In this document: positions 1-64,000 of the stretch, one piece after another | Layout of the letters: each line of letters begins with the position of its first letter | Numbering within the stretch: the first letter of the stretch is position 1 | IMG/VR virus record: IMGVR_UViG_3300020438_000030 | Coordinates: 3,370-67,369 of that record | Direction: 5' to 3' (one strand) | Length of the DNA stretch: 64,000 nucleotides | DNA from: a virus | Program-made: the position numbers and the translations under genes | The notes under the pieces: model-generated | What the model saw: the letters and a program-made list of their open reading frames with translations, nothing else | Database searches by the model: none | What the model was told of the DNA's origin: nothing

Positions 1-1
1 A

Positions 2-283
2 GAAGAATACCTGGAACAATGGGAAGCAACCGTCACCTACGACAGAGCAAAGCCCTGCAACAAGCCGCCCTTCAACGGCAGCATCAGCAAGGACAAAGAA
101 GGCAAGCTCTGGTGCTACTGGATCCCAGTCCATGACAACAAAGAGCTCCAAGGCTGGTACGAAATCCCGTGCAAAGAAGACATTGAAGACTATGTCCTTG
201 GTTCATTAGCCTTTACACCTGGTGACCAAGAAGTTGAACCAGACCATCCTGATTCTTGGTTGAATCTTCTCTGTTTAATCTGA
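2..283 (+). CDS. hypothetical protein, 5'-truncated
   Basis: Frame open from position 2 (EEYLEQWEATV...EVEPDHPDSWLNLLCLI) to TGA at 281-283; not in the ORF track because the start lies outside the window. Confidence 0.7.
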   Translation, partial: EEYLEQWEATVTYDRAKPCNKPPFNGSISKDKEGKLWCYWIPVHDNKELQGWYEIPCKEDIEDYVLGSLAFTPGDQEVEPDHPDSWLNLLCLI

Positions 284-289
284 CCTAAG

Positions 290-320
290 TCTGGGCATCC
301 TTAACGGTGTAAGCCCCAGA
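290..320 (+). ncRNA. repeated structured intergenic motif, copy 1
   Basis: TCTGGG-CA-TCCTTAACGGT-GTAAGC-CCCAGA; outer stem has a compensatory A-U to G-C change relative to the other copies. Confidence 0.7.
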
Positions 321-336
321 TATATAACTAAATCTT

Positions 337-675
337 ATGTCAACAACAATCAGAGTCTACAAAGATTGTGGTCCTTATTGGGATCCAGATACTGACATAC
401 ATGTACTTCATAGCTTAGCCGATTTAATTGGCTGGGTTCGACATTACATGTCAGAAGAAATCCCAGACTGTATTGCTATCTACAACAATGATAATCTCAT
501 TGGTGGTTGGCTAGCAGAAGGAGATGCAGAGCCAGATGGTGAAGGGGGTATGTACCCTATTCACTGTGGTTATGAACGTGTTAGCCCCAATAGCTGGCAC
601 TGGACTAACAATCTTTTCAGACACACTTCCAAAATTACTCAAATGACAATTTTAAAAAGCAATGAATCAATCTGA
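337..675 (+). CDS. hypothetical early protein
   Basis: 112-aa ORF in a tightly coupled + strand array. Confidence 0.75.
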   Translation: MSTTIRVYKDCGPYWDPDTDIHVLHSLADLIGWVRHYMSEEIPDCIAIYNNDNLIGGWLAEGDAEPDGEGGMYPIHCGYERVSPNSWHWTNNLFRHTSKITQMTILKSNESI

Positions 676-940
676 AATGACAAAGCTTCACAAACAACAA
701 CTCAACATCAGATTACCTCAACATTGGTACATTGATAAACTTGATGATCTTGCAGAACGCACAGGTCGCAGTCGTATTGATGTAGCACGTTCATTGCTTA
801 TGGCTGCTGTTGAAACTTGTTATCCAGAAGAAGGACCAATTATTACAGTAGAAGATGTTCCTAAGTTTGAAGACTTAATGGACATCTACACATGGTCCTG
901 TTATGACAATGAACAACAAACACCTACTAACGACAAATGA
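662..940 (+). CDS. ribbon-helix-helix (CopG-like) DNA-binding protein
   Basis: QLNIRLP...KLDDLAERTGRSRIDVARSLL fits the RHH beta-strand plus two-helix pattern. Confidence 0.65.
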   Translation: MNQSEMTKLHKQQLNIRLPQHWYIDKLDDLAERTGRSRIDVARSLLMAAVETCYPEEGPIITVEDVPKFEDLMDIYTWSCYDNEQQTPTNDK

Positions 941-1161
941 CAGGACGCAATCGCTATCGTGTCAAGTACAGACATGAGCCACCAACAGATCCTGTACCTG
1001 GTCAAGATTATCTTCTTGGTGTAGGTACTTGGTCTGCCAATATTTATGCTCATGACATTGATGATGCACGGCACCAGATCCTAAAGAACTTTCCACGCAG
1101 AAAGTCTGATGGAAAAATGGTCCATAGAGTTATTGTTTCTTGTCGCAAAATCTACTACTGA
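937..1161 (+). CDS. hypothetical protein
   Basis: ATGA overlap with the upstream gene. Confidence 0.7.
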   Translation: MTGRNRYRVKYRHEPPTDPVPGQDYLLGVGTWSANIYAHDIDDARHQILKNFPRRKSDGKMVHRVIVSCRKIYY

Positions 1162-1166
1162 ATTTA

Positions 1167-1328
1167 ATGAATCAATCTGAATACATACCACCACCGTCTT
1201 TAAAAGAACGTGGTGGTCGTAATCCTGTTATGACAGTAGGCAACAGGCGTCCATGGAAAACTAAAGATCGTAAACGATCTAAATCCAAATCAAATCTAAC
1301 AATCTTAACCAAACTTAACAATGAGTAA
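1167..1328 (+). CDS. small basic hypothetical protein
   Basis: ATG at 1167 (MNQSEYIPPP...) preferred over the TTG at 1140. Confidence 0.5.
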   Translation: MNQSEYIPPPSLKERGGRNPVMTVGNRRPWKTKDRKRSKSKSNLTILTKLNNE

Positions 1329-1542
1329 ACCTGAAAAGTATTTGATTGAACCTATGACTGGTGTTGATCAAAGCATGGTCGAGTCACTTGCTAAAGTACT
1401 TGAGGTAATGCCGCACCAGATTATAGAGACTGCTCTGCATGAATGGCTTGAAGTTAACTTCATGCGTATCAATTCACTACATCGTAGTGCACAAGAGATC
1501 CACAATCAACTCAATCCCAAATCAAATGAAACAGGAACATGA
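1321..1542 (+). CDS. hypothetical protein, possibly RHH-like
   Basis: 73-aa ORF, overlap-coupled; GVDQSMVESLAKVLEVMPHQIIETAL. Confidence 0.65.
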   Translation: MSKPEKYLIEPMTGVDQSMVESLAKVLEVMPHQIIETALHEWLEVNFMRINSLHRSAQEIHNQLNPKSNETGT

Positions 1543-1730
1543 AAAACTTTATTAATTCCTATTTAATTGATGTAGTAGATGATGATTATGCTGAAACGGG
1601 TTTGACCAAAAGTCAAATCGACGATGCAACTGAATACATCTACTGGGCGTACGACTGTACTGAAATGTACGAACAAATTGATCGTTTGCTCACGGCTTAC
1701 CTTGCAACTCAATCCAAATCAAACTCATGA
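1539..1730 (+). CDS. hypothetical protein
   Basis: ATGA coupling on both sides. Confidence 0.7.
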   Translation: MKNFINSYLIDVVDDDYAETGLTKSQIDDATEYIYWAYDCTEMYEQIDRLLTAYLATQSKSNS

Positions 1731-2005
1731 CAACCAAATTTATTACTCCAAAAATCAATCTCAATGGTACTTCAGCAGAAACAATCTATGATGAACTTAA
1801 TGAAGCAAGAGTAAAACTTAATCAAGCATTAAAAACATTACGACTTGTCACAGTGCATGGTCGAGACTTTCAGACCATGCCTGACCCTAATGCTACTTGG
1901 CTTCAAGCCAAAACAGAACATCACGAAGCTATCAATCGTGTTGATGATGCATTAGATTGGGTTGACGCATGGATGGTAGCTATCCAAGAACAGATGTTCA
2001 CTTGA
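1727..2005 (+). CDS. hypothetical phage protein
   Basis: 92-aa helical ORF (INLNGTS...HGRDF), ATGA coupled. Confidence 0.75.
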   Translation: MTTKFITPKINLNGTSAETIYDELNEARVKLNQALKTLRLVTVHGRDFQTMPDPNATWLQAKTEHHEAINRVDDALDWVDAWMVAIQEQMFT

Positions 2006-2033
2006 TCAAACCTATTCAATTCAATTCAAACTC

Positions 2034-2306
2034 ATGGCTAAAAAACGCAGCGCTATCAACTTCCGCAAAACAATTTTCGGAATTGAAATCACAGAGAATG
2101 GTATACAATCTTTCGGTAAATCCGTAAAGCTTGGTCCTATTCAACTGTCTGGTAACATTGGACGGTCCGGTATCCTGGGATCTGTGGCGATCCCTGGAAC
2201 CGGCATCAGCAAACGCAGAATTAAATTGGCTGACCTACCAGACTTCAACACACCTGACTTACCTGAACACAAGAACAAACCTGACATGTGGACTGAAGAC
2301 GAATGA
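2034..2306 (+). CDS. DUF4236-like protein
   Basis: FRK...FGKSVKLGPIQLSGNIGRSG...SVAIPGTGIS resembles the DUF4236 signature. Confidence 0.6.
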   Translation: MAKKRSAINFRKTIFGIEITENGIQSFGKSVKLGPIQLSGNIGRSGILGSVAIPGTGISKRRIKLADLPDFNTPDLPEHKNKPDMWTEDE

Positions 2307-2497
2307 CGTACGTTTCCAAAGATCAAGTACCTGCTGATGCTGAAATCTTTACAGGACCCAAAGGCGGTACTTATTTCTACCGTGATGGTAAACGTATTTA
2401 TATCTTCAGAGATAAGAAGAAAGGTCAAAGACATACATTTAATCCTCGTAAAGGTAAATTCACTGAGTGGTTAGATAACCAACTCACACAACATTAA
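2303..2497 (+). CDS. small basic protein with a TGPKGGxY motif
   Basis: IFTGPKGGTYFYRDGKRIY resembles the basic adaptor motif seen in viral proteins. Confidence 0.6.
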   Translation: MTYVSKDQVPADAEIFTGPKGGTYFYRDGKRIYIFRDKKKGQRHTFNPRKGKFTEWLDNQLTQH

Positions 2498-2570
2498 GAA
2501 ATGATAAAGCCCCCTGCACCCCCGCAGGGACCACCAAGAATACTTATATACCTTTAAGTAAATACTTCTA

Positions 2571-2605
2571 TCTAGGCATTGTCCCCCCTACATGTAAGCC
2601 CTAGA
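2571..2605 (+). ncRNA. repeated structured intergenic motif, copy 2
   Basis: TCTAGG-CA-TTGTCCCCCCTACAT-GTAAGC-CCTAGA. Confidence 0.7.
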
Positions 2606-2632
2606 CTTCTGTTGTTCATTCAATCTCATCTC

Positions 2633-2878
2633 ATGCTTCAACCCAATGATCCAACCATCTATGACACTCTTGAACGAATGGAGTTGTTTGGCGGTGGCTT
2701 TGTTGCCAAGTTGGTAGCTGCTTTTAAGCATGCTGATCAACGTAACAAAGAACGTATCATCGCTGCTTTTCCAGAACTCTTTGAAGAGTACGGACCTAAC
2801 AGTGTCTTTGCTTCTAAAGATTCTTCTATCCAATCTATGGGTTATTCCATGGTCAAACATCTCAGTATACGAAAGTAA
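2633..2878 (+). CDS. hypothetical phage protein
   Basis: ATG at 2633 (MLQPNDPT...FGGGFVAKL...AD..NKERIIAAFPE); the track's TTG start lies inside the RNA motif. Confidence 0.75.
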   Translation: MLQPNDPTIYDTLERMELFGGGFVAKLVAAFKHADQRNKERIIAAFPELFEEYGPNSVFASKDSSIQSMGYSMVKHLSIRK

Positions 2879-2880
2879 TT

Positions 2881-3180
2881 ATGTCTATTATCAACATCAT
2901 TGATCTTGAAGAAGATCTAGTAACACATGAATCAATTCATTACATCGTCACTGCAATGGTTGCAGACAAACGTCTTGCCCGGCCTGCTGTCTATCACCCA
3001 GCAGATCTGGCTTCGCCTGAAGAGTATGGCCCTGGTGTTTGTTCAGCAGGGTTTGAAATTTTGCTTGGCGACAATCCTCCGCCAACCTTGGGTAGTCCTG
3101 TAGATCTACTCAATTACATTCAAGACTTAAATCTTGACTGGCAACTAGACGAATACCCGTATCATTATGGAAGCTTCTAG
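2881..3180 (+). CDS. hypothetical protein
   Basis: 99-aa acidic ORF with PEEYGPG. Confidence 0.7.
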   Translation: MSIINIIDLEEDLVTHESIHYIVTAMVADKRLARPAVYHPADLASPEEYGPGVCSAGFEILLGDNPPPTLGSPVDLLNYIQDLNLDWQLDEYPYHYGSF

Positions 3181-3227
3181 TCATGCCTTGCAAAAACCTA
3201 CGCAACAGTTAAACTGATTGCACAAAC

Positions 3228-3273
3228 CTAGGCAGCCGAGTGACATCCTTGTCGCGGCTAGGCGTAAGTCCTA
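3228..3273 (+). ncRNA. repeated structured intergenic motif, copy 3 (long inner hairpin)
   Basis: CTAGG-CA-GCC...GTGACA-TCCT-TGTCGC...GGC-GTAAGT-CCTA, 7 nt upstream of the tRNA. Confidence 0.65.
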
Positions 3274-3280
3274 AAACATT

Positions 3281-3368
3281 GGGAGTGTGGCGGAATTGGT
3301 AGACGCATCAGACTTAAAATCTGTGGACTGTTACAGTCGTGCGAGTTCAAGTCTCGCCACTCCTACCA
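3281..3368 (+). tRNA. trnL: tRNA-Leu(UAA)
   Basis: Acceptor stem GGGAGTG/CACTCCT, D-loop GGAATTGGTAGAC, anticodon loop CT-TAA-AA, long variable arm, T-loop GTTCAAGTC, encoded CCA. Confidence 0.95.
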
Positions 3369-3402
3369 AACACTTAGTATTCATTATTAATTCTATTTTT
3401 CA

Positions 3403-4074
3403 ATGCAAGATAATGTCTCACTCATCTGGGCTACACAAAATGCTGAACCACTCATTGTAGAGATGGCTCGCGTTAGTGCTCCAGCTAATGCAAAGAACGT
3501 CTCAACTGGTCCCAGGTTGTTAAAGTATCTTATTAAACAAAAGCATTGGTCACCATTTCAAATGGCATCAATGTGTGTAGAGATACGTACAACCAGAGGG
3601 ATTAGTCCTCAAATTTTACGTCATTCATCCTTTGGTTTCCAAGAATTTTCACAACGCTATGCAAACAGCAACGCTATTGGTAGTCCCCAGCTACCTCATT
3701 TACGCGCACAAGATCACAAGAACAGACAAAACAGTACAGATGATTTACAACAAAAGTTAGGTAAGCCAAGGCTTTCTGATTTTTACAGACGTATAGGTAT
3801 CTTGTATGAAGATGCTGAACATCTGTATCAAGAAATGCTTAGTGCTGGTGTTGCAAAAGAATCAGCACGTTTTGTATTACCTTTGTCTGCGCCCACAAAA
3901 TTATTTATGTGCGGCACACTCAGATCATGGCTCCATTACATAGACTTGCGTACTGCTAATGGTACGCAACAAGAACACAAAGAGATAGCTGAGCAATGCA
4001 AGGCTATCTTTCAACAACAATTCCCTATTATTTCGGAGGCAATGTGGGACGCCACTATCACCAAACACTCATGA
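3403..4074 (+). CDS. thyX: FAD-dependent thymidylate synthase
   Basis: HWSPF, RHSSFGFQEFSQRY (RHx..SxRY ThyX motif), AKESARFVLP, LRSWLHYIDLR...QxEH. Confidence 0.95.
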   Translation: MQDNVSLIWATQNAEPLIVEMARVSAPANAKNVSTGPRLLKYLIKQKHWSPFQMASMCVEIRTTRGISPQILRHSSFGFQEFSQRYANSNAIGSPQLPHLRAQDHKNRQNSTDDLQQKLGKPRLSDFYRRIGILYEDAEHLYQEMLSAGVAKESARFVLPLSAPTKLFMCGTLRSWLHYIDLRTANGTQQEHKEIAEQCKAIFQQQFPIISEAMWDATITKHS

Positions 4075-4391
4075 CACTTACGTGTAAATGTTGTGGTACA
4101 GACTTTACACGTAAAACAAAGCTTGAAGCTTATCGTATTAGACATAAAAAGTCAGGTCCTTATTGCAGTAAAAGCTGTGCTTCTAAAAGCAAACGAGATT
4201 ATGCACGTGCTTCTGGTTTAGAACATCCAAACACTATTCTTACTGAACAAGATGTTAGAACAATACGTATGCAATTCAAACACGGTGTACCAGTAAAGAA
4301 CATAATGATTCTTACTGGTATGTCTGAGAATTGTATTCGTTCAATCTTGTATAGAAAAACATGGAAACATGTGGAGGATTATGTCGCTTGA
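4071..4391 (+). CDS. Zn-finger plus NUMOD1/HTH-like DNA-binding protein (homing-endonuclease-type domains, no nuclease core)
   Basis: CKCCG...YCSKSC and GLEHPNTILTEQDVRTIR...RKTWKHV; ATG at 4071 overlaps the thyX stop. Confidence 0.65.
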   Translation: MTLTCKCCGTDFTRKTKLEAYRIRHKKSGPYCSKSCASKSKRDYARASGLEHPNTILTEQDVRTIRMQFKHGVPVKNIMILTGMSENCIRSILYRKTWKHVEDYVA

Positions 4392-4569
4392 ATTAGAAGA
4401 TGCTCTCCATCTTATTTATAAAGGTCAAACTAATGTAGCTGTTATGGCAAAAAAATTAGGCATCTCATTAGAAGAAATGAAACGCCTATTTGGTTTGTAT
4501 GTAAGCCAACGTCCTATTGATCCGGACATATGGCAAGCCGATGTAGAACCAAGCTGGCCTTGGGCTTAA
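4381..4569 (+). CDS. small HTH-like protein
   Basis: NVAVMAKKLGISLEEMKRLF. Confidence 0.6.
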   Translation: MSLELEDALHLIYKGQTNVAVMAKKLGISLEEMKRLFGLYVSQRPIDPDIWQADVEPSWPWA

Positions 4570-4715
4570 ACGACTTGTCCTTTCATTCGTTCACGATCAA
4601 GTTTTGCTTCAAACTCTTCACGTTGTTTCTTTAACCTTTCATTGGTCATCCAAATGAGCAAAGGGTTAGTACGTTCGTACTTAACACCTCGATAGGTCAG
4701 TGTCTTGGTAGACAT
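4566..4715 (-). CDS. DUF4278-family 'downstream peptide' (49 aa)
   Basis: MSTKTLTYRGVKY carries the LTYRG motif; GGAGG RBS; preceded by a glutamine-II riboswitch. Confidence 0.85.
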   Translation of the reverse strand: MSTKTLTYRGVKYERTNPLLIWMTNERLKKQREEFEAKLDRERMKGQVV

Positions 4716-4732
4716 GATGTCCTCCGCTAAAA

Positions 4733-4781
4733 CCCAGGTCCCGTTCCCTACCTGGTGAATTGCGCCCCAATGGGGTGAACG
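4733..4781 (-). promoter_or_regulatory. glutamine-II (Downstream-peptide) riboswitch
   Basis: Minus strand reads CGTTCA-CCCC-ATT-GGGG-CGCA-ATTCA-CCAGGT-AGGGAACGGG-ACCTGG; 5' CGTTC can pair with loop GAACG (pseudoknot); TATAAT lies just upstream; precedes a YRG peptide. Confidence 0.85.
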
Positions 4782-4788
4782 TCTTTTT

Positions 4789-4794
4789 ATTATA
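4789..4794 (-). promoter_or_regulatory. sigma70 -10 box for the riboswitch transcript
   Basis: Perfect TATAAT 7 nt upstream of the aptamer 5' end. Confidence 0.65.
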
Positions 4795-4797
4795 GTC

Positions 4798-4826
4798 CTG
4801 GGCAGCCTTAGTGGTATAAGTCCTAG
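4798..4826 (+). ncRNA. repeated structured intergenic motif, copy 4
   Basis: CTGGG-CA-GCCTTAGTGGT-ATAAGT-CCTAG, with G-U wobbles in both stems. Confidence 0.65.
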
Positions 4827-4850
4827 ACTCAACTCAACTCAACTTAACTC

Positions 4851-5621
4851 ATGCACACACTAAAACTTTCCAAAGGTAATGCCAAACTTGGTAAACGCCT
4901 TATCTTTTCATTACCAGCAGGATATACATGCCCTAATGCTGGTCATTGCAAAACATTTGCAGACAGAGTTACTGGTACAATTTCAGATTTACCTATGGCA
5001 GCTAATGCTTCTGGTCCTGAATACAGATGCTTTGCTGCTATGTCAGAAGCACGTAGTAAAAACTGTCGTGATGCACGTTGGTATAACTGGGATATCCTTA
5101 AAGAATTATTGTATAGTCCAGACGTAAGAAATCCTCAAGGTGCAATAGAAGATACAATTGCTTATGCAATATGGCAGCATAATAACAAGAAGTTTATATA
5201 CGATTTGTTTCGCATCCATGAGTCAGGTGATTTTTGGTCTGAGATTTATTTCAAAGCATGGCTTGAAGTTGCAAGACAACATCCAAAAATTAAATTCTAT
5301 GCTTACACTAAACAACTTCAGTACTGGCTCAACAATCAAGATGCTATTCCTTCTAACTTCTTTCTCACTGCTTCAGTTGGCGGTAATCTCGACCCTCTCT
5401 TAAATAAATACAGACATGTATTTAAACGTATTGCTTATGTAGTCTATACAGAACAAGAAGCTATTGACATGGGATTAGAAATAGACCATGATGACAGTCA
5501 TTGTTTTGGTGACAAACCTTTTGCTTTATTAGTTCATAGTGTTCAACGTAAAGGTTCTGATGCATCTAAAGCATTAAGTGCACGTAAACGTCAGGGTTCT
5601 TGGACAGGATATAGCAAATAA
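4851..5621 (+). CDS. Gp88-family phage protein
   Basis: GNAKL..FSLPAGYTCP...C...CFA, FRIHESGDFW and FYAYTK motifs of the GP88 family. Confidence 0.75.
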   Translation: MHTLKLSKGNAKLGKRLIFSLPAGYTCPNAGHCKTFADRVTGTISDLPMAANASGPEYRCFAAMSEARSKNCRDARWYNWDILKELLYSPDVRNPQGAIEDTIAYAIWQHNNKKFIYDLFRIHESGDFWSEIYFKAWLEVARQHPKIKFYAYTKQLQYWLNNQDAIPSNFFLTASVGGNLDPLLNKYRHVFKRIAYVVYTEQEAIDMGLEIDHDDSHCFGDKPFALLVHSVQRKGSDASKALSARKRQGSWTGYSK

Positions 5622-5636
5622 CAAGTTGCATAATTG

Positions 5637-5675
5637 TGCAGAACAGATATTATTTATGTGTTCTGCATTTATTTT
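5637..5675 (+). terminator. inverted repeat (possible terminator or operator) upstream of the PolA operon
   Basis: TGCAGAACA-N13-TGTTCTGCA followed by TTTATTTT. Confidence 0.4.
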
Positions 5676-5909
5676 ATGGCTTATTTAATTACAACTTATT
5701 TAGAAGACATACCTCATGCCATTATTCCTAATCCTTCTGCTAAACGTTTTGAATTAATTCCTATTGTAAAAGACTCTCAAGTTTCAAAAGCATTTTGTTC
5801 TCCTAACAAAACAGGTGCTATGAGTATACTTAACTGGATCAATGACAATGACACAGAACTTGCTTCAAAAAACCTTTCTGTTCAACCTGAAGCCAAGTTC
5901 TTCTGCTGA
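5676..5909 (+). CDS. hypothetical protein
   Basis: ATG at 5676 (MAYLITTY...). Confidence 0.6.
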   Translation: MAYLITTYLEDIPHAIIPNPSAKRFELIPIVKDSQVSKAFCSPNKTGAMSILNWINDNDTELASKNLSVQPEAKFFC

Positions 5910-7710
5910 AAAATGGTACGTATTTGATATAGAAACTAACGGACTTTATGATGATGTTAATGAAATCTTCTGCATCGTTATCTACGATGTCACGCGACAA
6001 CAAACTATTACTTACGGGCCTGACTCTATTGACAGTGCTATTGATGCTCTCAATGGTGCTGATGTACTTATCGGTCATAACATAATTTTCTATGATATTC
6101 CTGTCCTACAAAAATTAAAACCATCTTTTGTTTTAAACAAACAACATGTCATTGATACACTCATCTGCACACGACTCATCTGGCCGAAAGAAAAGTTATT
6201 CGAATCGGATACAGCTTCATACACACGTGTGCCAGGTGGACTCAAAGGGTCAGCTTCACTCAAAGCTTGGGGTCATAGGTTATCCGACTACAAAATTGAG
6301 TTTAAAGATTTCTCGTCTTTTTCTCAAGACATGTTGTCCTACTGTATACAAGACGTCAATGTCACAACCAAGCTTTTCGAACATATCCAAAAGCAAACCA
6401 TTGCAGAAAGCTCGCTTCAACTGGAACATATTTTTGCATCCTGTATTGAGAGACAGATTAGATCAGGTTTTCCTTTTGATATTGATGCAGCTCTTAATTT
6501 TGTGGATGAACTTGAATGTAAAAAACAAATATTAGAAAAAGAATTAATTAATTTGTTTCCTCCTATTGAACATGAAGAATGGTTTACTCCTAAAGTAAAT
6601 AATGTTTCTCGTGGTTATATAAAAGGACAACCGTTTTGTAAGAAACGTATTGAAGTTTTTAATCCTGGTTCACGTCAACAAATTGTAGAACGATTAAAAC
6701 AAAAATATAATTGGATTCCTGAAACTAAAACAGAGAAGGGAAATCCAGTTCTTAACGATGATGTTCTAGAAAAACTTCCATACCCTGAAGCTAAACCTTT
6801 AGCTGAATACATGTTACTCAAAAAAAGATTAGGTCAACTCAAAGATGGAAACAATGCATGGATCAAGCTTGTATCTCCTGATGGTTATATTCACGGTGAC
6901 GTCATTACTAATGGCTGTATTACTGGCCGTTGTAGCCACCGTAATCCAAACACAGCCCAAATTCCAGCAGCTTATAGTCCATATGGAAAAGAATGCCGTT
7001 CTTTATTTCATGCTCCTAATGATTGGATCCTTATTGGTTCTGATGCTAAAGCCTTGGAACTTCGTTGTCTTGCAGGGTACTTAGCTTTTTGGGATGAAGG
7101 AGAATATGGGCAAATGGTTACTGATGATTCAGTTGATATTCATACATACAATCAAGAAAAGTTTGGTGTTGAAACAAGAGACATAAGTAAACGACTTCTC
7201 TATGCAGTTCTTTATGGTGCTGGTTTTCTTAAAGCAGGTAGCATTGTAGATCCTAATGAAAAGAATCCTGATGTACTTAAAAGATTAGGTAAGACTGCTA
7301 TCAATTCTTTTATGACGGGAGTTCCAGCTCTTCAACAACTTAAAAATAAACTAGCAGAAAACTTAATTGCGCGTGGTTATTTACTTGGTTTAGATAGAAG
7401 ACCTTTGTATTGTCGTTCTGATTTTAAAGCTTTAAATGTATTACTGCAATCTTGTGGTGCAATTTTAATGAAGCAAGTTGTAGTTAACATCCATAAGAAT
7501 TTAACAAAAGCTTGTTTTGTTTATGGTCAAGACTGGCAGCAACATGGAATGATCCATGATGAAATCCAACTCAGCTGCAGACCAGGACTTGAAAAAGAAA
7601 TCATTCGTCTTGTTCTATCAGCTTTCCCTATGGCTGGTGAAACATTTGATTTTCAATGTAAGATTGAAGGCGATGCCAAGACTGGATATACTTGGTACGA
7701 TACACACTGA
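5842..7710 (+). CDS. polA: family A DNA polymerase with 3'-5' exonuclease (T7-like)
   Basis: ExoI FDIETNG, ExoII GHNIIFYD, ExoIII YCIQDV; motif A SDAKALELR, motif B KRLLYAVLYG, motif C IHDEIQ. Confidence 0.95.
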   Translation: MTMTQNLLQKTFLFNLKPSSSAEKWYVFDIETNGLYDDVNEIFCIVIYDVTRQQTITYGPDSIDSAIDALNGADVLIGHNIIFYDIPVLQKLKPSFVLNKQHVIDTLICTRLIWPKEKLFESDTASYTRVPGGLKGSASLKAWGHRLSDYKIEFKDFSSFSQDMLSYCIQDVNVTTKLFEHIQKQTIAESSLQLEHIFASCIERQIRSGFPFDIDAALNFVDELECKKQILEKELINLFPPIEHEEWFTPKVNNVSRGYIKGQPFCKKRIEVFNPGSRQQIVERLKQKYNWIPETKTEKGNPVLNDDVLEKLPYPEAKPLAEYMLLKKRLGQLKDGNNAWIKLVSPDGYIHGDVITNGCITGRCSHRNPNTAQIPAAYSPYGKECRSLFHAPNDWILIGSDAKALELRCLAGYLAFWDEGEYGQMVTDDSVDIHTYNQEKFGVETRDISKRLLYAVLYGAGFLKAGSIVDPNEKNPDVLKRLGKTAINSFMTGVPALQQLKNKLAENLIARGYLLGLDRRPLYCRSDFKALNVLLQSCGAILMKQVVVNIHKNLTKACFVYGQDWQQHGMIHDEIQLSCRPGLEKEIIRLVLSAFPMAGETFDFQCKIEGDAKTGYTWYDTH

Positions 7711-7764
7711 TTACTGGGCATTCTTAGTATGTAAGTCCCAGATTTCTGATCCAACTTTAAACTC

Positions 7765-8610
7765 ATGAATCAAGTATTCGTTTGTGCTCAAGCTACAGAA
7801 GATCCAAAAGAAATTTATTTGGATTCTTCCAGGACTGCACTTAAAGTAAAAGTACAACTGCCTCCTATTAGTGCTAACAAAGCACCCACAGAGTTGTACT
7901 ATCATATCTTTCAAGATCAAGCACGCTGGCGTTCATTAATCAAAGCAGGTACTTGTCTGTTTATTTATGGTGCAAAGTTACACCATGACTTGGAAGCACG
8001 TGAACATTCTATTCATGGTGGTAATCCAGCTATTGTTGATGATTCCTTTCCTATTTACAACTCAGTTATTTTGACAGGTCGTGTTGCAAAAGATCCTGAT
8101 CAAACTAATCCAATGACATTTAAAACTACTGACAGTGGTTTGATGATTGCCAATATGAGTATGACAGTGAGTAAAGGGAAAGCATCTGCTGATCTTTTTA
8201 ACTTTACTTCTATGAATAAAATGAATGACGCATTTAGACCTGCTGAACTTTTAGTTAATCTTTGCAAAAAAGGAACTGGCATTACTATTCAAGGCCAGTT
8301 AATTACTGACAGTTGGTTTGATCACAAATCAAAACAACAACGATATAACACTAAGATTCAAATGAAACAGATGACATTAGCTCCTAAAACAGAGTTAACA
8401 TCTAATTCAATTAAGCCAACCACAACAATAGCTACTGACATTGAACCTAAACCACTCTGGGGTGGACGTACTGCTGAATCAGAGCCAGTAGAAACTTCTG
8501 TTTCTGAACCTGTAAAACCAATGGCTGTTGCTGAACCTTGGGGTGAATCTACTAATGGTTTACCTTCATTACCTGTTAATGATTCAACCAGTTCAAAGGA
8601 ACCCTTTTGA
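7765..8610 (+). CDS. ssb: single-stranded DNA-binding protein (tandem OB-fold-like)
   Basis: NSVILTGRVAKDP...KGTGITIQGQLITDSW.D resembles SSB; P/S/E-rich tail ending in EPF; next to polA. Confidence 0.7.
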   Translation: MNQVFVCAQATEDPKEIYLDSSRTALKVKVQLPPISANKAPTELYYHIFQDQARWRSLIKAGTCLFIYGAKLHHDLEAREHSIHGGNPAIVDDSFPIYNSVILTGRVAKDPDQTNPMTFKTTDSGLMIANMSMTVSKGKASADLFNFTSMNKMNDAFRPAELLVNLCKKGTGITIQGQLITDSWFDHKSKQQRYNTKIQMKQMTLAPKTELTSNSIKPTTTIATDIEPKPLWGGRTAESEPVETSVSEPVKPMAVAEPWGESTNGLPSLPVNDSTSSKEPF

Positions 8611-8624
8611 GCTAAGCTACCACC

Positions 8625-8658
8625 ATCTAGGCAGTCGTTAACGACGTAAGACCTAGAT
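8625..8658 (+). ncRNA. repeated structured intergenic motif, copy 5
   Basis: ATCTAGG-CA-GTCGT-TA-ACGAC-GTAAGA-CCTAGAT. Confidence 0.75.
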
Positions 8659-8682
8659 ATTCACACTAGTCCGACGGACTTT

Positions 8683-9801
8683 ATGACACCGATCAAAACA
8701 GCAACCAAGTCTACAGCGCTCAGTTTATTTCCAGAAACATCATCCATTGTTGTTCAAAAAGCTCCAGAACAACGTTCACTTGATTCCTTTTTACATCTCA
8801 CACAACCTGAGTTTATAGGAGCTGCTCCATCCCCTGGACAAATTATTGCTCTTAACAAACCAAATGATCGTGCTCATTCACGTGATACTGGTGGCTTGTT
8901 TATTAAACAAGAAGATCTAATTAAATGTGCTTGGAAAGCATCTGCTTCTGATCTTGAACCTGCCTCATTTATCCAACCTTACAAACAAAAGTTTGGTGGT
9001 AATGATGAACCAAATGCAGGTATTCTTTTTACTAAACCACGGTTCCAGATTGTTTTTGAAACTGCTGGTTTACTTGAGAAGAATGTTGTAGATGAAAAGA
9101 CAGGATCTAATAAGTCAGTAATCATTGGCTCGTTTAATCCTGCAGATAACTTATCTGATTCAGGTAAAATTAATATGCTGTGGGATATGTATAACGAAAA
9201 TAAAAAAGACCATACAATTCGTACTTGGTACTATGTTTATTTCATGAGTGGTTATGGCCAACGGTGTCATGAACTTCCTTTGATTCTTAGTATTAAAGGT
9301 GCTGTTGGTGCTTCTTTTAGAGATCAACTGAAAGCATTTAGAGATGATGTAGGTTCTGCTTTAGCAGCTGCTACTAAAACTCCTAAGCGTCCTGCTAACT
9401 ATGATGCTTATGCGCAGTACATTTTCCAACCCCATCTTGAATTAAAAGATGTAGGTCAAGGAAACAATCAATCAACAGCGGTAACAGCTTTTGATTATGA
9501 ACATCCTCTTTATGATCAAGGTCAAGAAGCTGCTTTAGTTTCTTTGGATTCTCATATTATTCCTGACAATCTAAAGACAATTACGTCTGAAGAACGTCAA
9601 GATGAATATGCTATTGGCATGATGAGCCGTTACACAGATGGTAATGGTTTCATCAACATTGCAGATGGTGTACAAATTACACCTATGGGAATCATGCCAC
9701 CTATGCTTAAGGAGTCTTCTAGCAATTTGTTAGAAAGTTCTATGCCTAACAAGATGCTTGCATCTGCTCGTGATTCATTCGGAGCTGACTCTAAGTTCTG
9801 A
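8683..9801 (+). CDS. hypothetical protein, DUF5895-like (cyanobacterial mobile elements)
   Basis: GILFTKPR and HELPLILSIKGAVGASF resemble DUF5895; replication-module context. Confidence 0.55.
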   Translation: MTPIKTATKSTALSLFPETSSIVVQKAPEQRSLDSFLHLTQPEFIGAAPSPGQIIALNKPNDRAHSRDTGGLFIKQEDLIKCAWKASASDLEPASFIQPYKQKFGGNDEPNAGILFTKPRFQIVFETAGLLEKNVVDEKTGSNKSVIIGSFNPADNLSDSGKINMLWDMYNENKKDHTIRTWYYVYFMSGYGQRCHELPLILSIKGAVGASFRDQLKAFRDDVGSALAAATKTPKRPANYDAYAQYIFQPHLELKDVGQGNNQSTAVTAFDYEHPLYDQGQEAALVSLDSHIIPDNLKTITSEERQDEYAIGMMSRYTDGNGFINIADGVQITPMGIMPPMLKESSSNLLESSMPNKMLASARDSFGADSKF

Positions 9802-9981
9802 TTCCATACGGTCTAGTGAATCTCTTACTAGACCTTTAATCACGCATTGACGGGTCGCAGCTAGCTTGACAAGCATAGTTGCGATCTGTTTTAATTCATA
9901 TACTGAGTTACAGTCTTCGATGGCACGTTCCATCTTGACCTTCCAGAATTCTTCTTCTGGGCTTGATTCAAAACTCAGCAT
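9775..9981 (-). CDS. divergent NblA-like small helical protein
   Basis: SPEEEF...ELKQIATMLVKLAATRQCVIKGLV resembles NblA SLEQQF...AKDFLVKLYEQMVVREATYQELL. Confidence 0.45.
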   Translation of the reverse strand: MLSFESSPEEEFWKVKMERAIEDCNSVYELKQIATMLVKLAATRQCVIKGLVRDSLDRMESELRVSSE

Positions 9982-10010
9982 TTCATTCAATTTTATTCTT
10001 TATTCTAACC

Positions 10011-10943
10011 ATGACTACAACAATTGAACAGTTAAATTCAGGTCAACGCATTATATATTCTCGTTCAAATATACGCAGAACATTTGCAGACTTTGATGAT
10101 ACAGATATATCAGGGATGTATTTAAATCCTGATGATCTTGTAGTTGTTTATAACGATGGAACAGAGAAAGAATTTAATACACGTCCTATTAAAGAAACCT
10201 TCAAAGACTTTCGTTCTCGTTGTCCTGACTTCTTTGCTTACCTTGGTCCTGATTTAAAAGGTCCTAGTTTCTGGCGTAACAATTGTTATGTCTTATATAA
10301 AGGTTGGAACTATCAATTTCAAGGTTCATATCGTTTGCCTCAAGCAATTATGCAACAGAAATGGGGAGACAAACTTCAACTAATAGAAAATGAAGAGGGC
10401 ATGAAAGCTTTCTTAAATAATCCTGACTACGGTTTTGGTTATTTAATTGCACCTGATGGTGTGCTTTTACCTGCTCCTCCTTTGTCTATTGATGATTCAG
10501 ATGAGATTGCGCAAGAACCTGACTTATCTCCTTACTGTTCTTGTGGTTCTTTTCTCCAGCAAAAAGAAGTATTGAATGAAATACAAGAAGAAATACCAGG
10601 TTATGAACTTACCTGTAAACATCTCACATGGATCAATCGTTATCGAGAGTTTCTTTCTAAACGATCAGCTTTAATAGAATCTAAGCCAGGAATGATTGAG
10701 AAAGCTACAGCTTGGTCTTATGCTCCACCACCATCTGGAGAACAACTTGGTCAACTACAAATTTTGTATACAACATCAGGTAAGATGGCTCCCATTAACA
10801 AATGGCGTATCTATAAAAAGGATGTGCGTTACACCCAACATGATGCTTGGGATTTGTTTGATGCCATGTTAGAAAATGAGTTTGTTCCTTTTCCTGCTCC
10901 AGCTTTAACTCAACTCAAACCTTTCTTTAGCAAGAAAAACTAG
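10011..10943 (+). CDS. SWIM zinc-finger protein
   Basis: CSCGSF...TCKHL (CxC...CxH). Confidence 0.7.
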   Translation: MTTTIEQLNSGQRIIYSRSNIRRTFADFDDTDISGMYLNPDDLVVVYNDGTEKEFNTRPIKETFKDFRSRCPDFFAYLGPDLKGPSFWRNNCYVLYKGWNYQFQGSYRLPQAIMQQKWGDKLQLIENEEGMKAFLNNPDYGFGYLIAPDGVLLPAPPLSIDDSDEIAQEPDLSPYCSCGSFLQQKEVLNEIQEEIPGYELTCKHLTWINRYREFLSKRSALIESKPGMIEKATAWSYAPPPSGEQLGQLQILYTTSGKMAPINKWRIYKKDVRYTQHDAWDLFDAMLENEFVPFPAPALTQLKPFFSKKN

Positions 10944-10964
10944 GCAGCTTTGCGTAAGTCCTAG
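10940..10964 (+). ncRNA. repeated structured intergenic motif, copy 6 (minimal)
   Basis: CTAGG-CA-GC-TTT-GC-GTAAGT-CCTAG; overlaps the upstream TAG stop. Confidence 0.75.
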
Positions 10965-10991
10965 CGTTCACTTTTATCTCTATCTTATTCA

Positions 10992-11105
10992 ATGTTTGGT
11001 TTCATTTTTGGTTTTGCTTCAGATTTAATCCGTGAAGTTGCTTATGCAGCTATGGGTGCAGTCTGTGCTTTTGCTATCAACTACGCTACTTCTTTCTTCT
11101 CATGA
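10992..11105 (+). CDS. small hydrophobic protein (37 aa)
   Basis: MFGFIFGFASDLIREVAYAAMGAVCAFAINYATSFFS; ATGA overlap with the next gene; below the track cutoff. Confidence 0.65.
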   Translation: MFGFIFGFASDLIREVAYAAMGAVCAFAINYATSFFS

Positions 11106-11737
11106 ATCAAATCACACCAACCAATCTCAAAGCTCTTAATGTCTTTGAATTGTATGATCACTATCATGCTTTAGAAGGCGACCTTGAAAGAACAAAAGAT
11201 TCTAAAAACAAAGAGTTAATGTTAGCTGAATTAGAAACTTGTTCTCGTTTGCGTTCAGAAAAAATTGATGCAATTTATTATTACATGGAAAAAAATACAG
11301 GAGCTGTTAAACGAGGGAAAGAAATAAAAGCAGAGATAGATAAGTCAATTAAGCATCACAATGCAAAATTAAATAGTGATCGTGCATTGTTAATGGAACT
11401 ACATCACAGAGGATGTGCTGATAAGAAAAATAAAATCAAAGGAAAAGATATTGAATTTACTATCTCTCAAATTGCAGACAAATTAATTGTCTCTTCTACG
11501 GTTGAAGAGTGGTCCGATGACGAGCGTGCAAAATACGCTATGGTAAAGAAGACCCGTATTGTTACCCAGTACACAAGCCTAGACGAAACCGTTTTACACA
11601 CTGATTCAAAAGAAAAACTCGACGTAGTTGCAAATCCTGATGCCCTTTTCAACGCCCACAAAAACCAAGACGTACTTCCCAAAGGAGTCACAGTCCTTCC
11701 CAACTATGCAATCAAATCTAGATTCCTCTTGGATTAA
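11102..11737 (+). CDS. siphovirus Gp157-like protein
   Basis: Coiled-coil N-terminus with EKIDAIYYY, KIKGKDIEFTI, and C-terminal LPKGVTV. Confidence 0.6.
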   Translation: MNQITPTNLKALNVFELYDHYHALEGDLERTKDSKNKELMLAELETCSRLRSEKIDAIYYYMEKNTGAVKRGKEIKAEIDKSIKHHNAKLNSDRALLMELHHRGCADKKNKIKGKDIEFTISQIADKLIVSSTVEEWSDDERAKYAMVKKTRIVTQYTSLDETVLHTDSKEKLDVVANPDALFNAHKNQDVLPKGVTVLPNYAIKSRFLLD

Positions 11738-12026
11738 ACACCATCCTAATTTACAACCAAATTTCTATAACAATCTTGACGTTCCTAAAAACATTAAAGA
11801 TGCTGAGCTGCGTATGCAATGCTCACGTCAAGCTGTTGAAGATATTAATCTTCAGTTAGCTATTGTTGATCAAGAGATTGAATTAGAAAGTAATCAAGAA
11901 GTTCCTTACAATGAGAACAAACTTGATGAGTGTAAAGAACACAAGCTTAAACTAATGAAAGCAAAACGCTATCACAACAACGCAGCTAATGCTTACTGGT
12001 ATTACCTGCAGCTTGCGGTAGGATAG
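11706..12026 (+). CDS. hypothetical coiled-coil protein
   Basis: ATG at 11706 preferred; helical composition. Confidence 0.65.
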   Translation: MQSNLDSSWIKHHPNLQPNFYNNLDVPKNIKDAELRMQCSRQAVEDINLQLAIVDQEIELESNQEVPYNENKLDECKEHKLKLMKAKRYHNNAANAYWYYLQLAVG

Positions 12027-12032
12027 TGAAAA

Positions 12033-12317
12033 ATGAGTGCCATGAATTCAAAAAATTACGAGGAACATATTTACTATATCCTCGATCATTTTACGAAAGG
12101 TGGCACTCCTCTTCCTGCTTTAATTGGTAACAAGCTTGAATGGCAGGTCACTACCTTAGTAGCTGGCCTGCTTGCTAATGAGCACGTCTCAACTGGGCTT
12201 GAAGCAGAACAAATTGTAGATGCTGCTATTAACTACGTCAACATTATTCAACAACGTTTAGGACATTATCAGAACGCAAAAATTAATAGTCTTGAAGGTT
12301 TGTTAGACAAAAATTAA
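12033..12317 (+). CDS. hypothetical protein
   Basis: 94-aa ORF. Confidence 0.7.
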   Translation: MSAMNSKNYEEHIYYILDHFTKGGTPLPALIGNKLEWQVTTLVAGLLANEHVSTGLEAEQIVDAAINYVNIIQQRLGHYQNAKINSLEGLLDKN

Positions 12318-12349
12318 AGGTTATACTTTTAAAAGTTTCCAAGGTTCTA

Positions 12350-12547
12350 GTGACCAAGCCTCTTGCTCAAATCAAATTCTTAGTTGAACTTGAAATTGAA
12401 TATGATCCATTCCAAGGACGTACGCCTAAGGAATTTGCTGAAATTGTTCATGACGATTTAATTGATTCTTTATGGGAAATGCGCAACGGTACTGTGCAAG
12501 GTTTGTTTACTGATGTAAAATCTGTTGAAGTCAATCAAAAAGAATGA
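12350..12547 (+). CDS. hypothetical protein
   Basis: GTG start, ATGA-coupled to the next gene. Confidence 0.6.
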   Translation: MTKPLAQIKFLVELEIEYDPFQGRTPKEFAEIVHDDLIDSLWEMRNGTVQGLFTDVKSVEVNQKE

Positions 12548-13275
12548 ACAGAGAACCTAGCATTTTGTTTCTCCTTCCACAATATGGAGGACACGTTACT
12601 ACTTCTTTCTTTGAAGCCATGCTTACCTGGGCTCAAGAAGCAGAAGCCTATGGCGTTAAATGGAATTGGTTAATTGATGATAAAGCTACATTGTTACCTA
12701 TGGCTCGTAGCCAGCTGGTTCAATTGGCAATGGAACTAGATGACTGGACTCATATCTGTATGGTAGACAATGATATGGGTTTTACTGTTGAAGGACTTTG
12801 TCAATTAATTACTGCAGACAAAGATATTATTGGAGCATTAGCTCCAGTAAAAGCGTATCCTTTGTTTGCTAATAGTTCTACAGATGCTTGTAGTGGCGTT
12901 ATAAAACATGAAGGTCCATTAGCTCAATGTAAATACATTGGCAGTGGAATGATGGTTATTAAACGTAAAACTATTGAAAAAATGCATAATCATTATGCAG
13001 ATACATTAACGTTTACTTCTATCGATGGGTATAAAGAACAGCAAACACGTTTTAAAGTGATTGATTTATTTGCTTGTGTTACTAATGGTGGACGTGAGGA
13101 AGACCCTGAACTTTATCTCAGTGAAGATTATGCTTTCTGCCAACGTGCTAGAGACATTGGATTAGAAGTATGGTCACATACTCAAGTAAATCCATCACAT
13201 ACTGGAATACACACCTTTTCTTTTGAAGAAGAAGCTAAGATGTTAGAGCGTTACAGGAGCAAAAAAGTCTTATGA
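12544..13275 (+). CDS. GT-A fold (GT2-like) glycosyltransferase
   Basis: ARSQLV..., DxD motif VDNDMGF, IGSGMMVIKR, YLSEDYAFCQR, H.G. Confidence 0.8.
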   Translation: MNREPSILFLLPQYGGHVTTSFFEAMLTWAQEAEAYGVKWNWLIDDKATLLPMARSQLVQLAMELDDWTHICMVDNDMGFTVEGLCQLITADKDIIGALAPVKAYPLFANSSTDACSGVIKHEGPLAQCKYIGSGMMVIKRKTIEKMHNHYADTLTFTSIDGYKEQQTRFKVIDLFACVTNGGREEDPELYLSEDYAFCQRARDIGLEVWSHTQVNPSHTGIHTFSFEEEAKMLERYRSKKVL

Positions 13276-13523
13276 ACACTGACTATTTGAAAGGTTGGGA
13301 TGTTCAAGAACAACAACAACGTGTTGAGTTCATGCAACATATGTATGAATGCTCTGGTCGCACTAACGGTTTGTTTACTGGTCTATGGCAAGAGTTTTGT
13401 CTTAATGAAGCAGGACCCGCTTGTCGTCAAATGTTTTTTGATAGACAGAAAGCAATTAAACAATTTATAGAATTAGAAGAGCAAAAAACAACACACGAAT
13501 TTGTTCCTACTCTCCATGATTGA
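13272..13523 (+). CDS. hypothetical cyanophage protein
   Basis: ATGA coupled; YECSGRTNGLFTGLWQ. Confidence 0.7.
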   Translation: MNTDYLKGWDVQEQQQRVEFMQHMYECSGRTNGLFTGLWQEFCLNEAGPACRQMFFDRQKAIKQFIELEEQKTTHEFVPTLHD

Positions 13524-13713
13524 CAATGATCTTGTAAATGAATTTGAAGACATCATCTGTGGTGCTACTGAATTATTTACAGGGCAAGAAATATATGATG
13601 CTTTAAATGAAGCAATCAACAAGCAACTTGCCTGGCATAACTCAGAACTTAAAGCTCTTCAGGAACTTCAATGGTTAATGACGGGTGCGTGTCTAGAGGA
13701 TCATTCTGGTTAG
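13516..13713 (+). CDS. hypothetical protein
   Basis: ATG at 13516. Confidence 0.6.
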   Translation: MIDNDLVNEFEDIICGATELFTGQEIYDALNEAINKQLAWHNSELKALQELQWLMTGACLEDHSG

Positions 13714-13816
13714 CCGTAATTGCTACTGCTCGTCTGTAAAACATGTTATCTGTTTGACCCACTTCTTCGAGGTGGGTTTTAATTTTTTCCCAGTTAGATT
13801 TTGTGTGCTGATCCAT
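13649..13816 (-). CDS. hypothetical cyanophage protein
   Basis: MDQHTKSNWEKIK..LEEVGQTDNMFYRRA..I...DPL. Confidence 0.65.
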   Translation of the reverse strand: MDQHTKSNWEKIKTHLEEVGQTDNMFYRRAVAITANQNDPLDTHPSLTIEVPEEL

Positions 13817-13952
13817 AGTAAGAAGCAAAAGCAAGTTTACAATGAGCTTTGTCTGCTTTACGAATAAGTTTTTGTGCTTCTTCGCGTGACAAACATTGTT
13901 CAGCTTTTACATTAAGTGCTTGTAATTTTTTATGTTGTTTTAATGGATTCAT
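13794..13952 (-). CDS. small basic protein (52 aa)
   Basis: MNPLKQHKKL...AEQCLSREEAQKLIRKA; fills the gap between - strand ORFs; below the track cutoff. Confidence 0.6.
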   Translation of the reverse strand: MNPLKQHKKLQALNVKAEQCLSREEAQKLIRKADKAHCKLAFASYYGSAHKI

Positions 13953-14118
13953 TTTCCTCGCTGTTTTTTGGTATAAAGTAATCTGTATATCCAGTATATT
14001 CGGCTACAGCTTTGTGTAATTGCCAGTACCTTTTGTACCAATCAGGTACCATCCCATAATGTGGCAACATAAAGTAGTCATCTTCATTGTTGATTAGTAA
14101 TTGAATTAGTTCTTCCAT
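13930..14118 (-). CDS. hypothetical protein
   Basis: 62-aa ORF. Confidence 0.55.
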   Translation of the reverse strand: MEELIQLLINNEDDYFMLPHYGMVPDWYKRYWQLHKAVAEYTGYTDYFIPKNSEENESIKTT

Positions 14119-14162
14119 ATCTATTTTAGTAGAATAGAAACTAATAATAAACTAACTGGGCT

Positions 14163-14702
14163 ATGTATAGTGGAATCTCTTTGGAGCAGCCTAACCAAGT
14201 TCCTGAGCGGCAAGAAGAGCCAGTAACTAACGATCCACAACCCAAGAGTAAGCGTGAACCCGTAAGTCGATTGGCCAATGAATTGATTGGTTTGGCTTGT
14301 CAAGCGACTCAATTGATGTTGCAGTCTCATTTGATTCATTTCAATTACGAAGAATCTAATTTTTTTGGTGTACATAAATTCACCAAGAAACAATATGAAA
14401 AACACCAGGAACAATTGGATCGACTCGGAGAACTGGTGCGCTCTCTTGATTTCATGATGCCAATGTGTAGCAAGGGATTGCTTGGTGCTACTAAAAAATT
14501 TGATCATGTCGATTCGTATAGTGGTAATTCAATGCTTCATAACTATTATAAAAACCTTGAAGAGTTTGGTATGTGCTGTAAAAAAACAGCTAAGCTAGCG
14601 TCCAAACAAGAAGCTTATGATATTGAAAATTATTGTGGAGAATTAATTGAAGAAGCTTTTAAATCTTCTTGGATGATTAAAGCAATGCTGCGTAAAAATT
14701 AA
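14163..14702 (+). CDS. dps: Dps/ferritin-like protein
   Basis: HFNYEESNFFGVH...EQLDRLGE keeps the H-x11-H...D-x3-E ferroxidase ligands of Dps. Confidence 0.8.
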   Translation: MYSGISLEQPNQVPERQEEPVTNDPQPKSKREPVSRLANELIGLACQATQLMLQSHLIHFNYEESNFFGVHKFTKKQYEKHQEQLDRLGELVRSLDFMMPMCSKGLLGATKKFDHVDSYSGNSMLHNYYKNLEEFGMCCKKTAKLASKQEAYDIENYCGELIEEAFKSSWMIKAMLRKN

Positions 14703-14741
14703 TAACAACGTTTAAAATAAAACATTAATTAAGTATTAATT

Positions 14742-14873
14742 ATGTCTTGCGAAAAGAATGAATGTAAAACACAAGAGGGTGAAGTTTTAAACGGCAGGCT
14801 CGCCATGCTAGGAATTGTTGCTGCTATTGGTGCTTATGCATTAACAGGACAAATCATTCCTGGTATTTGGTAA
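14742..14873 (+). CDS. hli: high-light-inducible protein (43 aa)
   Basis: EVLNGRLAMLG (ExxNGRxAM) and C-terminal TGQIIPGIW; missed by the ORF track. Confidence 0.92.
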   Translation: MSCEKNECKTQEGEVLNGRLAMLGIVAAIGAYALTGQIIPGIW

Positions 14874-15114
14874 TATACTCAACCGCTTTTAATAATTGCT
14901 TTGGGTCATCATTCATATGGCCTAAAGCAACATTACATTTATGACATAACAACCCACGTATTTTATTTGTACTGTGACAATGATCTACGTATAAAGGTTT
15001 AATTGGTTTACTATCACAGATTTGACAACAATACTTTTGTCTTTCTGCCATTTTGTTATAGTCTTCTTCTGTAATGCCATACCTATGTTTAAGGTTATGT
15101 TTACGGCTAGCCAC
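14854..15114 (-). CDS. recombination endonuclease VII-like protein
   Basis: YGIT...CQIC...VDHCH...IRGLLCHKCNVALG. Confidence 0.85.
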   Translation of the reverse strand: MASRKHNLKHRYGITEEDYNKMAERQKYCCQICDSKPIKPLYVDHCHSTNKIRGLLCHKCNVALGHMNDDPKQLLKAVEYITKYQE

Positions 15115-15143
15115 TAATACTATTTACTTTTCTAAATAATAAC

Positions 15144-15168
15144 AAAAAAGGAGACCAATTGGTCTCCT
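15144..15168 (-). terminator. intrinsic terminator of the GT/MTase operon
   Basis: Perfect palindrome AGGAGACC-AATT-GGTCTCCT followed by a T run on the - strand. Confidence 0.75.
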
Positions 15169-15234
15169 AATAATTCCCTCAACCGTCCCGTTCAAGAACA
15201 CTTGTAAACAGTATGTAATGTAGGTTCGACTAAC

Positions 15235-16533
15235 CTACTTCTTGATGATAGCCCAAACAAGATCATCGTAACGTCCACGACTCGGTCGGTTATCAAAAAT
15301 TTGTACGTTCTTTTGATCTTCTTTAGGTAGTTTTTTCGTTAACATTTCTAAGTAATTTATATCTTGTATGTCTTCAATGATTAAGATTCCTCCCATTTTA
15401 ACCATTGGATAATAGTGCTCAATAGCAAACAGCTGTGACGGCAAAGAATGAGGACCATCATCGATAATCACATCAAAACCTTCTGCACATTCATTGCAGA
15501 ATAAACTAACGCTACCTCCGTTATAAGCATCCCCTTGATAGAAATCATAACGATCAGGATCCATTTGATCCCAAATCAAATCAGGGACAATGTCTTGAAT
15601 ATCAGAAAGAAATAATCTAAAACATGGTAAGTATTCATGCCAAAGCAAAGAAGATCCACCATGTTGTACTCCAATCTCTAGTAATGTTCCTTGAACATCA
15701 CGATATTTTTCTAATAACGTGGCATAAATCCCTGTGTAATTATGAATTGTATTTTTATCTGTCCCACCAGGGGATTCAAAACCATTGATATTTAAATTTT
15801 CTAGCAACGAAGCTAGTTCTTTATTGGGCTCTTGCCATTCATCTTGTGTTTTCATTAGTTGTTCGTTTAAATACCTAGTACTATATAAACTTCTAGCATA
15901 GGGTTGCGTGTAATGCATAGCTTTATCTGTACGATTTAAATTACTTTCCCAAAAATTAGTTACTACTGGTTGTCCTGTACCAATCCAAAACTCACGCCAA
16001 TAGCGGTTGGGATAATTTAAATAATCATCTGAAAGCTCTGCTACATAACTAGAGTTAGCCCACCAAAACCCACCTGAAAAATGAGGATGATATCCCATTG
16101 ATGTTTGTTCTTGCCAGTTCACACCAACAAGATCTGAGGGTGGTGTTGTTTCATCTGCACCAAGTGCTAAATGATTAATGCATTTTTCCCATTGATGAAT
16201 ACAGAAAAATTCCATTAGATGACGCCAGTCATCTGTATATTGTGTTCGCCTTGATACACCTTTGGTATGCATGTAAAGCACTGCTGCATCAGGGTTGTCT
16301 TTACACCAGGTATGTAAAGCTTTTAATGTTTCTGTTTCCTCCTGTTTATTCTTATTCTCGCTCGCAATAGCTTTATCTGGAATAGACAATAAGTCAAGGC
16401 TGCCGTTAAACCCAATGTACAAATGATCCAGTTGTTCATACAGTTTACTTGCTAAGAGTGCGCCTAGTTGTTCAAGATACATATCTTCCCAGTTATCTCC
16501 TGGGAAGACGTGATAAAAGACTGCATATTTCAT
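15235..16533 (-). CDS. fusion of glycosyltransferase-like N-domain and class I SAM O-methyltransferase
   Basis: N-terminal LYMHTKG...HFSGGFWWA; C-terminal GTDK, LLEIGVQHGGS, DVIIDDGPH, GGILIIEDI. Confidence 0.75.
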   Translation of the reverse strand: MKYAVFYHVFPGDNWEDMYLEQLGALLASKLYEQLDHLYIGFNGSLDLLSIPDKAIASENKNKQEETETLKALHTWCKDNPDAAVLYMHTKGVSRRTQYTDDWRHLMEFFCIHQWEKCINHLALGADETTPPSDLVGVNWQEQTSMGYHPHFSGGFWWANSSYVAELSDDYLNYPNRYWREFWIGTGQPVVTNFWESNLNRTDKAMHYTQPYARSLYSTRYLNEQLMKTQDEWQEPNKELASLLENLNINGFESPGGTDKNTIHNYTGIYATLLEKYRDVQGTLLEIGVQHGGSSLLWHEYLPCFRLFLSDIQDIVPDLIWDQMDPDRYDFYQGDAYNGGSVSLFCNECAEGFDVIIDDGPHSLPSQLFAIEHYYPMVKMGGILIIEDIQDINYLEMLTKKLPKEDQKNVQIFDNRPSRGRYDDLVWAIIKK

Positions 16534-17753
16534 TGATGATCCTGTGCTTCGTCTATATAAATATCTGGCATCATCGTAATAATTTTTCCTTTGTATTGAT
16601 CATGACGTAACTTTGTTGTAATATAACCAGCAAAATTGTGTGCCAAAATCACAACATTATCTGGTTCGTCATCTAACATAAATTGACGACTTTGAATTTT
16701 CATTCCTGTTCCAGGTACAAACAATCCTTGTTTACTTGGTGTGTCATCTACAACATATTGTCCTTTCTCTGAATTCATTTGAAGTGCATTGAGGTATACA
16801 CAACCTTTTGCTGCTGCTCCAAAGAAAACTGTTTTACCTTCTAGCTTATTTAAAAACACTGAGTCTTCGACAATTTTTTTGTAGCATTGACTATAAAAAC
16901 TCCTGTAATCGTATGTTTCTTCTTGTGCAATAAATTTTTCTGCTGCTTCTGTATCGGCATAAAAATCTTTATTAGTAATCCATAAACGCATTGATCCTCC
17001 ATGAATAGCTACTTCTTCTGCATGATAGATATTGAGACCGTATTTAGATAATAATTTTTTAAGTGGTTTAACCATCCAATAGTAATAATGTTCGTGATAA
17101 AACTGATCAAACTGCAACGTTTGAATTGTTCGTAATGTATAAGGAAACTCTAAAATCCAAGTACCATCCAGTTTTGCTGCAATGCCTTCTACAAAACGTT
17201 CAGCATCTGGTGTGTGCTGAAAAACATTTGTTGAAGTAATAAGATCTGCTTTAGGTACCTTGGTATCTTTATTAAAATAATCGTTGACATATTTAATTCC
17301 TTTCTTTTTATTTTCTTTTTTGAAAGATTTACTGGCATCAACGTTGTATAAATTTAAATCTTTTTTGCTTTGAGATTGAAAAGCAGCTAACAATGTACCG
17401 TCATTTCCTCCAATGTCAATGATCGTGTCGTGTCGTAGATGTTTAACTGAATGCCACATCTCTCTGCAGTGATAAATATAAGGCATATTGATACCTGAAT
17501 GATACAAATAATCTTTGTATAATTCGTCACTAGGTACTTCAGTATCTAGTTTGATTAGTAAGTCATTATCAATAGTGGCGCACAGTTGATATTTTTTAGC
17601 GTTTACTGCTGCTTGTTTTGAAAGACATAGATTATTTACTAAAGGTTGAACGCCTAAGTTCAACAGAATTTTTTCACCAACGGAGTTCTTCTCTACGTGA
17701 GGGATTGAACGTCCAGTAGTTGACAGGGAATCCTTTATTAAACGGAGTGTCAT
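16530..17753 (-). CDS. NDP-sugar C-methyltransferase-like protein
   Basis: LGVQPLVN, IDIGGNDG, NVFQH, FDQFYHEH, HGGSMR, FGAAAKG, KQGLFVPG. Confidence 0.85.
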   Translation of the reverse strand: MTLRLIKDSLSTTGRSIPHVEKNSVGEKILLNLGVQPLVNNLCLSKQAAVNAKKYQLCATIDNDLLIKLDTEVPSDELYKDYLYHSGINMPYIYHCREMWHSVKHLRHDTIIDIGGNDGTLLAAFQSQSKKDLNLYNVDASKSFKKENKKKGIKYVNDYFNKDTKVPKADLITSTNVFQHTPDAERFVEGIAAKLDGTWILEFPYTLRTIQTLQFDQFYHEHYYYWMVKPLKKLLSKYGLNIYHAEEVAIHGGSMRLWITNKDFYADTEAAEKFIAQEETYDYRSFYSQCYKKIVEDSVFLNKLEGKTVFFGAAAKGCVYLNALQMNSEKGQYVVDDTPSKQGLFVPGTGMKIQSRQFMLDDEPDNVVILAHNFAGYITTKLRHDQYKGKIITMMPDIYIDEAQDHQ

Positions 17754-18408
17754 ACTTTTCTTGGCCGGGTTTTCCGCCCCATTTCTCTACATAATACATA
17801 TAATTTTGCTGAAATGTATATTGATTTTTCTTTTTAAAACGGCTGGAGCTATTTAATGTGCTGGATCTATCATGTGTATTAGCTAAAGGATAATGTATTA
17901 CATCAGCATTTGCTAATAAAATTCTGCGTTTGTAGTCGTTATCTTCAAAATAACCTGGGAAAAAGTTCTCATCAAGTAATCCTACTTTCTCAATAAGACT
18001 TGATGTAAAAATAAAACCACACATATCGTCTATGCCTTGACCAAGAAATGCACCTTCTTTAAAATTTTTATTTAATAATTTTTTATATTGGCCTTTGGTT
18101 ACCCACCAATCAAAACCAGTGACAATCCAGTAGTCACAATCAGTATTGTCACGTATAATTTGATTCACTGCCCCAGGGTAGCCTGAGTTTTGGTTGTTAC
18201 TGACAACGGCAATCTCTTGAATATGTTCTGGTTTGTTATCGCAAATCCAATCAATAGCTTCGTCTACTGAAGGATTGATACCCATTGAATTATCTAAAAC
18301 GTAATAGCGTTTTATGGGAACATCAATCGATTTAAAATGGCGTACTAATTTCTCACCTTGCACCATAACTGGTACAGCAATAAGATCTAAGCACTTCATG
18401 GTTTTCAA
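17674..18408 (-). CDS. GT2-like glycosyltransferase
   Basis: NSGYPGAVNQII, VGLLDENFFPGYFEDNDY, YYVEKWGG. Confidence 0.8.
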   Translation of the reverse strand: MKTMKCLDLIAVPVMVQGEKLVRHFKSIDVPIKRYYVLDNSMGINPSVDEAIDWICDNKPEHIQEIAVVSNNQNSGYPGAVNQIIRDNTDCDYWIVTGFDWWVTKGQYKKLLNKNFKEGAFLGQGIDDMCGFIFTSSLIEKVGLLDENFFPGYFEDNDYKRRILLANADVIHYPLANTHDRSSTLNSSSRFKKKNQYTFQQNYMYYVEKWGGKPGQEKYDTPFNKGFPVNYWTFNPSRREELRW

Positions 18409-18439
18409 GCTACAATAAATTTAATATACACAACTTACC

Positions 18440-19288
18440 GTGGTTGATACGGATAAATCGCCAACTGTATACGAGCTATTTAACGAAGATCCAGAATCAT
18501 TTCTTGCATTAAACGCACAACCTGCACGAGTTACAATTAATGGCAAACGCCATTATCAAACCCCTTTTCAAACAGGGCCAGCTGCTTCTGTAACTACAAT
18601 TATTAGTGAGACTGCTTCGGAAGCCAATAAGAAGAAGTTAGAGATGTGGGCAAAAGCGAACCCTGGTGTGAAAGAAGCTGCAGCAGAACGTGGAACTGCG
18701 ATACATAGCTGTATGGAGATGTACCTGAAGCAAGAAGACGTTGACGTTCCAGAGGCGTATCAAGAATTTTGGACTGGTATGCCCGAGATTCTTGAACAAT
18801 TTGAAGAAGTCCTTTGGGCAGAAACACCCTTGAGGGATGATCACCAGTTTTCTTTATCCGAAGACGGGATTGGGCGCGTGTGGGGTAGGGACGAGGAAGA
18901 GAGACCATGGGTAGGTAGCCCGGACATCATTGGGATTGCCAACGGCAAGCTGACGCTTGCTGACCTAAAGACTAGTGCCAAACCGTACTGTCGTTGGTGG
19001 CCTAAAGATTTAGAAAAGGGTTGCCCCGAGTGGCGGACCAGACTTGGTGGCTACATGAAGTTCAAGAAGTGCTGTCTTCAACTCGGCGCTTACGCTCTCG
19101 GAATTGAGCAAACACTTAATATGAAAGTACACCAAGCCGCTATCATTGTCTCGACACCCGAAGATACGCAATTGTTTAAAATTTCTCGTCATCACTTAGA
19201 TGTGTGCCAAGAAAAATGGCTAAAGGTTGTAGCAGAATACTACAACCAGATCAGCAACTGTGTTGTATATGATTTAGATACTATTTAA
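18440..19288 (+). CDS. PD-(D/E)XK exonuclease
   Basis: SVTTII, RGTAIH, GSPDII, ADLKTS, QLGAY. Confidence 0.85.
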   Translation: MVDTDKSPTVYELFNEDPESFLALNAQPARVTINGKRHYQTPFQTGPAASVTTIISETASEANKKKLEMWAKANPGVKEAAAERGTAIHSCMEMYLKQEDVDVPEAYQEFWTGMPEILEQFEEVLWAETPLRDDHQFSLSEDGIGRVWGRDEEERPWVGSPDIIGIANGKLTLADLKTSAKPYCRWWPKDLEKGCPEWRTRLGGYMKFKKCCLQLGAYALGIEQTLNMKVHQAAIIVSTPEDTQLFKISRHHLDVCQEKWLKVVAEYYNQISNCVVYDLDTI

Positions 19289-20415
19289 AAAACATACCCA
19301 CTAGATAAAGGGCCTCGTGTAGGTCCTACCAAAGGTTGGTTTAATAAAGATTCAAACCCTGGATAAACTGTTGTTGCAGGAGTTTGAGTCTGAGTAGAGT
19401 TTGGTTTAATTAACGCTTGTACTTGTCCACCTACTTTTCCACCTCTTTCCATGTAATCTTTTAAATAATTTGAAATATATTCTGCATCTTGATTTTTATA
19501 ACCTAGTGCTGCATTGTAATCACTCATAGAAAATTTGTTTCCAAATGCATTTTGTGCATTGTCCATGCCAACGTTTACTTTTGTTGTCGTTGTAACTGGC
19601 TCAGAACCTATGTTCCCTTCTTGAAAAGCCTTGATCATATCTTGAATTTCTTGTTGAGTTCCATCTCCTCCTACATTTTTAATGCCTAATGATTGAGCAG
19701 CATCTTGCATGTCTTGCTCACTTAATCCAGCTGAAGATAGTTGGTTATAAATATCTGCTTTAAAAGGATCATTATAAGTATATTCATTACCTACACGTTG
19801 TTCTGGACTTAACTCTGCAATGCTTCCAAAAGTTGTAGTTCCACCTTCATCGTCATCAGGATCTATATTTGCTTTAACAGACTGAGCACGTTGTAAGAAG
19901 TAATCAAAGTCTCTTCCATCCCAAGAAGCTAGATCTCCTGTTAAACCTCCTTCAGTGGTTTCTGTTACCTTTTTATTTTTATCTAAGTTTGGAAGTTTTA
20001 ATGCTTCAATCTCATCAGCAATATTTTTGTTCTTATCTTTTTCAGGTTTACTAATATCAATAGGAGCTTCTGGCATATATTCATCTGGTACTCCTTGCAA
20101 ACTTTGCCTATAAGTATTAACAAATTGTTGATTCTGGTCCATCGATGTTTGAATACTTTCCGGAATCTCATAATTATTTACACGATAACTATCTCTATCA
20201 CCTCTATAACTACCTGTGGCTACAGAATGATCTCCTGGTTGTCTGGCTAATAACTCTGCAACACTAGCTTGTGCTGTAGAAGTTACAGGATTATTTCCTA
20301 GGTCAGCAATTGTATCGCGTACATCTTGTTTACTTTTCTCTAAACGATCATAATCAATCCTTCCATGAGTTCCGTAATCAGAAGGATTGAAAGGAGGATT
20401 AGGATTGTATACCAT
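19285..20415 (-). CDS. hypothetical protein (virion-protein-like composition)
   Basis: 376-aa ORF rich in G/N/Q/T/D. Confidence 0.7.
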   Translation of the reverse strand: MVYNPNPPFNPSDYGTHGRIDYDRLEKSKQDVRDTIADLGNNPVTSTAQASVAELLARQPGDHSVATGSYRGDRDSYRVNNYEIPESIQTSMDQNQQFVNTYRQSLQGVPDEYMPEAPIDISKPEKDKNKNIADEIEALKLPNLDKNKKVTETTEGGLTGDLASWDGRDFDYFLQRAQSVKANIDPDDDEGGTTTFGSIAELSPEQRVGNEYTYNDPFKADIYNQLSSAGLSEQDMQDAAQSLGIKNVGGDGTQQEIQDMIKAFQEGNIGSEPVTTTTKVNVGMDNAQNAFGNKFSMSDYNAALGYKNQDAEYISNYLKDYMERGGKVGGQVQALIKPNSTQTQTPATTVYPGFESLLNQPLVGPTRGPLSSGYVF

Positions 20416-20526
20416 GATGCTTATGCTTTCTTCTTATTTTAAGACAAAATATTTTGATTGTTAATACTCTATCCGCTCCAGGTTTAATTCACTTAAGATA
20501 AAGGAACACAAAAAGAAATCGGCTCC

Positions 20527-20700
20527 ATGGACCACAAGATCCAGTTGGGCCAGTGGATTTCGTATATCACTAGTATCATGGCTTCGGCTAAGGATGGTGA
20601 TTGTTTTCTGCTGCCAACTAACGCTCATCTACATGCTTATGAAATAGCAAAAAACACTGCAGCTATCTCAAAATGTTTTAAAGTAAAAGTCGAACAATGA
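20527..20700 (+). CDS. hypothetical protein (57 aa)
   Basis: MDHKIQLGQW...KVKVEQ; ATGA overlap with the primase gene. Confidence 0.6.
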   Translation: MDHKIQLGQWISYITSIMASAKDGDCFLLPTNAHLHAYEIAKNTAAISKCFKVKVEQ

Positions 20701-23306
20701 ATTTAATGTCAAATCAAAATTTTAATGCTCTCAAGCCAGGGGAAATTAATCTTTCTTTGATTCCTGTTGATTGGCCCTTAACTCCTTTAGGAGAAAATAA
20801 AAATCCTTACAAAGCTGGGTGGCAAAATAAACCTTTTACTGTAAAAGATATTTCTCATGAGATTGAAGAAAACGTTTGTAAGGCTGTTGGCCTTTTAGGT
20901 GGTCCTGTTTATAACGAGCCTTATGGTTTTGTTTGGGTTGATATTGATGGCCCTACTGTTTACGAAAAAATTAAAGAATTATCAAACGCAACAATTGATG
21001 AAGCACTGCCTTCTACCTTAACTATTTGTTCTGGCCGTGAAGGTCGTGAACGAAAACTATATAAAGCACCTAAAAAAATATGGGATAAATTTATTCGTAA
21101 CAAATATTGCTGGCATGCAGAAGGTAATCATGAAAAATTAGAAGTTCTTTGGAAGCGTCACCAGGGTGTTTTGATGGGTGCCCACCCTAATACGGAAGGG
21201 TATTACACAAAAGAAAATGAAGATTTTACATTCATAGATAAAATTCCTGACTTGCCTTCTTGGCTTTTAACTGAAATTGTAATTAAAAATAAAAAACAAG
21301 GTTCGCCTAAAGAAGAAACAACTAGAGTTTTTGGTCCTAATTTTGCAATCAATTCTTTTATTTCAATTGAACGTACAATGCAAGAGGCGGTAGAAGCCAT
21401 GTGGGCTTTGCCTCCAGAAACAGCTGATGACTACGATCACTGGATTACTATTGGGCAATCACTTCATTCTGTAGACGATACATTACTAGATTCTTGGGAC
21501 GAATGGTCTAAACAATCTAGTAAATATAAAGATGGTGAATGTCATCGTCGTTGGTTATCTTTTTCAAAAGCAGGTGGTAGAGGTATTGGATCTTTATTTC
21601 ATCTGGCAAAAGAAAATGGCTGGCAAGCAGATCAAAGCTATAGAGGTCTAAATGTTGATGACACGCTATTGGAATATGCTGTACAACAATTTGAACAATT
21701 CGAAAACAATTTTATGCCTTCCTCTAATGAAGTTGAAACTCCTGTACGCAGGCATCGTATAAGTACCCGACAAGAAGCTAAAGAAGATAGAAAAGCAAAA
21801 CGAAATAAACCTGATGATTTTCTTGTGAGTATGTTGCTCACTATGTATCAAGGAAATTTTCTTTTCTCTCAAGGACATGATGAGTTCTTTATGTACAATT
21901 CAAAGTCTCCTGGACTTTGGGCACCTTTAAATGAACTAGAAGCTAAAGCAGATATTTATAACAAGCTTGACATCATAAAAGAAGAGCACTTACCAAGAGG
22001 ATTTGGTCCTCGTTTAATCAATGACATGTATGCCATGTTAAAAATTCAACTTGCTTTTGATGACTGGAATGAAAATAAAAATTTATTGCTGTTTAAAAAT
22101 GGTGTCTTAGACGTTAACTCTTTAAGTCTGATGCCTTTCCAGCGGGAGTTTTATCTGATTCAACTCTTGCCTTATGACTACAATCCACATGCTGAGTGTG
22201 AAACAATTATTAAATGGTTGAAGTTTACGCAAGACGGTGACTGGGGTCGTGTTCAAGTCTTACGTGCTTGGTTGCGTGCTGTACTTTTAGGGGCTTCTGA
22301 TATTCAAAAATTTGTAGAGATTGTTGGTCCTGGTAAATCAGGTAAATCTACCTATGCCAATCTTTGTAATGCTTTGGTAGGCGATGAAAACACAACGATT
22401 TCAACCTTAGAACATCTAGAAAAAAATAGATTTGAAACTGCAAATTTATTTAAAAAGAAACTCTTACTCTTTAATGATGTTGAACGTTATGGCGGTAGTG
22501 TTTCTATTCTTAAAGCGTTAACAGGTCGTGACCTACTTCGGAATGAGCATAAGTATCAAGTTGGTAAACAAAAACCATTTAAGTTTGATGGTCTTTGTAT
22601 GATTACTGCCAATGAGCCGATTCAAACTACTGATCCTACATCTGGTTTGGCTCGTCGTCGTTTGACTATTCCTTTTAATAATCCATTTAGAGGTTCAGCT
22701 AAAGAACAAAAAACCTTGATTGATATGGATGATCAAGGCAATGCGTTTGGTGAGTTTGCTCCTCTGCTTCCAGGGCTTGTCAATTGGTTATTAGATATGT
22801 CTCATGATCAGATGCGTGAGTATCTAATGGAAACAACTAAGCAAGTTAAGTTCTTTGCTGATTACACTATTGACCAACAATTAAAATCCAATCCTGTTAA
22901 AGATTGGATGCATCACTGCTTAGTGTTTGAGCTAAATACTTCTGCTCAAATTGGTTTTAAAAAGTTTGCTCCACAAGGTAGTTCTACTCATTACGCTAAA
23001 ACAAATGAATGGTTGTATGCCAGCTACTGTGAATTCTGCATGAATTCAAATAACAACATCATGTCTCGTTCTAGATTTGAATCGTTGTTGATGGATATCT
23101 TTAATCATCAACTACATCTGAACGTATACTGCAAACGCAATACAAAAGGTTTGCGTATCTTTAATGTAGCTATTCGTTCTGGTCAACAACGCTACGATAG
23201 CTACCCATCGTTGGTAGATTTAGGAGAGAATCCAGAACGGTATAAAGATTTTTATGGGCAAATTGATGTTGGGTACAAACAACATCTACCTAATAATCAA
23301 GATTAA
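20697..23306 (+). CDS. primase-helicase (Prim-Pol + PriCT-2 + D5/SF3 helicase)
   Basis: VWVDIDG (AEP), YDHWITIGQSLH...WDEWS...LFHLAKENGW (PriCT-2), FKNGVLD (D5_N), Walker A GPGKSGKST, ITANE. Confidence 0.92.
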   Translation: MNLMSNQNFNALKPGEINLSLIPVDWPLTPLGENKNPYKAGWQNKPFTVKDISHEIEENVCKAVGLLGGPVYNEPYGFVWVDIDGPTVYEKIKELSNATIDEALPSTLTICSGREGRERKLYKAPKKIWDKFIRNKYCWHAEGNHEKLEVLWKRHQGVLMGAHPNTEGYYTKENEDFTFIDKIPDLPSWLLTEIVIKNKKQGSPKEETTRVFGPNFAINSFISIERTMQEAVEAMWALPPETADDYDHWITIGQSLHSVDDTLLDSWDEWSKQSSKYKDGECHRRWLSFSKAGGRGIGSLFHLAKENGWQADQSYRGLNVDDTLLEYAVQQFEQFENNFMPSSNEVETPVRRHRISTRQEAKEDRKAKRNKPDDFLVSMLLTMYQGNFLFSQGHDEFFMYNSKSPGLWAPLNELEAKADIYNKLDIIKEEHLPRGFGPRLINDMYAMLKIQLAFDDWNENKNLLLFKNGVLDVNSLSLMPFQREFYLIQLLPYDYNPHAECETIIKWLKFTQDGDWGRVQVLRAWLRAVLLGASDIQKFVEIVGPGKSGKSTYANLCNALVGDENTTISTLEHLEKNRFETANLFKKKLLLFNDVERYGGSVSILKALTGRDLLRNEHKYQVGKQKPFKFDGLCMITANEPIQTTDPTSGLARRRLTIPFNNPFRGSAKEQKTLIDMDDQGNAFGEFAPLLPGLVNWLLDMSHDQMREYLMETTKQVKFFADYTIDQQLKSNPVKDWMHHCLVFELNTSAQIGFKKFAPQGSSTHYAKTNEWLYASYCEFCMNSNNNIMSRSRFESLLMDIFNHQLHLNVYCKRNTKGLRIFNVAIRSGQQRYDSYPSLVDLGENPERYKDFYGQIDVGYKQHLPNNQD

Positions 23307-23337
23307 TTGTTATAGTTAGATCAGTTTTTATGATCTA

Positions 23338-24588
23338 ATGTCTAAGAAGCCGAAGATTTTGTGGTCGGGTGACATCGTTGCCCGTACTGGTTTTGCACGT
23401 GTTACTGAAAACCTAATCACTAGGCTAAAAGATCGGTACGAAATTGTTGTCTTAGGCAATAACTGGTGGGGAGATCCGAATGAATTCCAAGCGGATTTTA
23501 AAATGTTCCCTTCATCTAATCGCTTCCAAACTGAACCGTTTGGTGTGCAACGTATTCGTCAAATTACAGAGCAAGAAAAACCTGATTTAGTTTTTGTTAA
23601 CAATGATGCTTGGATTGTTAATCAAATCTATAGCCAAATTAAAGATTTTCATGAGGCTGGCAACTTTAAATTTGTTGCTTACATGCCTATGGATAGCTAT
23701 GGCTGGACTGGCTGTTTAACTGACCATGCTAATAGTTGGGATGGCATTGTTGTTTATACAGAATTTGGTGCCCATGAGTTTCATTCTGCTGGTATCAGTA
23801 AGCCTGTTACTGTCATTCCTCATGGTGTAACAGATGGGCAATTCTTCCCCATGGATCAGGCTGAATGTCGCCGTCGTTTAAACTTAGCTGAAGAAGGCTT
23901 CATTGTATTTAATGGTAATCGTAACCAGGCACGCAAACGTATCGACATCACAATTGATGCCTTTGCTGAATTTGCTATCGGTCGTCCTGATACCAAGCTC
24001 TATCTTCATATGGGTAAGAAAGATCAAGGGTGGGATGTTATGAATCTCTTTGGTCGTGAGATGAGAAAGCGAGGTCTTGATCCTAATGGTCGTATCATCA
24101 TGACTACAGATACTCCTCAACCTCCTTCTGTAGACGTTGGCTTACTAAATATTATTTATAATGCTTGTGATGTAGGTGTAAATACCTGCAAAGGAGAAGG
24201 GCATGGCTTGGTTAACCATGAGCATGCTTCCTGTGGGGTCGCCCAGGTGGTACCTAACCACACGTCTTGTAAGGAGATCTTTGAAGGTGCTGCGCCTTTA
24301 ATTGATAACTGTTTTATAGACGTAGACATGAACTACAACCGTGATATGCCAGTTCCAAGTGCGGAACATTTGACTGAGATCTTAATTGAGCTTTATGAGA
24401 ATCCTGCAAAGCTTGCTGATGTTGGTGCTGCTTGTTACCAAAGGGCCACTGACGCTAAGTACCAGTGGGATACCATTGCTGAACAATTTAACGAGGTCTT
24501 TGAGGAAACTCTTAAGGATCTGGTAGAAATTGATAAACCTGTAGTGCGTAAGCCTAAGCGACGAAAGAAAGCTCCTGTAACAGCATGA
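23338..24588 (+). CDS. GT-B fold (GT4) glycosyltransferase
   Basis: TGFARV, IPHGV, NRNQARKRID, YNACDV, GEGHGLVNHEHASCG. Confidence 0.85.
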   Translation: MSKKPKILWSGDIVARTGFARVTENLITRLKDRYEIVVLGNNWWGDPNEFQADFKMFPSSNRFQTEPFGVQRIRQITEQEKPDLVFVNNDAWIVNQIYSQIKDFHEAGNFKFVAYMPMDSYGWTGCLTDHANSWDGIVVYTEFGAHEFHSAGISKPVTVIPHGVTDGQFFPMDQAECRRRLNLAEEGFIVFNGNRNQARKRIDITIDAFAEFAIGRPDTKLYLHMGKKDQGWDVMNLFGREMRKRGLDPNGRIIMTTDTPQPPSVDVGLLNIIYNACDVGVNTCKGEGHGLVNHEHASCGVAQVVPNHTSCKEIFEGAAPLIDNCFIDVDMNYNRDMPVPSAEHLTEILIELYENPAKLADVGAACYQRATDAKYQWDTIAEQFNEVFEETLKDLVEIDKPVVRKPKRRKKAPVTA

Positions 24589-24593
24589 ACTTT

Positions 24594-24621
24594 TTGGGGC
24601 CTTTTGGGTCCCAATTTTTTT
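24594..24621 (+). terminator. intrinsic terminator after the GT4 gene
   Basis: TTGGGGCC-loop-GGTCCCAA followed by T7. Confidence 0.55.
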
Positions 24622-24805
24622 GTAGGGCGGAGTTTGCTTGTCTCATTTCAATCTCAGCCCTGCTGTAATCCATTGCTAGAGAAGGGGTTCCAGCTATTAG
24701 GGCGGATCTCGACCCCCCTAAACCTCTTAGTCTTAGAACAACGGCCATTTAGGTGGCTCATTTTGGTAGACACTTTGGGGCGTCTCACAAGACTTACAGT
24801 GATAA

Positions 24806-24843
24806 CCCAAATGGTACGCCCAAATGGTACGCCCAAATGGCCG
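24806..24843. repeat. 13-bp tandem repeat, about 3 copies
   Basis: CCCAAATGGTACG CCCAAATGGTACG CCCAAATGGCCG. Confidence 0.9.
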
Positions 24844-24929
24844 TTATTACTATAATAAGAGTAAATAGGGGGTGAGAATGATGAGACTTACGTGAGATCT
24901 ATTGCGCTGCAGTCGATTTACATCGAAAA

Positions 24930-24963
24930 CAAAGTCCGCCCTGAGACACCAAAGTCCGCCCTA
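24930..24963. repeat. direct repeat CAAAGTCCGCCCT x2, with inverted copies at 24623 and 24698
   Basis: Copies at 24930-24942 and 24950-24962; TAGGGCGGA at 24623-24631 and 24698-24706. Confidence 0.85.
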
Positions 24964-24966
24964 ACC

Positions 24967-25668
24967 ATGGCAAACACTCTTACCAATCGCAAGAAAAGAG
25001 CCAAAGACATCCTAGATGGGTTGAATTTTCGGTACCTTCCAGATGAGGAGGATGAAACCCTGGAGGCTTTGGGTTATTACAGAGGATTTTCTTGTCCCTT
25101 TGGTCACCAGATTCGAGATAAGAAAGATCACTGGTGTTACCACTGTGTTCGCCGCATCCAAGGGAACATCTGTGGTTTAGATATTAATTATTTACATAAC
25201 ATTTATCAACAAGATGCAAGAGAAGTTTTAAGTCTTGTTGATATTAAAGGGCCTGATGAGTGTTGGCCTATAAAAATTAACACTGATTCTTATAGAGGTA
25301 TTAGCTCTCCTAAACGAGTTAATTTTCCTTCTTATCGAACAAAAAATATGGATCGTCGCACTGATAAAGTCAGTATCCATAAAGCAATTTATACATTTAC
25401 CTGGGGGGATGTAGGTAGCATGCGCGTTAGTCGGCGGTGTCGTAATAATTGGTGTGGTAATCCATTACATATGTGCTCCAGCTGGAATAGAGCTGATTTA
25501 TTAAAAGACTTTCATTACTTAGATCTTAAAATTAACCCAAAAAAATTATTGCTTATGGCTAAACGTCATCGTCATAATCTTCCAATAGAAGAGTTAATTG
25601 CCATGTCTTATCGCCCTACAATTTCCAGTCCCCAGTCTGTAGACATTTCCCAGAAGTACAATAGATAA
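24967..25668 (+). CDS. His-Me finger (His-Cys box) endonuclease-like protein, probably degenerate
   Basis: CPFGH...CYHC zinc motif, GPDECWP, IHKAIY, RRCRNNWCGNPLHM (canonical HxCxNxxCxNPxHL). Confidence 0.65.
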   Translation: MANTLTNRKKRAKDILDGLNFRYLPDEEDETLEALGYYRGFSCPFGHQIRDKKDHWCYHCVRRIQGNICGLDINYLHNIYQQDAREVLSLVDIKGPDECWPIKINTDSYRGISSPKRVNFPSYRTKNMDRRTDKVSIHKAIYTFTWGDVGSMRVSRRCRNNWCGNPLHMCSSWNRADLLKDFHYLDLKINPKKLLLMAKRHRHNLPIEELIAMSYRPTISSPQSVDISQKYNR

Positions 25669-25686
25669 TAAAGTCTATGTGGGCGA

Positions 25687-26652
25687 ATGACAGCTCAAAG
25701 GGAACGTTCACAAAATAATCCTTTAAATCTTGGTACTTTTACACGCACTTCACTGCGAATGTTAAAAGGTACTCTGGGACCTAAAAGTCAGGTTATCCCT
25801 GGTGGTTATGGACGTGAAACATACAACCATTGGTTTCAGGTTACGTTAGCCAGTCCTGCTTGGATTATTTTATTTAAAGCTTCTTCTGCTTTAGCAAGCG
25901 GTACTAACCAATTATCTTCTCGTCGTTCTTCTTTAAACGACCGGTTTATGGTTACGGTATACGATCAAAACCGTAGTCCTCTTCAAGGTCGTAGTATTTT
26001 TCAAGCTGATTCAGCTATTGTTTACAGTCCAAAAGATACTTTTCATTCTAGTTTTAGCAACAGTTATATTGGGCATGTAATGAATGCTCAAAGTGATTTA
26101 TATAACACAATAGAACCTGATCGTGCTGACCAAGGGGATGATCGTTATTTTCCTTTAGGTGCAGGTAATTATTTAATTTGTGTTTCAGCAACGCGCAATG
26201 AAGAGTTTGACTACGGTGTTGGCTTAGTAGTTGAGTTTCAAATTCCACAGGATGAATTATTTTTTCTTTGTGAAGATACTTCTGACATTACTTATTTAAT
26301 TACTGAAAACGATCTCAGTGAATCAGTTGTTGAATTTGTTCCTGAAGAAGTCACAAGTGGAATTACTCTTGCTGCTTTAAATGGTTTTACAGAAAATCTG
26401 TGTACAATCATTGATCCAGATGGTGTAGTGCAAGTTAATTATGCAACTGTAGAAGGCAATCCATTGTCATGGTTAATTGGTCCAGATCCTGGAGATATTG
26501 CTATTGGTCGTGTCTTATTAGACGCTACTAAAAACTGGATTGATACTACACATGAACACTCTCTAACTGAATGGCGTGAAGCATGGCTACGTGATCATTC
26601 AATGGATGATAAATTTCCTAATGTTTTTGCAACATATACAAACGCTGCTTAG
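25687..26652 (+). CDS. hypothetical protein (beta-rich, possibly structural)
   Basis: 321-aa ORF; NHWFQVTL and LGAGNYLICVS resemble PPC-type beta-sandwich strands. Confidence 0.7.
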   Translation: MTAQRERSQNNPLNLGTFTRTSLRMLKGTLGPKSQVIPGGYGRETYNHWFQVTLASPAWIILFKASSALASGTNQLSSRRSSLNDRFMVTVYDQNRSPLQGRSIFQADSAIVYSPKDTFHSSFSNSYIGHVMNAQSDLYNTIEPDRADQGDDRYFPLGAGNYLICVSATRNEEFDYGVGLVVEFQIPQDELFFLCEDTSDITYLITENDLSESVVEFVPEEVTSGITLAALNGFTENLCTIIDPDGVVQVNYATVEGNPLSWLIGPDPGDIAIGRVLLDATKNWIDTTHEHSLTEWREAWLRDHSMDDKFPNVFATYTNAA

Positions 26653-26681
26653 GTATACAATAAATGAGTGTCTAAATAATT

Positions 26682-26849
26682 ATGACCCTTGATTCATTGG
26701 GCAGAGTCAATCAATCTGATGACTTAATTAGCGACTACTGGACTGGTAAATTAAAAGATAAAGAAGAAATTTTAAAACCAACTGAATTTTTTAAAAGGTA
26801 TTGCGCAGCTGAGCCTTGGATGCCAGAATGCAAAGAATATGATGTCTAA
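26682..26849 (+). CDS. cp12: CP12-like protein (55 aa)
   Basis: C-terminus YCAAEPWMPECKEYDV matches the CP12 C-x3-P-x4-C-x2-YD motif; missed by the ORF track. Confidence 0.75.
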   Translation: MTLDSLGRVNQSDDLISDYWTGKLKDKEEILKPTEFFKRYCAAEPWMPECKEYDV

Positions 26850-26852
26850 AAC

Positions 26853-27584
26853 GTGTCTACTCTTATCACTAATCTTCCTCCTTTAAAGGTATGGGTTAGG
26901 AAAGAATATCTTCGTGATCTAAGAGACGGCTTTGGTGAATATGTTTTAGGGTACTGGACATCTGTAAAGTCTTTACCTGGCAGAGTTTTTTATTTTGAAA
27001 CTTTCTTGCCAAGTTATGGTGCTCTTTATGACAAGCTTCCTATCTCAGCTTTTTTATCTTGGGATTCTGATAGTCCTGAAGCACCTGTAGCGCCATCTCC
27101 TGATCTTCCTTTAGAAGAGTTGCAATTCTGGAATTGTTTTAGTCATGACATTACCACGTTGGAAAAAAATCTTACCTACACAATGGGTTGGGAAATCAGA
27201 ACCAAAACCCACGGGTCTATCCCTGGTGAATACTTGTTTACTATTGACAGTTTTAACGGCGACCGTTCTAGGGCTGACATTTCTTTTGCAGAAACGCCCG
27301 ACGAACACAAATCCTTCAACATCATTGCGTTGCCAAATGGTCAAATTGCAGCGTATCCAAACAACAGATGCCGTCTTACTGATCCTTCTTTGTCCCCAGA
27401 AGAACTCAAACGGCCCGACTTCCTTGTTTCTACACGATACTTTCAAGTAGAAAGTCCTAATGCAAAATGGGGTCGTTTAGGAGAATCAGAAGAATATTTT
27501 TGGGAAACCAAAACAGAAAAAACTTTAGTTGCTTTTACAGCTAATAAAGATAGTTTTGATGAACAACAAGACTTTGATAGGTAG
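26853..27584 (+). CDS. conserved hypothetical phage protein
   Basis: 243 aa, GTG start; VRKEYL, GALYDKLPISAF, WNCFS, GEYLFTID, GQIAAYPNNR. Confidence 0.8.
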   Translation: MSTLITNLPPLKVWVRKEYLRDLRDGFGEYVLGYWTSVKSLPGRVFYFETFLPSYGALYDKLPISAFLSWDSDSPEAPVAPSPDLPLEELQFWNCFSHDITTLEKNLTYTMGWEIRTKTHGSIPGEYLFTIDSFNGDRSRADISFAETPDEHKSFNIIALPNGQIAAYPNNRCRLTDPSLSPEELKRPDFLVSTRYFQVESPNAKWGRLGESEEYFWETKTEKTLVAFTANKDSFDEQQDFDR

Positions 27585-27610
27585 AATATAGAAGTTGAAT
27601 CTACTTTGTT

Positions 27611-27757
27611 ATGCAAGATCTTTTAAGTAGCCCTATTACTTGGATTCTTATTGCTGCTGCTTCTGAAATTATTGCTTTATCTCCTTTGAAAGATAACAGC
27701 ATTATTCAAGTTGTTTTAAAAGCAGTTCTTAAAATTAAACCATCTGTAAAAAAGTAG
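27611..27757 (+). CDS. small membrane protein, holin-like (48 aa); candidate -1 frameshift extends it to 27924
   Basis: MQDLLSSPITWILIAAASEIIALSPLKDNSIIQVVLKAVLKIKPSVKK; ends in A_AAA_AAG_TAG. Confidence 0.7.
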   Translation: MQDLLSSPITWILIAAASEIIALSPLKDNSIIQVVLKAVLKIKPSVKK

Positions 27758-27920
27758 AAGGCATCACTCCTGATGACGCAGTGTTTATTGCACAGTGGTC
27801 ATTAAGGAGTGACAAAAAAAGAATTAAAGATGCACTTAGACGTCGTAGAAATATGGCATTAACAAGTCATCGTATTGATGAAGCCATACGTAAATATAAA
27901 GAAGATACAAACTGGGACGA

Positions 27921-28076
27921 TTAATCATCTAAAGCTTGAAACCAAAAGGTAACGCCTCCATTATCTTCTACATATTTTCTAGTTTTATATGCTTCATCTT
28001 TTTCCATTGTTTTGCAATGTCTTTCTTCTCCTAGTTCCCAACAAATATTGACACGAATAGGTTTATTTGATTTCAT
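27921..28076 (-). CDS. hypothetical protein (51 aa)
   Basis: MKSNKPIRVNICWELG...GGVTFWFQALDD; below the track cutoff. Confidence 0.55.
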   Translation of the reverse strand: MKSNKPIRVNICWELGEERHCKTMEKDEAYKTRKYVEDNGGVTFWFQALDD

Positions 28077-28224
28077 TCTCTAGTTGCATTAGTTTAGCCG
28101 TAGCTAGCGCATTTACTGCTGTCCAAGCTGTTTGTCCAGATACACGCTCTTGATCGCAAAAGTATTCAATAGAATCTTCTAATAATTCTACTAGTTCTTG
28201 TTTTGCAGCATAAGTAAGGATCAT
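28063..28224 (-). CDS. hypothetical cyanophage protein
   Basis: MILTYAAKQELVELLEDSIEYFCDQERVSG. Confidence 0.6.
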   Translation of the reverse strand: MILTYAAKQELVELLEDSIEYFCDQERVSGQTAWTAVNALATAKLMQLENEIK

Positions 28225-28302
28225 GAGTACATAGCCAGTAATAGTAATATTGAAGCACAAATTCCCCAAAAACCGAGGAATGATATTGCTATCAAAGCAC
28301 CT

Positions 28303-29013
28303 TCAGTGTCTGTTGAAAACTTTCTTGCACGTTTCCCATTTTGTATCACGATCTTTTTTTCCGTTCCAGCCTCCGTTGATTCTGTAACAACAGGCATCAA
28401 ATCCTTGTCCAAGACAAATACCTAACAAATCATTATCTTTAATCCATGTTAGTGCAGAACGAAAAGGATATTGTTCAGCAACATAATCACATCCGCGTTC
28501 CACGATAAGTGGATCATGTAATTCAGCGGCCAGACGTGTGTAATTAAATTTTCCTGTCAGCATTAGCACACCGGCTCCTTTATATTTAGGTCCGTCATTT
28601 GGACCATTGCCTAAATCAGAACGGTTATTGTATGCAGTGCCATCTGCAATTTCTTTCATCCAACGAAAGTTTCCTGTTTCATGCATAAGATTTGCAATCA
28701 ACATGCACATTGCATCTGTGTGTTGATCAAACTTTGTAAGCATTAACAATTTATTAAAGTCACCACAAAAAGTTTTATCAAATTTATTTGCTGCCCAACC
28801 AGTTAGTTGTTGCATTATTTCTGGTGTGATGATTTCATCAGTAGGATTAGCTGGACCTGCACGATACAGGTCCGCAAATTCATCTAATTGATCATCAGTT
28901 AGAACTGATTCAAGCCAGTTCCAAGCAGCTAATTGATGTGACTCTTCTTTGTAATACTTAGCTGCTTTGCTCAGATTGATTGTCACTGGTTTCTGCTTCT
29001 GAAGTGGGCTCAT
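28303..29013 (-). CDS. GH19 (chitinase-fold) endolysin
   Basis: HETGNFRWMKE, DLGN, YKGAGVLMLTGKFNY, RINGGWNG; ATG at 29013 preferred. Confidence 0.85.
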   Translation of the reverse strand: MSPLQKQKPVTINLSKAAKYYKEESHQLAAWNWLESVLTDDQLDEFADLYRAGPANPTDEIITPEIMQQLTGWAANKFDKTFCGDFNKLLMLTKFDQHTDAMCMLIANLMHETGNFRWMKEIADGTAYNNRSDLGNGPNDGPKYKGAGVLMLTGKFNYTRLAAELHDPLIVERGCDYVAEQYPFRSALTWIKDNDLLGICLGQGFDACCYRINGGWNGKKDRDTKWETCKKVFNRH

Positions 29014-29152
29014 CTTCTGGATCAAAGTTAAGATCTTCCAGAAGTTCTCCAATAAGCCTACCAGAAAATGCAACAAGATTTTGATCTCCTGTAGAACGAG
29101 CAGCACCAAAAGAATTAATGGCTGATACTAATTCAGATTTTTTGCAGGCCAT
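28958..29152 (-). CDS. hypothetical protein
   Basis: 64-aa ORF between tail fibre and lysin genes. Confidence 0.6.
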   Translation of the reverse strand: MACKKSELVSAINSFGAARSTGDQNLVAFSGRLIGELLEDLNFDPEDEPTSEAETSDNQSEQSS

Positions 29153-29180
29153 AGTTAATAGTTATAACTTAAACAATATA

Positions 29181-30992
29181 TCAGTTATTTTTTAAAGCTG
29201 CAACTTCGGTTTCCAGGGTTTCTATCTTTGCGATTGCTTCCTGCAGTGCAGCAGTTAACAACGGTATAAGCTTGGATTTATCAATGCCTTGCATTACAGC
29301 TTTACCGTGTTCATCTACTTCGTCTTTAGTTCCAGTAACAGCCTGTGGTACGACAGCCTGTACTTCGTGAGCCAAGAAGCCGTCAACTTTGTCACCAGAA
29401 ACACCAATAAAATTAAAGCGGTGAGCTTTAAGTTCATTGATACGGTCAATGGCTCCGGTCAGTGAAACAACGTTTTCTTTTAAACGATAGTCTGAAGTTT
29501 CTATGTAACTGGTAGAACTGCCATTAATTGAGATTTTTCCTCTTTCAGTGCCTCCATTGTCATGAAAAGTAATCATATTTCCACTTACATTGTTCCCAGA
29601 GTTATTTGCATATGAATTTCTCAGCATCAAACAAGTGTAGTTAACATTTGTTGATTGAAAAATCACTATGCCATGGCTGTTTCCTTGGAAAGCAGCCATT
29701 TCTCCAGCGCCGTTGTAATTACTTGTGCGACCCTTAAGTAAATTGCCCGAGCTAGTGATTCGCATCCGCTCGGTAGATCCGCCAGTTGTAAAAATTAAAT
29801 GCTGACCTGATCTTACGGCTAAATCATTTCCACTACCACCAGCCGCTATAAGACCTGCACTGCCTATATAACCAGCAAAACCATTACCAGCTTGATTCGC
29901 AAATTCAAGATATTGTTTAAACGACACACCACCATCGGAGTGAATTCTCATCCGCTCGGAACTGTTGGTATCAAACGTTATTGTTTTGGCGTCACTGGAG
30001 TGGGTTGATCCGTGAAGGTCTATATTTGCTGAGCCACTACCTCCACCACTTAAGTGCAATGCAGCTGCAGAATTAGCGTTAAAAATTTGGTTAAATGTTG
30101 AGCTAGAACTGCCTAGCGTAATCGAGCCCGCAAATGAAGCAGCACCGTCCGCACTGATAAGTGAGGTAGTAGTACCATTTAATTGTCCATAGAATAAACC
30201 ATTAGACCCAGTAGCTCTATTTATAGTCAAGTTTGCATTGCCGCCGCCTAATCCATTTATTAATAGCCCATTGTTAGCACTATGATCCCCAAACTCAGCG
30301 GAGCCGTCCGCATTAATCGTGCTAGTTACTGTTCCATTTAACTTGCCATTCCAAAGATCATTAGTACCTGCTGTTCTGTTCGAAACGTATGTTCCATTTT
30401 GTGAGATATAAGCTGCATTAGTTGAGGAAGTAGCTGTTCCTCCTACTATTACATTCCCCGAGCTGTCAATTCGCATCCGCTCAGTATTAGCGGTCCCAAA
30501 TGTCATTAAATTCCCATCAAACATTTTAAGCAGACAATGAGGAGTGTTATCATTGCCTCCATTCGCGAGAATTAGATCGCCAGCGCTGTTAGAGATCCAG
30601 GCTTCACGCGTGTCACTCCCATCTTTTAATCGAATACTTGGAGTTGTACTTGCATCACTATTACCTTTGATAACAAGCAAAGCATCTATAGATGTTTCGC
30701 CAATCCCAACCTTGCCCAAGCTGTCTACACGTATACGTTCTGTCGCTGCAGTTGTAATTGCTACTGTATCTGCTGCAGGAGAATAAAGACCAGTATTATT
30801 ATCATCAATAAAAGTAACACCTGGAGCACTTACAGTTCCAGATGCAAATTCTGCAGTACCACTAACAGTTAGATTTGTTCCACCAGATATTGTAATACCA
30901 CTTGCAAATACACTAGTACCATCCTCCAGCAGAACGATGTTTGGTTCCGTTGCATCAGTGTGCTGAAGGTTAACGACTCTGATGGTACTCAT
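29181..30992 (-). CDS. tail fibre with C-terminal intramolecular chaperone (peptidase S74)
   Basis: G/S/T/N-rich, ERMRIxSSG repeats, SDYRLKEN, GFLAHEVQ, C-terminal coiled coil. Confidence 0.88.
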   Translation of the reverse strand: MSTIRVVNLQHTDATEPNIVLLEDGTSVFASGITISGGTNLTVSGTAEFASGTVSAPGVTFIDDNNTGLYSPAADTVAITTAATERIRVDSLGKVGIGETSIDALLVIKGNSDASTTPSIRLKDGSDTREAWISNSAGDLILANGGNDNTPHCLLKMFDGNLMTFGTANTERMRIDSSGNVIVGGTATSSTNAAYISQNGTYVSNRTAGTNDLWNGKLNGTVTSTINADGSAEFGDHSANNGLLINGLGGGNANLTINRATGSNGLFYGQLNGTTTSLISADGAASFAGSITLGSSSSTFNQIFNANSAAALHLSGGGSGSANIDLHGSTHSSDAKTITFDTNSSERMRIHSDGGVSFKQYLEFANQAGNGFAGYIGSAGLIAAGGSGNDLAVRSGQHLIFTTGGSTERMRITSSGNLLKGRTSNYNGAGEMAAFQGNSHGIVIFQSTNVNYTCLMLRNSYANNSGNNVSGNMITFHDNGGTERGKISINGSSTSYIETSDYRLKENVVSLTGAIDRINELKAHRFNFIGVSGDKVDGFLAHEVQAVVPQAVTGTKDEVDEHGKAVMQGIDKSKLIPLLTAALQEAIAKIETLETEVAALKNN

Positions 30993-31046
30993 TTCTACGC
31001 AGTCTAATATCTTCTATTTTAACTCCAAAATACTGTTAACTATCTA

Positions 31047-31379
31047 TCACCAAGGAATACCTGCAGCATGTGTAGGATTTTCTTGCTCATCTAGATCAGA
31101 AGTTAAACTAGATTCCATGGAAGCAACTTGCTCTTCACCTAAGGAATCTTGCACCCAACCAATACAGATTGCTTCTGTTAAATCATCGTAAGCAACAAAG
31201 CCTGGATCAGAAGGATCAGCTGTAAAACCTTGTGAACCATAAGCACCTGAGTTGTAGTCTTCACCACTTACTTCGGGGTTGGGGCGAGAAGCTGCCAGAT
31301 TCCAATGCACTGTATAGACTACACCATCAGAAAGTTCACGATCTAAAGTATTAACAGACCAAGTGTACGTATCAGCCAT
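31047..31379 (-). CDS. tail-fibre-associated small protein
   Basis: YTWSV..LDR...VYTVHW...FVAYDDLTE...WV...GIPW pattern typical of fibre-adjacent proteins. Confidence 0.65.
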   Translation of the reverse strand: MADTYTWSVNTLDRELSDGVVYTVHWNLAASRPNPEVSGEDYNSGAYGSQGFTADPSDPGFVAYDDLTEAICIGWVQDSLGEEQVASMESSLTSDLDEQENPTHAAGIPW

Positions 31380-31412
31380 TGTTATTAAGTAGTTTTTATT
31401 ATTTTAACAGTA

Positions 31413-31799
31413 TTAAACAATATGCATACTTTCTAATGGTTCTAATACATTAGAAGAAAAATAATTTTGTGCATCAGCTTGTTGTTTAATTGTTAATAAT
31501 TTAAGAAATTCAATATCATCTGAAACCACACAATCGATACCGTCAAATCCTTTTTCAATACCAACGCGTAATCTTAAACCTCCATTCCATAGTTCTCTGC
31601 CATGCAGAAGAAGTGGGTTGCCCAGTTGATCTTGCTTTAAAAGTTCATAGTAACGTTCAAATTTTGGTTGATCTAGACAATTACGACAGGGTTTACCACT
31701 CCAAGTAATATCATCAAAAAGAATTTCCTGAAGTGGTTGATTATAATTGTATTTAGCTTTCCAGATTTTTAACACGTTCTTTAAGTTTTTCAATTTCAA
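31413..31799 (-). CDS. hypothetical protein, weak ParB/Srx-like motif
   Basis: GNPLLL...LWNGGLRLRVG..KG...IDCVV; start uncertain. Confidence 0.45.
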   Translation of the reverse strand: MKLKNLKNVLKIWKAKYNYNQPLQEILFDDITWSGKPCRNCLDQPKFERYYELLKQDQLGNPLLLHGRELWNGGLRLRVGIEKGFDGIDCVVSDDIEFLKLLTIKQQADAQNYFSSNVLEPLESMHIV

Positions 31800-33786
31800 G
31801 AATTGATTCTTGCAATGCAGCAGTCAAAAGCGGAATAAGCTTGGATTGATCTATATATTGCATCTTTTCACCGTCTTTTTCACCTGTTACTGATTCAGGT
31901 ACAACCAATTGAGCTTCATGAGCAAGAAAGCCATCAACTGTTAGCTCAGCATCAGTAATAAAATTAAAACGATGAACTGGTAAGTTTTTAAGACGAGGAA
32001 TAGCATCAGTTAAATCAACAATGTTTTCCTTAAGTCTGTAGTCAGAACTTGTATTGTAAGCAGTGCTGCTACTGCTAGTTACAATAGTACCAACAGTAGT
32101 ACCGGCTGTATTTCTAAAGCTAACAATTTGCCCATTATTTGTATTCCTACGAAGAACAAGAGCTTCTCCATTTGTACGAGTAATAACTACTTCACCGTGA
32201 GCTCTAATCTCAGTGCCTTGAGCTGCAAAATTACTACCTGATTTTCCAACCAACAAATTGCCTGAGCTGTCAAACAGTCCTCGTTGTAGTCCGTTTGTAG
32301 CAAAAATTACTCCACCAGCTTGGTAGTTCCATATATATGCATTAGTCGCATCTCCCATGCCCATCACAAGACCGTCTGATGCACCAGAACCTGTGCCTGT
32401 ATTTGTTGACTGTATATAGGCAGAGCTGGCCGTATCTCCATTGTGCATTTGAACATATCTAGCAGGATTAGATGATGTTGTTCGCCCAATAACTAAAGTA
32501 CCCGAGTTGGTGATTCTCATCTTCTCGGTATTATTTGTTCCAAAAATTGTAGATTGGTTTTCATAATTCCATAGATACATATTCTGACCACCCCAGTTTC
32601 CAACGAAACCTCCTTGGCTAGAACCAGTACCTGTATTAGGATTTTGAAATAATACTGCCGTACCAAGTGTTGCACTATAAATATTTAAAGCCGCAGTACC
32701 AGCAGCACTATTGCCCATGTGAACTCTACCCGAGCTGTCGATTCGCATCCGCTCTGCAGCATTTACCATAAATTGCATGTGATCAGTATTATGTGCATAT
32801 CGAATACCACCGGCAAACCTAGAATTTCCTGTTGTACCGTCTGCAAAAAATATCTCAGTATCAGAGGTTGTGCCTCCTCTTAAAGTCATTCCGCAATGAG
32901 ATGCACGCGCTATTGTTAAAGCATCACCATAAATAGCAAATCCTGGAGTTGTTGTTCCTAAAAGCAACCTGCCTGAGCTGTCGATTCGCATGCGCTCGAC
33001 CGGACCAGCAGTATTTAACGCAGTGTTCGAAAAGGTCATATATGACCCTCTTGCACTACCAGTCCATGTTTGATCTGAATGGACTTCAATCTCGGCTGTA
33101 TTTGCAGAGCCCTCTCCATAACTAAGTGCACCAATTAGCTGATTTGAACCGCTAACACTTGCACCTTTTTGAATAGTAATAGCACCTGCGCCTGCACTGT
33201 TATTCCCATTGCCTTTGACACATAAAAGCCCACTGTTGCTTGTTGACGTATTACCTATTAACACACGTCCAGAAGATGTAATTCGCATCCACTCTGCACC
33301 TGCCGTGCCAAAACCTAGGTAATCATCAGAATGACCGTAAGCTACAAATCCTCTAAGACCGCCTGCAGCATCATTAAAAACAAGTTGCCCAAAGCTAGAT
33401 GCACCTGACTTAATAGTCATTCCACTATTGCCAGTGCTATTAATAACTAAATCATTAGCAGCAGACCACCCATCGCCAGATGGATCTGTGCTTCCAATCC
33501 CAATATTTCCCGAGCTGTCAATATTTAAACGGTTATTACCACCAGTAACTAAGTTAAGAGTATTAGTACCAGAAGAATATAAGCCAGTATCAGTATCTCC
33601 TTCAAAGGTAAGAGAAGGCTGTGATGCAGATCCTAACTCAAGCGTTAGTTTTGATATAGGTGAGTCAGTAGTAAGAAGGGTACCACCAGCCGTGGGTAGA
33701 ATAAAGGTTTGGTCTGCAGCTACAGCAGGTGCTTGGAGTTCAGAATAACCAGATGTTGCACCACGCAGCCTTAAAGTACCCGACAT
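31753..33786 (-). CDS. tail fibre with C-terminal intramolecular chaperone (peptidase S74)
   Basis: ERMRIDSSG repeats, AYNTSSDYRLKENI, GFLAHE. Confidence 0.88.
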   Translation of the reverse strand: MSGTLRLRGATSGYSELQAPAVAADQTFILPTAGGTLLTTDSPISKLTLELGSASQPSLTFEGDTDTGLYSSGTNTLNLVTGGNNRLNIDSSGNIGIGSTDPSGDGWSAANDLVINSTGNSGMTIKSGASSFGQLVFNDAAGGLRGFVAYGHSDDYLGFGTAGAEWMRITSSGRVLIGNTSTSNSGLLCVKGNGNNSAGAGAITIQKGASVSGSNQLIGALSYGEGSANTAEIEVHSDQTWTGSARGSYMTFSNTALNTAGPVERMRIDSSGRLLLGTTTPGFAIYGDALTIARASHCGMTLRGGTTSDTEIFFADGTTGNSRFAGGIRYAHNTDHMQFMVNAAERMRIDSSGRVHMGNSAAGTAALNIYSATLGTAVLFQNPNTGTGSSQGGFVGNWGGQNMYLWNYENQSTIFGTNNTEKMRITNSGTLVIGRTTSSNPARYVQMHNGDTASSAYIQSTNTGTGSGASDGLVMGMGDATNAYIWNYQAGGVIFATNGLQRGLFDSSGNLLVGKSGSNFAAQGTEIRAHGEVVITRTNGEALVLRRNTNNGQIVSFRNTAGTTVGTIVTSSSSTAYNTSSDYRLKENIVDLTDAIPRLKNLPVHRFNFITDAELTVDGFLAHEAQLVVPESVTGEKDGEKMQYIDQSKLIPLLTAALQESILEIEKLKERVKNLES

Positions 33787-33809
33787 TTTACTACTTTACT
33801 TTTTTCTAA

Positions 33810-34064
33810 TTATACGTCAGGTTGTTGTGCTGCAATGCTTGCTAGATAAGCATCGATTAGTTCTTGTGTCCAAAGAACACCAGCTACATCTTGTACTTCT
33901 TGTGGTGCTTCAGATACATCATCACCAGGGGAATAGACAGTACGGTGATAAGACCGTGCAATTTCAGCACCATCTTTAGAAATGATATCAGCACGACGGC
34001 ATTGGATAATGCTATAAGGAGGAATAATTTCCAACTTATATTCAAAAGATTCTGTTAAAGCCAT
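33810..34064 (-). CDS. tail-fibre-associated small protein
   Basis: IQCRRADII.KDG.EIARSYHR...PGDDVS. Confidence 0.7.
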   Translation of the reverse strand: MALTESFEYKLEIIPPYSIIQCRRADIISKDGAEIARSYHRTVYSPGDDVSEAPQEVQDVAGVLWTQELIDAYLASIAAQQPDV

Positions 34065-34126
34065 ATTAGGAACTACCGACTGGTAGAAACAGGTTTAATG
34101 ATTTTTAGTTTTGAGCCAGTTGCGGG

Positions 34127-35734
34127 CTATGAAGTCCTGTAAGAAAATACTCCATCAAGTCTTGTGGTATTAGCAAGAATAGTTGAACTATTGACCATGG
34201 CACTTCCACCTCCTGCAGGTATATGATTCACATAAGCTTGACCTGTACCAGCTCTAGCATTTAATTGAAGTGCTGATACACTAATTCCTAAGTTATTAAA
34301 ATAGGCAATGCTACCTGAGCCAGATCCAGCTAAACCTTGAACTACATAAGGAAAGCCACCAACCAAAATACCAGTACCTGATAACGTTCCTTTATTTGTT
34401 AGTTCAACATAAAAACTAGCAATAACTATTTTTCCTACTTTTACATAATATCCTTGTATAGTTGCTATATATGATTGACCTGAAGCTCCTGCTGTTCCTA
34501 TAATGCTTGGAGTAAAAGTACCTTCTTCGTAATCATCTAGCGCATTTGCTTGTGCAGTATCACCGTTAAATGTAAGTCCGCCAGCAGCAAGAATTCGCAT
34601 TCGCTCCTGAGCATTAGTTAGAAATCTTAGGTTGCTATTCTCCATTTGGGCAACCTCAGCGTGTGTATCACTGCCTACTTTTAGTTGGAACCCTTGACTA
34701 TCGTTAGCTGCACCCGTAGCACCATTTGTAAGCATTATGCCTACAGTTGCTGATGATGATTGATGAATATGTAAGTGGCGTTGCGGTGTTATTCCAATCC
34801 CAACATTGCCCGAGCTGTCGATTCGCATCCGCTCGGTTGAGCCTGCTTCACCATCTCCAGTAGTCGAGAATGTCAAAGCACCTGGCATGTCATCAGTGCC
34901 AGGGGTGCCGTCTATAACAGAAGAAATTTTTGCACATTCAACAAAGTGACTTCCATCTGCACCTTGAAAATTAACTACACCAACAGTATTACCGTCTGAC
35001 ACTAATGTATTGCCACCAACACTAGCGCTGCCCGATTTAGCAAGTATTAGTTGTGCGCCTAGTGTACTGCCAGCAAAGTTAGAAACAACAGACAAAGCAT
35101 AATTTGAATTACTTCCACTGCCTTCTAGTTGAATATGTGGGCTGTTAGTAGAATTGTAGAAATTACTACGCGCAACATTCGTACCAATCAACAGCTTGCC
35201 CGAGCTGTCGATTCGCATTGCTTCACTGGCACTTCCAGCAGCTGCAGTATGGAACTGCAGTACACCATCATCTTTATTTGTTGTATCAGTTCCAGTGCCA
35301 CCGATAATACGAGCAACCTGAGTATTATTCCAGTTAAAATCAAGAATGCCTAATGCAGCGTCAGCACCAGACCTATTAGCGTGAAAATCAATCTTGCCAA
35401 AAACATTAGTGGAGCTTGATAATCGGATACCTTCATTGTTAGAATCTATTGCTAAATCTAAGTTGTTTGCAGGACTTGCAGTTCCAATCCCTACGCGACT
35501 CGCGCTGTCGATTAATATCGCATTAGTACCGGCAGTAGATAGACCAATACTATTAGTGCCTGCATAATATAAACCGTTATCTGTATCACCACTAAACGTA
35601 TAAGAAGGTGCTGCAGCTGTACCTGAAACTGCTTCAATTGGTGTGGTCATAGTGAGACCACTAATACTTATCGTAGGTTCTTCAAGAGAAGTACATCCTG
35701 TAATTGCACCGTCGCCGCCAAGTCGTAATGTCAT
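34127..35734 (-). CDS. tail fibre protein
   Basis: GTAAAPSYTFSGDTDNG, MRIDSSG repeats, ALDDYEEGTFTP, YVKVGKIV receptor-binding-like C-domain. Confidence 0.85.
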   Translation of the reverse strand: MTLRLGGDGAITGCTSLEEPTISISGLTMTTPIEAVSGTAAAPSYTFSGDTDNGLYYAGTNSIGLSTAGTNAILIDSASRVGIGTASPANNLDLAIDSNNEGIRLSSSTNVFGKIDFHANRSGADAALGILDFNWNNTQVARIIGGTGTDTTNKDDGVLQFHTAAAGSASEAMRIDSSGKLLIGTNVARSNFYNSTNSPHIQLEGSGSNSNYALSVVSNFAGSTLGAQLILAKSGSASVGGNTLVSDGNTVGVVNFQGADGSHFVECAKISSVIDGTPGTDDMPGALTFSTTGDGEAGSTERMRIDSSGNVGIGITPQRHLHIHQSSSATVGIMLTNGATGAANDSQGFQLKVGSDTHAEVAQMENSNLRFLTNAQERMRILAAGGLTFNGDTAQANALDDYEEGTFTPSIIGTAGASGQSYIATIQGYYVKVGKIVIASFYVELTNKGTLSGTGILVGGFPYVVQGLAGSGSGSIAYFNNLGISVSALQLNARAGTGQAYVNHIPAGGGSAMVNSSTILANTTRLDGVFSYRTS

Positions 35735-35745
35735 TGTTCTTTAAA

Positions 35746-36504
35746 TTAAACGATGGACCAGTTTTCACCGGTGCCAATAGTGACAGTGACACCAGAATTT
35801 AAATAAATAGGACCACAACTAGTGGCGTTTTCTCCTGATGGCAGAGTGAAACTTGTAGTTACATTCTGCTCATTCAATAGGAATACTCTATCACCGCCAG
35901 AACCAGTTGCTCCTCCACCAAGGATTGCCCAAGTTCCGTCGTACCCTTCAAATTGATTAAGGGTAGTGTTATACCGGATCATACCGGTAGATGAAGTTCC
36001 TGGTCTAGCTGCTGTTGTACCAGACGGAATTTTTAATGCACCGCTGCTAAATAGATGTGTATCTCCATTACCTGAAACACGTACCCATTCAGTGCCATCA
36101 GCAGTAACTGAAAGAGTGTTAGGGGCAACAGTAAAGATGCCTGTATTCTCGTCATCAATAAAAGTAATTGATGGTTCAGATGCACTGCCACTTTCAAAAT
36201 AAATTCGGTCAACACCAGATAGTGTTCCGGTAACCGTTAAATCTCCAACAATTCCTGTTGTAAATCGGCCAATAGCACCTGAAATAGTGCCACTAGTTGT
36301 CGTGATATTTCCTGTTACGGTATTGTAGTTACCACTATTTGTAATATCACCTTGAACATCCAGGTCACCATTAATGATGACATTACCACTAAAAGTAGGA
36401 TTACGAAGAAGTCCTGAGACAGGTACGGTAACACTTGCCTCGTTTGGTGAAACGCCTGTAGTAAACGTTATAAAATCAACGCGAACTTCGCCAAACTGTG
36501 GCAT
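35746..36504 (-). CDS. tail/fibre-related structural protein
   Basis: GSASEPSITF, PSGTTAARP...GMIRYNTTLNQFEGY. Confidence 0.75.
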   Translation of the reverse strand: MPQFGEVRVDFITFTTGVSPNEASVTVPVSGLLRNPTFSGNVIINGDLDVQGDITNSGNYNTVTGNITTTSGTISGAIGRFTTGIVGDLTVTGTLSGVDRIYFESGSASEPSITFIDDENTGIFTVAPNTLSVTADGTEWVRVSGNGDTHLFSSGALKIPSGTTAARPGTSSTGMIRYNTTLNQFEGYDGTWAILGGGATGSGGDRVFLLNEQNVTTSFTLPSGENATSCGPIYLNSGVTVTIGTGENWSIV

Positions 36505-36545
36505 GATTAAAAGATCTCAGCTACTACTTTTAAATACATTCTAAC

Positions 36546-38978
36546 TCAGTTACCCCAAATTGTTAGGACGGCACCGTAGACGCCAGAAGAGATTGTTGCT
36601 TTTCTGCTTGCACCTGCAGTAAATTCAATCGCATCTCCTGAGCTGGTATATAAGCCTGTATTGGCATCGTCAATAAAAGTAATTCCTGGATTAGTTTGGT
36701 TTCCTGAAGGGAAGAAAGCTTGATCTCTACTTAATAATCCGCTTTGGAAATAAGCTTCTCCACTTACATTTAAATCTCCACTAACAGTTAAGTTATCTCC
36801 AACAATAAAAATGTCATCAATATAAAGATCATTAAACTGACCTGTTGTAAACGTTGCTGTTTCTCCTGTAACAGTAGTTCCAGAAATAGTTCCAGTTACT
36901 GTTAGGTTTTGTCCAATAAGAATTCCGCTAACAAAATTACTTGTACCGGTGACTGTAATACCTTCACGGAAAATACTAGAGCCACTGACAACAATGCCAT
37001 TATCAAAGACTGAATTGCCACTGACTTCTAGATCACCACTAACAGTAAGGTTGTCTCCAATAACAAAGTCATCATCGACAAATAAATCTTGGAACGTACC
37101 TGTGGCAAATAGTGCTCTAACACCTGTAACTGTTTGACCCGAAATTGTTGCGCCTGAAACAGTATTCGCAAGAACAGTTAAACCTGTAACAGTACCTGCA
37201 AAAGCTCCGCTGGCTGCTGTTATTTCTTGTACTGCATCAATAAATTCACCTGAAATGCGATAGCCAGTAATCGTATTACTAACAAATAAATCACCAGTAA
37301 TTGATATTTCACCACCACTAATAACAATGCCACTAATTGTACTTGTCCAGATAGGTGCTTCACCTGCACCTTGTGAAACTAAAACTTGTCCATGAGCACC
37401 GTAGTTTTCTCCCGAGATTCCCAGGGCACCATAACGACTAATACGGAAACGTTCCTGACCACTGGTAGTAAAGCCTAGATATTTTTCTTGTGCTGGGTTG
37501 CCATCAATAGTTCCACTGGTAACAAAGATACCTGTATCATCTTGTCCTTCAAAACTAATAGAAGGTCTTAGTGCAGTTCCGGAAGCAAATACACCTGTTT
37601 GTGCATGAACTGTTGTACCTGAGAATGACGTGCCTGTTACGTTAGTAAAGACTCCACTTACTCCTGTAAATGTTGTAAAGGAAGCAGTAGTACCTGTAGC
37701 AGTTACAAAGTGTCCACTTGTTGTAGAAACAGTTGTTCCTGTAATTGTTCCGCTTACATATACATTGTCACCTGATAAAGTTCCGGTAATCAAAGGAGAG
37801 GTAATAATAGTATCAAAATTACCTGACTGTGCTGTAATTACTTCACCGCTTACTTCTCCTGTAATTGTTACACCAGAAGCAAAGTAACCTGAGCCACTAA
37901 CAAATAAATTTTCTAATACAGTGAAACTACCGCTAACAGTTTGGTCACCACTAAATTGTAAGTTTGCTGCAGTTAATGTTTGTGCTTGTAATGAAGTAAA
38001 TAAACCAGAAGCACCAGTAACAGTAGTACCAGAAAGATAAGTAAAAAATCCTGATGTGCCGTAAGTAGCTGCTAAATTTGCAGTATCACCTGTAATTGTT
38101 GTACCAGATAAAGAAGTAAAGTGTGAATTAAATCCAGTAACATTTAAAAACTGACCATTGTCACCTGTGATCGTTGTACCAGATAAATTTATTACATTAA
38201 TAAATGTTCCTGTTGTTCTTTCAAAGAAAGCTGAGTCACCGGTAATGGTTGTACCAGAGATTTGCGTTGTAAATACGGCTGTTTGACCTGTAAGTGTCGT
38301 ATATTTTCCGATGTCACCTGTAATCGTCGCACCAGAAATAGTGCCTGTTGCATTAATGTCATTGCTATTAATAGTGCCACTATGAGTTAAAACTCCTGTA
38401 AATGTTGCATTGTTTACATTAAGAGTATCTATTTGAGCTACTTGTGCGTATAAATCGTTGATATCAGCATCGACAATAATTCCGGAGACAACACCAAAAC
38501 TTTCTCCTGTCAGGGTTGCACCTGACATGGTGTCAAAGAAACCAGTAACAAAATCTATGGTTGTGCCAGTAGCAATTGTAAAGTTGCCTGAACTAATTTC
38601 AATAAAATCTGCAATAACATTATTGACTTCAATTTGACTGCCAGTAATCGTTCCTGTTACAGAAAAACTTCCACTGGTCGTTAAATCACCACCAACAATA
38701 ACCGCTTGAAAATCCGAATCGCCACTTACAGTAAGGTTATTAAGACTCGTGTCACCGCTTACACCTAAATTACCTGTAATGGTAATATTGTTATATGTCG
38801 GATCTTCGCCAACGTTAATATAATATTCATCTAAGTAGTTTCTAAAACCACTAAAAGTAATCTTTTTATTTCTTAAGGCAGGGTCAACTTCAAAGACATG
38901 AACCAGGGTCAGAAGATCTGCATTGGCAATATCTACCGATTCAATCGTCGGAAATTGTGAGATCTTTCTATTTGCCAC
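36546..38978 (-). CDS. S/T/G-rich repetitive structural protein (fibre shaft-like)
   Basis: MANRKISQF N-terminus; many SGTTITG/SGATITG repeats. Confidence 0.75.
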   Translation of the reverse strand: MANRKISQFPTIESVDIANADLLTLVHVFEVDPALRNKKITFSGFRNYLDEYYINVGEDPTYNNITITGNLGVSGDTSLNNLTVSGDSDFQAVIVGGDLTTSGSFSVTGTITGSQIEVNNVIADFIEISSGNFTIATGTTIDFVTGFFDTMSGATLTGESFGVVSGIIVDADINDLYAQVAQIDTLNVNNATFTGVLTHSGTINSNDINATGTISGATITGDIGKYTTLTGQTAVFTTQISGTTITGDSAFFERTTGTFINVINLSGTTITGDNGQFLNVTGFNSHFTSLSGTTITGDTANLAATYGTSGFFTYLSGTTVTGASGLFTSLQAQTLTAANLQFSGDQTVSGSFTVLENLFVSGSGYFASGVTITGEVSGEVITAQSGNFDTIITSPLITGTLSGDNVYVSGTITGTTVSTTSGHFVTATGTTASFTTFTGVSGVFTNVTGTSFSGTTVHAQTGVFASGTALRPSISFEGQDDTGIFVTSGTIDGNPAQEKYLGFTTSGQERFRISRYGALGISGENYGAHGQVLVSQGAGEAPIWTSTISGIVISGGEISITGDLFVSNTITGYRISGEFIDAVQEITAASGAFAGTVTGLTVLANTVSGATISGQTVTGVRALFATGTFQDLFVDDDFVIGDNLTVSGDLEVSGNSVFDNGIVVSGSSIFREGITVTGTSNFVSGILIGQNLTVTGTISGTTVTGETATFTTGQFNDLYIDDIFIVGDNLTVSGDLNVSGEAYFQSGLLSRDQAFFPSGNQTNPGITFIDDANTGLYTSSGDAIEFTAGASRKATISSGVYGAVLTIWGN

Positions 38979-39019
38979 CTATTTATAAAGTCAAATCCTA
39001 ACTGATATTATAGGACTGC

Positions 39020-39502
39020 TTATTTATCACGAATTTCAATTCGAGGTAAAATATCTGTTGTAAATGACCAGATGCCTTGCACACCTAAAACAATGCCACT
39101 AGCAAGAACAAAAATAACTAAAATCTCTGCTAGTGTTAAGTTTCTTCTTACATAAACAATTTTAGGTTCTTCTGGTACTGGTTGTTGCATTTGAGCAGGA
39201 GGTGCAGGAGTTTGAGTAACTTGCTGGATAGCTTGTTGTAAAGCTTCTTTCCTCATTGCCTCAAAGTCAGGCACATTAAATTGTACTCCTGGTTGTTGTG
39301 GCTGAGGCGTTTGTGCTGCCATAGCTTGTTCATACACTGCTTGATCAAATTCAGCTGGATTTTTATAACGTGGTCCAGTCGGATCTGTAAAATAATTATT
39401 TTCTTGCGGCATTTGCCCAGGAGTTACATATTGCTTACTGGAAGGGACTTGATCTTCCATTGGTACTGGGTTATTGTTCATTGAAAGTGTAGCATTAATC
39501 AA
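39020..39502 (-). CDS. P/Q-rich protein with C-terminal transmembrane helix
   Basis: LTLAEILVIFVLASGIVLGVQGIW. Confidence 0.7.
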   Translation of the reverse strand: MINATLSMNNNPVPMEDQVPSSKQYVTPGQMPQENNYFTDPTGPRYKNPAEFDQAVYEQAMAAQTPQPQQPGVQFNVPDFEAMRKEALQQAIQQVTQTPAPPAQMQQPVPEEPKIVYVRRNLTLAEILVIFVLASGIVLGVQGIWSFTTDILPRIEIRDK

Positions 39503-39513
39503 AACCTTTTGCG

Positions 39514-39978
39514 ATGAGCAAAACTGAAACAGGCGGAATCGTTAAAGCATTGAATTCTATTAATGCTGAATTGCGCGGAATTCGAAACATTTTGTCTTCA
39601 ATGTGGCACAGTCGATACCAAAACGAAGAAACTGATCTAGTATCTCCCGAAGTTTATTCTGATGAATACATTTCTACTGAAGAATGTGCGCGTCGTTTAA
39701 ACGTAACAGATCAAACAATTCGAAATTGGATTTTACAAGGTAAAAAAAGAAAAGATTTTGGTTGGCAACAAGGTGTTCATTACATTGTCATGCCTGTTGG
39801 AACACATAAAAAAATGATTCGTATTCCTTGGAATCAGCTTATTCTTTCTTACAGGAAAGGAGAAGATGTTAATCTGAGAACATTTGATCCCGTTAATTCT
39901 GTTGATTTATATTCCGGTGATTCACGCAGGAATTTAGATCATATACCTGATCCTTCTGTTCCTAATGTAGAAGATTAA
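39514..39978 (+). CDS. helix-turn-helix (excisionase/MerR-like) DNA-binding protein
   Basis: YISTEECARRLNVTDQTIRNWI...WQQGVHY. Confidence 0.75.
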   Translation: MSKTETGGIVKALNSINAELRGIRNILSSMWHSRYQNEETDLVSPEVYSDEYISTEECARRLNVTDQTIRNWILQGKKRKDFGWQQGVHYIVMPVGTHKKMIRIPWNQLILSYRKGEDVNLRTFDPVNSVDLYSGDSRRNLDHIPDPSVPNVED

Positions 39979-39979
39979 A

Positions 39980-40441
39980 ATGACGCATCGTTTTGATGGA
40001 ATAAAAATAGCTGAACTTACTTTTGATAATTATCAAGAGAACTTACCAAAAAGTTTAGCCACTCAAGTAGAAAAATTTCTACCTCCTCAAGGTTCTTTTG
40101 ATGAAAATATTATGCGTCGTTATGTCCAATCGATTCGTGATTTTGAATTAGAAGATCCTAATAGCAGCATGACATTGGCTAATCGATTACGTTTAGCTTT
40201 TCAAGATATGTCCCCAGAAACTATTTGTAGTCGTTTTCCAAATGCTGATCTTCCTTTGAAACGTCGCTTACGTTGTGTAGCTGAGTATTTAATTCGTTCT
40301 GGTGAGTTTGATAAAGTAAAAGATGAGAATGGAAAACTAATAAAAAAACGTGGTATCTTAGGAAAAATGGTTGTTATTTATCAGCCGTTACCTAAAATGC
40401 TTTCAATACTTCAAAAACAAAAACTTTTAAAAAATGGATAG
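39980..40441 (+). CDS. hypothetical protein
   Basis: 153-aa basic ORF in the + strand operon. Confidence 0.75.
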   Translation: MTHRFDGIKIAELTFDNYQENLPKSLATQVEKFLPPQGSFDENIMRRYVQSIRDFELEDPNSSMTLANRLRLAFQDMSPETICSRFPNADLPLKRRLRCVAEYLIRSGEFDKVKDENGKLIKKRGILGKMVVIYQPLPKMLSILQKQKLLKNG

Positions 40442-40817
40442 ACGCGAAAAACTTCTTACTGCTTTGTGTGGAAAAAATCTTGATGGTAATAGCGTTAAGT
40501 ATGCTGATGCCACTATCAAGTTAATTCTTGGTGATATGGGTAAAGAATATGTAAAATTCTGGGAACTAGAAGGTCCAGGAGCAATGTGTTTTCAGCCAAA
40601 TAATGCAGAACGCACAATGTTTTGGTTGACTTTAGGTGAACTGCATAATGCAAAGGAAGAAGCAGAATCAGCTAATAATGAAGATCTTTCTGAATCTTTT
40701 AGACGAATTTTAGAATCAGTACAAAAAATTGACCCTATGGCAGGAGCTGGCTACATTCTTAATGACCATCAAGGCATGCGTTATTTTTATATTGATTACA
40801 ATAAAGAATCTGAGTAA
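40434..40817 (+). CDS. hypothetical protein
   Basis: 127-aa ORF, overlap-coupled. Confidence 0.75.
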   Translation: MDRREKLLTALCGKNLDGNSVKYADATIKLILGDMGKEYVKFWELEGPGAMCFQPNNAERTMFWLTLGELHNAKEEAESANNEDLSESFRRILESVQKIDPMAGAGYILNDHQGMRYFYIDYNKESE

Positions 40818-41410
40818 TGGGTCTTAAGCGAGGTAACGTACGCTCAGAAGAGTTTGAATGGATTACTAACCGTGATTTGGTTGACTCTGCCCATCTCCTT
40901 ATGGGTCAAATTGACCTCGATCCAGCTAGCTCTGCATTTGCTAACGAATACGTCGGAGCAAACCATTACTACACTCCAAAAGAAGATGGCTTAAATGAAG
41001 AAAAATGGTTTGGAAATGTTTATTTATTTCCTCCAAGCCAATCTTATTTTTGGCACAAGAAAAGCCAACGCTGGAAAACAACAAGAGGATTGTCTCCAAC
41101 ATTGACTTCGGGACATGCATTATGGTGGAGAACATTAAAACGTAAATGGTTATCAGGAGAAATTGAACAAGGTTTATATTTTTCTAATTTTATTGATATG
41201 ACAATGTACTGTCAGGATATTTTTGATTATCCTGTTTGCATTTTAAAATCACGACCCACATTAACGCGTCACTACTATGCTGACGATAAAATTTTATCAA
41301 GAAACACAGGTTGTAGTTTGGTTGTTTATCTGCAGCCTAGAGACAATATAGAAGAAACTACTCAAGAATTTATTAATATTTATTCTGAAAAAGGCAGAAT
41401 TATTGTGTAA
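40817..41410 (+). CDS. phage N6-adenine DNA methyltransferase-like protein with an altered catalytic motif
   Basis: EWIT, IDLDPAS, YTPKEDGL..KW.GNVYL; NPPY replaced by FPPS. Confidence 0.65.
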   Translation: MGLKRGNVRSEEFEWITNRDLVDSAHLLMGQIDLDPASSAFANEYVGANHYYTPKEDGLNEEKWFGNVYLFPPSQSYFWHKKSQRWKTTRGLSPTLTSGHALWWRTLKRKWLSGEIEQGLYFSNFIDMTMYCQDIFDYPVCILKSRPTLTRHYYADDKILSRNTGCSLVVYLQPRDNIEETTQEFINIYSEKGRIIV

Positions 41411-41433
41411 ACTATTTGAACTGAGTTCTAATT

Positions 41434-42018
41434 ATGACGGTTTTAAGCGATAAAGAAATTTGTGTATTTGCTGACGAAGGAATGATTACTCCCTTTCATT
41501 CTTCCCTAATTAATAAGGAAAATGAAGTTCCTATTCTTAGTTATGGTCTTAGCTCCTATGGTTATGATATTCGGTTATCGCCTAATCAATGCCTCTTATT
41601 TGGTGGTGTCCAGCACGGTATGTGCGATGCTAAAAACTTTGACCCTGAAATCCTAAAGGAAACTGAACTCCATGAAGATGACCACGGACAGTATTTTATT
41701 ATTCCTCCTTTTGGCTATTGCCTCGGCGTTGCTGTTGAACGCTTGGCTTTACCCCGCGACGTCACTGTAGTTGCTGTAGGTAAAAGTACGTATGCAAGGG
41801 CTGGAATTATGGCAAACATTACACCAGCTGAAGCTGGTTGGGAAGGTCATTTGACACTAGAGATTAGTAACTGTACTCCTTTGTTTAATAAAATTTATGC
41901 CAATGAAGGAATCTGTCAATTGTTATTTTTCCAAGGAGAACCTTGTGAAGTTGATTATCAAATGCGTAAAGGAAAATATCAAAAACAACCCTATGAAGTA
42001 GTCTTATCTAAGGTTTAA
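41434..42018 (+). CDS. dcd: dCTP deaminase
   Basis: SYGLSSYGYDIRL, GKSTYARAG, TPAEAGWEGHLTLE, YANEGICQ, GKYQ. Confidence 0.93.
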   Translation: MTVLSDKEICVFADEGMITPFHSSLINKENEVPILSYGLSSYGYDIRLSPNQCLLFGGVQHGMCDAKNFDPEILKETELHEDDHGQYFIIPPFGYCLGVAVERLALPRDVTVVAVGKSTYARAGIMANITPAEAGWEGHLTLEISNCTPLFNKIYANEGICQLLFFQGEPCEVDYQMRKGKYQKQPYEVVLSKV

Positions 42019-42356
42019 GAAAAACTTGTGTATGGATAGTACAAACGATTTGTTGAGGGTTGTGGTTTATTTGCATAGTTAGTTGCGCCTGCTTTTCCAA
42101 AGGGGTCTCCTTCAATAAAAGCTGGTGTTTGTCCTTGCCTATCTGTAAATGGTTGATCGTAATTCATCTTCTGCCGAAACTTTCCGGCTGATTTCTTTGC
42201 TCTCAAAAACTTTTCAACACGATCTTGCTGCCGCTCGTTGCGAATGTCCCCGGCATACGCAGTACGCTTCTCGTCATCTTCCAAACGGCGAATATCTACG
42301 TCATAAGCTCTCTCAGGAGTTAGATCATTAACAAACCCACCAGAGCTAGCTGCCAC
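42015..42356 (-). CDS. hypothetical protein
   Basis: 113-aa ORF, GTG start. Confidence 0.6.
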   Translation of the reverse strand: MAASSGGFVNDLTPERAYDVDIRRLEDDEKRTAYAGDIRNERQQDRVEKFLRAKKSAGKFRQKMNYDQPFTDRQGQTPAFIEGDPFGKAGATNYANKPQPSTNRLYYPYTSFS

Positions 42357-42420
42357 TATTATTTTTAAAAATTATTATAGTTGAATTATAATTGAACTTA
42401 ACTAATGAGAATAAAACGAC

Positions 42421-42780
42421 ATGGATTTTTTATCCTCTTTTATTAAAAACAATGACGAGCTTAAGACTCGTATGGTTACAATTTCTGATTTTGGACAGGA
42501 ATTAGATAATGAAAATAATGACGTTCCAGTGTATGATCAATTCAATAGAGGACTTGCAGTAACTCAAGAGATGCGTCCTCGTACTAACTTAGCTATTGAT
42601 CCTGAGGAACTAAATCGATGCGGAGTAACGGGAACAATTCCGAGCGCGGAACAGGGAATTGCGATGGGAGCCATGCCACAACCACGTCAGTTGATGGTGG
42701 ATATGGGAGATTACGCTCCGGAGGAAATGGAAATGGACGAGAAGAAACAAAGAAAGATGATGGCTGGTTTGAACCGGTAA
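42421..42780 (+). CDS. hypothetical protein
   Basis: 119-aa ORF with TATAAT upstream. Confidence 0.65.
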   Translation: MDFLSSFIKNNDELKTRMVTISDFGQELDNENNDVPVYDQFNRGLAVTQEMRPRTNLAIDPEELNRCGVTGTIPSAEQGIAMGAMPQPRQLMVDMGDYAPEEMEMDEKKQRKMMAGLNR

Positions 42781-43124
42781 CTTCAGAAGAAGAAGTATTA
42801 GATTGCCCTGGGGGCATTTGCCCTGTACCTTGGGCTGTTGATACAAGTGGTGATGAAAATGAAATAACGTATGACAAAAAAGTATGGAATGACTATGTAA
42901 AAAAACACGAAGAAATTTTTGTTGATAATGTTAATCATCCTTTACATTACAATGATGGAGGGCTTGAGTGCATTGAAGCCATCGAAGCACAGCTAACGCC
43001 AGAAGAATATAGAGGCTACCTAAAAGGTAACGTAGCAAAATATGTTTGGCGCGAAAAGCATAAAGGGGGTATTGAATCACTGAAAAAAGCTCAGTGGTAT
43101 TTAACTAGATTAATAGCTTTGTAA
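42618..43124 (+). CDS. DUF3310 (SaV / T7 gp1.7-like) protein
   Basis: DNVNHPLHY..GGLECIEAI...KGNVAKYVWR..HKGG.ESLKKAQWYL; start uncertain. Confidence 0.8.
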   Translation: MRSNGNNSERGTGNCDGSHATTTSVDGGYGRLRSGGNGNGREETKKDDGWFEPVTSEEEVLDCPGGICPVPWAVDTSGDENEITYDKKVWNDYVKKHEEIFVDNVNHPLHYNDGGLECIEAIEAQLTPEEYRGYLKGNVAKYVWREKHKGGIESLKKAQWYLTRLIAL

Positions 43125-43125
43125 T

Positions 43126-43425
43126 CTAGCCAAAAAAAGGAGTTAAGTCTTCATCATCTTCGTCATCTTCTTGACTGGCCATGATTGTTAGGGCTAGTTG
43201 AGCTAGCTCTATATCACTTGGAATGTCAAACTCTAATTCAATATTTTCAGCTTGTAGCATATCTTTTACCGCTTGAATTTCTAAAAGACGTTGATGATAT
43301 AAATTTAACAAGGCAATATAAAGTTGATCCCAAGTTAATTCTTGTGCCTCTAATTCTGCCTTACGCATCGCAAGCTGCAGGTGTAATGGTAATTCAAACT
43401 CTTTAGTAGATGTTGAGTCACCCAT
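43126..43425 (-). CDS. nblA: NblA-like phycobilisome degradation adaptor
   Basis: LPLHLQLAMRKAELEAQELTWDQLYIALLNLYHQ aligns without gaps to the NblA pattern LSLEQQFSIR...VQNMSHDQAKDFLVKLYEQ; acidic tail. Confidence 0.65.
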   Translation of the reverse strand: MGDSTSTKEFELPLHLQLAMRKAELEAQELTWDQLYIALLNLYHQRLLEIQAVKDMLQAENIELEFDIPSDIELAQLALTIMASQEDDEDDEDLTPFFG

Positions 43426-43463
43426 CCGATTAACCTTTACTCCATTCATTCTAGTGTATAGAT

Positions 43464-44117
43464 TTATTTTTGGAATTCAAAAATAAAACGCAAATCCTCT
43501 TCCGATAAATCAAAATCACCACTATAGGTAACATTAAATTTGTTAGCAAATTCTGACAAAATATAAGGATTGATTTCTGTTTCAAGCTGCCTAATAGCAG
43601 CAACTTGTTCTGGGGAAGCTGAATAATTTCTAAAAGCTTTTAACAATAAATTTCCAGGTAAATTTTCTAAATCTAAAAATAAACAAGCTTCTTGTCTTCT
43701 TCTGTCTAATAAACCACCAATCACTTCGTGTTCTTCATTAAAAATCCATTTACCAAACTCTTGAGCTGCTTGTGCATAGTTTTCATTTTCACACAAATCA
43801 ATGATAGGACTGTACAAAAAAGAATCCCAACCAATTGAATGAATAAATGAAATTAATCCTTGTTTCATATCAAGATCAATTTCAAGATTTAATTTATCAA
43901 TTTCTTCCGCAATAACATTTACTTCGTAAAGCAAATACTCTAATGCTTTTTCTTTGGTACAACAATGCCCTTGCTTAACTTGAGAACCATCTGGATAAAA
44001 TTGTGTCCCATATCCAAAAGTATATGGATCGCTTCCAGTAACGGGATCAGGGTAAGCTTTTTCGTTAAAACCTTCAAAAGTTTTAATTATAGAAATAGCA
44101 TCTTGATAAAGATACAT
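43464..44117 (-). CDS. GH24 phage lysozyme
   Basis: IKTFEGFNEKAYPDP...TFGYG (E-x8-D catalytic pair), GGLLDRRRQE. Confidence 0.85.
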   Translation of the reverse strand: MYLYQDAISIIKTFEGFNEKAYPDPVTGSDPYTFGYGTQFYPDGSQVKQGHCCTKEKALEYLLYEVNVIAEEIDKLNLEIDLDMKQGLISFIHSIGWDSFLYSPIIDLCENENYAQAAQEFGKWIFNEEHEVIGGLLDRRRQEACLFLDLENLPGNLLLKAFRNYSASPEQVAAIRQLETEINPYILSEFANKFNVTYSGDFDLSEEDLRFIFEFQK

Positions 44118-44146
44118 TAGAGCTTTGCATATCTTTATACTATATA

Positions 44147-44260
44147 TTATTTTCCTTGTCCACGGAGTTTTTTGCGTCCGTGGTTTGGACGAGAATGTTT
44201 ACCACTTCCTTGTTTTGTTTTCTTAGGTTTTCCAACGACGTAGCTGCCACCTTTGTTCAT
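44147..44260 (-). CDS. small basic protein (37 aa)
   Basis: MNKGGSYVVGKPKKTKQGSGKHSRPNHGRKKLRGQGK. Confidence 0.65.
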   Translation of the reverse strand: MNKGGSYVVGKPKKTKQGSGKHSRPNHGRKKLRGQGK

Positions 44261-44427
44261 GTATCTAAAGAAGCTTCACACAGTATACTAAATAAAAATA
44301 ATTTTAGTTGTTGATATTTTTCTTGTTCTTCTGGGAGCCCCCCTGGCCAATATTTTAAAGCTACACAAACTGCTTCATATAATGCTCTTACATCTTCAAG
44401 AGGTAATTTTAGTTCTACTGTTACCAC
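44257..44427 (-). CDS. hypothetical protein (56 aa)
   Basis: GTG start; ...ALKYWPGGLPEEQE...; overlap-coupled on both sides. Confidence 0.6.
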   Translation of the reverse strand: MVTVELKLPLEDVRALYEAVCVALKYWPGGLPEEQEKYQQLKLFLFSILCEASLDT

Positions 44428-44720
44428 TTAACTTTGTGACTCCAATATCGTGCACTCATTTTACTTGGTTTGCTATCTTGAGCATTGTGTCTAGCATAAT
44501 ATGACTTCTTACGTGCTTTCTCTTTGGCTGTCTTCGGATTTTTGCCAGCGCCCTTTACACCCTGTTGACCGAAACGAACAATTTTTTCTTTCCCTTTTTC
44601 ACAAGCTTTTACGACATGAGATTTAGTTTTATGACCAGGAGTTTTTTTAGGTTTATTACAAGCCATTTTGTCTTTATTTAATTTCGCAGCTTTAGCTGCT
44701 TTTTTATATTTTTCTGCCAT
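44421..44720 (-). CDS. highly basic protein
   Basis: KIVRFGQQG...RKKSYYARH...SARYWS; very K-rich. Confidence 0.75.
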   Translation of the reverse strand: MAEKYKKAAKAAKLNKDKMACNKPKKTPGHKTKSHVVKACEKGKEKIVRFGQQGVKGAGKNPKTAKEKARKKSYYARHNAQDSKPSKMSARYWSHKVKW

Positions 44721-47700
44721 TACGAACTAAAGAATGAAGTATATTCACTAATATAATCCCTCCCAGCATCACTATAAGAATCTTCTGGTTCATCAAAAAG
44801 CGTAAAGTAATTTGACTCTTCTTCATCATCATCATCCTCATAACCCCCTGTATCAAATACACTTTCTGAACTTCCCAGTAATCCGCCAACTTGTGACAAA
44901 GCTGTAAAAGGATCACTGGAAATTGATTCTAAGTTAAACCCTGCACCTCCAGGCATTGCTTGTGTAATTAACTCCATATCTCCTCTATCTGCATCAGGCA
45001 TAAATTCGGCAAAAAATTCGTCTTGTGAACCTGCATATCCTGCATCACTAAAAATTTGAAATAAAGCAGTTTGCCCCTCCGGGTCTGTAGGATTAGCATC
45101 TTCTTCTCTTTCAATATAACTAACACCTATGCGCTCTTGTGTTGGTGTTAATTTTTTTTCATTTAAATATTTAATAGTTTCTCTTATTTCTTGTGCTGCA
45201 CCAGTTCTTGTAATATCAATAATATAGTCTTTAACTTCTTCTAAAGAAGCATCTACTTCCATTCCAAACTGTTCAAGTACTTCTTTCCACTCAGGATTAT
45301 TTTCAGTAGGATCTATACCTTTTAAAAGATGATCTGCAAATTCTTCTGGTGTAGTAAACTCAGAAAAAACAGCGCCATCTAAATCTATTTTTGTTTGATT
45401 AACTGCTGGGATAACTGTATCGGCAATATATCCTTGAATATCAGCTGCACTAGTAATGTCTTTGGCAGGATCATAAAAAACTTCATTACCTTGTTCGTCT
45501 TTTGCTTTTCCATTACCAAGTACATCAAAATGTAAACGTGCAAATTGATCTTTATCTGCTAAATTAACACCGTAATAATATGCATAGTCTGCCCAGGTAT
45601 ATCCATTTGGATTACCATCTATAGTTCCTTCAATAATTGAATCTGCATTAGCATTAGCTGCATCATAATCAGCTTGAACACGTTCAGCTTGCCTTCTATA
45701 ATCTTCATCTTTTTGGCCTTCAAATCTCTCATCAATTGCAGTTGTAGGATCAAAGTAAAATGCGGCATCAAAATATTGTGGGCTTGTGCTTTGAATTTGT
45801 TCTAATTTTGCAGATGCATATGCAGAAGCAGTATTTTTTAATGCTTCCATTGCATCTTGCGTTTGAAAAATGTTTTGTTCATTTTCATCTAAACTATCTA
45901 AATAAGATATAAATTCATCCATTGATTTTGATTGGTCAAAGCGTGGTTTAATAAAATCATCAATAAATGATTCTCTGAATTGATCTTCAATTGTATAGAT
46001 TTTAAAAATTTCATTTTCTGTACCTGTTAATATTTCAAGAGCTTCTTCTTTGTTTAAACTAGAATCTAAATCATATTTATTTAACAATGCGCCCCAGGTA
46101 TCTGGGCTTTTAATTTCTAATGCTCTTTCTTTACTTACGCCTCTTGGAAGATTATTAGCATCCATCAATTGATTCCAACTATCTGTCCCTGGTTCTCTAT
46201 TGTTTATTTGGTTTTGAAAACGAGTCCATTGATTTTCGTTTAAAATAGGATCTAAATCTTCTACATCTGCTTTTAATTTTCCTGTAATTTCTTCCATATT
46301 TTCATAACGGTCAAGCAGTGTTTCATCAAACCATTTTTGCCAATTAAAAACACTGCTGTTATTAGATATTCCTGTTACGTTGCTTAAACCTTTTTCTAAA
46401 GATTCTGTCATTGAATCTACATTCACACCTGCCATTGATAGATAACCACCTATGCCACTATCACCTATTAATGAATTTGCAATACTAGAATTTGCACCAT
46501 AAATTTCATTAAACCCTGGTAGCCCCTTATATATATTTAATTCGTTTTCTCGTTTTCTTTCTTGAGCTAATTTGTCTGAAGTTGTTTTTAAAAGATCAAA
46601 AGCTAAAGCTTGAAACTTATCTTGTTCTTCTAAATCCTTTTTACCAAAAACATTAAATATACTGGTTTCTAAAAAACTAACGCCTTCTTTATTGACTATA
46701 GGGGTTCGATTTCCATACTCATCTTCTTCATACATAATATTGCCATTTGAATCTAATACAAAAGGCTCATCCCAATCAATAGTAGGGCGACCACTTCCAC
46801 TGCTTGGTGTTGTTAAACCTAATAAATTATCTCGATAAACTGTTTGATCCCCCGGATCCATTGAAGTCCAGGTTTCCGAATAGCTATTAGCCTTGTCTGT
46901 AGCTTCAGCTTCATTGCCTCTATTATCGTCATCTGAAATACCAGAATTTTTAATATCTGTATATGTACCATGAAGAAAAAGTTCTAGACTATTTTCAGGA
47001 GTATCTGCAATATAGGGACCAACAACATCTAAATCAGGTAATGCGTAGTTTCCAGCAGTAACTCCTGTTTGTGCATTTTTCCAGTTTTCTAATGCAGTTC
47101 GTCCATGTGTCGTTTCCGTGCGGTAATATTGAGAATCAAAACCTTTACCACCTAGATCAAGACTAGGAGGTTGTGCATAATCTCCAGGGGCTTTTTTAGT
47201 TATATTATTATTTAAATAATATGCATCAAAAGTATTAATATCTCCTTCTCTATTTCCTTGATCATCAACTCTTATTATGTCTTCTGTATATTTATCAGGT
47301 AAAGAAGCAATGGCACCTTCAATTAACTTTTTATAATCTCCGGCTTCTGCGTTATTAAAATCGTTAGCAATACCATCAAATGTTTCTTGTAATCCTGTTC
47401 CAACTAAATTTTTGTCATATGTTATTTTGCCATTTTCATTAACAGAAAACTTAGATCCAGGTAAAATTCTTGATTCATTTTTGCCATAGTAATCCCAGTG
47501 AAATTGTCCATAATTATTTGCAGTCTCATTAGCTTCACTTTGAGTTACAAAATCTTCACCATCTGTACTTAATGTAGTTATATAACTTCTTACATTACCG
47601 TCTGTCCCTGTCATTTCAAGGGTACTATATACTTTAAAATTTCTATCTGGATTATTTCCAGGGGGGAATCCAGGGCTTCCTATTTCATCAAAACCACCTT

Positions 47701-48190
47701 CTCCATTGTGCCATTCAAAGGCCATGCGGCGTTTAGCTGCATGTTCTAATAAATCCTCTTTTCGTGTTTCATTTTCAACACTACTCCAAAGTTCTAGAGC
47801 TTTCTCTGCGCTTGGAAGCTTTTGCTGTGTATCTGTAGATGTTCCTGTTGCGTTTGATTTAAAGATTTGATCTTTAATAGATTCAGCAAGCCATTTTCCT
47901 TCGTCTGTATTTTGATCAATAAAAGTTTCATTTCTGAAGCCATCATCTGTAAGTACAGATACTGTCTTAAGTCCTTTATTTACATACTCAAGATATTCAT
48001 TTCGTCGTGTTTCACCAATACCTCCCCATACTCCTTTAGTTCCATCCCCCTCAAGAAAAGGTTTATGAGCATCATAATATGTGTTCCATCCTCTTATTTT
48101 TGCTTTTTTATCAGTAACAGTATCTGCTAATCCCTCTGGTAAACCCTCTTCTCTTCCAACATATTGACCATATTCATTAAGTGATTTCAT
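44720..48190 (-). CDS. large acidic virion/internal protein
   Basis: 1156-aa ORF in the late region; repeated FD..YY..., H(W/F)...G motifs; function not recognised. Confidence 0.75.
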   Translation of the reverse strand: MKSLNEYGQYVGREEGLPEGLADTVTDKKAKIRGWNTYYDAHKPFLEGDGTKGVWGGIGETRRNEYLEYVNKGLKTVSVLTDDGFRNETFIDQNTDEGKWLAESIKDQIFKSNATGTSTDTQQKLPSAEKALELWSSVENETRKEDLLEHAAKRRMAFEWHNGEGGFDEIGSPGFPPGNNPDRNFKVYSTLEMTGTDGNVRSYITTLSTDGEDFVTQSEANETANNYGQFHWDYYGKNESRILPGSKFSVNENGKITYDKNLVGTGLQETFDGIANDFNNAEAGDYKKLIEGAIASLPDKYTEDIIRVDDQGNREGDINTFDAYYLNNNITKKAPGDYAQPPSLDLGGKGFDSQYYRTETTHGRTALENWKNAQTGVTAGNYALPDLDVVGPYIADTPENSLELFLHGTYTDIKNSGISDDDNRGNEAEATDKANSYSETWTSMDPGDQTVYRDNLLGLTTPSSGSGRPTIDWDEPFVLDSNGNIMYEEDEYGNRTPIVNKEGVSFLETSIFNVFGKKDLEEQDKFQALAFDLLKTTSDKLAQERKRENELNIYKGLPGFNEIYGANSSIANSLIGDSGIGGYLSMAGVNVDSMTESLEKGLSNVTGISNNSSVFNWQKWFDETLLDRYENMEEITGKLKADVEDLDPILNENQWTRFQNQINNREPGTDSWNQLMDANNLPRGVSKERALEIKSPDTWGALLNKYDLDSSLNKEEALEILTGTENEIFKIYTIEDQFRESFIDDFIKPRFDQSKSMDEFISYLDSLDENEQNIFQTQDAMEALKNTASAYASAKLEQIQSTSPQYFDAAFYFDPTTAIDERFEGQKDEDYRRQAERVQADYDAANANADSIIEGTIDGNPNGYTWADYAYYYGVNLADKDQFARLHFDVLGNGKAKDEQGNEVFYDPAKDITSAADIQGYIADTVIPAVNQTKIDLDGAVFSEFTTPEEFADHLLKGIDPTENNPEWKEVLEQFGMEVDASLEEVKDYIIDITRTGAAQEIRETIKYLNEKKLTPTQERIGVSYIEREEDANPTDPEGQTALFQIFSDAGYAGSQDEFFAEFMPDADRGDMELITQAMPGGAGFNLESISSDPFTALSQVGGLLGSSESVFDTGGYEDDDDEEESNYFTLFDEPEDSYSDAGRDYISEYTSFFSS

Positions 48191-48549
48191 TATGCAGTTG
48201 CCTTATTATTCATATAAGTATCCACTAATTCTAAAGTATTCGATTTGATCCAGTTAATGATTGCTGTAAATTTATTTTCATTAAAAAAATTTTGTTTTCT
48301 ATACCAACTTTCCATTGGTTCGCTTCCTTTATCTGCATTACATCTAGTACAAGCAGGCACTAAGTTGTGTCTATTACTACATCCTGATTTATATTTAGGA
48401 ACAATATGATCTAAAGATGTTGCTTTTGTGCCACAATAAGCGCATTTATGTTCCCAATCTTTGTATATTTCTTCTCTAAATCTTTTTTTGGCTAATCGTG
48501 GTGTCAGTTCAACGAGGAGGGCGAGGGGTTCGTGCTCCGTTCTGAACAT
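48190..48549 (-). CDS. HNH endonuclease
   Basis: CAYCG...SLDHIVPK..G...NLVPACTRCNADKG. Confidence 0.9.
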   Translation of the reverse strand: MFRTEHEPLALLVELTPRLAKKRFREEIYKDWEHKCAYCGTKATSLDHIVPKYKSGCSNRHNLVPACTRCNADKGSEPMESWYRKQNFFNENKFTAIINWIKSNTLELVDTYMNNKATA

Positions 48550-48678
48550 GTTTTGTTAGCCGTTATGTTATTTTAAGTGAACTAAACTTCATAAAAAATA
48601 ACCCACCTTAAATTAAAGTAAATATGGTTGACGTTTTGTGTATTGAACTTAATCTGTGTATGAAGTTTCTGCACAATC

Positions 48679-48933
48679 ATGCAAAACAAAGTCTGGTTTT
48701 CTGTCAAGGAAACCCTGGAAGAGCTACAGATTGACCGTAAGCAGCTTTTTTGTATGCGTGATGATGGGACCTGTAAACTTGGCACACATTATGCCGCATT
48801 CCCCGAGACTAGGTCAAGAGATAACTACCGCTGGAACGTTCCCAAAATGAAAAAAATTCTAAAGGAACAAGCTACGCAGGGCACAGAAGTAATTTCTGTT
48901 TCTTTTGGAAACTCCTTGGTTGAGGCCGCTTAG
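48679..48933 (+). CDS. excisionase-like HTH protein
   Basis: WFSVKETLEELQIDRKQLFCMRDDG..KLGTHY. Confidence 0.6.
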   Translation: MQNKVWFSVKETLEELQIDRKQLFCMRDDGTCKLGTHYAAFPETRSRDNYRWNVPKMKKILKEQATQGTEVISVSFGNSLVEAA

Positions 48934-49309
48934 ACGGCGTGTAATAAATTTTACGTACTTTGTGAGCTAGGAGGACATCATCAATCCTTGACACCAGACC
49001 TGTGTCTTGCGCTACGGCTAGTGTTTGAGAAAGAGACTCCCAACAGCTCTTTATTTTAGAGGGCTGTTTTTCTTTGAGTTGAAACAAGAAAACCCACTGA
49101 GGATGGAGTGGGTGTAAAGGTCGTTTTTTGTTTTCAAGGCTAATACTATTGTCTTTATTCCAGACAAAGTGTTTTAGCTCGTTTGGATCTTTGCCATATA
49201 CAGCAATCATTCCATATAACCAAGCAAGCTTTTCAAATCCAGGCTTGGATGATAAGGAAAAAAATTCATCTAAAATTTCTTGATCGCGAGGCACGCTACG
49301 AAGATTCAT
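48872..49309 (-). CDS. truncated/degenerate tyrosine-integrase-like protein
   Basis: WLYGMIAVYGKDPNEL and RPLHPLHPQWVFLFQL resemble cyanobacterial integrase segments (YGLRPxE; R...PxW), but the catalytic Arg and HxxR/Y are missing. Confidence 0.5.
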   Translation of the reverse strand: MNLRSVPRDQEILDEFFSLSSKPGFEKLAWLYGMIAVYGKDPNELKHFVWNKDNSISLENKKRPLHPLHPQWVFLFQLKEKQPSKIKSCWESLSQTLAVAQDTGLVSRIDDVLLAHKVRKIYYTPSKRPQPRSFQKKQKLLLCPA

Positions 49310-49429
49310 GGCTCATGTCGCTAGTGATCTAACTATACCCATAGGGCTTATTCTGTTGTGAGTAAAAACTGTCATCTCAAGAAACCTTCGGGAAACTTGA
49401 TGTAAGTATTCTATATTATTAAGATTTAC

Positions 49430-51082
49430 TTATGACTGACCATCTGCGTTCGGTTTTTGGCCAGAGGCTGGAATGTACGCTACCCCGTTTTTATCTCGCA
49501 TAATGAACTGCTGTAGCTCAATAAACTCTGAAGGAAAGTTAAAAAGCTTTTGCAGCATAGGTATCATTACTGGGGATTGACAATTAAAAGGAGGAATGTC
49601 CATGTGACTAACTCCATAGTTAATAAACTCACTTAATGATTTAGTTTGTTCTGTTGCTGTCTTATCAATCAAAGCACTTTCCCATTCAGACATTAAACCA
49701 GCATCAATAGGAAAGTCAGAAGGTTCAACAGGAAATTCTCCCGCTATATATTTCATTGCATAAATATGTTTGCAATAACGATATTGATCTAAAACATATG
49801 TCCAATCATCTGTAATTTGCGTAATTGTTAATCCACTTTGTTTGTAATCTCCATACTTAGGCATACCTTCTGCTACCTGTGTTAAAGAAGGATTGTCTCC
49901 AAAACCACGACGATACACTTTACCAAAATCATTATATTGTCCAGGAGAATCCCTATATAAAGCTTTGGGATCTCTTACATCTTTTGTTTCTCCGCTTGTA
50001 CCTACACCTACCAATTGGAAACCACTTGGAGCAACAATAGTCAGTGTTCTATTTTGTACTATTTTTTGATTAACCTCCGTCATCATTGCATTTGATAACT
50101 GTCCTAATTCAAAAACTTCTTCAATACGTCCAGGTTTTATGCTTGAAACGTTTGCTCTGGGGAATAAAGGTTTCTTTCTTACTCCTAAATTAGATAGATA
50201 AGCATAATCTCTACGTGTAAAATCTTGACAAGAACAACAATATCTAGCTCCTGTTTGAAAAAAGCGTCCTGTATGTGGAGGGACTCTTGATGGAGTGGCA
50301 AGGATTCCATCAATTGTTCCTTGTACAGAACCTAATTTTTCTAATTTTAAAATGCCTTGGAACTGGTCTACACCAGCCAATACAGCTTGAACAAAACCAA
50401 AACGACGGTTTGTTGCGGGATCTCTACTATCAAGACCAATAGCTTCTCCTGAAGTTGTAATAATTTTGTCTTCAATTATGTCTCCAACAATAGGTTTTAA
50501 TGTTTGATTTGTTCCAGAAAAAGTTACAAACAACGGTGGTGGTACAGGATTAACAGTATTAAATATGCCACTTAATTGAATGTACCAATAACTTTCATTG
50601 TCTTGTGGTACACCTAGATATAAAGTATTCTTGTTTACTTCTCCTGAGATTGCTAGTAATGTTCCTGATGTATCCTTTAGACGGTCAAAACGTAAATTAC
50701 CTGGTTCAATCTTTCCCGCCCAGTGGATACCTAACTCTTTATTTTTTGTTGGAAATCCTCTAAACACTCCTGACATTAAAGGTTCTCTTGCACCTATTTG
50801 ATTAACTGCTCCTGTGGTAGTAGGAATAATATATTCAAAAGGATATTCGTAGGCAGTATTTGTTAAGTTTGCAGAACCTAGTTCCCAGCCTCTACGCCAT
50901 CTTGACCAGGTAGCTTCTCGTTCAACTGTATATAAAGAGTTGGGTATTGAACCACCAAACACTCCTTCAACTGGTTCTACTTTATATTTTTTAACTTCAG
51001 GGGTACTTCCACTAAAAACTGATCCTTGGAAGCGTCCAAATGAACTACCTCCTCCAAAAGAGTTTTTATTCTTTTTTGCCAT
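49430..51082 (-). CDS. hypothetical protein with a split SWIM-type zinc finger
   Basis: YCCSCQDF ... YCKHIYA. Confidence 0.7.
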   Translation of the reverse strand: MAKKNKNSFGGGSSFGRFQGSVFSGSTPEVKKYKVEPVEGVFGGSIPNSLYTVEREATWSRWRRGWELGSANLTNTAYEYPFEYIIPTTTGAVNQIGAREPLMSGVFRGFPTKNKELGIHWAGKIEPGNLRFDRLKDTSGTLLAISGEVNKNTLYLGVPQDNESYWYIQLSGIFNTVNPVPPPLFVTFSGTNQTLKPIVGDIIEDKIITTSGEAIGLDSRDPATNRRFGFVQAVLAGVDQFQGILKLEKLGSVQGTIDGILATPSRVPPHTGRFFQTGARYCCSCQDFTRRDYAYLSNLGVRKKPLFPRANVSSIKPGRIEEVFELGQLSNAMMTEVNQKIVQNRTLTIVAPSGFQLVGVGTSGETKDVRDPKALYRDSPGQYNDFGKVYRRGFGDNPSLTQVAEGMPKYGDYKQSGLTITQITDDWTYVLDQYRYCKHIYAMKYIAGEFPVEPSDFPIDAGLMSEWESALIDKTATEQTKSLSEFINYGVSHMDIPPFNCQSPVMIPMLQKLFNFPSEFIELQQFIMRDKNGVAYIPASGQKPNADGQS

Positions 51083-51085
51083 GAA

Positions 51086-51880
51086 TCAATAGAAACCACC
51101 TTGAGCTACAACATGTACTCCAGGAATATAACCAGAAGCTGTGTTATAAACTCCTCGTTGAAGTACACCTACATAAAGACGATCTCCACGCTGTAGATAA
51201 ATACCGCGATTTTTTAATGGTGTTTTTGGTCCTAATCCACCAGTATTTCCTTGTTGTGGTACAGGTGAAGCTAATTCTGGCATTACATCTGAACAGTCAA
51301 CAAAACCAGAATTAGTAGGGACTGTTTTGCTAAACACAGGAATGTAGTCTCCATCTCCTGGAATGGGAACAGTAGTTCCACGAGTATGGTAAACAACAAA
51401 AGTAACAGCTGGAAGAGTGGTAGAACTTAAAGAATTAAAAGTAAATCCAGAAGCTGTAGGGCTTGCTACGCCTGAAAAATGAATAGAAGTATTAACAACA
51501 TTTAATGCTGTAGTACCTGTATAGGTGTAATATCCCTGTCCACTTTCTGCAGGCGTTCCTAAAACACCTGTATTTTCTACATAAACAATTTGTCCTTTTG
51601 TTAGTCCAATAAAAGTTCCTGAAGTATCTGAATTGATAGTGTAATCAGCATGCACTGCATCCGATGTATCATCACGCAGAATTGTAATTGAATCAACAAC
51701 ACCACCACTATTATTATCAGAACTTAAGGTGGCATCCATATCAACCAGTAGTCCGGGGCTTTGTCCCCCTTGGACATTAAGGTCTGTATTATTGCCAACA
51801 ACTTGATTTGTTAATCTGGTCCTTGCTAACAAAGGACGATCAACAAACATAGGCTGCTTATTAGTATTAGTGGCTGTCAT
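51086..51880 (-). CDS. virion structural protein
   Basis: T/G/S-rich beta protein (NKQPMFVDRP...QGGFY) in the late operon. Confidence 0.65.
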   Translation of the reverse strand: MTATNTNKQPMFVDRPLLARTRLTNQVVGNNTDLNVQGGQSPGLLVDMDATLSSDNNSGGVVDSITILRDDTSDAVHADYTINSDTSGTFIGLTKGQIVYVENTGVLGTPAESGQGYYTYTGTTALNVVNTSIHFSGVASPTASGFTFNSLSSTTLPAVTFVVYHTRGTTVPIPGDGDYIPVFSKTVPTNSGFVDCSDVMPELASPVPQQGNTGGLGPKTPLKNRGIYLQRGDRLYVGVLQRGVYNTASGYIPGVHVVAQGGFY

Positions 51881-51920
51881 TTACAATGCTGTCTTATCTA
51901 TCTATTTTATCTTACTATTA

Positions 51921-52658
51921 TTAAAACCCGCTAAAGCCTTGATATTGTTTAACTAAATTATCAGCTAATTGGTTTCCTTGTCTTTGAATAGCTCCCAACA
52001 TTTGCTGAAAAGGGTTGCCAGTAGTACCAACAGGATTACGACCTCCATATAATTGCCCTAGCATAAAACGTTCAAAAGGATCTTTTTCTTTTTTCTTTTT
52101 TTCTTCTTTTTCTACTGTGTAGTAATTATTAATTTGAACTGTAGGATCTTGTATACCTGCTTGATATGTAGAAATAGCATCAGGGTCTCCTCCTAATAAA
52201 GCAGCTCCTTTTGCTTGTACTTCTTGTGAAACAGGATCAAAATAAAAATTTCCTCTATCTTCAAACATAACGTCTCCTGGACGTTTGTTTTTTAAAAGAG
52301 CTTGACCTCTAAATGAAGTTGCTCCTCCTGTCTTTTGAAATGCTCCTCCAACTAAAGCAGGGTTTTCAGCAATAGAAACTAAACGATCATAATCTCTTTT
52401 TGATAGTCCTCTTAAATTTTCTTTTGCTAATTGTTCTGAAGAATAATATTGATTAGCTTCATACTGTCCAGGGGCAGAAACTACTCCCATCATGTTATTT
52501 GAAAAAGAAGGAGACAATTTTCTTGCAACTAAATTAGATGCAACACCTGCAATATCTCCACCGCCTCCGCCAAGAAAAGCTTCTCCTGCAATAGTATTTA
52601 AATACGCAGCTCTTTGTGCAGGAGTAAAACCTAAAAGCTGACTTACTGTCTGTGCCAT
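51921..52658 (-). CDS. virion protein with SleB-like cell-wall hydrolase domain
   Basis: NTIAGEA...GVASNLVAR...VVSAPGQYE...GATSF...GNFYF. Confidence 0.6.
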   Translation of the reverse strand: MAQTVSQLLGFTPAQRAAYLNTIAGEAFLGGGGGDIAGVASNLVARKLSPSFSNNMMGVVSAPGQYEANQYYSSEQLAKENLRGLSKRDYDRLVSIAENPALVGGAFQKTGGATSFRGQALLKNKRPGDVMFEDRGNFYFDPVSQEVQAKGAALLGGDPDAISTYQAGIQDPTVQINNYYTVEKEEKKKKEKDPFERFMLGQLYGGRNPVGTTGNPFQQMLGAIQRQGNQLADNLVKQYQGFSGF

Positions 52659-53761
52659 TATTTCTTTCCTGCTTGTTGTTGCATAAATAGTTTCATAAAT
52701 TCTTGTGCTTGTAATTCCTGCGCTCTTGCTGCAGCAGCTTGTTGTCCTTCTAAACGATTAGCTTCAATAACTTCATTACGTGCATCTTTATCTGTCATGG
52801 TGTAGGGCATTTGTATCCCACCCTCTTTAATATAAGCTTCTAATGTTTCAGGATAACCTTCAGGAAAAACAGCTGTAGGTTGGTTACTTAAAGTGGGATT
52901 AAAAGGTCTATCAGTTTTCATAGGCACTTGAAAGTCACTATATAAATGAGGATTGTGTGCCTTATGTATGGCAAGACCTAAATCACGAACTTGATTGCGT
53001 TCTGCTTGTGTTGTTGCTGCACGACGACCTTGATCGTACAGTGCCATTTGATGCTGGAACGGTGTATTGTCTACAGACTGTTCAGCGGAAGCAGGAAGAT
53101 CTTGATTGGGATTAATAGGAGGAACAATAGTAGAAGCTTGTTTGTAAACAGAAGATTGATCAAAATTAGGATCAAAACGAATTCCTCCACCCTCTGATTT
53201 AGGCACTACTACAAAACCACCTTTGCCTGTACGTGGTTGTGGTACTGGTCCTACAACATCTTGTCCAGGTACAAATTGTGGTTTGCCGTCAACTACTTTA
53301 AAAGTACCAGGTTTTCTTCCGTATACAGTATCGTCTTTAAAAGTTTCTGGATATAAAGCATCAAAAGCTTGCCCTGCTCCATAAGAACCAGCTCCATATG
53401 CTGCCATACCTACGTAAGGAGCTGCTGGCGCTGCAGGAGTTAATGCAGTAGCAGAAGATGCTCCTGCAGCAGACAAACTTCCTGCTCCCATTTCAACTAA
53501 AGTTTTCAGTGCTTGTCTACGAGGATCTCTTCCTGTTCTTGCTGCATCATAAACTTCCATTCCTCCGAGTCCTAAATTTATTAGTGGACCACCATATCTA
53601 CCTAAAGTTTGTCCTCCTTGTCTTAATATTGTTTTACCACCCTGTTGCGCTACTTGCTTAGGTGCAGAACGAGTAATAATATTTGCTGGATTGGCACCAC
53701 CATAACGTTCCATACCAAAGCCCATAGGATTATAAGGAACGTTGTCAAAGTAAGAAGCCAT
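52658..53761 (-). CDS. internal virion/ejection-like protein
   Basis: G/A-rich amphipathic segment and Q-rich C-terminus. Confidence 0.6.
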   Translation of the reverse strand: MASYFDNVPYNPMGFGMERYGGANPANIITRSAPKQVAQQGGKTILRQGGQTLGRYGGPLINLGLGGMEVYDAARTGRDPRRQALKTLVEMGAGSLSAAGASSATALTPAAPAAPYVGMAAYGAGSYGAGQAFDALYPETFKDDTVYGRKPGTFKVVDGKPQFVPGQDVVGPVPQPRTGKGGFVVVPKSEGGGIRFDPNFDQSSVYKQASTIVPPINPNQDLPASAEQSVDNTPFQHQMALYDQGRRAATTQAERNQVRDLGLAIHKAHNPHLYSDFQVPMKTDRPFNPTLSNQPTAVFPEGYPETLEAYIKEGGIQMPYTMTDKDARNEVIEANRLEGQQAAAARAQELQAQEFMKLFMQQQAGKK

Positions 53762-53763
53762 GA

Positions 53764-54243
53764 TTATCTCGTTGTAGCGTGAAGGTAAACGTTTGCGCCG
53801 ATTGCAGTATCAGCTGGACCAGGTAATGCCTGGATAAATTCAGCACCTGATCGCTCATAGCGATACCGGGCTTGCATTGGATCTTTATAGTTAGGTACAT
53901 AAAGAATCTGAGCAAGACGATTGGTCTCATACATGTAGACCTCGTCCCATAGCTTCAAGGCTTCTTTAATACTGCTTGAACGAATCGTACGATCAACGTC
54001 ACCTATGATCCCTTCAACTCTTGTACTAGGTACTTGGAATGTATCCTCAAACGAAGCGAGTTGAGTTTTCTTTTCAGCTGCATCACAGCGGCCAATCTGA
54101 AGAATAATCTTGTCATGAAACACTGCATCTGGTACAGAGTTTAAAGATTCTTCTAGACGTGCATAGTCACCAGCAGGAACACTAACAACGTAGTATCCTA
54201 AATGATATCTAGTACGACTTTTATTAAAATCAGATAATTGCAC
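53764..54243 (-). CDS. putative head completion/connector protein
   Basis: KSRTRYHLGY; located downstream of the capsid genes; GTG start. Confidence 0.55.
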   Translation of the reverse strand: MQLSDFNKSRTRYHLGYYVVSVPAGDYARLEESLNSVPDAVFHDKIILQIGRCDAAEKKTQLASFEDTFQVPSTRVEGIIGDVDRTIRSSSIKEALKLWDEVYMYETNRLAQILYVPNYKDPMQARYRYERSGAEFIQALPGPADTAIGANVYLHATTR

Positions 54244-54283
54244 TGTAAGCCGCCTGTGTTTTTTTATTATACTTTGCGTTAAT

Positions 54284-54305
54284 AAAAAAAGCCCCGAAGG
54301 GCTTT
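54284..54305 (-). terminator. intrinsic terminator of the capsid operon
   Basis: Minus strand AAAGCCC-TTCG-GGGC-TTTTTTT. Confidence 0.85.
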
Positions 54306-54307
54306 AT

Positions 54308-54718
54308 TTAAACTCTAACTAAATCAGCAGCAAAAACAGAATCCCAATCAACACGTTTAATTTGTTTTAATTGATCTAAACTGTGAAATCTTTCACCCGA
54401 CAATGAAAGTTGTAAGTCTTTAATTTCACGAGCTGTTTTTAAACCAATTCCTTTAATGTGATCAGCAATCATTTGTGCGGTTGCTGCATTGACATTAAGG
54501 CGTGTTTCAGGAGGAAATTTGCGAACTTCTTCTTGAGCTGCTGCGTCTTTTACTTGAAGACTTTTAACTTGTTTAGTTGCCTTTTGATCGGGAACAACTT
54601 CAGTTTTATAAGCAGTAAATACACGACCGTCTTGATCTTCGATCATAAACCAATCGCCATCGTCCCACTCACTAACAACTTTTACTCGCGCTCCTGTTTT
54701 TACGTGCTGATAAAGCAT
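54308..54718 (-). CDS. helix-hairpin-helix (ComEA-like) DNA-binding protein with SH3-like N-terminus
   Basis: RLNVNAATAQMI...IKGIGLKTAREI...FHSLDQLKQIKRV. Confidence 0.8.
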   Translation of the reverse strand: MLYQHVKTGARVKVVSEWDDGDWFMIEDQDGRVFTAYKTEVVPDQKATKQVKSLQVKDAAAQEEVRKFPPETRLNVNAATAQMIADHIKGIGLKTAREIKDLQLSLSGERFHSLDQLKQIKRVDWDSVFAADLVRV

Positions 54719-54759
54719 AAGGACCAGATGTAATCTCTGGTCCTATATTACCTTAATTA

Positions 54760-55515
54760 TCAGCTAACAGTGCGGTTAGGCAGATACTGTTCCATGTCAG
54801 CGTAAGCTACTGCCGTGTCAGGGCGGATGTAGCAAACTTCAACCAGGATGTAACCTTTACGTCCAGCAGCAACGTCATCAGCATGAATGGAGAAACCACC
54901 ATTCAATGCAGTTGCGTTAGTAGTTGCTTTGGAATACACCTCGAAAGTGGTGTCGGTAGTTAACTCTTCATAGAGCCACTCCTTGGTCACAATGCCAGTA
55001 ATGTTCTGGAAAGGATTAGTACCATAGCCAGCAGTACCTGCAGGGATGTTGTTAGAAGCAGCAGTTAAGTTTGCACCTTCTACAACACCAGAGGTGCTTA
55101 CAGGGCCTGCAGGGCCGAATGCAACGACCTGGGTGCCACCAGAGGTCATGAGACCACTTTCAGCAACACGGCCGTCACCCCAGCCTTGAGCTACAGAAAG
55201 ATTCGTACGATATACATAAGCAGGGCGTGTAGTGTCAGCAGACACGACCATGCCAGTAATATCAGTACGAGTATCATCATTCCTATAAGGGGAAGGAATA
55301 ATGACACTTGCGGTAGAAGTGTAACCGGTGGTTGTCACAGGGACATAACCACGGAGTTGAAAGAACTGCCAGCCTGGATTAGCTAAAACAGAAGTAGGAC
55401 CGCCATTGGAAGCATCGTTGCTTCCACTATCGTTGGTATCGATATTTTTGTACCAACCATTAAGAGGCTCGTTGAAGTTACCGGGGTAAATCTTCTTAGC
55501 AGACAAATAAGCCAT
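54760..55515 (-). CDS. capsid-associated structural protein
   Basis: Directly downstream of the major capsid gene with similar highly expressed codon bias. Confidence 0.65.
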   Translation of the reverse strand: MAYLSAKKIYPGNFNEPLNGWYKNIDTNDSGSNDASNGGPTSVLANPGWQFFQLRGYVPVTTTGYTSTASVIIPSPYRNDDTRTDITGMVVSADTTRPAYVYRTNLSVAQGWGDGRVAESGLMTSGGTQVVAFGPAGPVSTSGVVEGANLTAASNNIPAGTAGYGTNPFQNITGIVTKEWLYEELTTDTTFEVYSKATTNATALNGGFSIHADDVAAGRKGYILVEVCYIRPDTAVAYADMEQYLPNRTVS

Positions 55516-55553
55516 TTATTACTCCAAATAAGTTTGAAATTTGTTTATAACAA

Positions 55554-56717
55554 TCAGACGGAACCGTCATCTTGGACGAAGCTGAATGCATTAGTAATGA
55601 AATCCTTATTAAGGATCTCGAAACCAGCATAGAGCTGCCAAATCAGAATGATGAAACGACTGAAGTCATCATTATTGTTGATCAGAACCTGAGCGTTTGG
55701 TCCGCCAATGCCAACACCAACAGCCTGTGGGCCGAAGAAGAAACCTTGTGCTACTTCTTTAGCAGCATAAGTAGAACCTGCATCGAAAGAAGCAGTTACG
55801 TTCTTGTTGGGGAAGTTAGTTGACTCGAAGAACTTGACACCTTCAAACTGAACACCGGTAGGCATTACAGGTTCGCCAGCCAGGAAGTAACCTTGGCCTG
55901 CCTGAGGACCCATGTAGAAGCTGGAGTTGTTAGGCATCATGGGGTTAGCCATGTACATGCCTTGTCCTGCGTTACCGGAGTAACGTGCAATCTCACGGAA
56001 GTCAGGATCACGACGCAGGTGAAGCATGAAGGTAGGATCGCAGATACAGCGATACAGACCATCAGCAAACGTAGGAACGTTACGCTTACGTAAATCCTTG
56101 ACAGTTTCTAACAGGTCAGTGCGAACAGAGAACTGTTGAATTTGATCACCATATTCAGCAACTGTGTAAGAAACACGACCACTAGAATCTTTCTCTTTAC
56201 CACCGGCAAAGTAGTAACCACCTTGTGAAGATGAGGCAGCGCCATTAGCTTCTGCTTTAGCAAGTTCGTCAATGAAGACGCGATCACGCCAACGACGATA
56301 GTCATCAAGCAGCGTCAAGCTACCGATGGACTGGTGGAACATATTCAGGTTGCCGGTATCAAGCAGCAAACGCTGAGCAGTAATCAGAGTTTCGCGAGCA
56401 ATCTTAAAAGTAGAAGGCTGGGTAGGATCACCCGGATCTGCAGGACCAGTATATTCCTTAAGCACCACCAAGACTTTCTCTTTGGTGATGTTACGGCTGT
56501 TAGCTGTACCAATCGTTTGATCAGCAATACGCTCACGGCTATCCTTTGTACCAGGTGCTCCCCAGAACTTGTAGCGATCAAGCTGCACAGTTTGGCCGGG
56601 CTGTGAAGTGAAGTCATGCACTACCACAGGCTCAACAGCCATCTCGCAAACATACGCGGGATGAGGGCGGTATAATTCCGCACCTAAAATCTTGGGAAAA
56701 TCGTTATCAAGAAACAC
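55554..56717 (-). CDS. major capsid protein
   Basis: 387 aa, GGAGG RBS and GTG start; DFTSQPGQTVQL, LKEY, L+RDPDF, GVQFEGVKFFEST, DDFSR..ILIW; order terminase-portal-scaffold-MCP. Confidence 0.85.
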   Translation of the reverse strand: MFLDNDFPKILGAELYRPHPAYVCEMAVEPVVVHDFTSQPGQTVQLDRYKFWGAPGTKDSRERIADQTIGTANSRNITKEKVLVVLKEYTGPADPGDPTQPSTFKIARETLITAQRLLLDTGNLNMFHQSIGSLTLLDDYRRWRDRVFIDELAKAEANGAASSSQGGYYFAGGKEKDSSGRVSYTVAEYGDQIQQFSVRTDLLETVKDLRKRNVPTFADGLYRCICDPTFMLHLRRDPDFREIARYSGNAGQGMYMANPMMPNNSSFYMGPQAGQGYFLAGEPVMPTGVQFEGVKFFESTNFPNKNVTASFDAGSTYAAKEVAQGFFFGPQAVGVGIGGPNAQVLINNNDDFSRFIILIWQLYAGFEILNKDFITNAFSFVQDDGSV

Positions 56718-56829
56718 TTTCTTTTATCCTCCAGTTATACGGAAAATTAAGTAATCGGGTGAAAGACTCAGGCAGTATTTATGCCCTATCTAAAGAAAAT
56801 TTTAGCAGTCTGTAATTTATTAGACTGTT

Positions 56830-57387
56830 TTAAACATAACCTTGCATATTAAGGCGTGAGTTTATTGTATTAGATGAACCAGGCAATTCAGGATCAATTG
56901 CACTTTGGAAGCCTGGTACCCCAATTGCTTCAGCAAGATTGGAATAACCTCCTCCATATAACCCGCCAACTCCGCCTGCTCCTGCAACTATTCCTGCTCC
57001 TGCAAGACCTTGTACATAAGGAACAGCAGACATCAATCTGTTTGCTCCTTTACGTTCTGGAAATCCTGCTTTTGCATCGGCAGCGTATTTATTTCCAATT
57101 TCAGGTCCTGAGCCTGTCGCTCTTTTACCTAAATCCGTATTTTTTAGATTTTCAGCAATAGTGCGTTTAGAAAGAAGCCTACGCATTGAAGGAATAGCTA
57201 AGCCAGCACTAGCAGCTGTAACACCACCCTGTAAAGATTCAAGTAATAAACGTCCGGGACCTTCTTGAGAAGCTTCTCCAGACGTAATATTACCTAAAGT
57301 CACAAGACCTGCACCAGCAGCGCCGCTGGCTAAAGCGGCTTGGCTAGGGTTATTAAGCATTTGCTTATATCTTCCTGCCAATTGCAT
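56830..57387 (-). CDS. G/A-rich virion or membrane protein
   Basis: MQLAGRY... with hydrophobic glycine-rich stretches; ATG at 57387. Confidence 0.65.
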   Translation of the reverse strand: MQLAGRYKQMLNNPSQAALASGAAGAGLVTLGNITSGEASQEGPGRLLLESLQGGVTAASAGLAIPSMRRLLSKRTIAENLKNTDLGKRATGSGPEIGNKYAADAKAGFPERKGANRLMSAVPYVQGLAGAGIVAGAGGVGGLYGGGYSNLAEAIGVPGFQSAIDPELPGSSNTINSRLNMQGYV

Positions 57388-57391
57388 TAGA

Positions 57392-58378
57392 TCACTCCAT
57401 AACAAACAGTTTGTTTGCCATAACGCGAGGATCTGCTTGGTTCATAATGCGCCAAGCTTGGCTAGGATCGACATCCATTTGCTGCTTAAATGCACCCCAG
57501 AAATCATGGGGCTGCTGAGGAGCTTCAGCTGCTGGGGGAGCAGGAAGACCAGCAACATTCATACCTTGCTGCTGTTGAATAGGAGCAGTAGGATAGCCAC
57601 GCGTTTCAAGTTCTTGCTCAGACTCATACACAGGGCATGGACCTTCAGGACCGAAATACTTCAACGTGTAATCCGACAGAACGTCAGGATTAGTTAAAAT
57701 TTCGTTATAAGCAAGATTTTCTTGATGCTCACGCACTGAGAAATTGGCATACCCAGTAAGTGTTTTTGTTGCTTGTTGTCCCCAAGAAACAGCACTATCG
57801 AGCATCCCTTCTAGGTTTAGGGCGTACTGATTTAGAATCGCTGGAGCCTCTACTCCGTAGTTTGCTACTACCATCCGGCTTTCCGGACTCCAGTTCAGTA
57901 GATTCGCTACGTCCTCTAAGGAGTTGATCGAGGAAGTTTGGGAAGAGCTGGGCGATGAGGTCTGGTTTGTTTGCCAGGTCGGCTGAGCCGAGGGTGCCGA
58001 GGTCTGTGCCGGGGCTTGTGTTACTCCGTAATTGGCCGGGCTGTACTGCGTCGGCTGTGATGGTTGACCCTGGAATGGGGATTGCACCGGACTTCCCAAC
58101 AGGTTGACTACCTTGTTGAATGCCGATTCCCATGGGTTCCCTTGGGGTGCCGCCGACTCCTGGTATTGGGGGGCGGATACTGACGGGGCGGGTTGGTAAC
58201 TGGTAAGCCCCTGAGGTGCGGCCTGGGGTACTGCCTGGGGGTAATACGTTCCCACTTGGGTCGGAGCCACTTGAGTCGGAGCTGCCGGTGCTGCCGGTGC
58301 TGCCGCCACGTAACTGCTCGGAGCCACTGCTACTTGCGGGCTCGTCTGTGGGATCGATTGGACGGTAGCGTCCTGCAT
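57392..58378 (-). CDS. putative scaffolding protein
   Basis: P/Q/A-rich disordered N-terminus, helical C-terminus; between portal and MCP; GGAG RBS. Confidence 0.7.
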   Translation of the reverse strand: MQDATVQSIPQTSPQVAVAPSSYVAAAPAAPAAPTQVAPTQVGTYYPQAVPQAAPQGLTSYQPAPSVSAPQYQESAAPQGNPWESAFNKVVNLLGSPVQSPFQGQPSQPTQYSPANYGVTQAPAQTSAPSAQPTWQTNQTSSPSSSQTSSINSLEDVANLLNWSPESRMVVANYGVEAPAILNQYALNLEGMLDSAVSWGQQATKTLTGYANFSVREHQENLAYNEILTNPDVLSDYTLKYFGPEGPCPVYESEQELETRGYPTAPIQQQQGMNVAGLPAPPAAEAPQQPHDFWGAFKQQMDVDPSQAWRIMNQADPRVMANKLFVME

Positions 58379-60122
58379 AGCTCATCTCCTTTTGTAATGC
58401 TTCTAAGGTTCGATACAGATATGGAGTTAAGTCCAAACGTGGATCTGCCGCCATGGGTAAATCCGGTGCTTGTGGGTGAGGGGTCTGCATCATTCCCCCC
58501 ACTAAACGAGAAAACTGGGAATAAGCTCCCTGTAATTCGTTGACCATCCTGAACGGGAAGCCCGAAAGCATTTCCGCTCTTTCCTCATCTGTTTTTGATG
58601 GGAAAAGATATTTCAGTGCTTCTATGCTATCAACTCCTAATTCTTGTAAGTTTCTTACAACAATTGAATTGTTCAGGATGTCTTGTGTTGAGTCCTCATA
58701 AACAGGACCAAGCCAACGCCAAAGCATTGTGATATCCCCATCTGGAATTAAACCTTTAACACCAGGAGGTACCATTTGCGCTTGAACACAAGCCATCATA
58801 AGCTTTTTCATTTGTGCGTCAAATGCAGCTAAAGCTTGCTTATACATTAACTGTTCTTCTTCAGAAGCATTTTCTGCTGGTTGAACAGGTTTTTCAAATT
58901 TGGCTGCAGCTGCAAGAGTATCTTTAAATAGCTGTTCTTCTTGATAAATAATTAATTCAAGGCAACGACATAGTCCATGTGTATAAATTGCATTTGCTTT
59001 TTTCTTAGACGTTGCAGATACACGTCCAAATAATGATTTATATTCAGTAGCAGTAACACCTGCACTAATTGAAAGCTCATCTACACCACCTAAAGATGTA
59101 CGAATTTCTTCTCTATACTGACGAACAAAAGCATTTTGGTCACCAGAAATTGCATCGGGAACAATATAACCAACACGATCATTAGGTTCTAAATTTGCAA
59201 TGACCCGTGGAACTCTGATCTGTCCATCAACACCTCGACTAACCGGATCTTGTTTAAAAGTAGAACGACTTAAATTTGCTGGGCTTGTAAAACCGGAGTT
59301 AGCTGCAATTGACGGCCGTTGTGCACCACCATCACCACCCGACTCCATTAAGTCAGTTTTAGGTCTAGATGACAGTAATGTTGGATTACCAAAGAACTGC
59401 AAGTTTTTTCGCATGTTATGCACAAGGCTATCGTGAATAACAATGTGATTAGCTAACGCATCAAACTCACCACTACCTTCCATTGAAAACCCTTTCGGGT
59501 TATTAAAGATTTCAACGCAAGGAATGAACTGTAAAGTATTTGGAAACTTTTCAGTATTACCTGGCATTTGAATATTGACATTATCAAAAGACATTTCGCC
59601 TTCTGAATGTGTTTCTTCAATTGTGTTAGCTTTAATTGATAAACGAATATAACGTTTTTGACCAGGGGTTTGATTTGGATCGCCTGTTAAATTGTATGTT
59701 CCAATATCTTGAAAACCAGAATTTGGTTTTTTAACTTTATAGCTATAGATGATAACAACTTCTTCTAGTTCACCATCAACGTTATAATAAGAGCGATACT
59801 CGTGACTACGAAAATAATAAAGACGATAATTATTTTCTGTGGGTCTTATATAAAATAAACCTTTTCCATCACATAAAAAATAATCCCAAATTGAATCGAG
59901 ACGCGTATCTAACTTGTTATATTTAACAACTTTATCAATAAAGTCTTTGCGTTGGTTGCCAAAGTTATCTTGTGAAGGAAAAAACTCAACTCCTTGGCGC
60001 ACGCCAAAAAGTTTCATCTGAGCAATATGTGACGCAACAATACCCGTATCAATACCAGCTCCACCATCTCGCTCTACATAAGCATCAATGATTTCTTTAA
60101 GACGAGACTTAGCGTCAGCCAT
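57795..60122 (-). CDS. portal protein
   Basis: 775 aa between terminase and scaffold; FIPCVEIFNNP...GSGEF, FFGNP resemble SPP1-type portals. Confidence 0.75.
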   Translation of the reverse strand: MADAKSRLKEIIDAYVERDGGAGIDTGIVASHIAQMKLFGVRQGVEFFPSQDNFGNQRKDFIDKVVKYNKLDTRLDSIWDYFLCDGKGLFYIRPTENNYRLYYFRSHEYRSYYNVDGELEEVVIIYSYKVKKPNSGFQDIGTYNLTGDPNQTPGQKRYIRLSIKANTIEETHSEGEMSFDNVNIQMPGNTEKFPNTLQFIPCVEIFNNPKGFSMEGSGEFDALANHIVIHDSLVHNMRKNLQFFGNPTLLSSRPKTDLMESGGDGGAQRPSIAANSGFTSPANLSRSTFKQDPVSRGVDGQIRVPRVIANLEPNDRVGYIVPDAISGDQNAFVRQYREEIRTSLGGVDELSISAGVTATEYKSLFGRVSATSKKKANAIYTHGLCRCLELIIYQEEQLFKDTLAAAAKFEKPVQPAENASEEEQLMYKQALAAFDAQMKKLMMACVQAQMVPPGVKGLIPDGDITMLWRWLGPVYEDSTQDILNNSIVVRNLQELGVDSIEALKYLFPSKTDEERAEMLSGFPFRMVNELQGAYSQFSRLVGGMMQTPHPQAPDLPMAADPRLDLTPYLYRTLEALQKEMSYAGRYRPIDPTDEPASSSGSEQLRGGSTGSTGSSDSSGSDPSGNVLPPGSTPGRTSGAYQLPTRPVSIRPPIPGVGGTPREPMGIGIQQGSQPVGKSGAIPIPGSTITADAVQPGQLRSNTSPGTDLGTLGSADLANKPDLIAQLFPNFLDQLLRGRSESTELESGKPDGSSKLRSRGSSDSKSVRPKPRRDAR

Positions 60123-60126
60123 TTAC

Positions 60127-60336
60127 CTATTTACTGCCCTTTTGTTTATACATCCTAGCAGCTTTGCCTGCTTTTTTAGCCTTGTCAGTATTAGCAACAA
60201 ATTGTTTTCCTTTGCGAGAACCTGCTCGTTTTTTACGGTCAGTATCTTCACGTTCTTCTTTTGAAAGCTTTGACCAGGCTTTCTTAGGAAGATAACGTTT
60301 AGTTGTACCGTCTTTTTGAATTGCTTTATCAGCCAT
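60127..60336 (-). CDS. basic protein, C-terminal half of a DUF5872-like protein
   Basis: GTTKRYLPKKAW..LS.EE...TDRKKR.GS.KGKQFVANT. Confidence 0.7.
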   Translation of the reverse strand: MADKAIQKDGTTKRYLPKKAWSKLSKEEREDTDRKKRAGSRKGKQFVANTDKAKKAGKAARMYKQKGSK

Positions 60337-60337
60337 G

Positions 60338-61030
60338 TCAGTCGTAACGTATTTTCATTTGTCCGTCTGGACCAATTTGCAACTGATAGGAATAAGGATT
60401 ACCATAACCTTGTTGTACCAGTCTTCTTCCAATATTTGCAGGATTCATATCTAATCCTGTATCAAAATGTTGTCCGTCTTTGGTTCCTCCTTTATCTATA
60501 GGTGCATATCCAAAATTATAATCTTCGTCAATAATAAAACTTCCATCTTGTTGTGGTTTGGCCCAGAAAGATCCAATTGATTCGGAAAGCTGGCCACGCA
60601 TTCCGACATCTTTAGGTAATTGTGATTTAATAGGAGCAGGAGAATCTGTTAAACCACCATAATAAACAGGTATGTTACCTTGTAAAAGTCCTTGTTTTAT
60701 GTAATCAGGCGCAGGTCCATCTAATATTTCTTGTCTAAAGGTTGGATCTCTAAATTTTGCATCTTGTTCTCGAATATCTGTGAGCAGTTGATTTCTTGTA
60801 CCCTCTGGAAATTGCATTCCTTTTGCGCCTACTCCAGAGAAATAGCGCATCATCATATTAGATCTCAAACCAAGTTGATTGAGTTGATCTGGCTTGTTCC
60901 GATAATAATCGAATACCTGGTTCAGGTCTGCTTTGTTTTGTGTAACAGCAGCCAAGGGGTTTACACCAGCTTTTGTAAAAGCTTGTATAGGGCCTCCTAC
61001 CATATCTCCCAGCTTACCTGCTAAATCCAT
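60338..61030 (-). CDS. hypothetical protein
   Basis: 230-aa ORF, TAATG coupled. Confidence 0.7.
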   Translation of the reverse strand: MDLAGKLGDMVGGPIQAFTKAGVNPLAAVTQNKADLNQVFDYYRNKPDQLNQLGLRSNMMMRYFSGVGAKGMQFPEGTRNQLLTDIREQDAKFRDPTFRQEILDGPAPDYIKQGLLQGNIPVYYGGLTDSPAPIKSQLPKDVGMRGQLSESIGSFWAKPQQDGSFIIDEDYNFGYAPIDKGGTKDGQHFDTGLDMNPANIGRRLVQQGYGNPYSYQLQIGPDGQMKIRYD

Positions 61031-61152
61031 TATTTTTTATCCATGTATTTACCAGCAAGCTTGTCAATCTTTTTGGCTTGGCCAGCATGCATCTTGGCAC
61101 TGCCTTTTAGCTGTTTAGAAATTTTTTGTAAGTCTTTTTTAGCTTGTTTCAT
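61030..61152 (-). CDS. small basic protein (40 aa)
   Basis: MKQAKKDLQKISKQLKGSAKMHAGQAKKIDKLAGKYMDKK; coupled on both sides. Confidence 0.65.
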   Translation of the reverse strand: MKQAKKDLQKISKQLKGSAKMHAGQAKKIDKLAGKYMDKK

Positions 61153-61436
61153 GATTTTTTATCTTTAGCTTTTTTGGCTGCAGTAGCAGCTTTCTTACCT
61201 TTTTCATATTGATCTTTAGTTTGCCAATCTTCTTTACCCCATTTCTTTAGCGACTTTTGTTTTTTACCTTCACCACCTTTATAACCACCACCTTTCTTTT
61301 TATATTCAGAGGCCACCATCTGTGCTTTACGTGCAGACCACTGACCTGGCTTACCTCCTTTACTTCCAGATGTAATGCGCTTTTTAATTGATTCGCGCAG
61401 TCCTGGTTTTGTATATTTGGAATCATCTTGTGCCAT
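61149..61436 (-). CDS. basic protein, N-terminal half of a DUF5872-like protein
   Basis: YTKPGLRE...GGKPGQWSARKAQ...YKKKGGGY...W..EDWQTK. Confidence 0.75.
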   Translation of the reverse strand: MAQDDSKYTKPGLRESIKKRITSGSKGGKPGQWSARKAQMVASEYKKKGGGYKGGEGKKQKSLKKWGKEDWQTKDQYEKGKKAATAAKKAKDKKS

Positions 61437-61846
61437 TAAGCAGACCCCCGTTTGTTATAAGGTTCAAATGAGCCGATAGGATCTGGTCCACCTAATCGAG
61501 ATCCCGCATCATTTCTAAAGTAAGGCATAGGAACTACACTCGGATCTATAAATTGTGGTATTGGTGCTCCTTGCATCTGTAGCCCCATATCATAATTATT
61601 AATGTAAGGATGATAAGGATTCATTGCTGGTCCATGTCCATAATTTTGATTTGGTATTAAAGGTGTATACGTACCTGGATTTATTTCGTTTCTATAGGAA
61701 TAACCTATATTTGGCAATTGTCCAGGAAGTGTTTCATTAAATCCTCTTGCATTTCTTTTTCCTGACATCATGTCCGATGCACCATATACTTTTGGCGTAA
61801 ATGGTCTTTCTTTAATAAAGTTGTTTAGAAAAGAGAACGGATTCAT
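61436..61846 (-). CDS. P/G/Y-rich hypothetical protein
   Basis: TAATG coupling. Confidence 0.6.
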   Translation of the reverse strand: MNPFSFLNNFIKERPFTPKVYGASDMMSGKRNARGFNETLPGQLPNIGYSYRNEINPGTYTPLIPNQNYGHGPAMNPYHPYINNYDMGLQMQGAPIPQFIDPSVVPMPYFRNDAGSRLGGPDPIGSFEPYNKRGSA

Positions 61847-62364
61847 TAGCTTACAAATTTATTTTGGAATCCCATGGGGGGTACAAAAGCTTGTCGCATT
61901 GGTACAGGAGTCATGCCACCGCCACCTGGTCCATACGGTCCATATCCCATTCCTGGATAGTTTCTAATAGGTGTAAATGGGCCTTGTGCTGGTTGTTGGT
62001 CTCTTCCTACAGCAGCTAAAGGTAAGGGAATAAACGGTTCATTTTCTTCTGGGATATCTTCAAAAGGAAGATAAGGACCGCGTCTATAAGGAGTTTGTCC
62101 TCCTGGAATTTCAAAGCTAGGTGTAGCAGCTCTATAAAGAAAATTTTGAATATTACCAGGGGCACCTGGAACATTTAAACCTCCGCTATAACGAGGAGTA
62201 CGGTAAAAAGGATTTTGAAAATCTGGTAACTCTGGCATACGAGGATTACCATATATATCTGTAGGATAAGCCTCTCGATCTGTTAACATCCCACGTCCGG
62301 GATAGTAAGTTCTAGGTATTTCATCCATTACCCTTGGTGGGCCTTGTGATTCTGGCATAAACAT
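61846..62364 (-). CDS. P/G-rich hypothetical protein
   Basis: TAATG coupling. Confidence 0.6.
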   Translation of the reverse strand: MFMPESQGPPRVMDEIPRTYYPGRGMLTDREAYPTDIYGNPRMPELPDFQNPFYRTPRYSGGLNVPGAPGNIQNFLYRAATPSFEIPGGQTPYRRGPYLPFEDIPEENEPFIPLPLAAVGRDQQPAQGPFTPIRNYPGMGYGPYGPGGGGMTPVPMRQAFVPPMGFQNKFVS

Positions 62365-62555
62365 TAGAGACCTCGGGTTGATACGTTGGAGAAACCTGCT
62401 CCTTTACTACCAGGACCTAAGAAGGCTGATGGTGAAACATTTCTAGAAGGTCGTGGTGAACTAATATCACCTTCTGAAGTGTACATAAATTCCTCATCAA
62501 ATTTTTTCTTTCCTTTTGGAGGAATTTGACTCATATATTTATAAGCTAATTCCAT
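62364..62555 (-). CDS. hypothetical protein
   Basis: MELAYKYM...; TAATG coupling. Confidence 0.6.
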   Translation of the reverse strand: MELAYKYMSQIPPKGKKKFDEEFMYTSEGDISSPRPSRNVSPSAFLGPGSKGAGFSNVSTRGL

Positions 62556-62573
62556 GGCTTAAAAACTTTTTAA

Positions 62574-62753
62574 TTATTCTAGCTGTTCATAACCTGATTC
62601 ACTGTTAAGACGTTTAATAATAATTCCGTCTCCTTTAATGTTCCAAGTAAGAAGTGTGTCAACTTCCCAGCCTAGTGTTTCAATTAAATCTTCAGGCAAA
62701 GTTACAAAAAGCTCACCGTCTTCATGTTCTTCAAGCTCTATAAAATAGCTCAT
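62574..62753 (-). CDS. AbrB/MazE/SpoVT-family DNA-binding protein (59 aa)
   Basis: DGELFVTLPEDLIETLGWEVDTLLTW..KGDGIIIKR; missed by the track. Confidence 0.75.
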   Translation of the reverse strand: MSYFIELEEHEDGELFVTLPEDLIETLGWEVDTLLTWNIKGDGIIIKRLNSESGYEQLE

Positions 62754-62974
62754 TTGGAAAGGATCTTTTCCACAAGTTTATCAAGCTTAGTGTTAATTTC
62801 ACTAAATTCATCATTCATTCTTTCCATCTCTCTTATGTAATCTTGTTTTAAAACATATTCAAGAGGTAAACGGTCAATACGATCTTCTAATGTACGCATT
62901 CGACCAAAGACTTTTCCAATAAACCAGCCTCCCCCGGAGACTACCGCGATACCTAGAGCTACAAGTTGTTCCAT
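62750..62974 (-). CDS. small membrane-anchored coiled-coil protein
   Basis: MEQLVALGIAVVSGGGWF followed by LEDRIDRLPLEYVLKQDY...INTKLDKL. Confidence 0.7.
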   Translation of the reverse strand: MEQLVALGIAVVSGGGWFIGKVFGRMRTLEDRIDRLPLEYVLKQDYIREMERMNDEFSEINTKLDKLVEKILSK

Positions 62975-64000
62975 TAGTAATCCAGTTGAAGTTTTCCTTT
63001 GCGTGTTAAACCTGTAACAAGCCAAACCAGAGCGTCTACACAATCATCATGAGAGCTGACACCAAAATTAGTAAGCTCTTCAAACATTGTTGTAAAGTTT
63101 CTGTATCTGTTAAAGACTATTTTACGGTCTTCAAACATTCCCATAATGCCTCTAAAACGTGCCAGTTTATCTGCACGAAAACCTTTAACAGGATGCCAAA
63201 TTAAATTATAAAGCCCTTCATTATTTAAACATATTCGTTTAAAGTCTGCTTCTAAAGAAGCCTGATACTGCACTGCTTCTGACCAAATATCACAAGTTGA
63301 ATATGTTGGAAAATATAAACCATCATCTTGTTGTCCAATAACAGACCAGTCATTTAACAGCTCTTTTAATGCATCTAATTTTTCTAAGTTACCCATAACA
63401 CGTAGTCTTCTGTAATCAATAATATGGATTTTGTCTCCTATTCTGCCTCCCAAAACCATAACTGTATAGTCATTTTTTTCTTTAGTACCGGCTGAAAGAT
63501 CAACCCCTATTCCAAGCGTGTCAAATTCTGTGGCAATTTCAGCTTTTACTAAAAGCTCTGGTGCCAATGAAAGTTCGTTTTGCCTGACAATTTGATTCAT
63601 GTACTGAAACGAAAAAGCAACAGGAGCTTGCCTCTTCTTTTCTTTCAGGTAGTCTAGAGACCACATGTCAGGCCAATATGACTCTTCTTCGCCGGTCACC
63701 TCGTTATTTAAAATGGCAGAAAGAACGAGTTGCATCCAATTATTTTGCGGACAGAACGTGGTCGAATGAATGTCATCATGACGGAAGCGAGTACCAAGAC
63801 AGATTGCACGACCCCCTTCAAACATCGTCGGTGCAATCACAGCATTCCAGTTATCCTGCATCATCTTACGGATGTCTGGGTTGCCAATATCTGAAGCAGA
63901 TTTTATGGGGTCATCAATTATCACAAGTTGCGAACGCTTGGAAGTCACAGACCCTTTAAGACCTGCTGCACACAAAGTAAATTGTTCTTCCCCTGTAACA
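62974..64000 (-). CDS. terL: terminase large subunit (5' part outside the window)
   Basis: Walker B VIIDDPIK, LGTRFRHDD, nuclease motifs GIGVDLSA, NDYT, HDDCVDA. Confidence 0.92.
   Translation of the reverse strand, partial: VTGEEQFTLCAAGLKGSVTSKRSQLVIIDDPIKSASDIGNPDIRKMMQDNWNAVIAPTMFEGGRAICLGTRFRHDDIHSTTFCPQNNWMQLVLSAILNNEVTGEEESYWPDMWSLDYLKEKKRQAPVAFSFQYMNQIVRQNELSLAPELLVKAEIATEFDTLGIGVDLSAGTKEKNDYTVMVLGGRIGDKIHIIDYRRLRVMGNLEKLDALKELLNDWSVIGQQDDGLYFPTYSTCDIWSEAVQYQASLEADFKRICLNNEGLYNLIWHPVKGFRADKLARFRGIMGMFEDRKIVFNRYRNFTTMFEELTNFGVSSHDDCVDALVWLVTGLTRKGKLQLDY

What the first reader, a model, noticed from the sequence alone, without database searches (positions are those of the whole stretch)
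290..10964. Six-copy covarying RNA motif in front of early genes and the tRNA (possible phage regulatory or processing system)
SEEN: six intergenic + strand elements at 290-320, 2571-2605, 3228-3273, 4798-4826, 8625-8658 and 10940-10964 share the layout outer stem CTRGG / CA / variable inner hairpin (about 7-29 nt) / RTAAGN / CCYAG. The outer stem covaries (A-U in copies 2, 3, 5, 6; G-C in copy 1; G-U in copy 4). The inner hairpin changes sequence completely but still pairs, while the internal-loop residues CA and TAAG are invariant. Each copy lies 16-27 nt before a start codon, or 7 nt before tRNA-Leu, and none has a U-tract. I saw no copies in the late region. INFERENCE: selection acts on an RNA fold with a conserved asymmetric loop. 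It could be a protein-binding site (antitermination like nut/put, or translational control), an RNase III or phage-nuclease processing site as in T7 early RNA, or a small self-cleaving element. I do not recognise it as a known family. Candidate partner proteins are nearby (Gp88-like, SWIM protein, small basic ORFs).
Basis: partly seen in the sequence, partly recalled or inferred. Interest (0 to 1): 0.88.

Follow-up and report, generated by a model that had tools for sequence, protein, structure and literature searches.

The report
Cyanophage gene-boundary RNA hairpin family
Seven copies of a small, strictly patterned hairpin sit just ahead of early and replication genes and a tRNA of this S-EIV1-like cyanophage; the motif is in no RNA catalogue, recurs with compensatory changes in many related phage contigs, and probably marks and shields the start of each downstream RNA, which nobody has tested.

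Summary
An eighth lies just upstream of the window. All are on the + strand within the first 11 kb.

A covariance model built from the copies found 123 matches (100 distinct sequences) in 55 sources, mostly related phage contigs. The third pair of the lower stem is G-C 74, A-U 16, U-A 8, G-U 2, and never unpaired. UAAG is always present. The inner hairpin always pairs while its sequence, length and loop vary freely. No Rfam family matches.

The copies point the same way as the flanking genes, typically 20-35 nt before a start codon. In 11 of 11 loci a copy ends 3-6 nt before tRNA-Leu, so the role is not translational only.

In the S-EIV1 sublineage the same gene boundaries carry a different module. 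It is a pseudoknot-like hairpin resembling the plant-virus "coremin" RNA, which blocks 5'-3' exonucleases.

My best reading, at about 0.4, is an RNA boundary element that defines and shields the 5' end of the downstream RNA. Cleavage signal, antitermination site and split promoter are not excluded.

This scan had already noted the same motif on other genomes.

The parts
290..320 (+). Copy 1. Lower stem (T)CTGGG/CCCAG(A), upper stem CA-t-CC/GG-TG, bulge TAAGC. It ends 17 nt before the ATG at 337.
   Evidence: 41.2 bits
2571..2605 (+). Copy 2. CTAGG/CCTAG, upper stem CAT-t-GT/AC-ATG with a C-rich loop, bulge TAAGC. It ends 28 nt before the ATG at 2633.
   Evidence: 27.7 bits. Orthologues in L023, L026 and L027 keep the pairing.
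3228..3274 (+). Copy 3. CTAGG/CCTAA (first pair mismatched), 30-nt inner hairpin, bulge TAAGT. It ends 6 nt before tRNA-Leu.
   Evidence: 18.6 bits, E 0.04. It is supported by orthologues and by the tRNA rule, 11 of 11 loci.
3281..3368 (+). tRNA-Leu (UAA), the non-coding RNA that a copy always precedes.
4798..4826 (+). Copy 4. CTGGG/CCTAG (G.U in the third pair), the purine before TAAG is A, bulge TAAGT. It ends 24 nt before the ATG at 4851 (GP88-family gene).
   Evidence: (37.9 bits)
7714..7741 (+). CTGGG/CCCAG, upper stem CATTC/GTATG (one mismatch; perfect in the L023 orthologue), bulge TAAGT. It starts 3 nt after the DNA polymerase stop and ends 23 nt before the SSB ATG at 7765.
   Evidence: 40.4 bits
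8625..8658 (+). Copy 5. (AT)CTAGG/CCTAG(AT), upper stem C-a-GTCG/CGAC-G with loop TTAA, bulge TAAGA. It ends 26 nt before the ATG at 8683 (DUF5895 gene).
   Evidence: z -3.45; 34.3 bits
10940..10964 (+). Copy 6, the smallest at 25 nt. CTAGG/CCTAG, upper stem C-a-GC/GC-G, bulge TAAGT. Its TAG is the stop codon of the upstream gene. It ends 27 nt before the ATG at 10992.
   Evidence: 28.9 bits

Best explanation
The element is a cis-acting hairpin on the sense transcripts of the delayed-early and replication region.

Anatomy (shown):
- A lower helix of 5-6 bp, N-C-U-R-G-G paired with C-C-Y-A-G-N.
- A 5-nt bulge U-A-A-G-N on the 3' strand.
- An upper helix that starts C-G, followed either by A-U plus one bulged base or by a bulged A.
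- A free-form stem and loop above that.

Function (inferred): it is a boundary module of polycistronic phage RNA. It sits at the 5' edge of each expression unit, either an unstructured G-poor leader plus ORF, or tRNA-Leu. There it defines and protects the 5' end of the downstream RNA against 5'-end-dependent decay by host RNase J or RNase E. It would act either as a terminal hairpin left after upstream cleavage or as a roadblock. The invariant junction (GG/CC, C-G, UAAG) would be read by a specific fold or by a protein that is still unidentified and probably phage-encoded.

That the structure exists and is under selection I hold at about 0.9. The protective-boundary function I hold at about 0.4.
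For: Structure:
- In 100 distinct sequences, lower-stem pair 3 is GC 74, AU 16, UA 8, GU 2, unpaired 0. Pair 1 is CG 97, AU 2.
- 97.8% of cells are paired, against 87.6% in shuffles (0 of 500 reach the observed value) and at most 55% when partners are slid.
- A sixth flanking pair forms in 74 of 118 copies, using four Watson-Crick types.
- Every inner segment pairs while its sequence and its length (8-46 nt) change.

Placement:
- 100 of 122 distinct copies lie between co-oriented ORFs, against 19 of 122 when the element is read reversed.
- 108 of 122 have an ATG-ORF starting within 80 nt, median 29 nt.
- 11 of 11 tRNA-Leu genes have a copy ending 3-6 nt upstream.
- In a complete relative of 79 kb, all 9 copies lie on one strand within 11.8 kb, starting about 3.4 kb into the early arm.
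- No conserved promoter-like positions lie upstream. The leader downstream is G-poor.

Functional lead:
- S-EIV1, L028 and L029 carry a second covarying module at the same gene boundaries, before the GP88-like gene, SSB, the DUF5895 gene and the small membrane ORF.
- Many contigs mix both modules.
- That module shares the GUC...GAC helix and the G-UUAAAC-U spacer with the coremin Xrn1-stalling RNA, as described residue by residue in PMC6546385 and PMC10321173.
- A viral exonuclease-resistant RNA also stops bacterial RNase J1 (PMC5760640, passages).
- RNase J is present in 5 of 5 sampled genomes of the candidate host family.

Factor: only 3 of 151 picocyanobacterial genomes hold even one copy. 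The motif is therefore not a host signal.
Against: - No RNA ends were seen. The RNA runs are assembled contigs and show only that contigs span copies 2 and 4.
- Motif A itself does not resemble coremin or any solved exonuclease-resistant fold. It is a plain bulged hairpin of modest stability, -5 to -16 kcal/mol, with z-scores mostly above -2.
- That the two modules are interchangeable is inferred from position only.
- The evidence that the sense strand is the folding strand is weak. G.U pairs number 57 sense against 40 antisense; 52 sequences fold better in sense against 36. With symmetric scoring G.U is 45 against A.C 34. The closing pair is C.A in 10 of 100. A single-stranded DNA hairpin is therefore not excluded.
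- A tRNA hardly needs 5' protection.
- No partner protein was found.
Confidence: 0.4

Rival explanations
1. It is an endonucleolytic processing signal. A host or phage endoribonuclease recognises the junction and cuts in or beside the UAAG bulge. That separates the early polycistronic RNA into units, as RNase III does at the T7 early sites.
For: - Intercistronic placement, one copy per gene cluster, in the early region only.
- Invariant unpaired UAAG next to covarying helices.
- A copy directly ahead of a tRNA.
- The motif is nearly absent from host genomes, 3 of 151, which suits a phage-specific recognition.
Against: - The helices are far shorter than the roughly two turns that RNase III substrates need (recalled).
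- No nuclease family was found among the early ORFs. The only hit is a weak HNH-like match at 4071-4391.
- No cleavage data exist.
- RNA-library contigs run across copies 2 and 4. This is weak evidence, since the material may be DNA.
Confidence: 0.2
2. It is an antitermination or RNA-polymerase-modifying RNA of the nut/put type. The hairpin, alone or with a small early protein, would make host RNA polymerase read through terminators into the delayed-early genes.
For: - The copies start about 3.4 kb into the early arm, after a block of small immediate-early ORFs.
- An intrinsic terminator lies inside the region at about 5640-5676 and is conserved in S-EIV1.
- Small basic ORFs exist, for example 1167-1328.
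Against: - Eight to ten copies per 12 kb is far more than known systems need (recalled: two nut sites in lambda).
- The loops are not conserved, unlike boxB.
- That terminator overlaps its own TTGCAT-N17-ATTATT promoter-like site, so read-through is not required.
- Most copies have no terminator downstream.
Confidence: 0.1
3. It is a translational operator or enhancer. The hairpin sets the 5' edge of the ribosome landing site, or binds a repressor.
For: - A narrow distance to the start codon, with a mode of 25-34 nt measured from the hairpin end.
- G-poor unstructured leaders without a Shine-Dalgarno sequence.
Against: 11 of 11 tRNA-Leu genes carry the same element 3-6 nt upstream. Translation cannot be the common denominator.
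Confidence: 0.08
4. It is a split promoter for an unrecognised phage RNA polymerase. The half-sites GGGCA and GTAAG match the Syn5 RNA polymerase promoter, whose start is the G after GTAA.
For: - The Syn5 promoter printed in PMC3950665 (passages) has the same two half-sites in the same order. It occurs twice in Syn5.
- On this reading the leaders would be 23-42 nt for mRNAs and 10-13 nt for the tRNA.
- No other conserved promoter lies upstream.
Against: - No PF00940 RNA polymerase was found in G000, in the complete relative G001 or in S-EIV1. The Syn5 control scored 4e-77.
- The large unknown proteins carry no polymerase motifs and have no meaningful PDB relatives: none for the 1156-aa protein, and two weak matches at E 0.09-0.14 for the 810-aa protein.
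- The spacing between the half-sites varies from 8 to 46 nt.
- The covarying lower stem and inner hairpin have no role in a duplex promoter.
- The Syn5 copies lack the outer stem.
Confidence: 0.07
5. It is a DNA-level element. A single-stranded DNA hairpin or cruciform would serve replication priming or recombination, shuffling gene modules as proposed for repeated promoter/stem-loop cassettes of T4-type phages.
For: - The sense/antisense asymmetry is weak.
- Gene content between the copies differs among close relatives.
- One RNA-library contig lacks 1516-1714.
Against: - Strict co-orientation with the genes and a fixed distance to starts and to the tRNA.
- Restriction to one transcription block.
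- G.U outnumbers A.C in the sister module, 8 against 2.
Confidence: 0.05

Closest known systems
Coremin motif (xrRNA-C) of beny-, cucumo- and other RNA viruses, and its Watson-Crick pseudoknot variant (PMC6546385, PMC10520033, PMC10321173)
   Same: - It is a small protein-free RNA that protects what lies 3' of it from 5'-3' exonucleases.
- The sister module ('motif B') occupies the same gene boundaries in S-EIV1, L028 and L029.
- Motif B shares the coremin GUC/GAC helix and the G-UUAAAC-U spacer, and pairs the enlarged loop with the bases after the spacer.
   Different: - Motif A, the element in this window, has none of the coremin sequence or topology. It is a bulged hairpin with a UAAG bulge.
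- Coremin works in eukaryotic RNA viruses against Xrn1. Nothing has been tested in bacteria or for either phage module.
RNase III processing sites of phage T7 early RNA (R0.3 to R1.3); recalled, no call
   Same: - Repeated hairpins with an internal unpaired region lie between the genes of an early polycistronic RNA.
- They are conserved in position among relatives.
   Different: - T7 sites are about 20 bp long, with a symmetric or asymmetric bubble.
- Here the helices are 5-6 bp plus 3-13 bp with a 5-nt one-sided bulge, and the junction is sequence-invariant.
- No cleavage has been shown.
5'-terminal stabiliser hairpins of bacterial mRNAs (ompA type); recalled, no call
   Same: A hairpin at the 5' edge of an mRNA, followed by an unstructured leader. 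It hinders 5'-end-dependent RNases.
   Different: Those hairpins need no conserved sequence. This family has an invariant junction and bulge, and it also precedes a tRNA.
Lambda nut boxB / HK022 put antitermination RNAs; recalled, no call
   Same: A small hairpin on early phage RNA that governs expression of delayed-early genes.
   Different: - boxB is recognised through a conserved loop. Here the loop is free and the junction is conserved.
- Copy number is 8-10 here, not 2.
Syn5 RNA polymerase promoter (PMC3950665)
   Same: The two half-sites GGGCA and GTAAG occur in the same order, in a marine Synechococcus phage.
   Different: - The Syn5 site has a fixed 3-bp spacer and no flanking stem, and it comes with a cognate polymerase gene.
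- Here the spacer is 8-46 nt and folds, the flanks pair, and no polymerase gene was found.

Membership tests
Any Rfam 15 family | A covariance-model match at the family's gathering score | tested here: not met
   The window at gathering score gave only the tRNA and the Glutamine-II riboswitch. Positions 1-12000 at E<=5 gave nothing that overlaps a copy. The S-EIV1 early arm at E<=5 gave nothing on either module.
T7-type RNase III processing site | A double helix of roughly two turns (about 20 bp) around an internal loop | tested here: not met
   The lower helix is 5-6 bp. The upper helix is 3-13 bp in most copies.
T7-type RNase III processing site | Cleavage by RNase III in vivo or in vitro | not testable with these tools
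   Only assembled contigs of RNA runs were on hand.
Coremin / xrRNA-C | A 5' hairpin with a GUC/GAC stem and a YGAD (or YGNNAD) loop | tested here: not met
   Motif A has no such hairpin. Motif B has the stem but an 8-nt loop that pairs downstream.
Coremin / xrRNA-C | A conserved spacer of about 10 nt (U13 U14 A15 A16 A17 C18 U19 A20 C21) followed by a second hairpin | tested here: not met
   Motif A has only UAAG-N between its helices. Motif B keeps UUAAAC-U.
Coremin / xrRNA-C | Stalls a 5'-3' exoribonuclease | not testable with these tools
   This needs an Xrn1 or RNase J assay.
Lambda-type nut (boxA + boxB) | A conserved purine-rich loop on a 5-bp stem, with a boxA nearby | tested here: not met
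   Loops vary freely in sequence and size. There are no conserved flanking positions.
Single-subunit phage RNA polymerase promoter (Syn5/T7 type) | A fixed-length duplex site | tested here: not met
   The half-sites are 8-46 nt apart.
Single-subunit phage RNA polymerase promoter (Syn5/T7 type) | A cognate RNA polymerase gene in the genome | tested here: not met
   PF00940 is absent from G000, from G001 (complete) and from S-EIV1. The Syn5 control was positive.
Intrinsic terminator | A GC-rich hairpin followed by a U-tract | tested here: not met
   No copy is listed by the terminator scan. The downstream bases are mixed A/C/U.
Promoter plus stem-loop cassette (T4-type PeSL; recalled) | A sigma-70-type promoter at a fixed offset from the stem-loop | tested here: not met
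   No position from -40 to -1 exceeds 0.19 bits in 122 copies.

The most novel reading that the evidence does not exclude
DNA phages of cyanobacteria build their early messages from interchangeable, protein-free 'armour' modules. Motif A would be a new, minimal class of exoribonuclease-resistant RNA acting against bacterial RNase J. Its sister module would be a bacterial-virus relative of the plant-virus coremin knot. Exonuclease-resistant RNAs would then be neither confined to eukaryotic RNA viruses nor to Xrn1.
Probability: 0.2. Interest if true: 0.88.

Novelty: new variant of a known kind. Interest (0 to 1): 0.72.

Why it matters
How phages without their own RNA polymerase organise and stabilise long early transcripts in cyanobacteria is unknown. 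Cyanobacteria lack Rho and rely on RNase E and RNase J.

It has textbook covariation and is catalogued nowhere. It swaps places with a module that looks like an experimentally proven exonuclease blocker of plant viruses.

If the protective reading holds, it gives the first exonuclease-resistant RNA system of a DNA phage. It also gives a 25-nt part for stabilising messages in cyanobacterial engineering. If instead a protein reads the UAAG junction, it defines a new phage RNA-protein regulatory pair.

S-EIV1 is a cultured isolate with two copies of motif A and seven of the sister module, so the question is directly testable.

Tried and rejected
**RNA evidence.** One run search and one lay of four RNA or RNA-guessed runs were made. 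All four are assembled contigs with low, patchy cover. They show no starts or ends. Contigs span copy 2 (2366-2665) and copy 4 (4173-4851), but they may be DNA carry-over. The contig starting at 4812 carries primer-like tails at both ends. I draw no conclusion from any of this.

**Strand test.** Folding the sense against the antisense strand and a symmetric G.U/A.C count gave only a weak lean to the sense strand. GNRA and UUCG loops occur, but so do their complements. I dropped the tetraloop argument.

**Partner protein.** Pfam and PHROGs on the large ORFs and on 30-odd early ORFs gave no RNA-binding, nuclease or polymerase family. PDB sequence searches found nothing for the 1156-aa protein and two weak, unrelated matches (E 0.09-0.14) for the 810-aa protein. 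A regex look for polymerase motifs found none. A presence/absence table found one broadly shared 90-aa protein at 2034-2306. Its DUF4236 match is weak, E 0.021 and below the cut-off, and it has no evident link to RNA.

**Other structural ideas.** A pseudoknot between the UAAG bulge and the bases just 3' of the lower stem was rejected on geometry, since a one-base connector would have to span 5 bp. Mutual information between the bulge N and its neighbours was at most 0.09 bits. A conserved upstream promoter was not found.

**Host signal.** 151 genomes of the family of a Prochlorococcus genome gave 3 single matches.

**Literature.** Searches found no paper describing this hairpin or a phage coremin-like element. 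The S-EIV1 genome paper is not held, so I could not check whether it mentions repeats. Supplementary files were not opened.

**Bias to keep in mind.** recruited contigs with a pattern that fixes GGGCA...TAAGTCCCAG, and its chance expectation in so large a collection is high. Only loci that model R1 confirmed were used: 55 of the sources held, chosen by me from the hits. The weak tRNA-adjacent copies (E above 0.01) are not in alignment A4. I added six such copies by hand.

Full report
**What the window is.** The window is bases 3370-67369 of a 67-kb IMG/VR virus record. Its family A DNA polymerase is 65% identical to that of Synechococcus phage S-EIV1, the only isolate above 60%. It carries tRNA-Leu(UAA), a Glutamine-II riboswitch on the - strand, ThyX, a GP88-family gene, SSB, a DUF5895 gene and a primase-helicase. 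The + strand block from the window start to about 13.8 kb is the early and replication arm. Most of the rest is late genes on the other strand.

**The observation.** All six elements are present as described. A pattern without the outer stem (GGCA, 3-33 bases, TAAGNCC) finds seven sites, all on the + strand in the first 11 kb. Chance expectation is 2.3, and 1 of 100 shuffles reached seven. The extra site, 7714-7741, lies between the DNA polymerase stop and the SSB start. An eighth copy with a 46-nt insert lies upstream of the window at G000:2954-3016. Folded alone, the copies give -5 to -16 kcal/mol. Only copies 1 and 5 stand out from shuffles, so thermodynamics alone would not single them out.

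**Comparative evidence.** Five IMG/VR loci have a polymerase 86-94% identical to the window's. They carry the element at the same gene boundaries, with compensatory changes.
- Ahead of ssb the lower stem is CTGGG/CCCAG in the window and CTAGG/CCTAG in L024 and L026.
- Ahead of the DUF5895 gene the inner stem GTCG/CGAC becomes CTC/GAG while the lower stem changes A-U to G-C.
- Ahead of the GP88-family gene the first pair becomes A-U (ATGGG/CCCAT) in L026; L023 has an ATGGG/CCCAT copy at another site, 5501-5537.

I built covariance model R1 from 17 copies. It found 46 matches in the first 15 sources, every one on the strand of the early genes. In a complete 79-kb relative it found 9 copies, all on one strand within 11.8 kb and none elsewhere. 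After a pattern scan of IMG/VR (biased towards one stem type) the model confirmed 123 matches in 55 sources, 100 of them distinct.

Pair counts on that alignment:
- Pair 3 is GC 74, AU 16, UA 8, GU 2, unpaired 0.
- Pair 1 is CG 97, AU 2, other 1.
- Pairs 2, 4 and 5 never vary.
- 97.8% of cells are paired, against 87.6% in column shuffles (0 of 500 as high) and at most 55% with slid partners.

A sixth pair forms from the flanking bases in 74 of 118 copies. All 100 sequences carry TAAG, but the model and the recruiting pattern demanded it. The base before it is G 108, A 10. The base after it is T 99, C 15, A 3, G 1. The A of 'CA' is A 107 of 118. The inner segment always pairs, in one of two registers: C-G, A-U, one bulged base, stem; or C-G, bulged A, stem. 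Loops range from 3 to more than 10 nt, and some inserts carry nested hairpins.

**Placement.** Of 122 distinct copies with flanks, 108 have an ATG-ORF of at least 30 codons starting within 80 nt (median 29 nt). In 111 a same-strand ORF ends within 100 nt upstream. Both conditions hold in 100 of 122, against 19 of 122 when the element is read reversed. Most of the 14 without an ORF are cut by a locus end or precede a tRNA.

ARAGORN finds tRNA-Leu(UAA) in the window and in 10 of the 11 loci scanned. In all 11 cases a copy ends 3-6 nt before the tRNA. This includes L028, where most other boundaries carry the other module.

Upstream of the element no position is conserved (at most 0.19 bits). Downstream the leader is G-poor, with U favoured at +3 and +4.

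**A second module at the same boundaries.** In S-EIV1 the gaps ahead of the GP88-like gene, ssb, the DUF5895 gene, the small membrane ORF and a PcfJ-like gene hold a different repeat. It is GTCC, one base, a 5-6-bp stem whose loop reads TGAC-N-TTAAAC, then the stem's return strand. L028, L029, L030 and L031 have it at the same genes.
- Its stem covaries: 5 of 6 pairs show double changes, and 85% of cells are paired against 72.6% in shuffles.
- It has 8 G.U against 2 A.C.
- Its model R2 finds 37 sites in 27 sources, including contigs that also carry motif A (L061, L075, L076, L095, L101, L105).
- R2 finds none in the window, its own record, G001, L023, L024, L025 or L027.
- S-EIV1 keeps two copies of motif A.

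The two modules are therefore mixed in different proportions among related phages and replace each other at orthologous boundaries. That they do the same job is my inference from this.

**The coremin lead.** Earlier notes of this scan on other genomes pointed to the plant-virus coremin motif. I had found the second module independently, and I then checked the lead in the papers. The Results section of PMC6546385 describes a 5' hairpin with stem G2-C11, U3-A10, C4-G9 and a YGAD loop. This is followed by G12, U13 U14, A15 A16 A17, C18 U19, A20 C21 and a second, variable hairpin. A16 to A20 are essential for stalling Xrn1. Passages of PMC10321173 describe a variant in which loop bases pair with spacer bases in Watson-Crick fashion.

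Motif B has the same GUC...GAC helix and G-UUAAAC-U. Its enlarged loop pairs with the six bases after the spacer. The resemblance is real for motif B, but membership is not shown and no assay exists. Motif A shares none of these features.

Passages of PMC5760640 show that a flaviviral resistant RNA also halts bacterial RNase J1. RNase J (TIGR00649) is present above cut-off in 5 of 5 sampled genomes of the candidate host family.

**Promoter reading.** The Syn5 RNA polymerase promoter printed in PMC3950665 has GGGCA and GTAAG three bases apart, with transcription starting at the last G. It occurs twice in Syn5, without a flanking stem. The likeness to motif A is striking, but four points count against a promoter:
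- No PF00940 polymerase is found in the window's record, in the complete relative or in S-EIV1, while Syn5 scores 4e-77.
- The large unknown proteins show no polymerase motifs and no meaningful PDB relatives.
- The spacer varies from 8 to 46 nt.
- The covarying helices are unexplained by a duplex site.

**Host or phage factor.** R1 found single matches in 3 of 151 picocyanobacterial genomes. The motif is therefore not a host signal borrowed by the phage. If a protein reads the junction, it is more likely phage-encoded, or else a host enzyme with other natural substrates. No candidate emerged.

**Verdict.** The element is a genuine, selected, strand-specific hairpin family of S-EIV1-like cyanophages and is absent from Rfam. 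What is shown is its anatomy, covariation, placement, restriction to the early arm, link to tRNA-Leu and exchange with a coremin-like module. What is inferred is that it acts as RNA and that it defines and shields the 5' end of the downstream RNA. Rivals remain open: cleavage signal, antitermination site, translational operator, split promoter and DNA-level site. The same motif was noted before by this scan on other genomes. My scores rest on what I tested here.

Noticed in passing
It lies between the DNA polymerase stop (7710) and the SSB start (7765).
   Followed up: yes
G000:2954-3016 (upstream of the window; L002:792-854): An eighth motif copy with a 46-nt nested inner hairpin. Orthologues in L023 and L027 have CT instead of CA.
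   Followed up: yes
L009 (S-EIV1) 25882-43014 on the - strand; L028, L029, L030: A second repeated module: GTCC, a 5-6-bp covarying stem, and the loop TGAC-N-TTAAAC. It sits at the same gene boundaries where the window has motif A, and it resembles the plant-virus coremin Xrn1-stalling RNA.
   Followed up: yes
G000:262-292 (upstream of the window) and G001 near 39137 (- strand): A degenerate look-alike of the second module (GTC...GGACGTTAAAC) ahead of an immediate-early ORF. It did not reach E<=1 with model R2 and can fold differently.
   Followed up: partly
window 5625-5676: A hairpin plus T-run (terminator-like) after the GP88-family gene. It overlaps a TTGCAT-N17-ATTATT promoter-like site directly ahead of the small ORF and DNA polymerase. 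The same arrangement occurs in S-EIV1 upstream of its polymerase.
   Followed up: partly
window 8664-8676: A small hairpin, AGTCC-GAC-GGACT, lies between motif copy 5 and the start codon of the DUF5895 gene. It is conserved in L023, L025 and L027 and may be a gene-specific operator.
   Followed up: no
window 4733-4784 (- strand): A Glutamine-II riboswitch (43.3 bits, gathering score 33) ahead of a small - strand ORF, back to back with motif copy 4.
   Followed up: no
L173 (host-family genome G140, contig 1, 534354-534382, - strand): A single near-perfect motif-A copy (32.5 bits) between two co-oriented ORFs of a picocyanobacterial genome. It may be phage-derived DNA.
   Followed up: partly
window 1516-1714: One RNA-library contig joins 1516 to 1714. 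It skips 197 bases, roughly the ORF at 1539-1730, which suggests a natural variant lacking that small gene.
   Followed up: no
window 2034-2306: This 90-aa basic protein is the small early protein most widely shared across the related contigs examined, at 49-88% identity in 14 of 16. Its DUF4236 match is weak (E 0.021, below cut-off).
   Followed up: partly

Follow-up and report, generated by a model that had tools for sequence, protein, structure and literature searches.

The locus lies within the window, the whole stretch of 64,000 nucleotides of viral DNA that was analysed, and is built around two short reading frames on the plus strand: ORF1, which encodes a small putative membrane protein, and ORF2, in the -1 frame, which overlaps the end of ORF1. 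Genes on the minus strand, among them one for an endolysin-like protein, converge on this pair. The features are the following:

27560..27587, plus strand: promoter-like site TGAACA-16-TAGAAT, 5' of ORF1; a weak consensus match only
27611..27757, plus strand: ORF1, the 0-frame product of 48 aa, a member of PHROG 22542 (unknown function)
27748..27754, plus strand: slippery heptamer A_AAA_AAG in X_XXY_YYZ phase, made of the last base of a Val codon and two Lys codons
27754..27924, plus strand: ORF2 in the -1 frame, 56 codons and a TAA stop (27922-27924); its conserved N-terminal part has no start codon of its own
27755..27757, plus strand: 0-frame stop TAG, immediately 3' of the heptamer, which ends the short product
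27764..27812, plus strand: long bulged hairpin of 20 pairs, candidate frameshift stimulator, starting 9 nt past the heptamer
27921..28076, minus strand: convergent ORF of 51 aa that touches the ORF2 stop; function unknown, conserved in the clade of the window
28221..28412, minus strand: ORF of 63 aa whose C-terminal part is a hydrophobic helix; it overlaps the endolysin gene at the 3' end of the latter and is found conserved in 14 clade loci
28303..29109, minus strand: endolysin-like gene, GH19/chitinase-like by PHROG (phrog_181 endolysin, E 2.3e-24), convergent with ORF2

The ORF1 protein (phrog_22542, E 1.2e-19) starts with a short acidic segment, continues with a single hydrophobic helix that contains a conserved Ser-Glu and then with a basic, amphipathic helix, and closes with Lys-Lys; residues W11, I12, A15, A16, S18, E19, N29, S30 and K43 are invariant in the 49 sequences compared. 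The segments that flank the hydrophobic helix have average charges of -1.4 (N-terminal flank) and +4.0 (C-terminal flank), from which the positive-inside rule predicts an N-out, C-in topology. Translated in the -1 frame, ORF2 begins VEGITPDD; its first canonical start codon is GTG 27781 and its first ATG lies at 27853. Reading of ORF2 after a slip would yield the long product, of 104 aa.

The preliminary description of this DNA was accurate in its account of the letters: the 48-aa frame does end in GTA AAA AAG TAG with the heptamer in phase at 27748-27754, 56 codons follow in the open -1 frame with no early ATG, and the gap to the next gene is filled exactly, given that the minus-strand ORF at 27921-28076 abuts the ORF2 stop. 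That 51-aa ORF has tblastn matches in 22 loci, at 50-92% identity. Three promoter-like sites were seen against 4.0 expected from shuffled sequence, so the one at 27560..27587 is not significant by itself.

Independent metagenome contigs from two DNA sequencing runs reproduce the junction with no indels, and the RNA contigs near the locus span only 27474-27699 and 28099-28300, outside the heptamer. One X10 contig seems to skip 27792-27919 (126 nt), an observation that is too weak to use, as one side of the contig measures only 27 nt.

Conservation of the heptamer across homologues

A slippery heptamer followed by a long -1 frame is unremarkable when the window is considered alone, and could be due to chance. 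The six-frame ORFs of at least 40 aa in the window number 326, spurious ones included, and contain 221 in-phase X_XXY_YYZ heptamers, eight of them A_AAA_AAG; 27 window heptamers have a -1 frame that runs at least 30 codons beyond the 0-frame stop. The evidence that carries weight is comparative, and the conservation of the junction in homologous sequences goes far beyond chance.

The relatives in IMG/VR number at least 408; the comparison covers 186 records (the window and 185 loci), which reduce to 151 distinct junctions. An in-phase heptamer at the equivalent place was found in 143 of these, which answers favourably the question of conservation raised in the preliminary description. The heptamer, located 0-6 nt 5' of the ORF1 stop, occurs together with the ORF2 family in 137/151 junctions; six others combine it with a short or divergent -1 ORF, eight have neither part, and no distinct homologous junction out of the 151 has the ORF2 family without the heptamer. 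This co-occurrence gives a Fisher p of 5.4e-10, a value uncorrected for phylogeny and calculated from sequence counts that are not phylogenetically independent.

The principal heptamers of the 143 junctions all belong to canonical types: A_AAA_AAG in 131, G_GGA_AAG in six, A_AAA_AAC in three, and G_GGA_AAA, A_AAG_GGT and A_AAA_AAA in one junction each; many junctions have a second, overlapping heptamer. The distance from the principal heptamer to the 0-frame stop is 0 nt in 32 cases, 3 nt in 110 and 6 nt in one. Another way of looking at this conservation is to consider the codon that precedes Lys-Lys, which is NNA in every case even though nine codons and eight amino acids are represented, while in neighbouring long ORFs only 19% of third positions are A. 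In the same manner, in-phase A_AAA_AAR is present in 62/69 ORF1 tails, compared with 14/100 X-Lys-Lys sites in neighbouring long ORFs, and Gly-Lys tails, such as those of S-EIVl-type members, carry G_GGA_AAG in place of the Lys-Lys heptamer. Judging from these patterns, the slip site is conserved at the nucleotide level, beyond what the protein sequence requires.

The arrangement is present in the six cultured phages that were checked (S-CBS1, S-CBS3, S-EIVl, WH11-B, 7B11-B and S-B28), and one fosmid genome has neither heptamer nor ORF2. In the GenBank records of all six phages ORF2 is unannotated or the gene is split, and ORF1 is absent from the annotation of S-EIVl and S-B28. A tblastn search against a phage collection matched only Synechococcus phages and one fosmid; ORF2 alone gave only two chance-level matches there, to Vibrio phages (E = 7). 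A scan of a genome collection returned only eight MAG contigs with assorted taxonomic labels, which are probably binned phage DNA.

Downstream structure, the -1 frame and competing explanations

The hairpin that follows the heptamer (5' arm 27764-27784, loop 27785-27789, 3' arm 27790-27812) is the minimum-energy fold, at -24.2 kcal/mol and a z of -4.2 to -4.9, and its energy is the lowest among 750 segments of sixty nucleotides taken across 20000-35000. The preliminary description had proposed an H-type pseudoknot at this place, formed by a local stem CATCA/TGATG (27762-27775) and the pairing of its loop, CTCC, with GGAG downstream. The stem sequences and the complementarity exist, but the fold has to be replaced by one long hairpin: CTCC:GGAG is nested as part of its stem, the local stem (-3.6 kcal/mol) and the long hairpin are mutually exclusive, and the pseudoknot would need the whole four-nucleotide loop to pair. 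The local stem is also lost in relatives that have TGACG.

Relatives from the clade of the window form hairpins with z values of -2.5 to -5.3 at a spacer of 7-9 nt, and 84% of the cells of the clade alignment are paired under the 20-pair structure, a share that drops to 27-55% once the partner columns are displaced. The covariation is modest, with two of the 20 pairs changed on both sides, and RNAalifold recovered only 10 pairs from the alignment; since the register of the stem shifts between subgroups, the structure was judged by folds of each sequence and counts of the named structure. In the family as a whole, the 60 nt past the heptamer have a mean z of -1.2, and z falls below -2 in only 17/69 loci. 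By these measures the long hairpin is conserved only in the clade of the window and is not general to the family.

The role of this hairpin, and only its role, has a second possible explanation, namely that it is a terminator or RNA-stability element of the convergent lysin operon on the minus strand. A consensus scan calls a minus-strand terminator-like site at 27779-27761, whose T-rich tail is complementary to the heptamer region; the genes of the minus strand finish at 27921, so that in their own direction they stop shortly before the hairpin; and most other clades that keep the heptamer have no comparable hairpin. However, the scan is weak (two sites against 0.8 expected), and on the minus strand 9 nt separate the base of the long stem from the T-run, more than a canonical intrinsic terminator would allow. 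The hairpin moreover falls within a conserved coding region and has the spacing that a -1 stimulator should have, and the terminator function is unlikely.

The same 104-aa protein could also be made if RNA polymerase, and not the ribosome, slipped, adding one A in the run of the heptamer. Polymerase slippage is known at runs of 8-9 A, a length found in the relatives L049, L053, L057, L073 and L075, and one natural variant, P0015, has the sequence that the insertion of a single A would give. The run in the window has only six A, short for efficient polymerase slippage, and the G_GGA_AAG and G_GGA_AAA junctions (six and one, respectively) are not homopolymers but classic ribosomal slip sites. 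In addition, the strict codon phase of the heptamer is a property that matters to a ribosome and not to a polymerase, a hairpin 9 nt downstream suits a ribosomal stimulator, and no indel variant was seen in the contigs of the two DNA runs, the RNA contigs being outside the site. An explanation at the level of transcription is accordingly held to be quite improbable.

The -1 frame behaves as coding sequence from the junction onward. It stays open for at least 50 codons past the junction in 141/151 cases, against 2/151 for the +1 frame. Among the 69 loci of the family, the first ATG, GTG or TTG of the -1 frame lies at a median of 21 codons 3' of the heptamer; 21 loci have no ATG and five have none of the three codons. 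In the clade of the window, the variable columns of the nine codons that precede GTG 27781 are distributed 4/1/9 by codon position, and the ratio of synonymous to nonsynonymous changes is 219:53 in the -1 frame versus 57:189 in the 0 frame; for the junction codons of the S-CBS1-like group these ratios are 1227:296 and 245:1356. On this pattern of substitutions, purifying selection acts in the -1 frame on the codons between the heptamer and the first possible start.

These data bear directly on the proposal that ORF2 is a gene in its own right, whose translation begins, through coupling or re-initiation, either at GTG 27781 or at some non-canonical codon beside the ORF1 stop, with the heptamer as a by-product of Lys-Lys. 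GenBank does call ORF2 separately in S-CBS1 (from a TTG), S-CBS3 (ATG) and S-EIVl (GTG), and for P0016 and P0029 the start is called at the junction itself. Coupled re-initiation could follow in four clade members in which a GTG overlaps the TGA stop, and in many other relatives it is a CTG that overlaps TGA. Against this, the conserved motif starts right past the heptamer, the first canonical start being 3' of the first conserved Trp in 57/69 loci, and five loci are without any such start in ORF2. Independent translation from GTG 27781, the outcome that the preliminary description had set against a frameshift, is contradicted by the -1-frame selection on the nine codons before it and by the replacement of this GTG by GTC in L005 and L095. 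Nor would a by-product of Lys-Lys be always preceded by NNA, be exchanged for G_GGA_AAG in Gly-Lys tails, or disappear together with ORF2, as happens in the loci that have neither part. Finally, the two frames are joined in natural single-ORF fusions (P0003, P0004, in which the heptamer is lost, P0009, P0010 and P0015). The existence of variants with only the short form and of others with only the fused form indicates that the two parts are modular, and the separate-gene proposal is very improbable.

As for a single ORF broken by mutation or by a homopolymer miscall, indel errors are indeed frequent in A-runs and in-frame fusions exist among the database proteins, but this explanation is effectively refuted by an arrangement that recurs in 143/151 distinct junctions from many studies with differing heptamers and stops, is shared by six cultured phages and is free of indels in independent contigs.

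Taken together, the comparisons strongly support a programmed -1 frameshift at A_AAA_AAG that would join the 48-aa membrane ORF to a frame without a start, and the two products of 48 and 104 aa put forward in the preliminary description gain comparative support from the conserved heptamer and the conserved coding selection.

Lysis context and proposed function

The preliminary description placed a lysin gene about 400 bp away, which agrees with the present data: the endolysin-like gene is 379 nt from the ORF2 stop and has PHROG endolysin/chitinase matches, with no Pfam match at E 0.01. In the family, the next ORF is an endolysin in 53/74 loci, with best matches in four PHROG families, and is not a lysin in the other 21; in T7-like members the gene is flanked by those for the tail fibre and the small terminase. 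Because an endolysin comes next in 53/74 loci, we infer a role of ORF1/ORF2 in lysis. The 63-aa ORF at 28221..28412, which has no PHROG match, is an alternative candidate for the lysis membrane protein.

Gene neighbourhood and protein features make a holin/antiholin assignment plausible. ORF1 is a small protein with a hydrophobic, putatively transmembrane helix and a charged C-terminus, as holins are, and its gene adjoins that of an endolysin, in convergent orientation in the window. No described holin family was matched in Pfam or NCBIfam, the PHROGs that were matched, 22542 and 15106, have no assigned function, and searches of Pfam, PHROGs, NCBIfam, PDB sequences and the ESM Atlas gave no match to an annotated family. 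An i-spanin/o-spanin pair was considered and rejected, as the flank charges predict a cytoplasmic C-terminus, and a same-strand lipobox-like ORF that might be the o-spanin partner occurs within the cassette or up to 300 nt past it in only 5/69 loci and is unconserved. ORF2 has no Cys in 67/67 sequences.

Structure predictions were of low confidence. AlphaFold models the natural fusion P0004 (pLDDT 62.9, pTM 0.25) as entirely helical apart from a disordered tail, and places helices at 10-25 and 32-45. An oligomer prediction with four copies of ORF1 had a score of 0.01, which speaks neither for nor against binding.

Proposed mechanism and its precedents

Considering all of the above, ORF1 and ORF2 probably constitute one recoded gene, in which a ribosomal slip, with the hairpin as candidate stimulator, would give products of 48 and 104 aa with a putative part in the membrane step of lysis. 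Within this reading, the most likely function of the conserved slippery sequence is to make ribosomes slip back one base and thereby add a second domain. The majority of ribosomes would stop at TAG 27755 and release the 48-aa putative single-pass membrane protein, while a minority would slip one base back on A_AAA_AAG, by tandem re-pairing of two Lys tRNAs, bypass the stop and read the -1 frame to give 104 aa, that is, the same membrane anchor followed by a basic helical tail. The stop placed right 3' of the heptamer probably pauses the ribosome and raises the slip rate, and in this clade the 20-bp hairpin 9 nt downstream, a candidate stimulator, would do the same; we infer both the ribosomal nature of the slip and its stimulation by the hairpin. 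The step of host lysis that takes place at the membrane would involve both products, the extra domain of the long form being cytoplasmic, and the frameshift would set a fixed ratio between a holin-like short form and a modulating long form.

It is well known that the dnaX gene of E. coli (tau/gamma) uses A_AAA_AAG, tandem Lys-tRNA slippage and a downstream stem-loop stimulator to make two products in a set ratio. The dnaX frameshift site is mentioned in an excerpt of bioRxiv 10.1101/2025.10.02.679949. The heptamer is the same as in ORF1, whose downstream hairpin is only a candidate stimulator, but the gene class differs, and so does the outcome: the shifted frame of dnaX soon meets a stop, and the frameshift product is therefore the shorter one, whereas in the present gene the slip would carry the ribosome past a stop and add at least 56 residues.

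In this last respect there is a likeness with lambda G/GT and other tail assembly chaperones, in which ribosomes that slip by -1 shortly before a short ORF ends go on to translate a start-less C-terminal domain. The lambda heptamer is G_GGA_AAG, the one used by S-EIVl-type members, and in both systems very divergent phages share the arrangement. The difference is that G/GT is a gene of tail morphogenesis with soluble products, while ORF1 encodes a small putative membrane protein beside lysis genes. Gene 10A/10B of T7, where a -1 shift close to the end of the ORF, in its last codons, produces a minor capsid isoform with a C-terminal extension, is comparable but differs in that it encodes a structural protein and has another slip site.

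Dual-start holins offer a functional comparison. In lambda S105/S107 and phage 21 S68/S71, one gene gives a holin and an antiholin that have the transmembrane part in common, and the timing of lysis is believed to depend on the ratio between the two. Those isoforms differ by a few N-terminal residues as a result of alternative initiation; here they would differ by a C-terminal domain of 56-113 residues added by frameshifting, and the holin activity is putative. A link between ribosomal frameshifting and phage lysis also exists in MS2, whose lysis gene expression depends on frameshifting in the coat gene (Kastelein 1982, as cited in PMC10885494). In that RNA phage, error frameshifts lead to early termination and to re-initiation at a separate lysis gene, without a fusion protein.

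Programmed -1 frameshifts of tailed phages are textbook matter for tail chaperones, capsid proteins and clamp loaders. The portions of the full-text literature available describe none in a holin or cyanophage lysis gene, and the genome papers of S-CBS1/S-CBS3, S-EIVl and S-B28 could mention one; the functional holin studies found in the same portions concern only the freshwater phages PaV-LD and MaMV-DC. If true, a conserved -1 frameshift in a lysis-module membrane protein would be a new use of the mechanism.

A broader proposal, offered tentatively and with more doubt than confidence, is that recoding, widespread in cyanophages of marine and fresh waters, sets the ratio of short to long forms of this lysis-module protein, as a frameshift counterpart of the dual-start holin/antiholin switch. 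The efficiency of slipping on A_AAA_AAG depends on the states of Lys-tRNA and ribosome, and the moment of lysis could thus be coupled to how translation stands in the infected cyanobacterium. The frameshift, if true, would also correct the annotation of hundreds of cyanophage genomes, in which ORF2 is missing or has been given arbitrary TTG, GTG or ATG starts. The control of lysis in marine cyanophages is almost uncharacterised, and this gene provides a concrete handle on it, with cultured Synechococcus phage-host pairs available for S-CBS1, S-CBS3, S-B28, WH11-B and 7B11-B.

ORF1 and ORF2 in the window

In the 48-residue membrane ORF (ORF1), a short acidic N-terminus leads into a hydrophobic helix and, past a turn, a basic amphipathic stretch with a terminal Lys-Lys; together with its -1-frame extension (ORF2), ORF1 forms the final gene of a rightward block, opposite a leftward structural and lysin block. 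The phage genome (38% G+C; record of 67,369 nt, estimated 86% complete) encodes a DNA polymerase, primase, thymidylate synthase, major head protein, large terminase and several tail fibres. The preliminary description had placed an in-phase A_AAA_AAG at the end of ORF1, followed by a -1 frame that is open for 56 codons, lacks an early ATG and fills the gap to the neighbouring gene, and each of these elements is present. The earliest canonical start in the ORF2 frame is GTG 27781 and the earliest ATG lies at 27853.

Features of the window locus
27611..27757 (+): ORF1, ATG 27611 to TAG 27755-27757, 48 residues
27748-27754 (+): slippery heptamer A_AAA_AAG in X_XXY_YYZ phase; last ORF1 sense codons GTA AAA AAG
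G27754 to TAA 27922-27924 (+): ORF2 (protein P0001), -1 frame, 56 open codons
27764-27812 (+): bulged hairpin, 20 pairs, -24.2 kcal/mol, beginning 9 nt past the heptamer
27921-28076 (-): convergent ORF abutting the ORF2 stop
28221-28412 (-): 63-aa ORF, hydrophobic helix at its C-terminus, overlapping the endolysin gene 3' end in another frame
28303-29109 (-): endolysin-like gene (phrog_181), 0 matches in a Pfam search

In A+T-rich DNA of this kind the observation, taken from the window by itself, is not above chance. The 326 window ORFs of at least 40 aa (all frames, spurious ones included) contain 221 in-phase X_XXY_YYZ heptamers, among them 8 A_AAA_AAG, and 27 heptamers in the window have a -1 frame of at least 30 codons beyond the 0-frame stop, mostly in spurious ORFs over real genes. 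The window alone being without significance, the case rests on comparison with homologues. The sequence is confirmed by contigs of two further metagenome studies, which show no indel at the junction: the X8 contig (27689-28062) is identical to the window across it, and the X10 contig (27479-27947) carries three substitutions, of which two give ORF2 residues known from relatives and the third is silent in the -1 frame. Coverage by RNA-library contigs stops short of the heptamer.

The sole tRNA gene detected in the window is a tRNA-Leu (anticodon TAA; 3281-3368, +), and no phage tRNA-Lys bearing on slippage at Lys codons is found among its tRNA genes. The gene directly upstream of ORF1 (26853-27584, +) has a match to phrog_3704 (E 5e-88), which is labelled ferredoxin; among its DNA relatives, those of phages Sf-FS3 and Sf-CH8 carry the name 'transcriptional regulator' and in S-BM3 the name is 'phosphoribosylaminoimidazole synthetase', so that one conserved cyanophage protein bears inconsistent public names. 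In S-EIVl a PurM-labelled gene lies two genes upstream of ORF1.

Conservation and selection at the junction

A tblastn search of ORF1 against GenBank phages returned 10 records representing seven phages: the siphoviruses S-CBS1 and S-CBS3, the T7-like podoviruses WH11-B, 7B11-B and S-B28, S-EIVl, and one Mediterranean fosmid genome. Heptamer and -1 ORF occur in all six cultured phages; both are missing from the fosmid genome. In IMG/VR a profile scan gave at least 408 relatives, the best 80 of which were used; another 13 loci, belonging to the window's clade, and 80 around a natural fusion came from two more scans, and eight from scanning prokaryote genome bins. With every record anchored by tblastn and redundancy removed over the 340 nt surrounding the ORF1 stop, the 186 records gave 151 distinct junctions, and ORF2 family membership was judged by an HMM built from 46 of the -1 ORFs.

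Heptamer and ORF2 at the 151 distinct junctions
Heptamer in phase 0-6 nt before the stop, with an ORF2-family -1 ORF: 137
Heptamer with a short or divergent -1 ORF, most keeping the family's terminal (A/S)PW motif: 6
No heptamer and no ORF2: 8
ORF2 family without heptamer: 0

The joint conservation of heptamer and -1 frame, which had been named as a check, is borne out by the first class (association: Fisher p 5.4e-10, uncorrected for shared ancestry). At least 50 codons are open in the -1 frame at 141 junctions, versus two in the +1 frame. Among homologous loci with neither part, L035 has a lysin gene with its own ATG directly after ORF1 and encodes Lys-Lys as AAG AAA, while in L041 a different gene follows, its ATG overlapping the ORF1 stop. 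ORF2 is likewise absent from the junctions of L051/52, L034, L032, L179, L134 and L100; L110, too short for the count of 151, lacks both parts.

Selection acts on the slip site at the nucleotide level. The principal heptamer is A_AAA_AAG in 131 cases, G_GGA_AAG in six, A_AAA_AAC in three, and G_GGA_AAA, A_AAG_GGT and A_AAA_AAA in one each; many of the loci first collected have another heptamer overlapping it, for example A_AAG_GGC. The codon preceding Lys-Lys (GCA, GGA, GTA, CCA, AAA, CAA, TCA, GAA or CTA) is always NNA across eight amino acids, even though A fills just 19% of third positions in the long ORFs that these loci also carry, and an in-phase A_AAA_AAR occurs in 62 of 69 ORF1 tails versus 14 of 100 X-Lys-Lys sites in those long ORFs. 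A stop codon behind the principal heptamer is universal at heptamer-bearing junctions, at a distance of 0 nt in 32, 3 nt in 110 and 6 nt in one. In members with a long A-run (8-9 bases in L049, L053, L057, L073 and L075), RNA-polymerase slippage might operate in addition to ribosomal slippage. Lineages in which ORF1 ends in Gly-Lys-Arg carry G_GGA_AAG in place of the Lys-Lys heptamer, and the lack of a homopolymer run there argues for the ribosome and against the polymerase.

The junction codons, to judge from their substitutions, evolve as coding sequence in the -1 frame. A conserved motif, roughly I-P-x-D-G-x-W-L-W-R-F-S-T-R-S (T-P-D-D-A-V-F-I-A-Q-W-S-L-R-S in the window's clade), starts two to five residues past the slip and is followed by a basic helix and, in most clades, a proline-rich stretch with a C-terminal (A/S)PW. 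Among 69 family loci the earliest ATG, GTG or TTG in this frame lies a median of 21 codons beyond the heptamer and, in 57, downstream of the first conserved Trp; five have no start codon and 21 no ATG. Independent translation from GTG 27781, the refuting case foreseen earlier, fails: in the nine codons before it, variable columns of the window clade (14 sequences, 12 distinct) number 4/1/9 by codon position, differing codon pairs have a synonymous to nonsynonymous ratio of 219:53 when read in the -1 frame, compared with 57:189 (0 frame) and 4:242 (+1 frame), and L005/L095 have GTC in place of the GTG. The corresponding ratios in the S-CBS1-like group are 1227:296 (-1) versus 245:1356 (0).

ORF2 varies in length yet remains in frame: internal deletions in L074 and L039 preserve the frame and both ends, protein P0014 has the C-terminal motif three times, and one low-confidence X10 contig seems to leave out 126 nt (27792-27919) of the window's ORF2. 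Gene callers clearly struggle with it, since public protein sets give it arbitrary starts or long false -1-frame N-terminal extensions (P0018, P0021, P0028, P0077). ORF1 is unannotated in GenBank KJ410740 (S-EIVl) and MK016662 (S-B28), and ORF2 in the podovirus records MK016662, PV261922 (7B11-B) and PV261923 (WH11-B); in WH11-B the -1 ORF overlaps the annotated small terminase start by about 58 nt.

Single-frame ORF1-ORF2 proteins also occur, namely P0003 (138 aa), P0009, P0010 (131 aa), P0015 (148 aa) and P0004 (125 aa; four member sequences, 63-kb contig, heptamer replaced). Some could be homopolymer miscalls: P0015 reads as though it had one extra A, whereas in P0003 and P0004 the differences extend outside the A-run. 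Fusions and ORF2-less loci show that long-only and short-only forms are both natural; most phages retain an arrangement able to yield both.

RNA structure downstream of the heptamer

Of the H-type pseudoknot proposed in the preliminary description, the stem and the complementarity exist and the pseudoknot is rejected: CTCC (27767-27770) pairs with GGAG (27806-27809) inside the 27764-27812 hairpin, and the local CATCA/TGATG stem (-3.6 kcal/mol) competes with it. The pseudoknot is replaced by this one clade-specific hairpin, into which the 60 nt behind the ORF1 stop fold and whose MFE ranks lowest among 750 windows from 20000 to 35000 (z about -4.9). Six clade relatives of the first set fold alike (spacers 7-9 nt, z -2.5 to -5.3). 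In a 13-sequence alignment 84% of cells pair, versus 27-55% with the 3' partners slid, two pairs change on both sides, and 1 of 500 shuffles reaches the covariation score. The divergent clade members keep the pairing by moving its register: one arm changes synonymously and the other switches between Ser and Leu codons, which is why RNAalifold recovers little. Outside the clade no common structure was found (mean z -1.2, 17 of 69 loci below -2); L008/L010/L014 have a second hairpin type. It is improbable that the hairpin, a candidate stimulator of the frameshift, serves instead as a minus-strand terminator-like element, for which there is a weak call overlapping the local stem.

Taken together, the sequence comparisons make a real -1 frameshift at the junction very probable. 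The mechanism would be that of an ordinary prokaryotic -1 site, with heptamer, then stop, then hairpin. A_AAA_AAG is the dnaX heptamer, found in most cassettes (ORF1 plus ORF2), and G_GGA_AAG, that of lambda G/GT, occurs in some cassette clades.

Genome context and a possible role in lysis

ORF1 belongs to PHROG 22542 (unknown function); no family was found for ORF2, and no library searched names either part. Genome context indicates a role in lysis, which seems reasonably probable. In 53 of 74 loci an endolysin ORF comes directly behind the cassette (best matches from four lysin families, phrog_181, 10051, 28234 and 7); in the other 21 the next ORF is an HNH endonuclease, integrase or unknown gene. 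The gene is flanked in T7-like phages by the tail-fibre region and the small terminase, a position that holin gene 17.5 occupies in T7. An integrase gene adjoins the cassette in L053, L059 and L075, so some carriers are probably temperate. A second lysozyme-like gene of the window (43467-44117, -; phrog_7 endolysin, E 5e-22), in the structural block beside a 1156-aa ORF, may be a virion-associated lysin rather than a lysis endolysin.

With a single hydrophobic helix, an invariant Ser-Glu and a basic tail, ORF1 is built like a small holin. Its flank charges (mean -1.4 for the N-terminal flank, +4.0 for the C-terminal one) predict an N-out, C-in topology and thus a cytoplasmic ORF2 domain; the low-confidence structure model of fusion P0004 is all helical (10-25, 32-45, 52-96) with a disordered tail. 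A family of about 81 aa (N-terminal TM helix plus coiled coil; phrog_26178/12220), weakly matching a PHROG labelled hemolysin (E 0.0024), precedes ORF1 in S-CBS1, S-CBS3 and WH11-B (L001 1220-1465; L002 1251-1493; L004 1263-1508), lies downstream of it in L041 and is fused to it in frame in P0007; the window has no copy beside ORF1. The 63-aa ORF at 28221-28412, which 14 loci of the clade conserve, equally with the cassette, may be the clade's holin proper or a different membrane protein of lysis; a PHROG search gave 0 matches. A spanin fits poorly: Cys occurs in 0 of 67 ORF2 sequences, and only five of 69 loci have a lipobox-like ORF close to the cassette. That the short and long products form a holin/antiholin-like pair is possible, though less likely than not.

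A full-text literature search, with the cultured phages' original genome papers outside its scope, found no frameshift described in a holin or cyanophage lysis gene, and a term search of the PRFect paper (PMC10885494) gave no 'holin', 'cyanophage' or 'Synechococcus'. What is new is the gene class, its breadth over sipho-, podo- and other cyanophages and its absence from annotation. The frameshift would fix the ratio between a bare membrane anchor and a version with a cytoplasmic helical domain, and this ratio may tune the membrane step of lysis.
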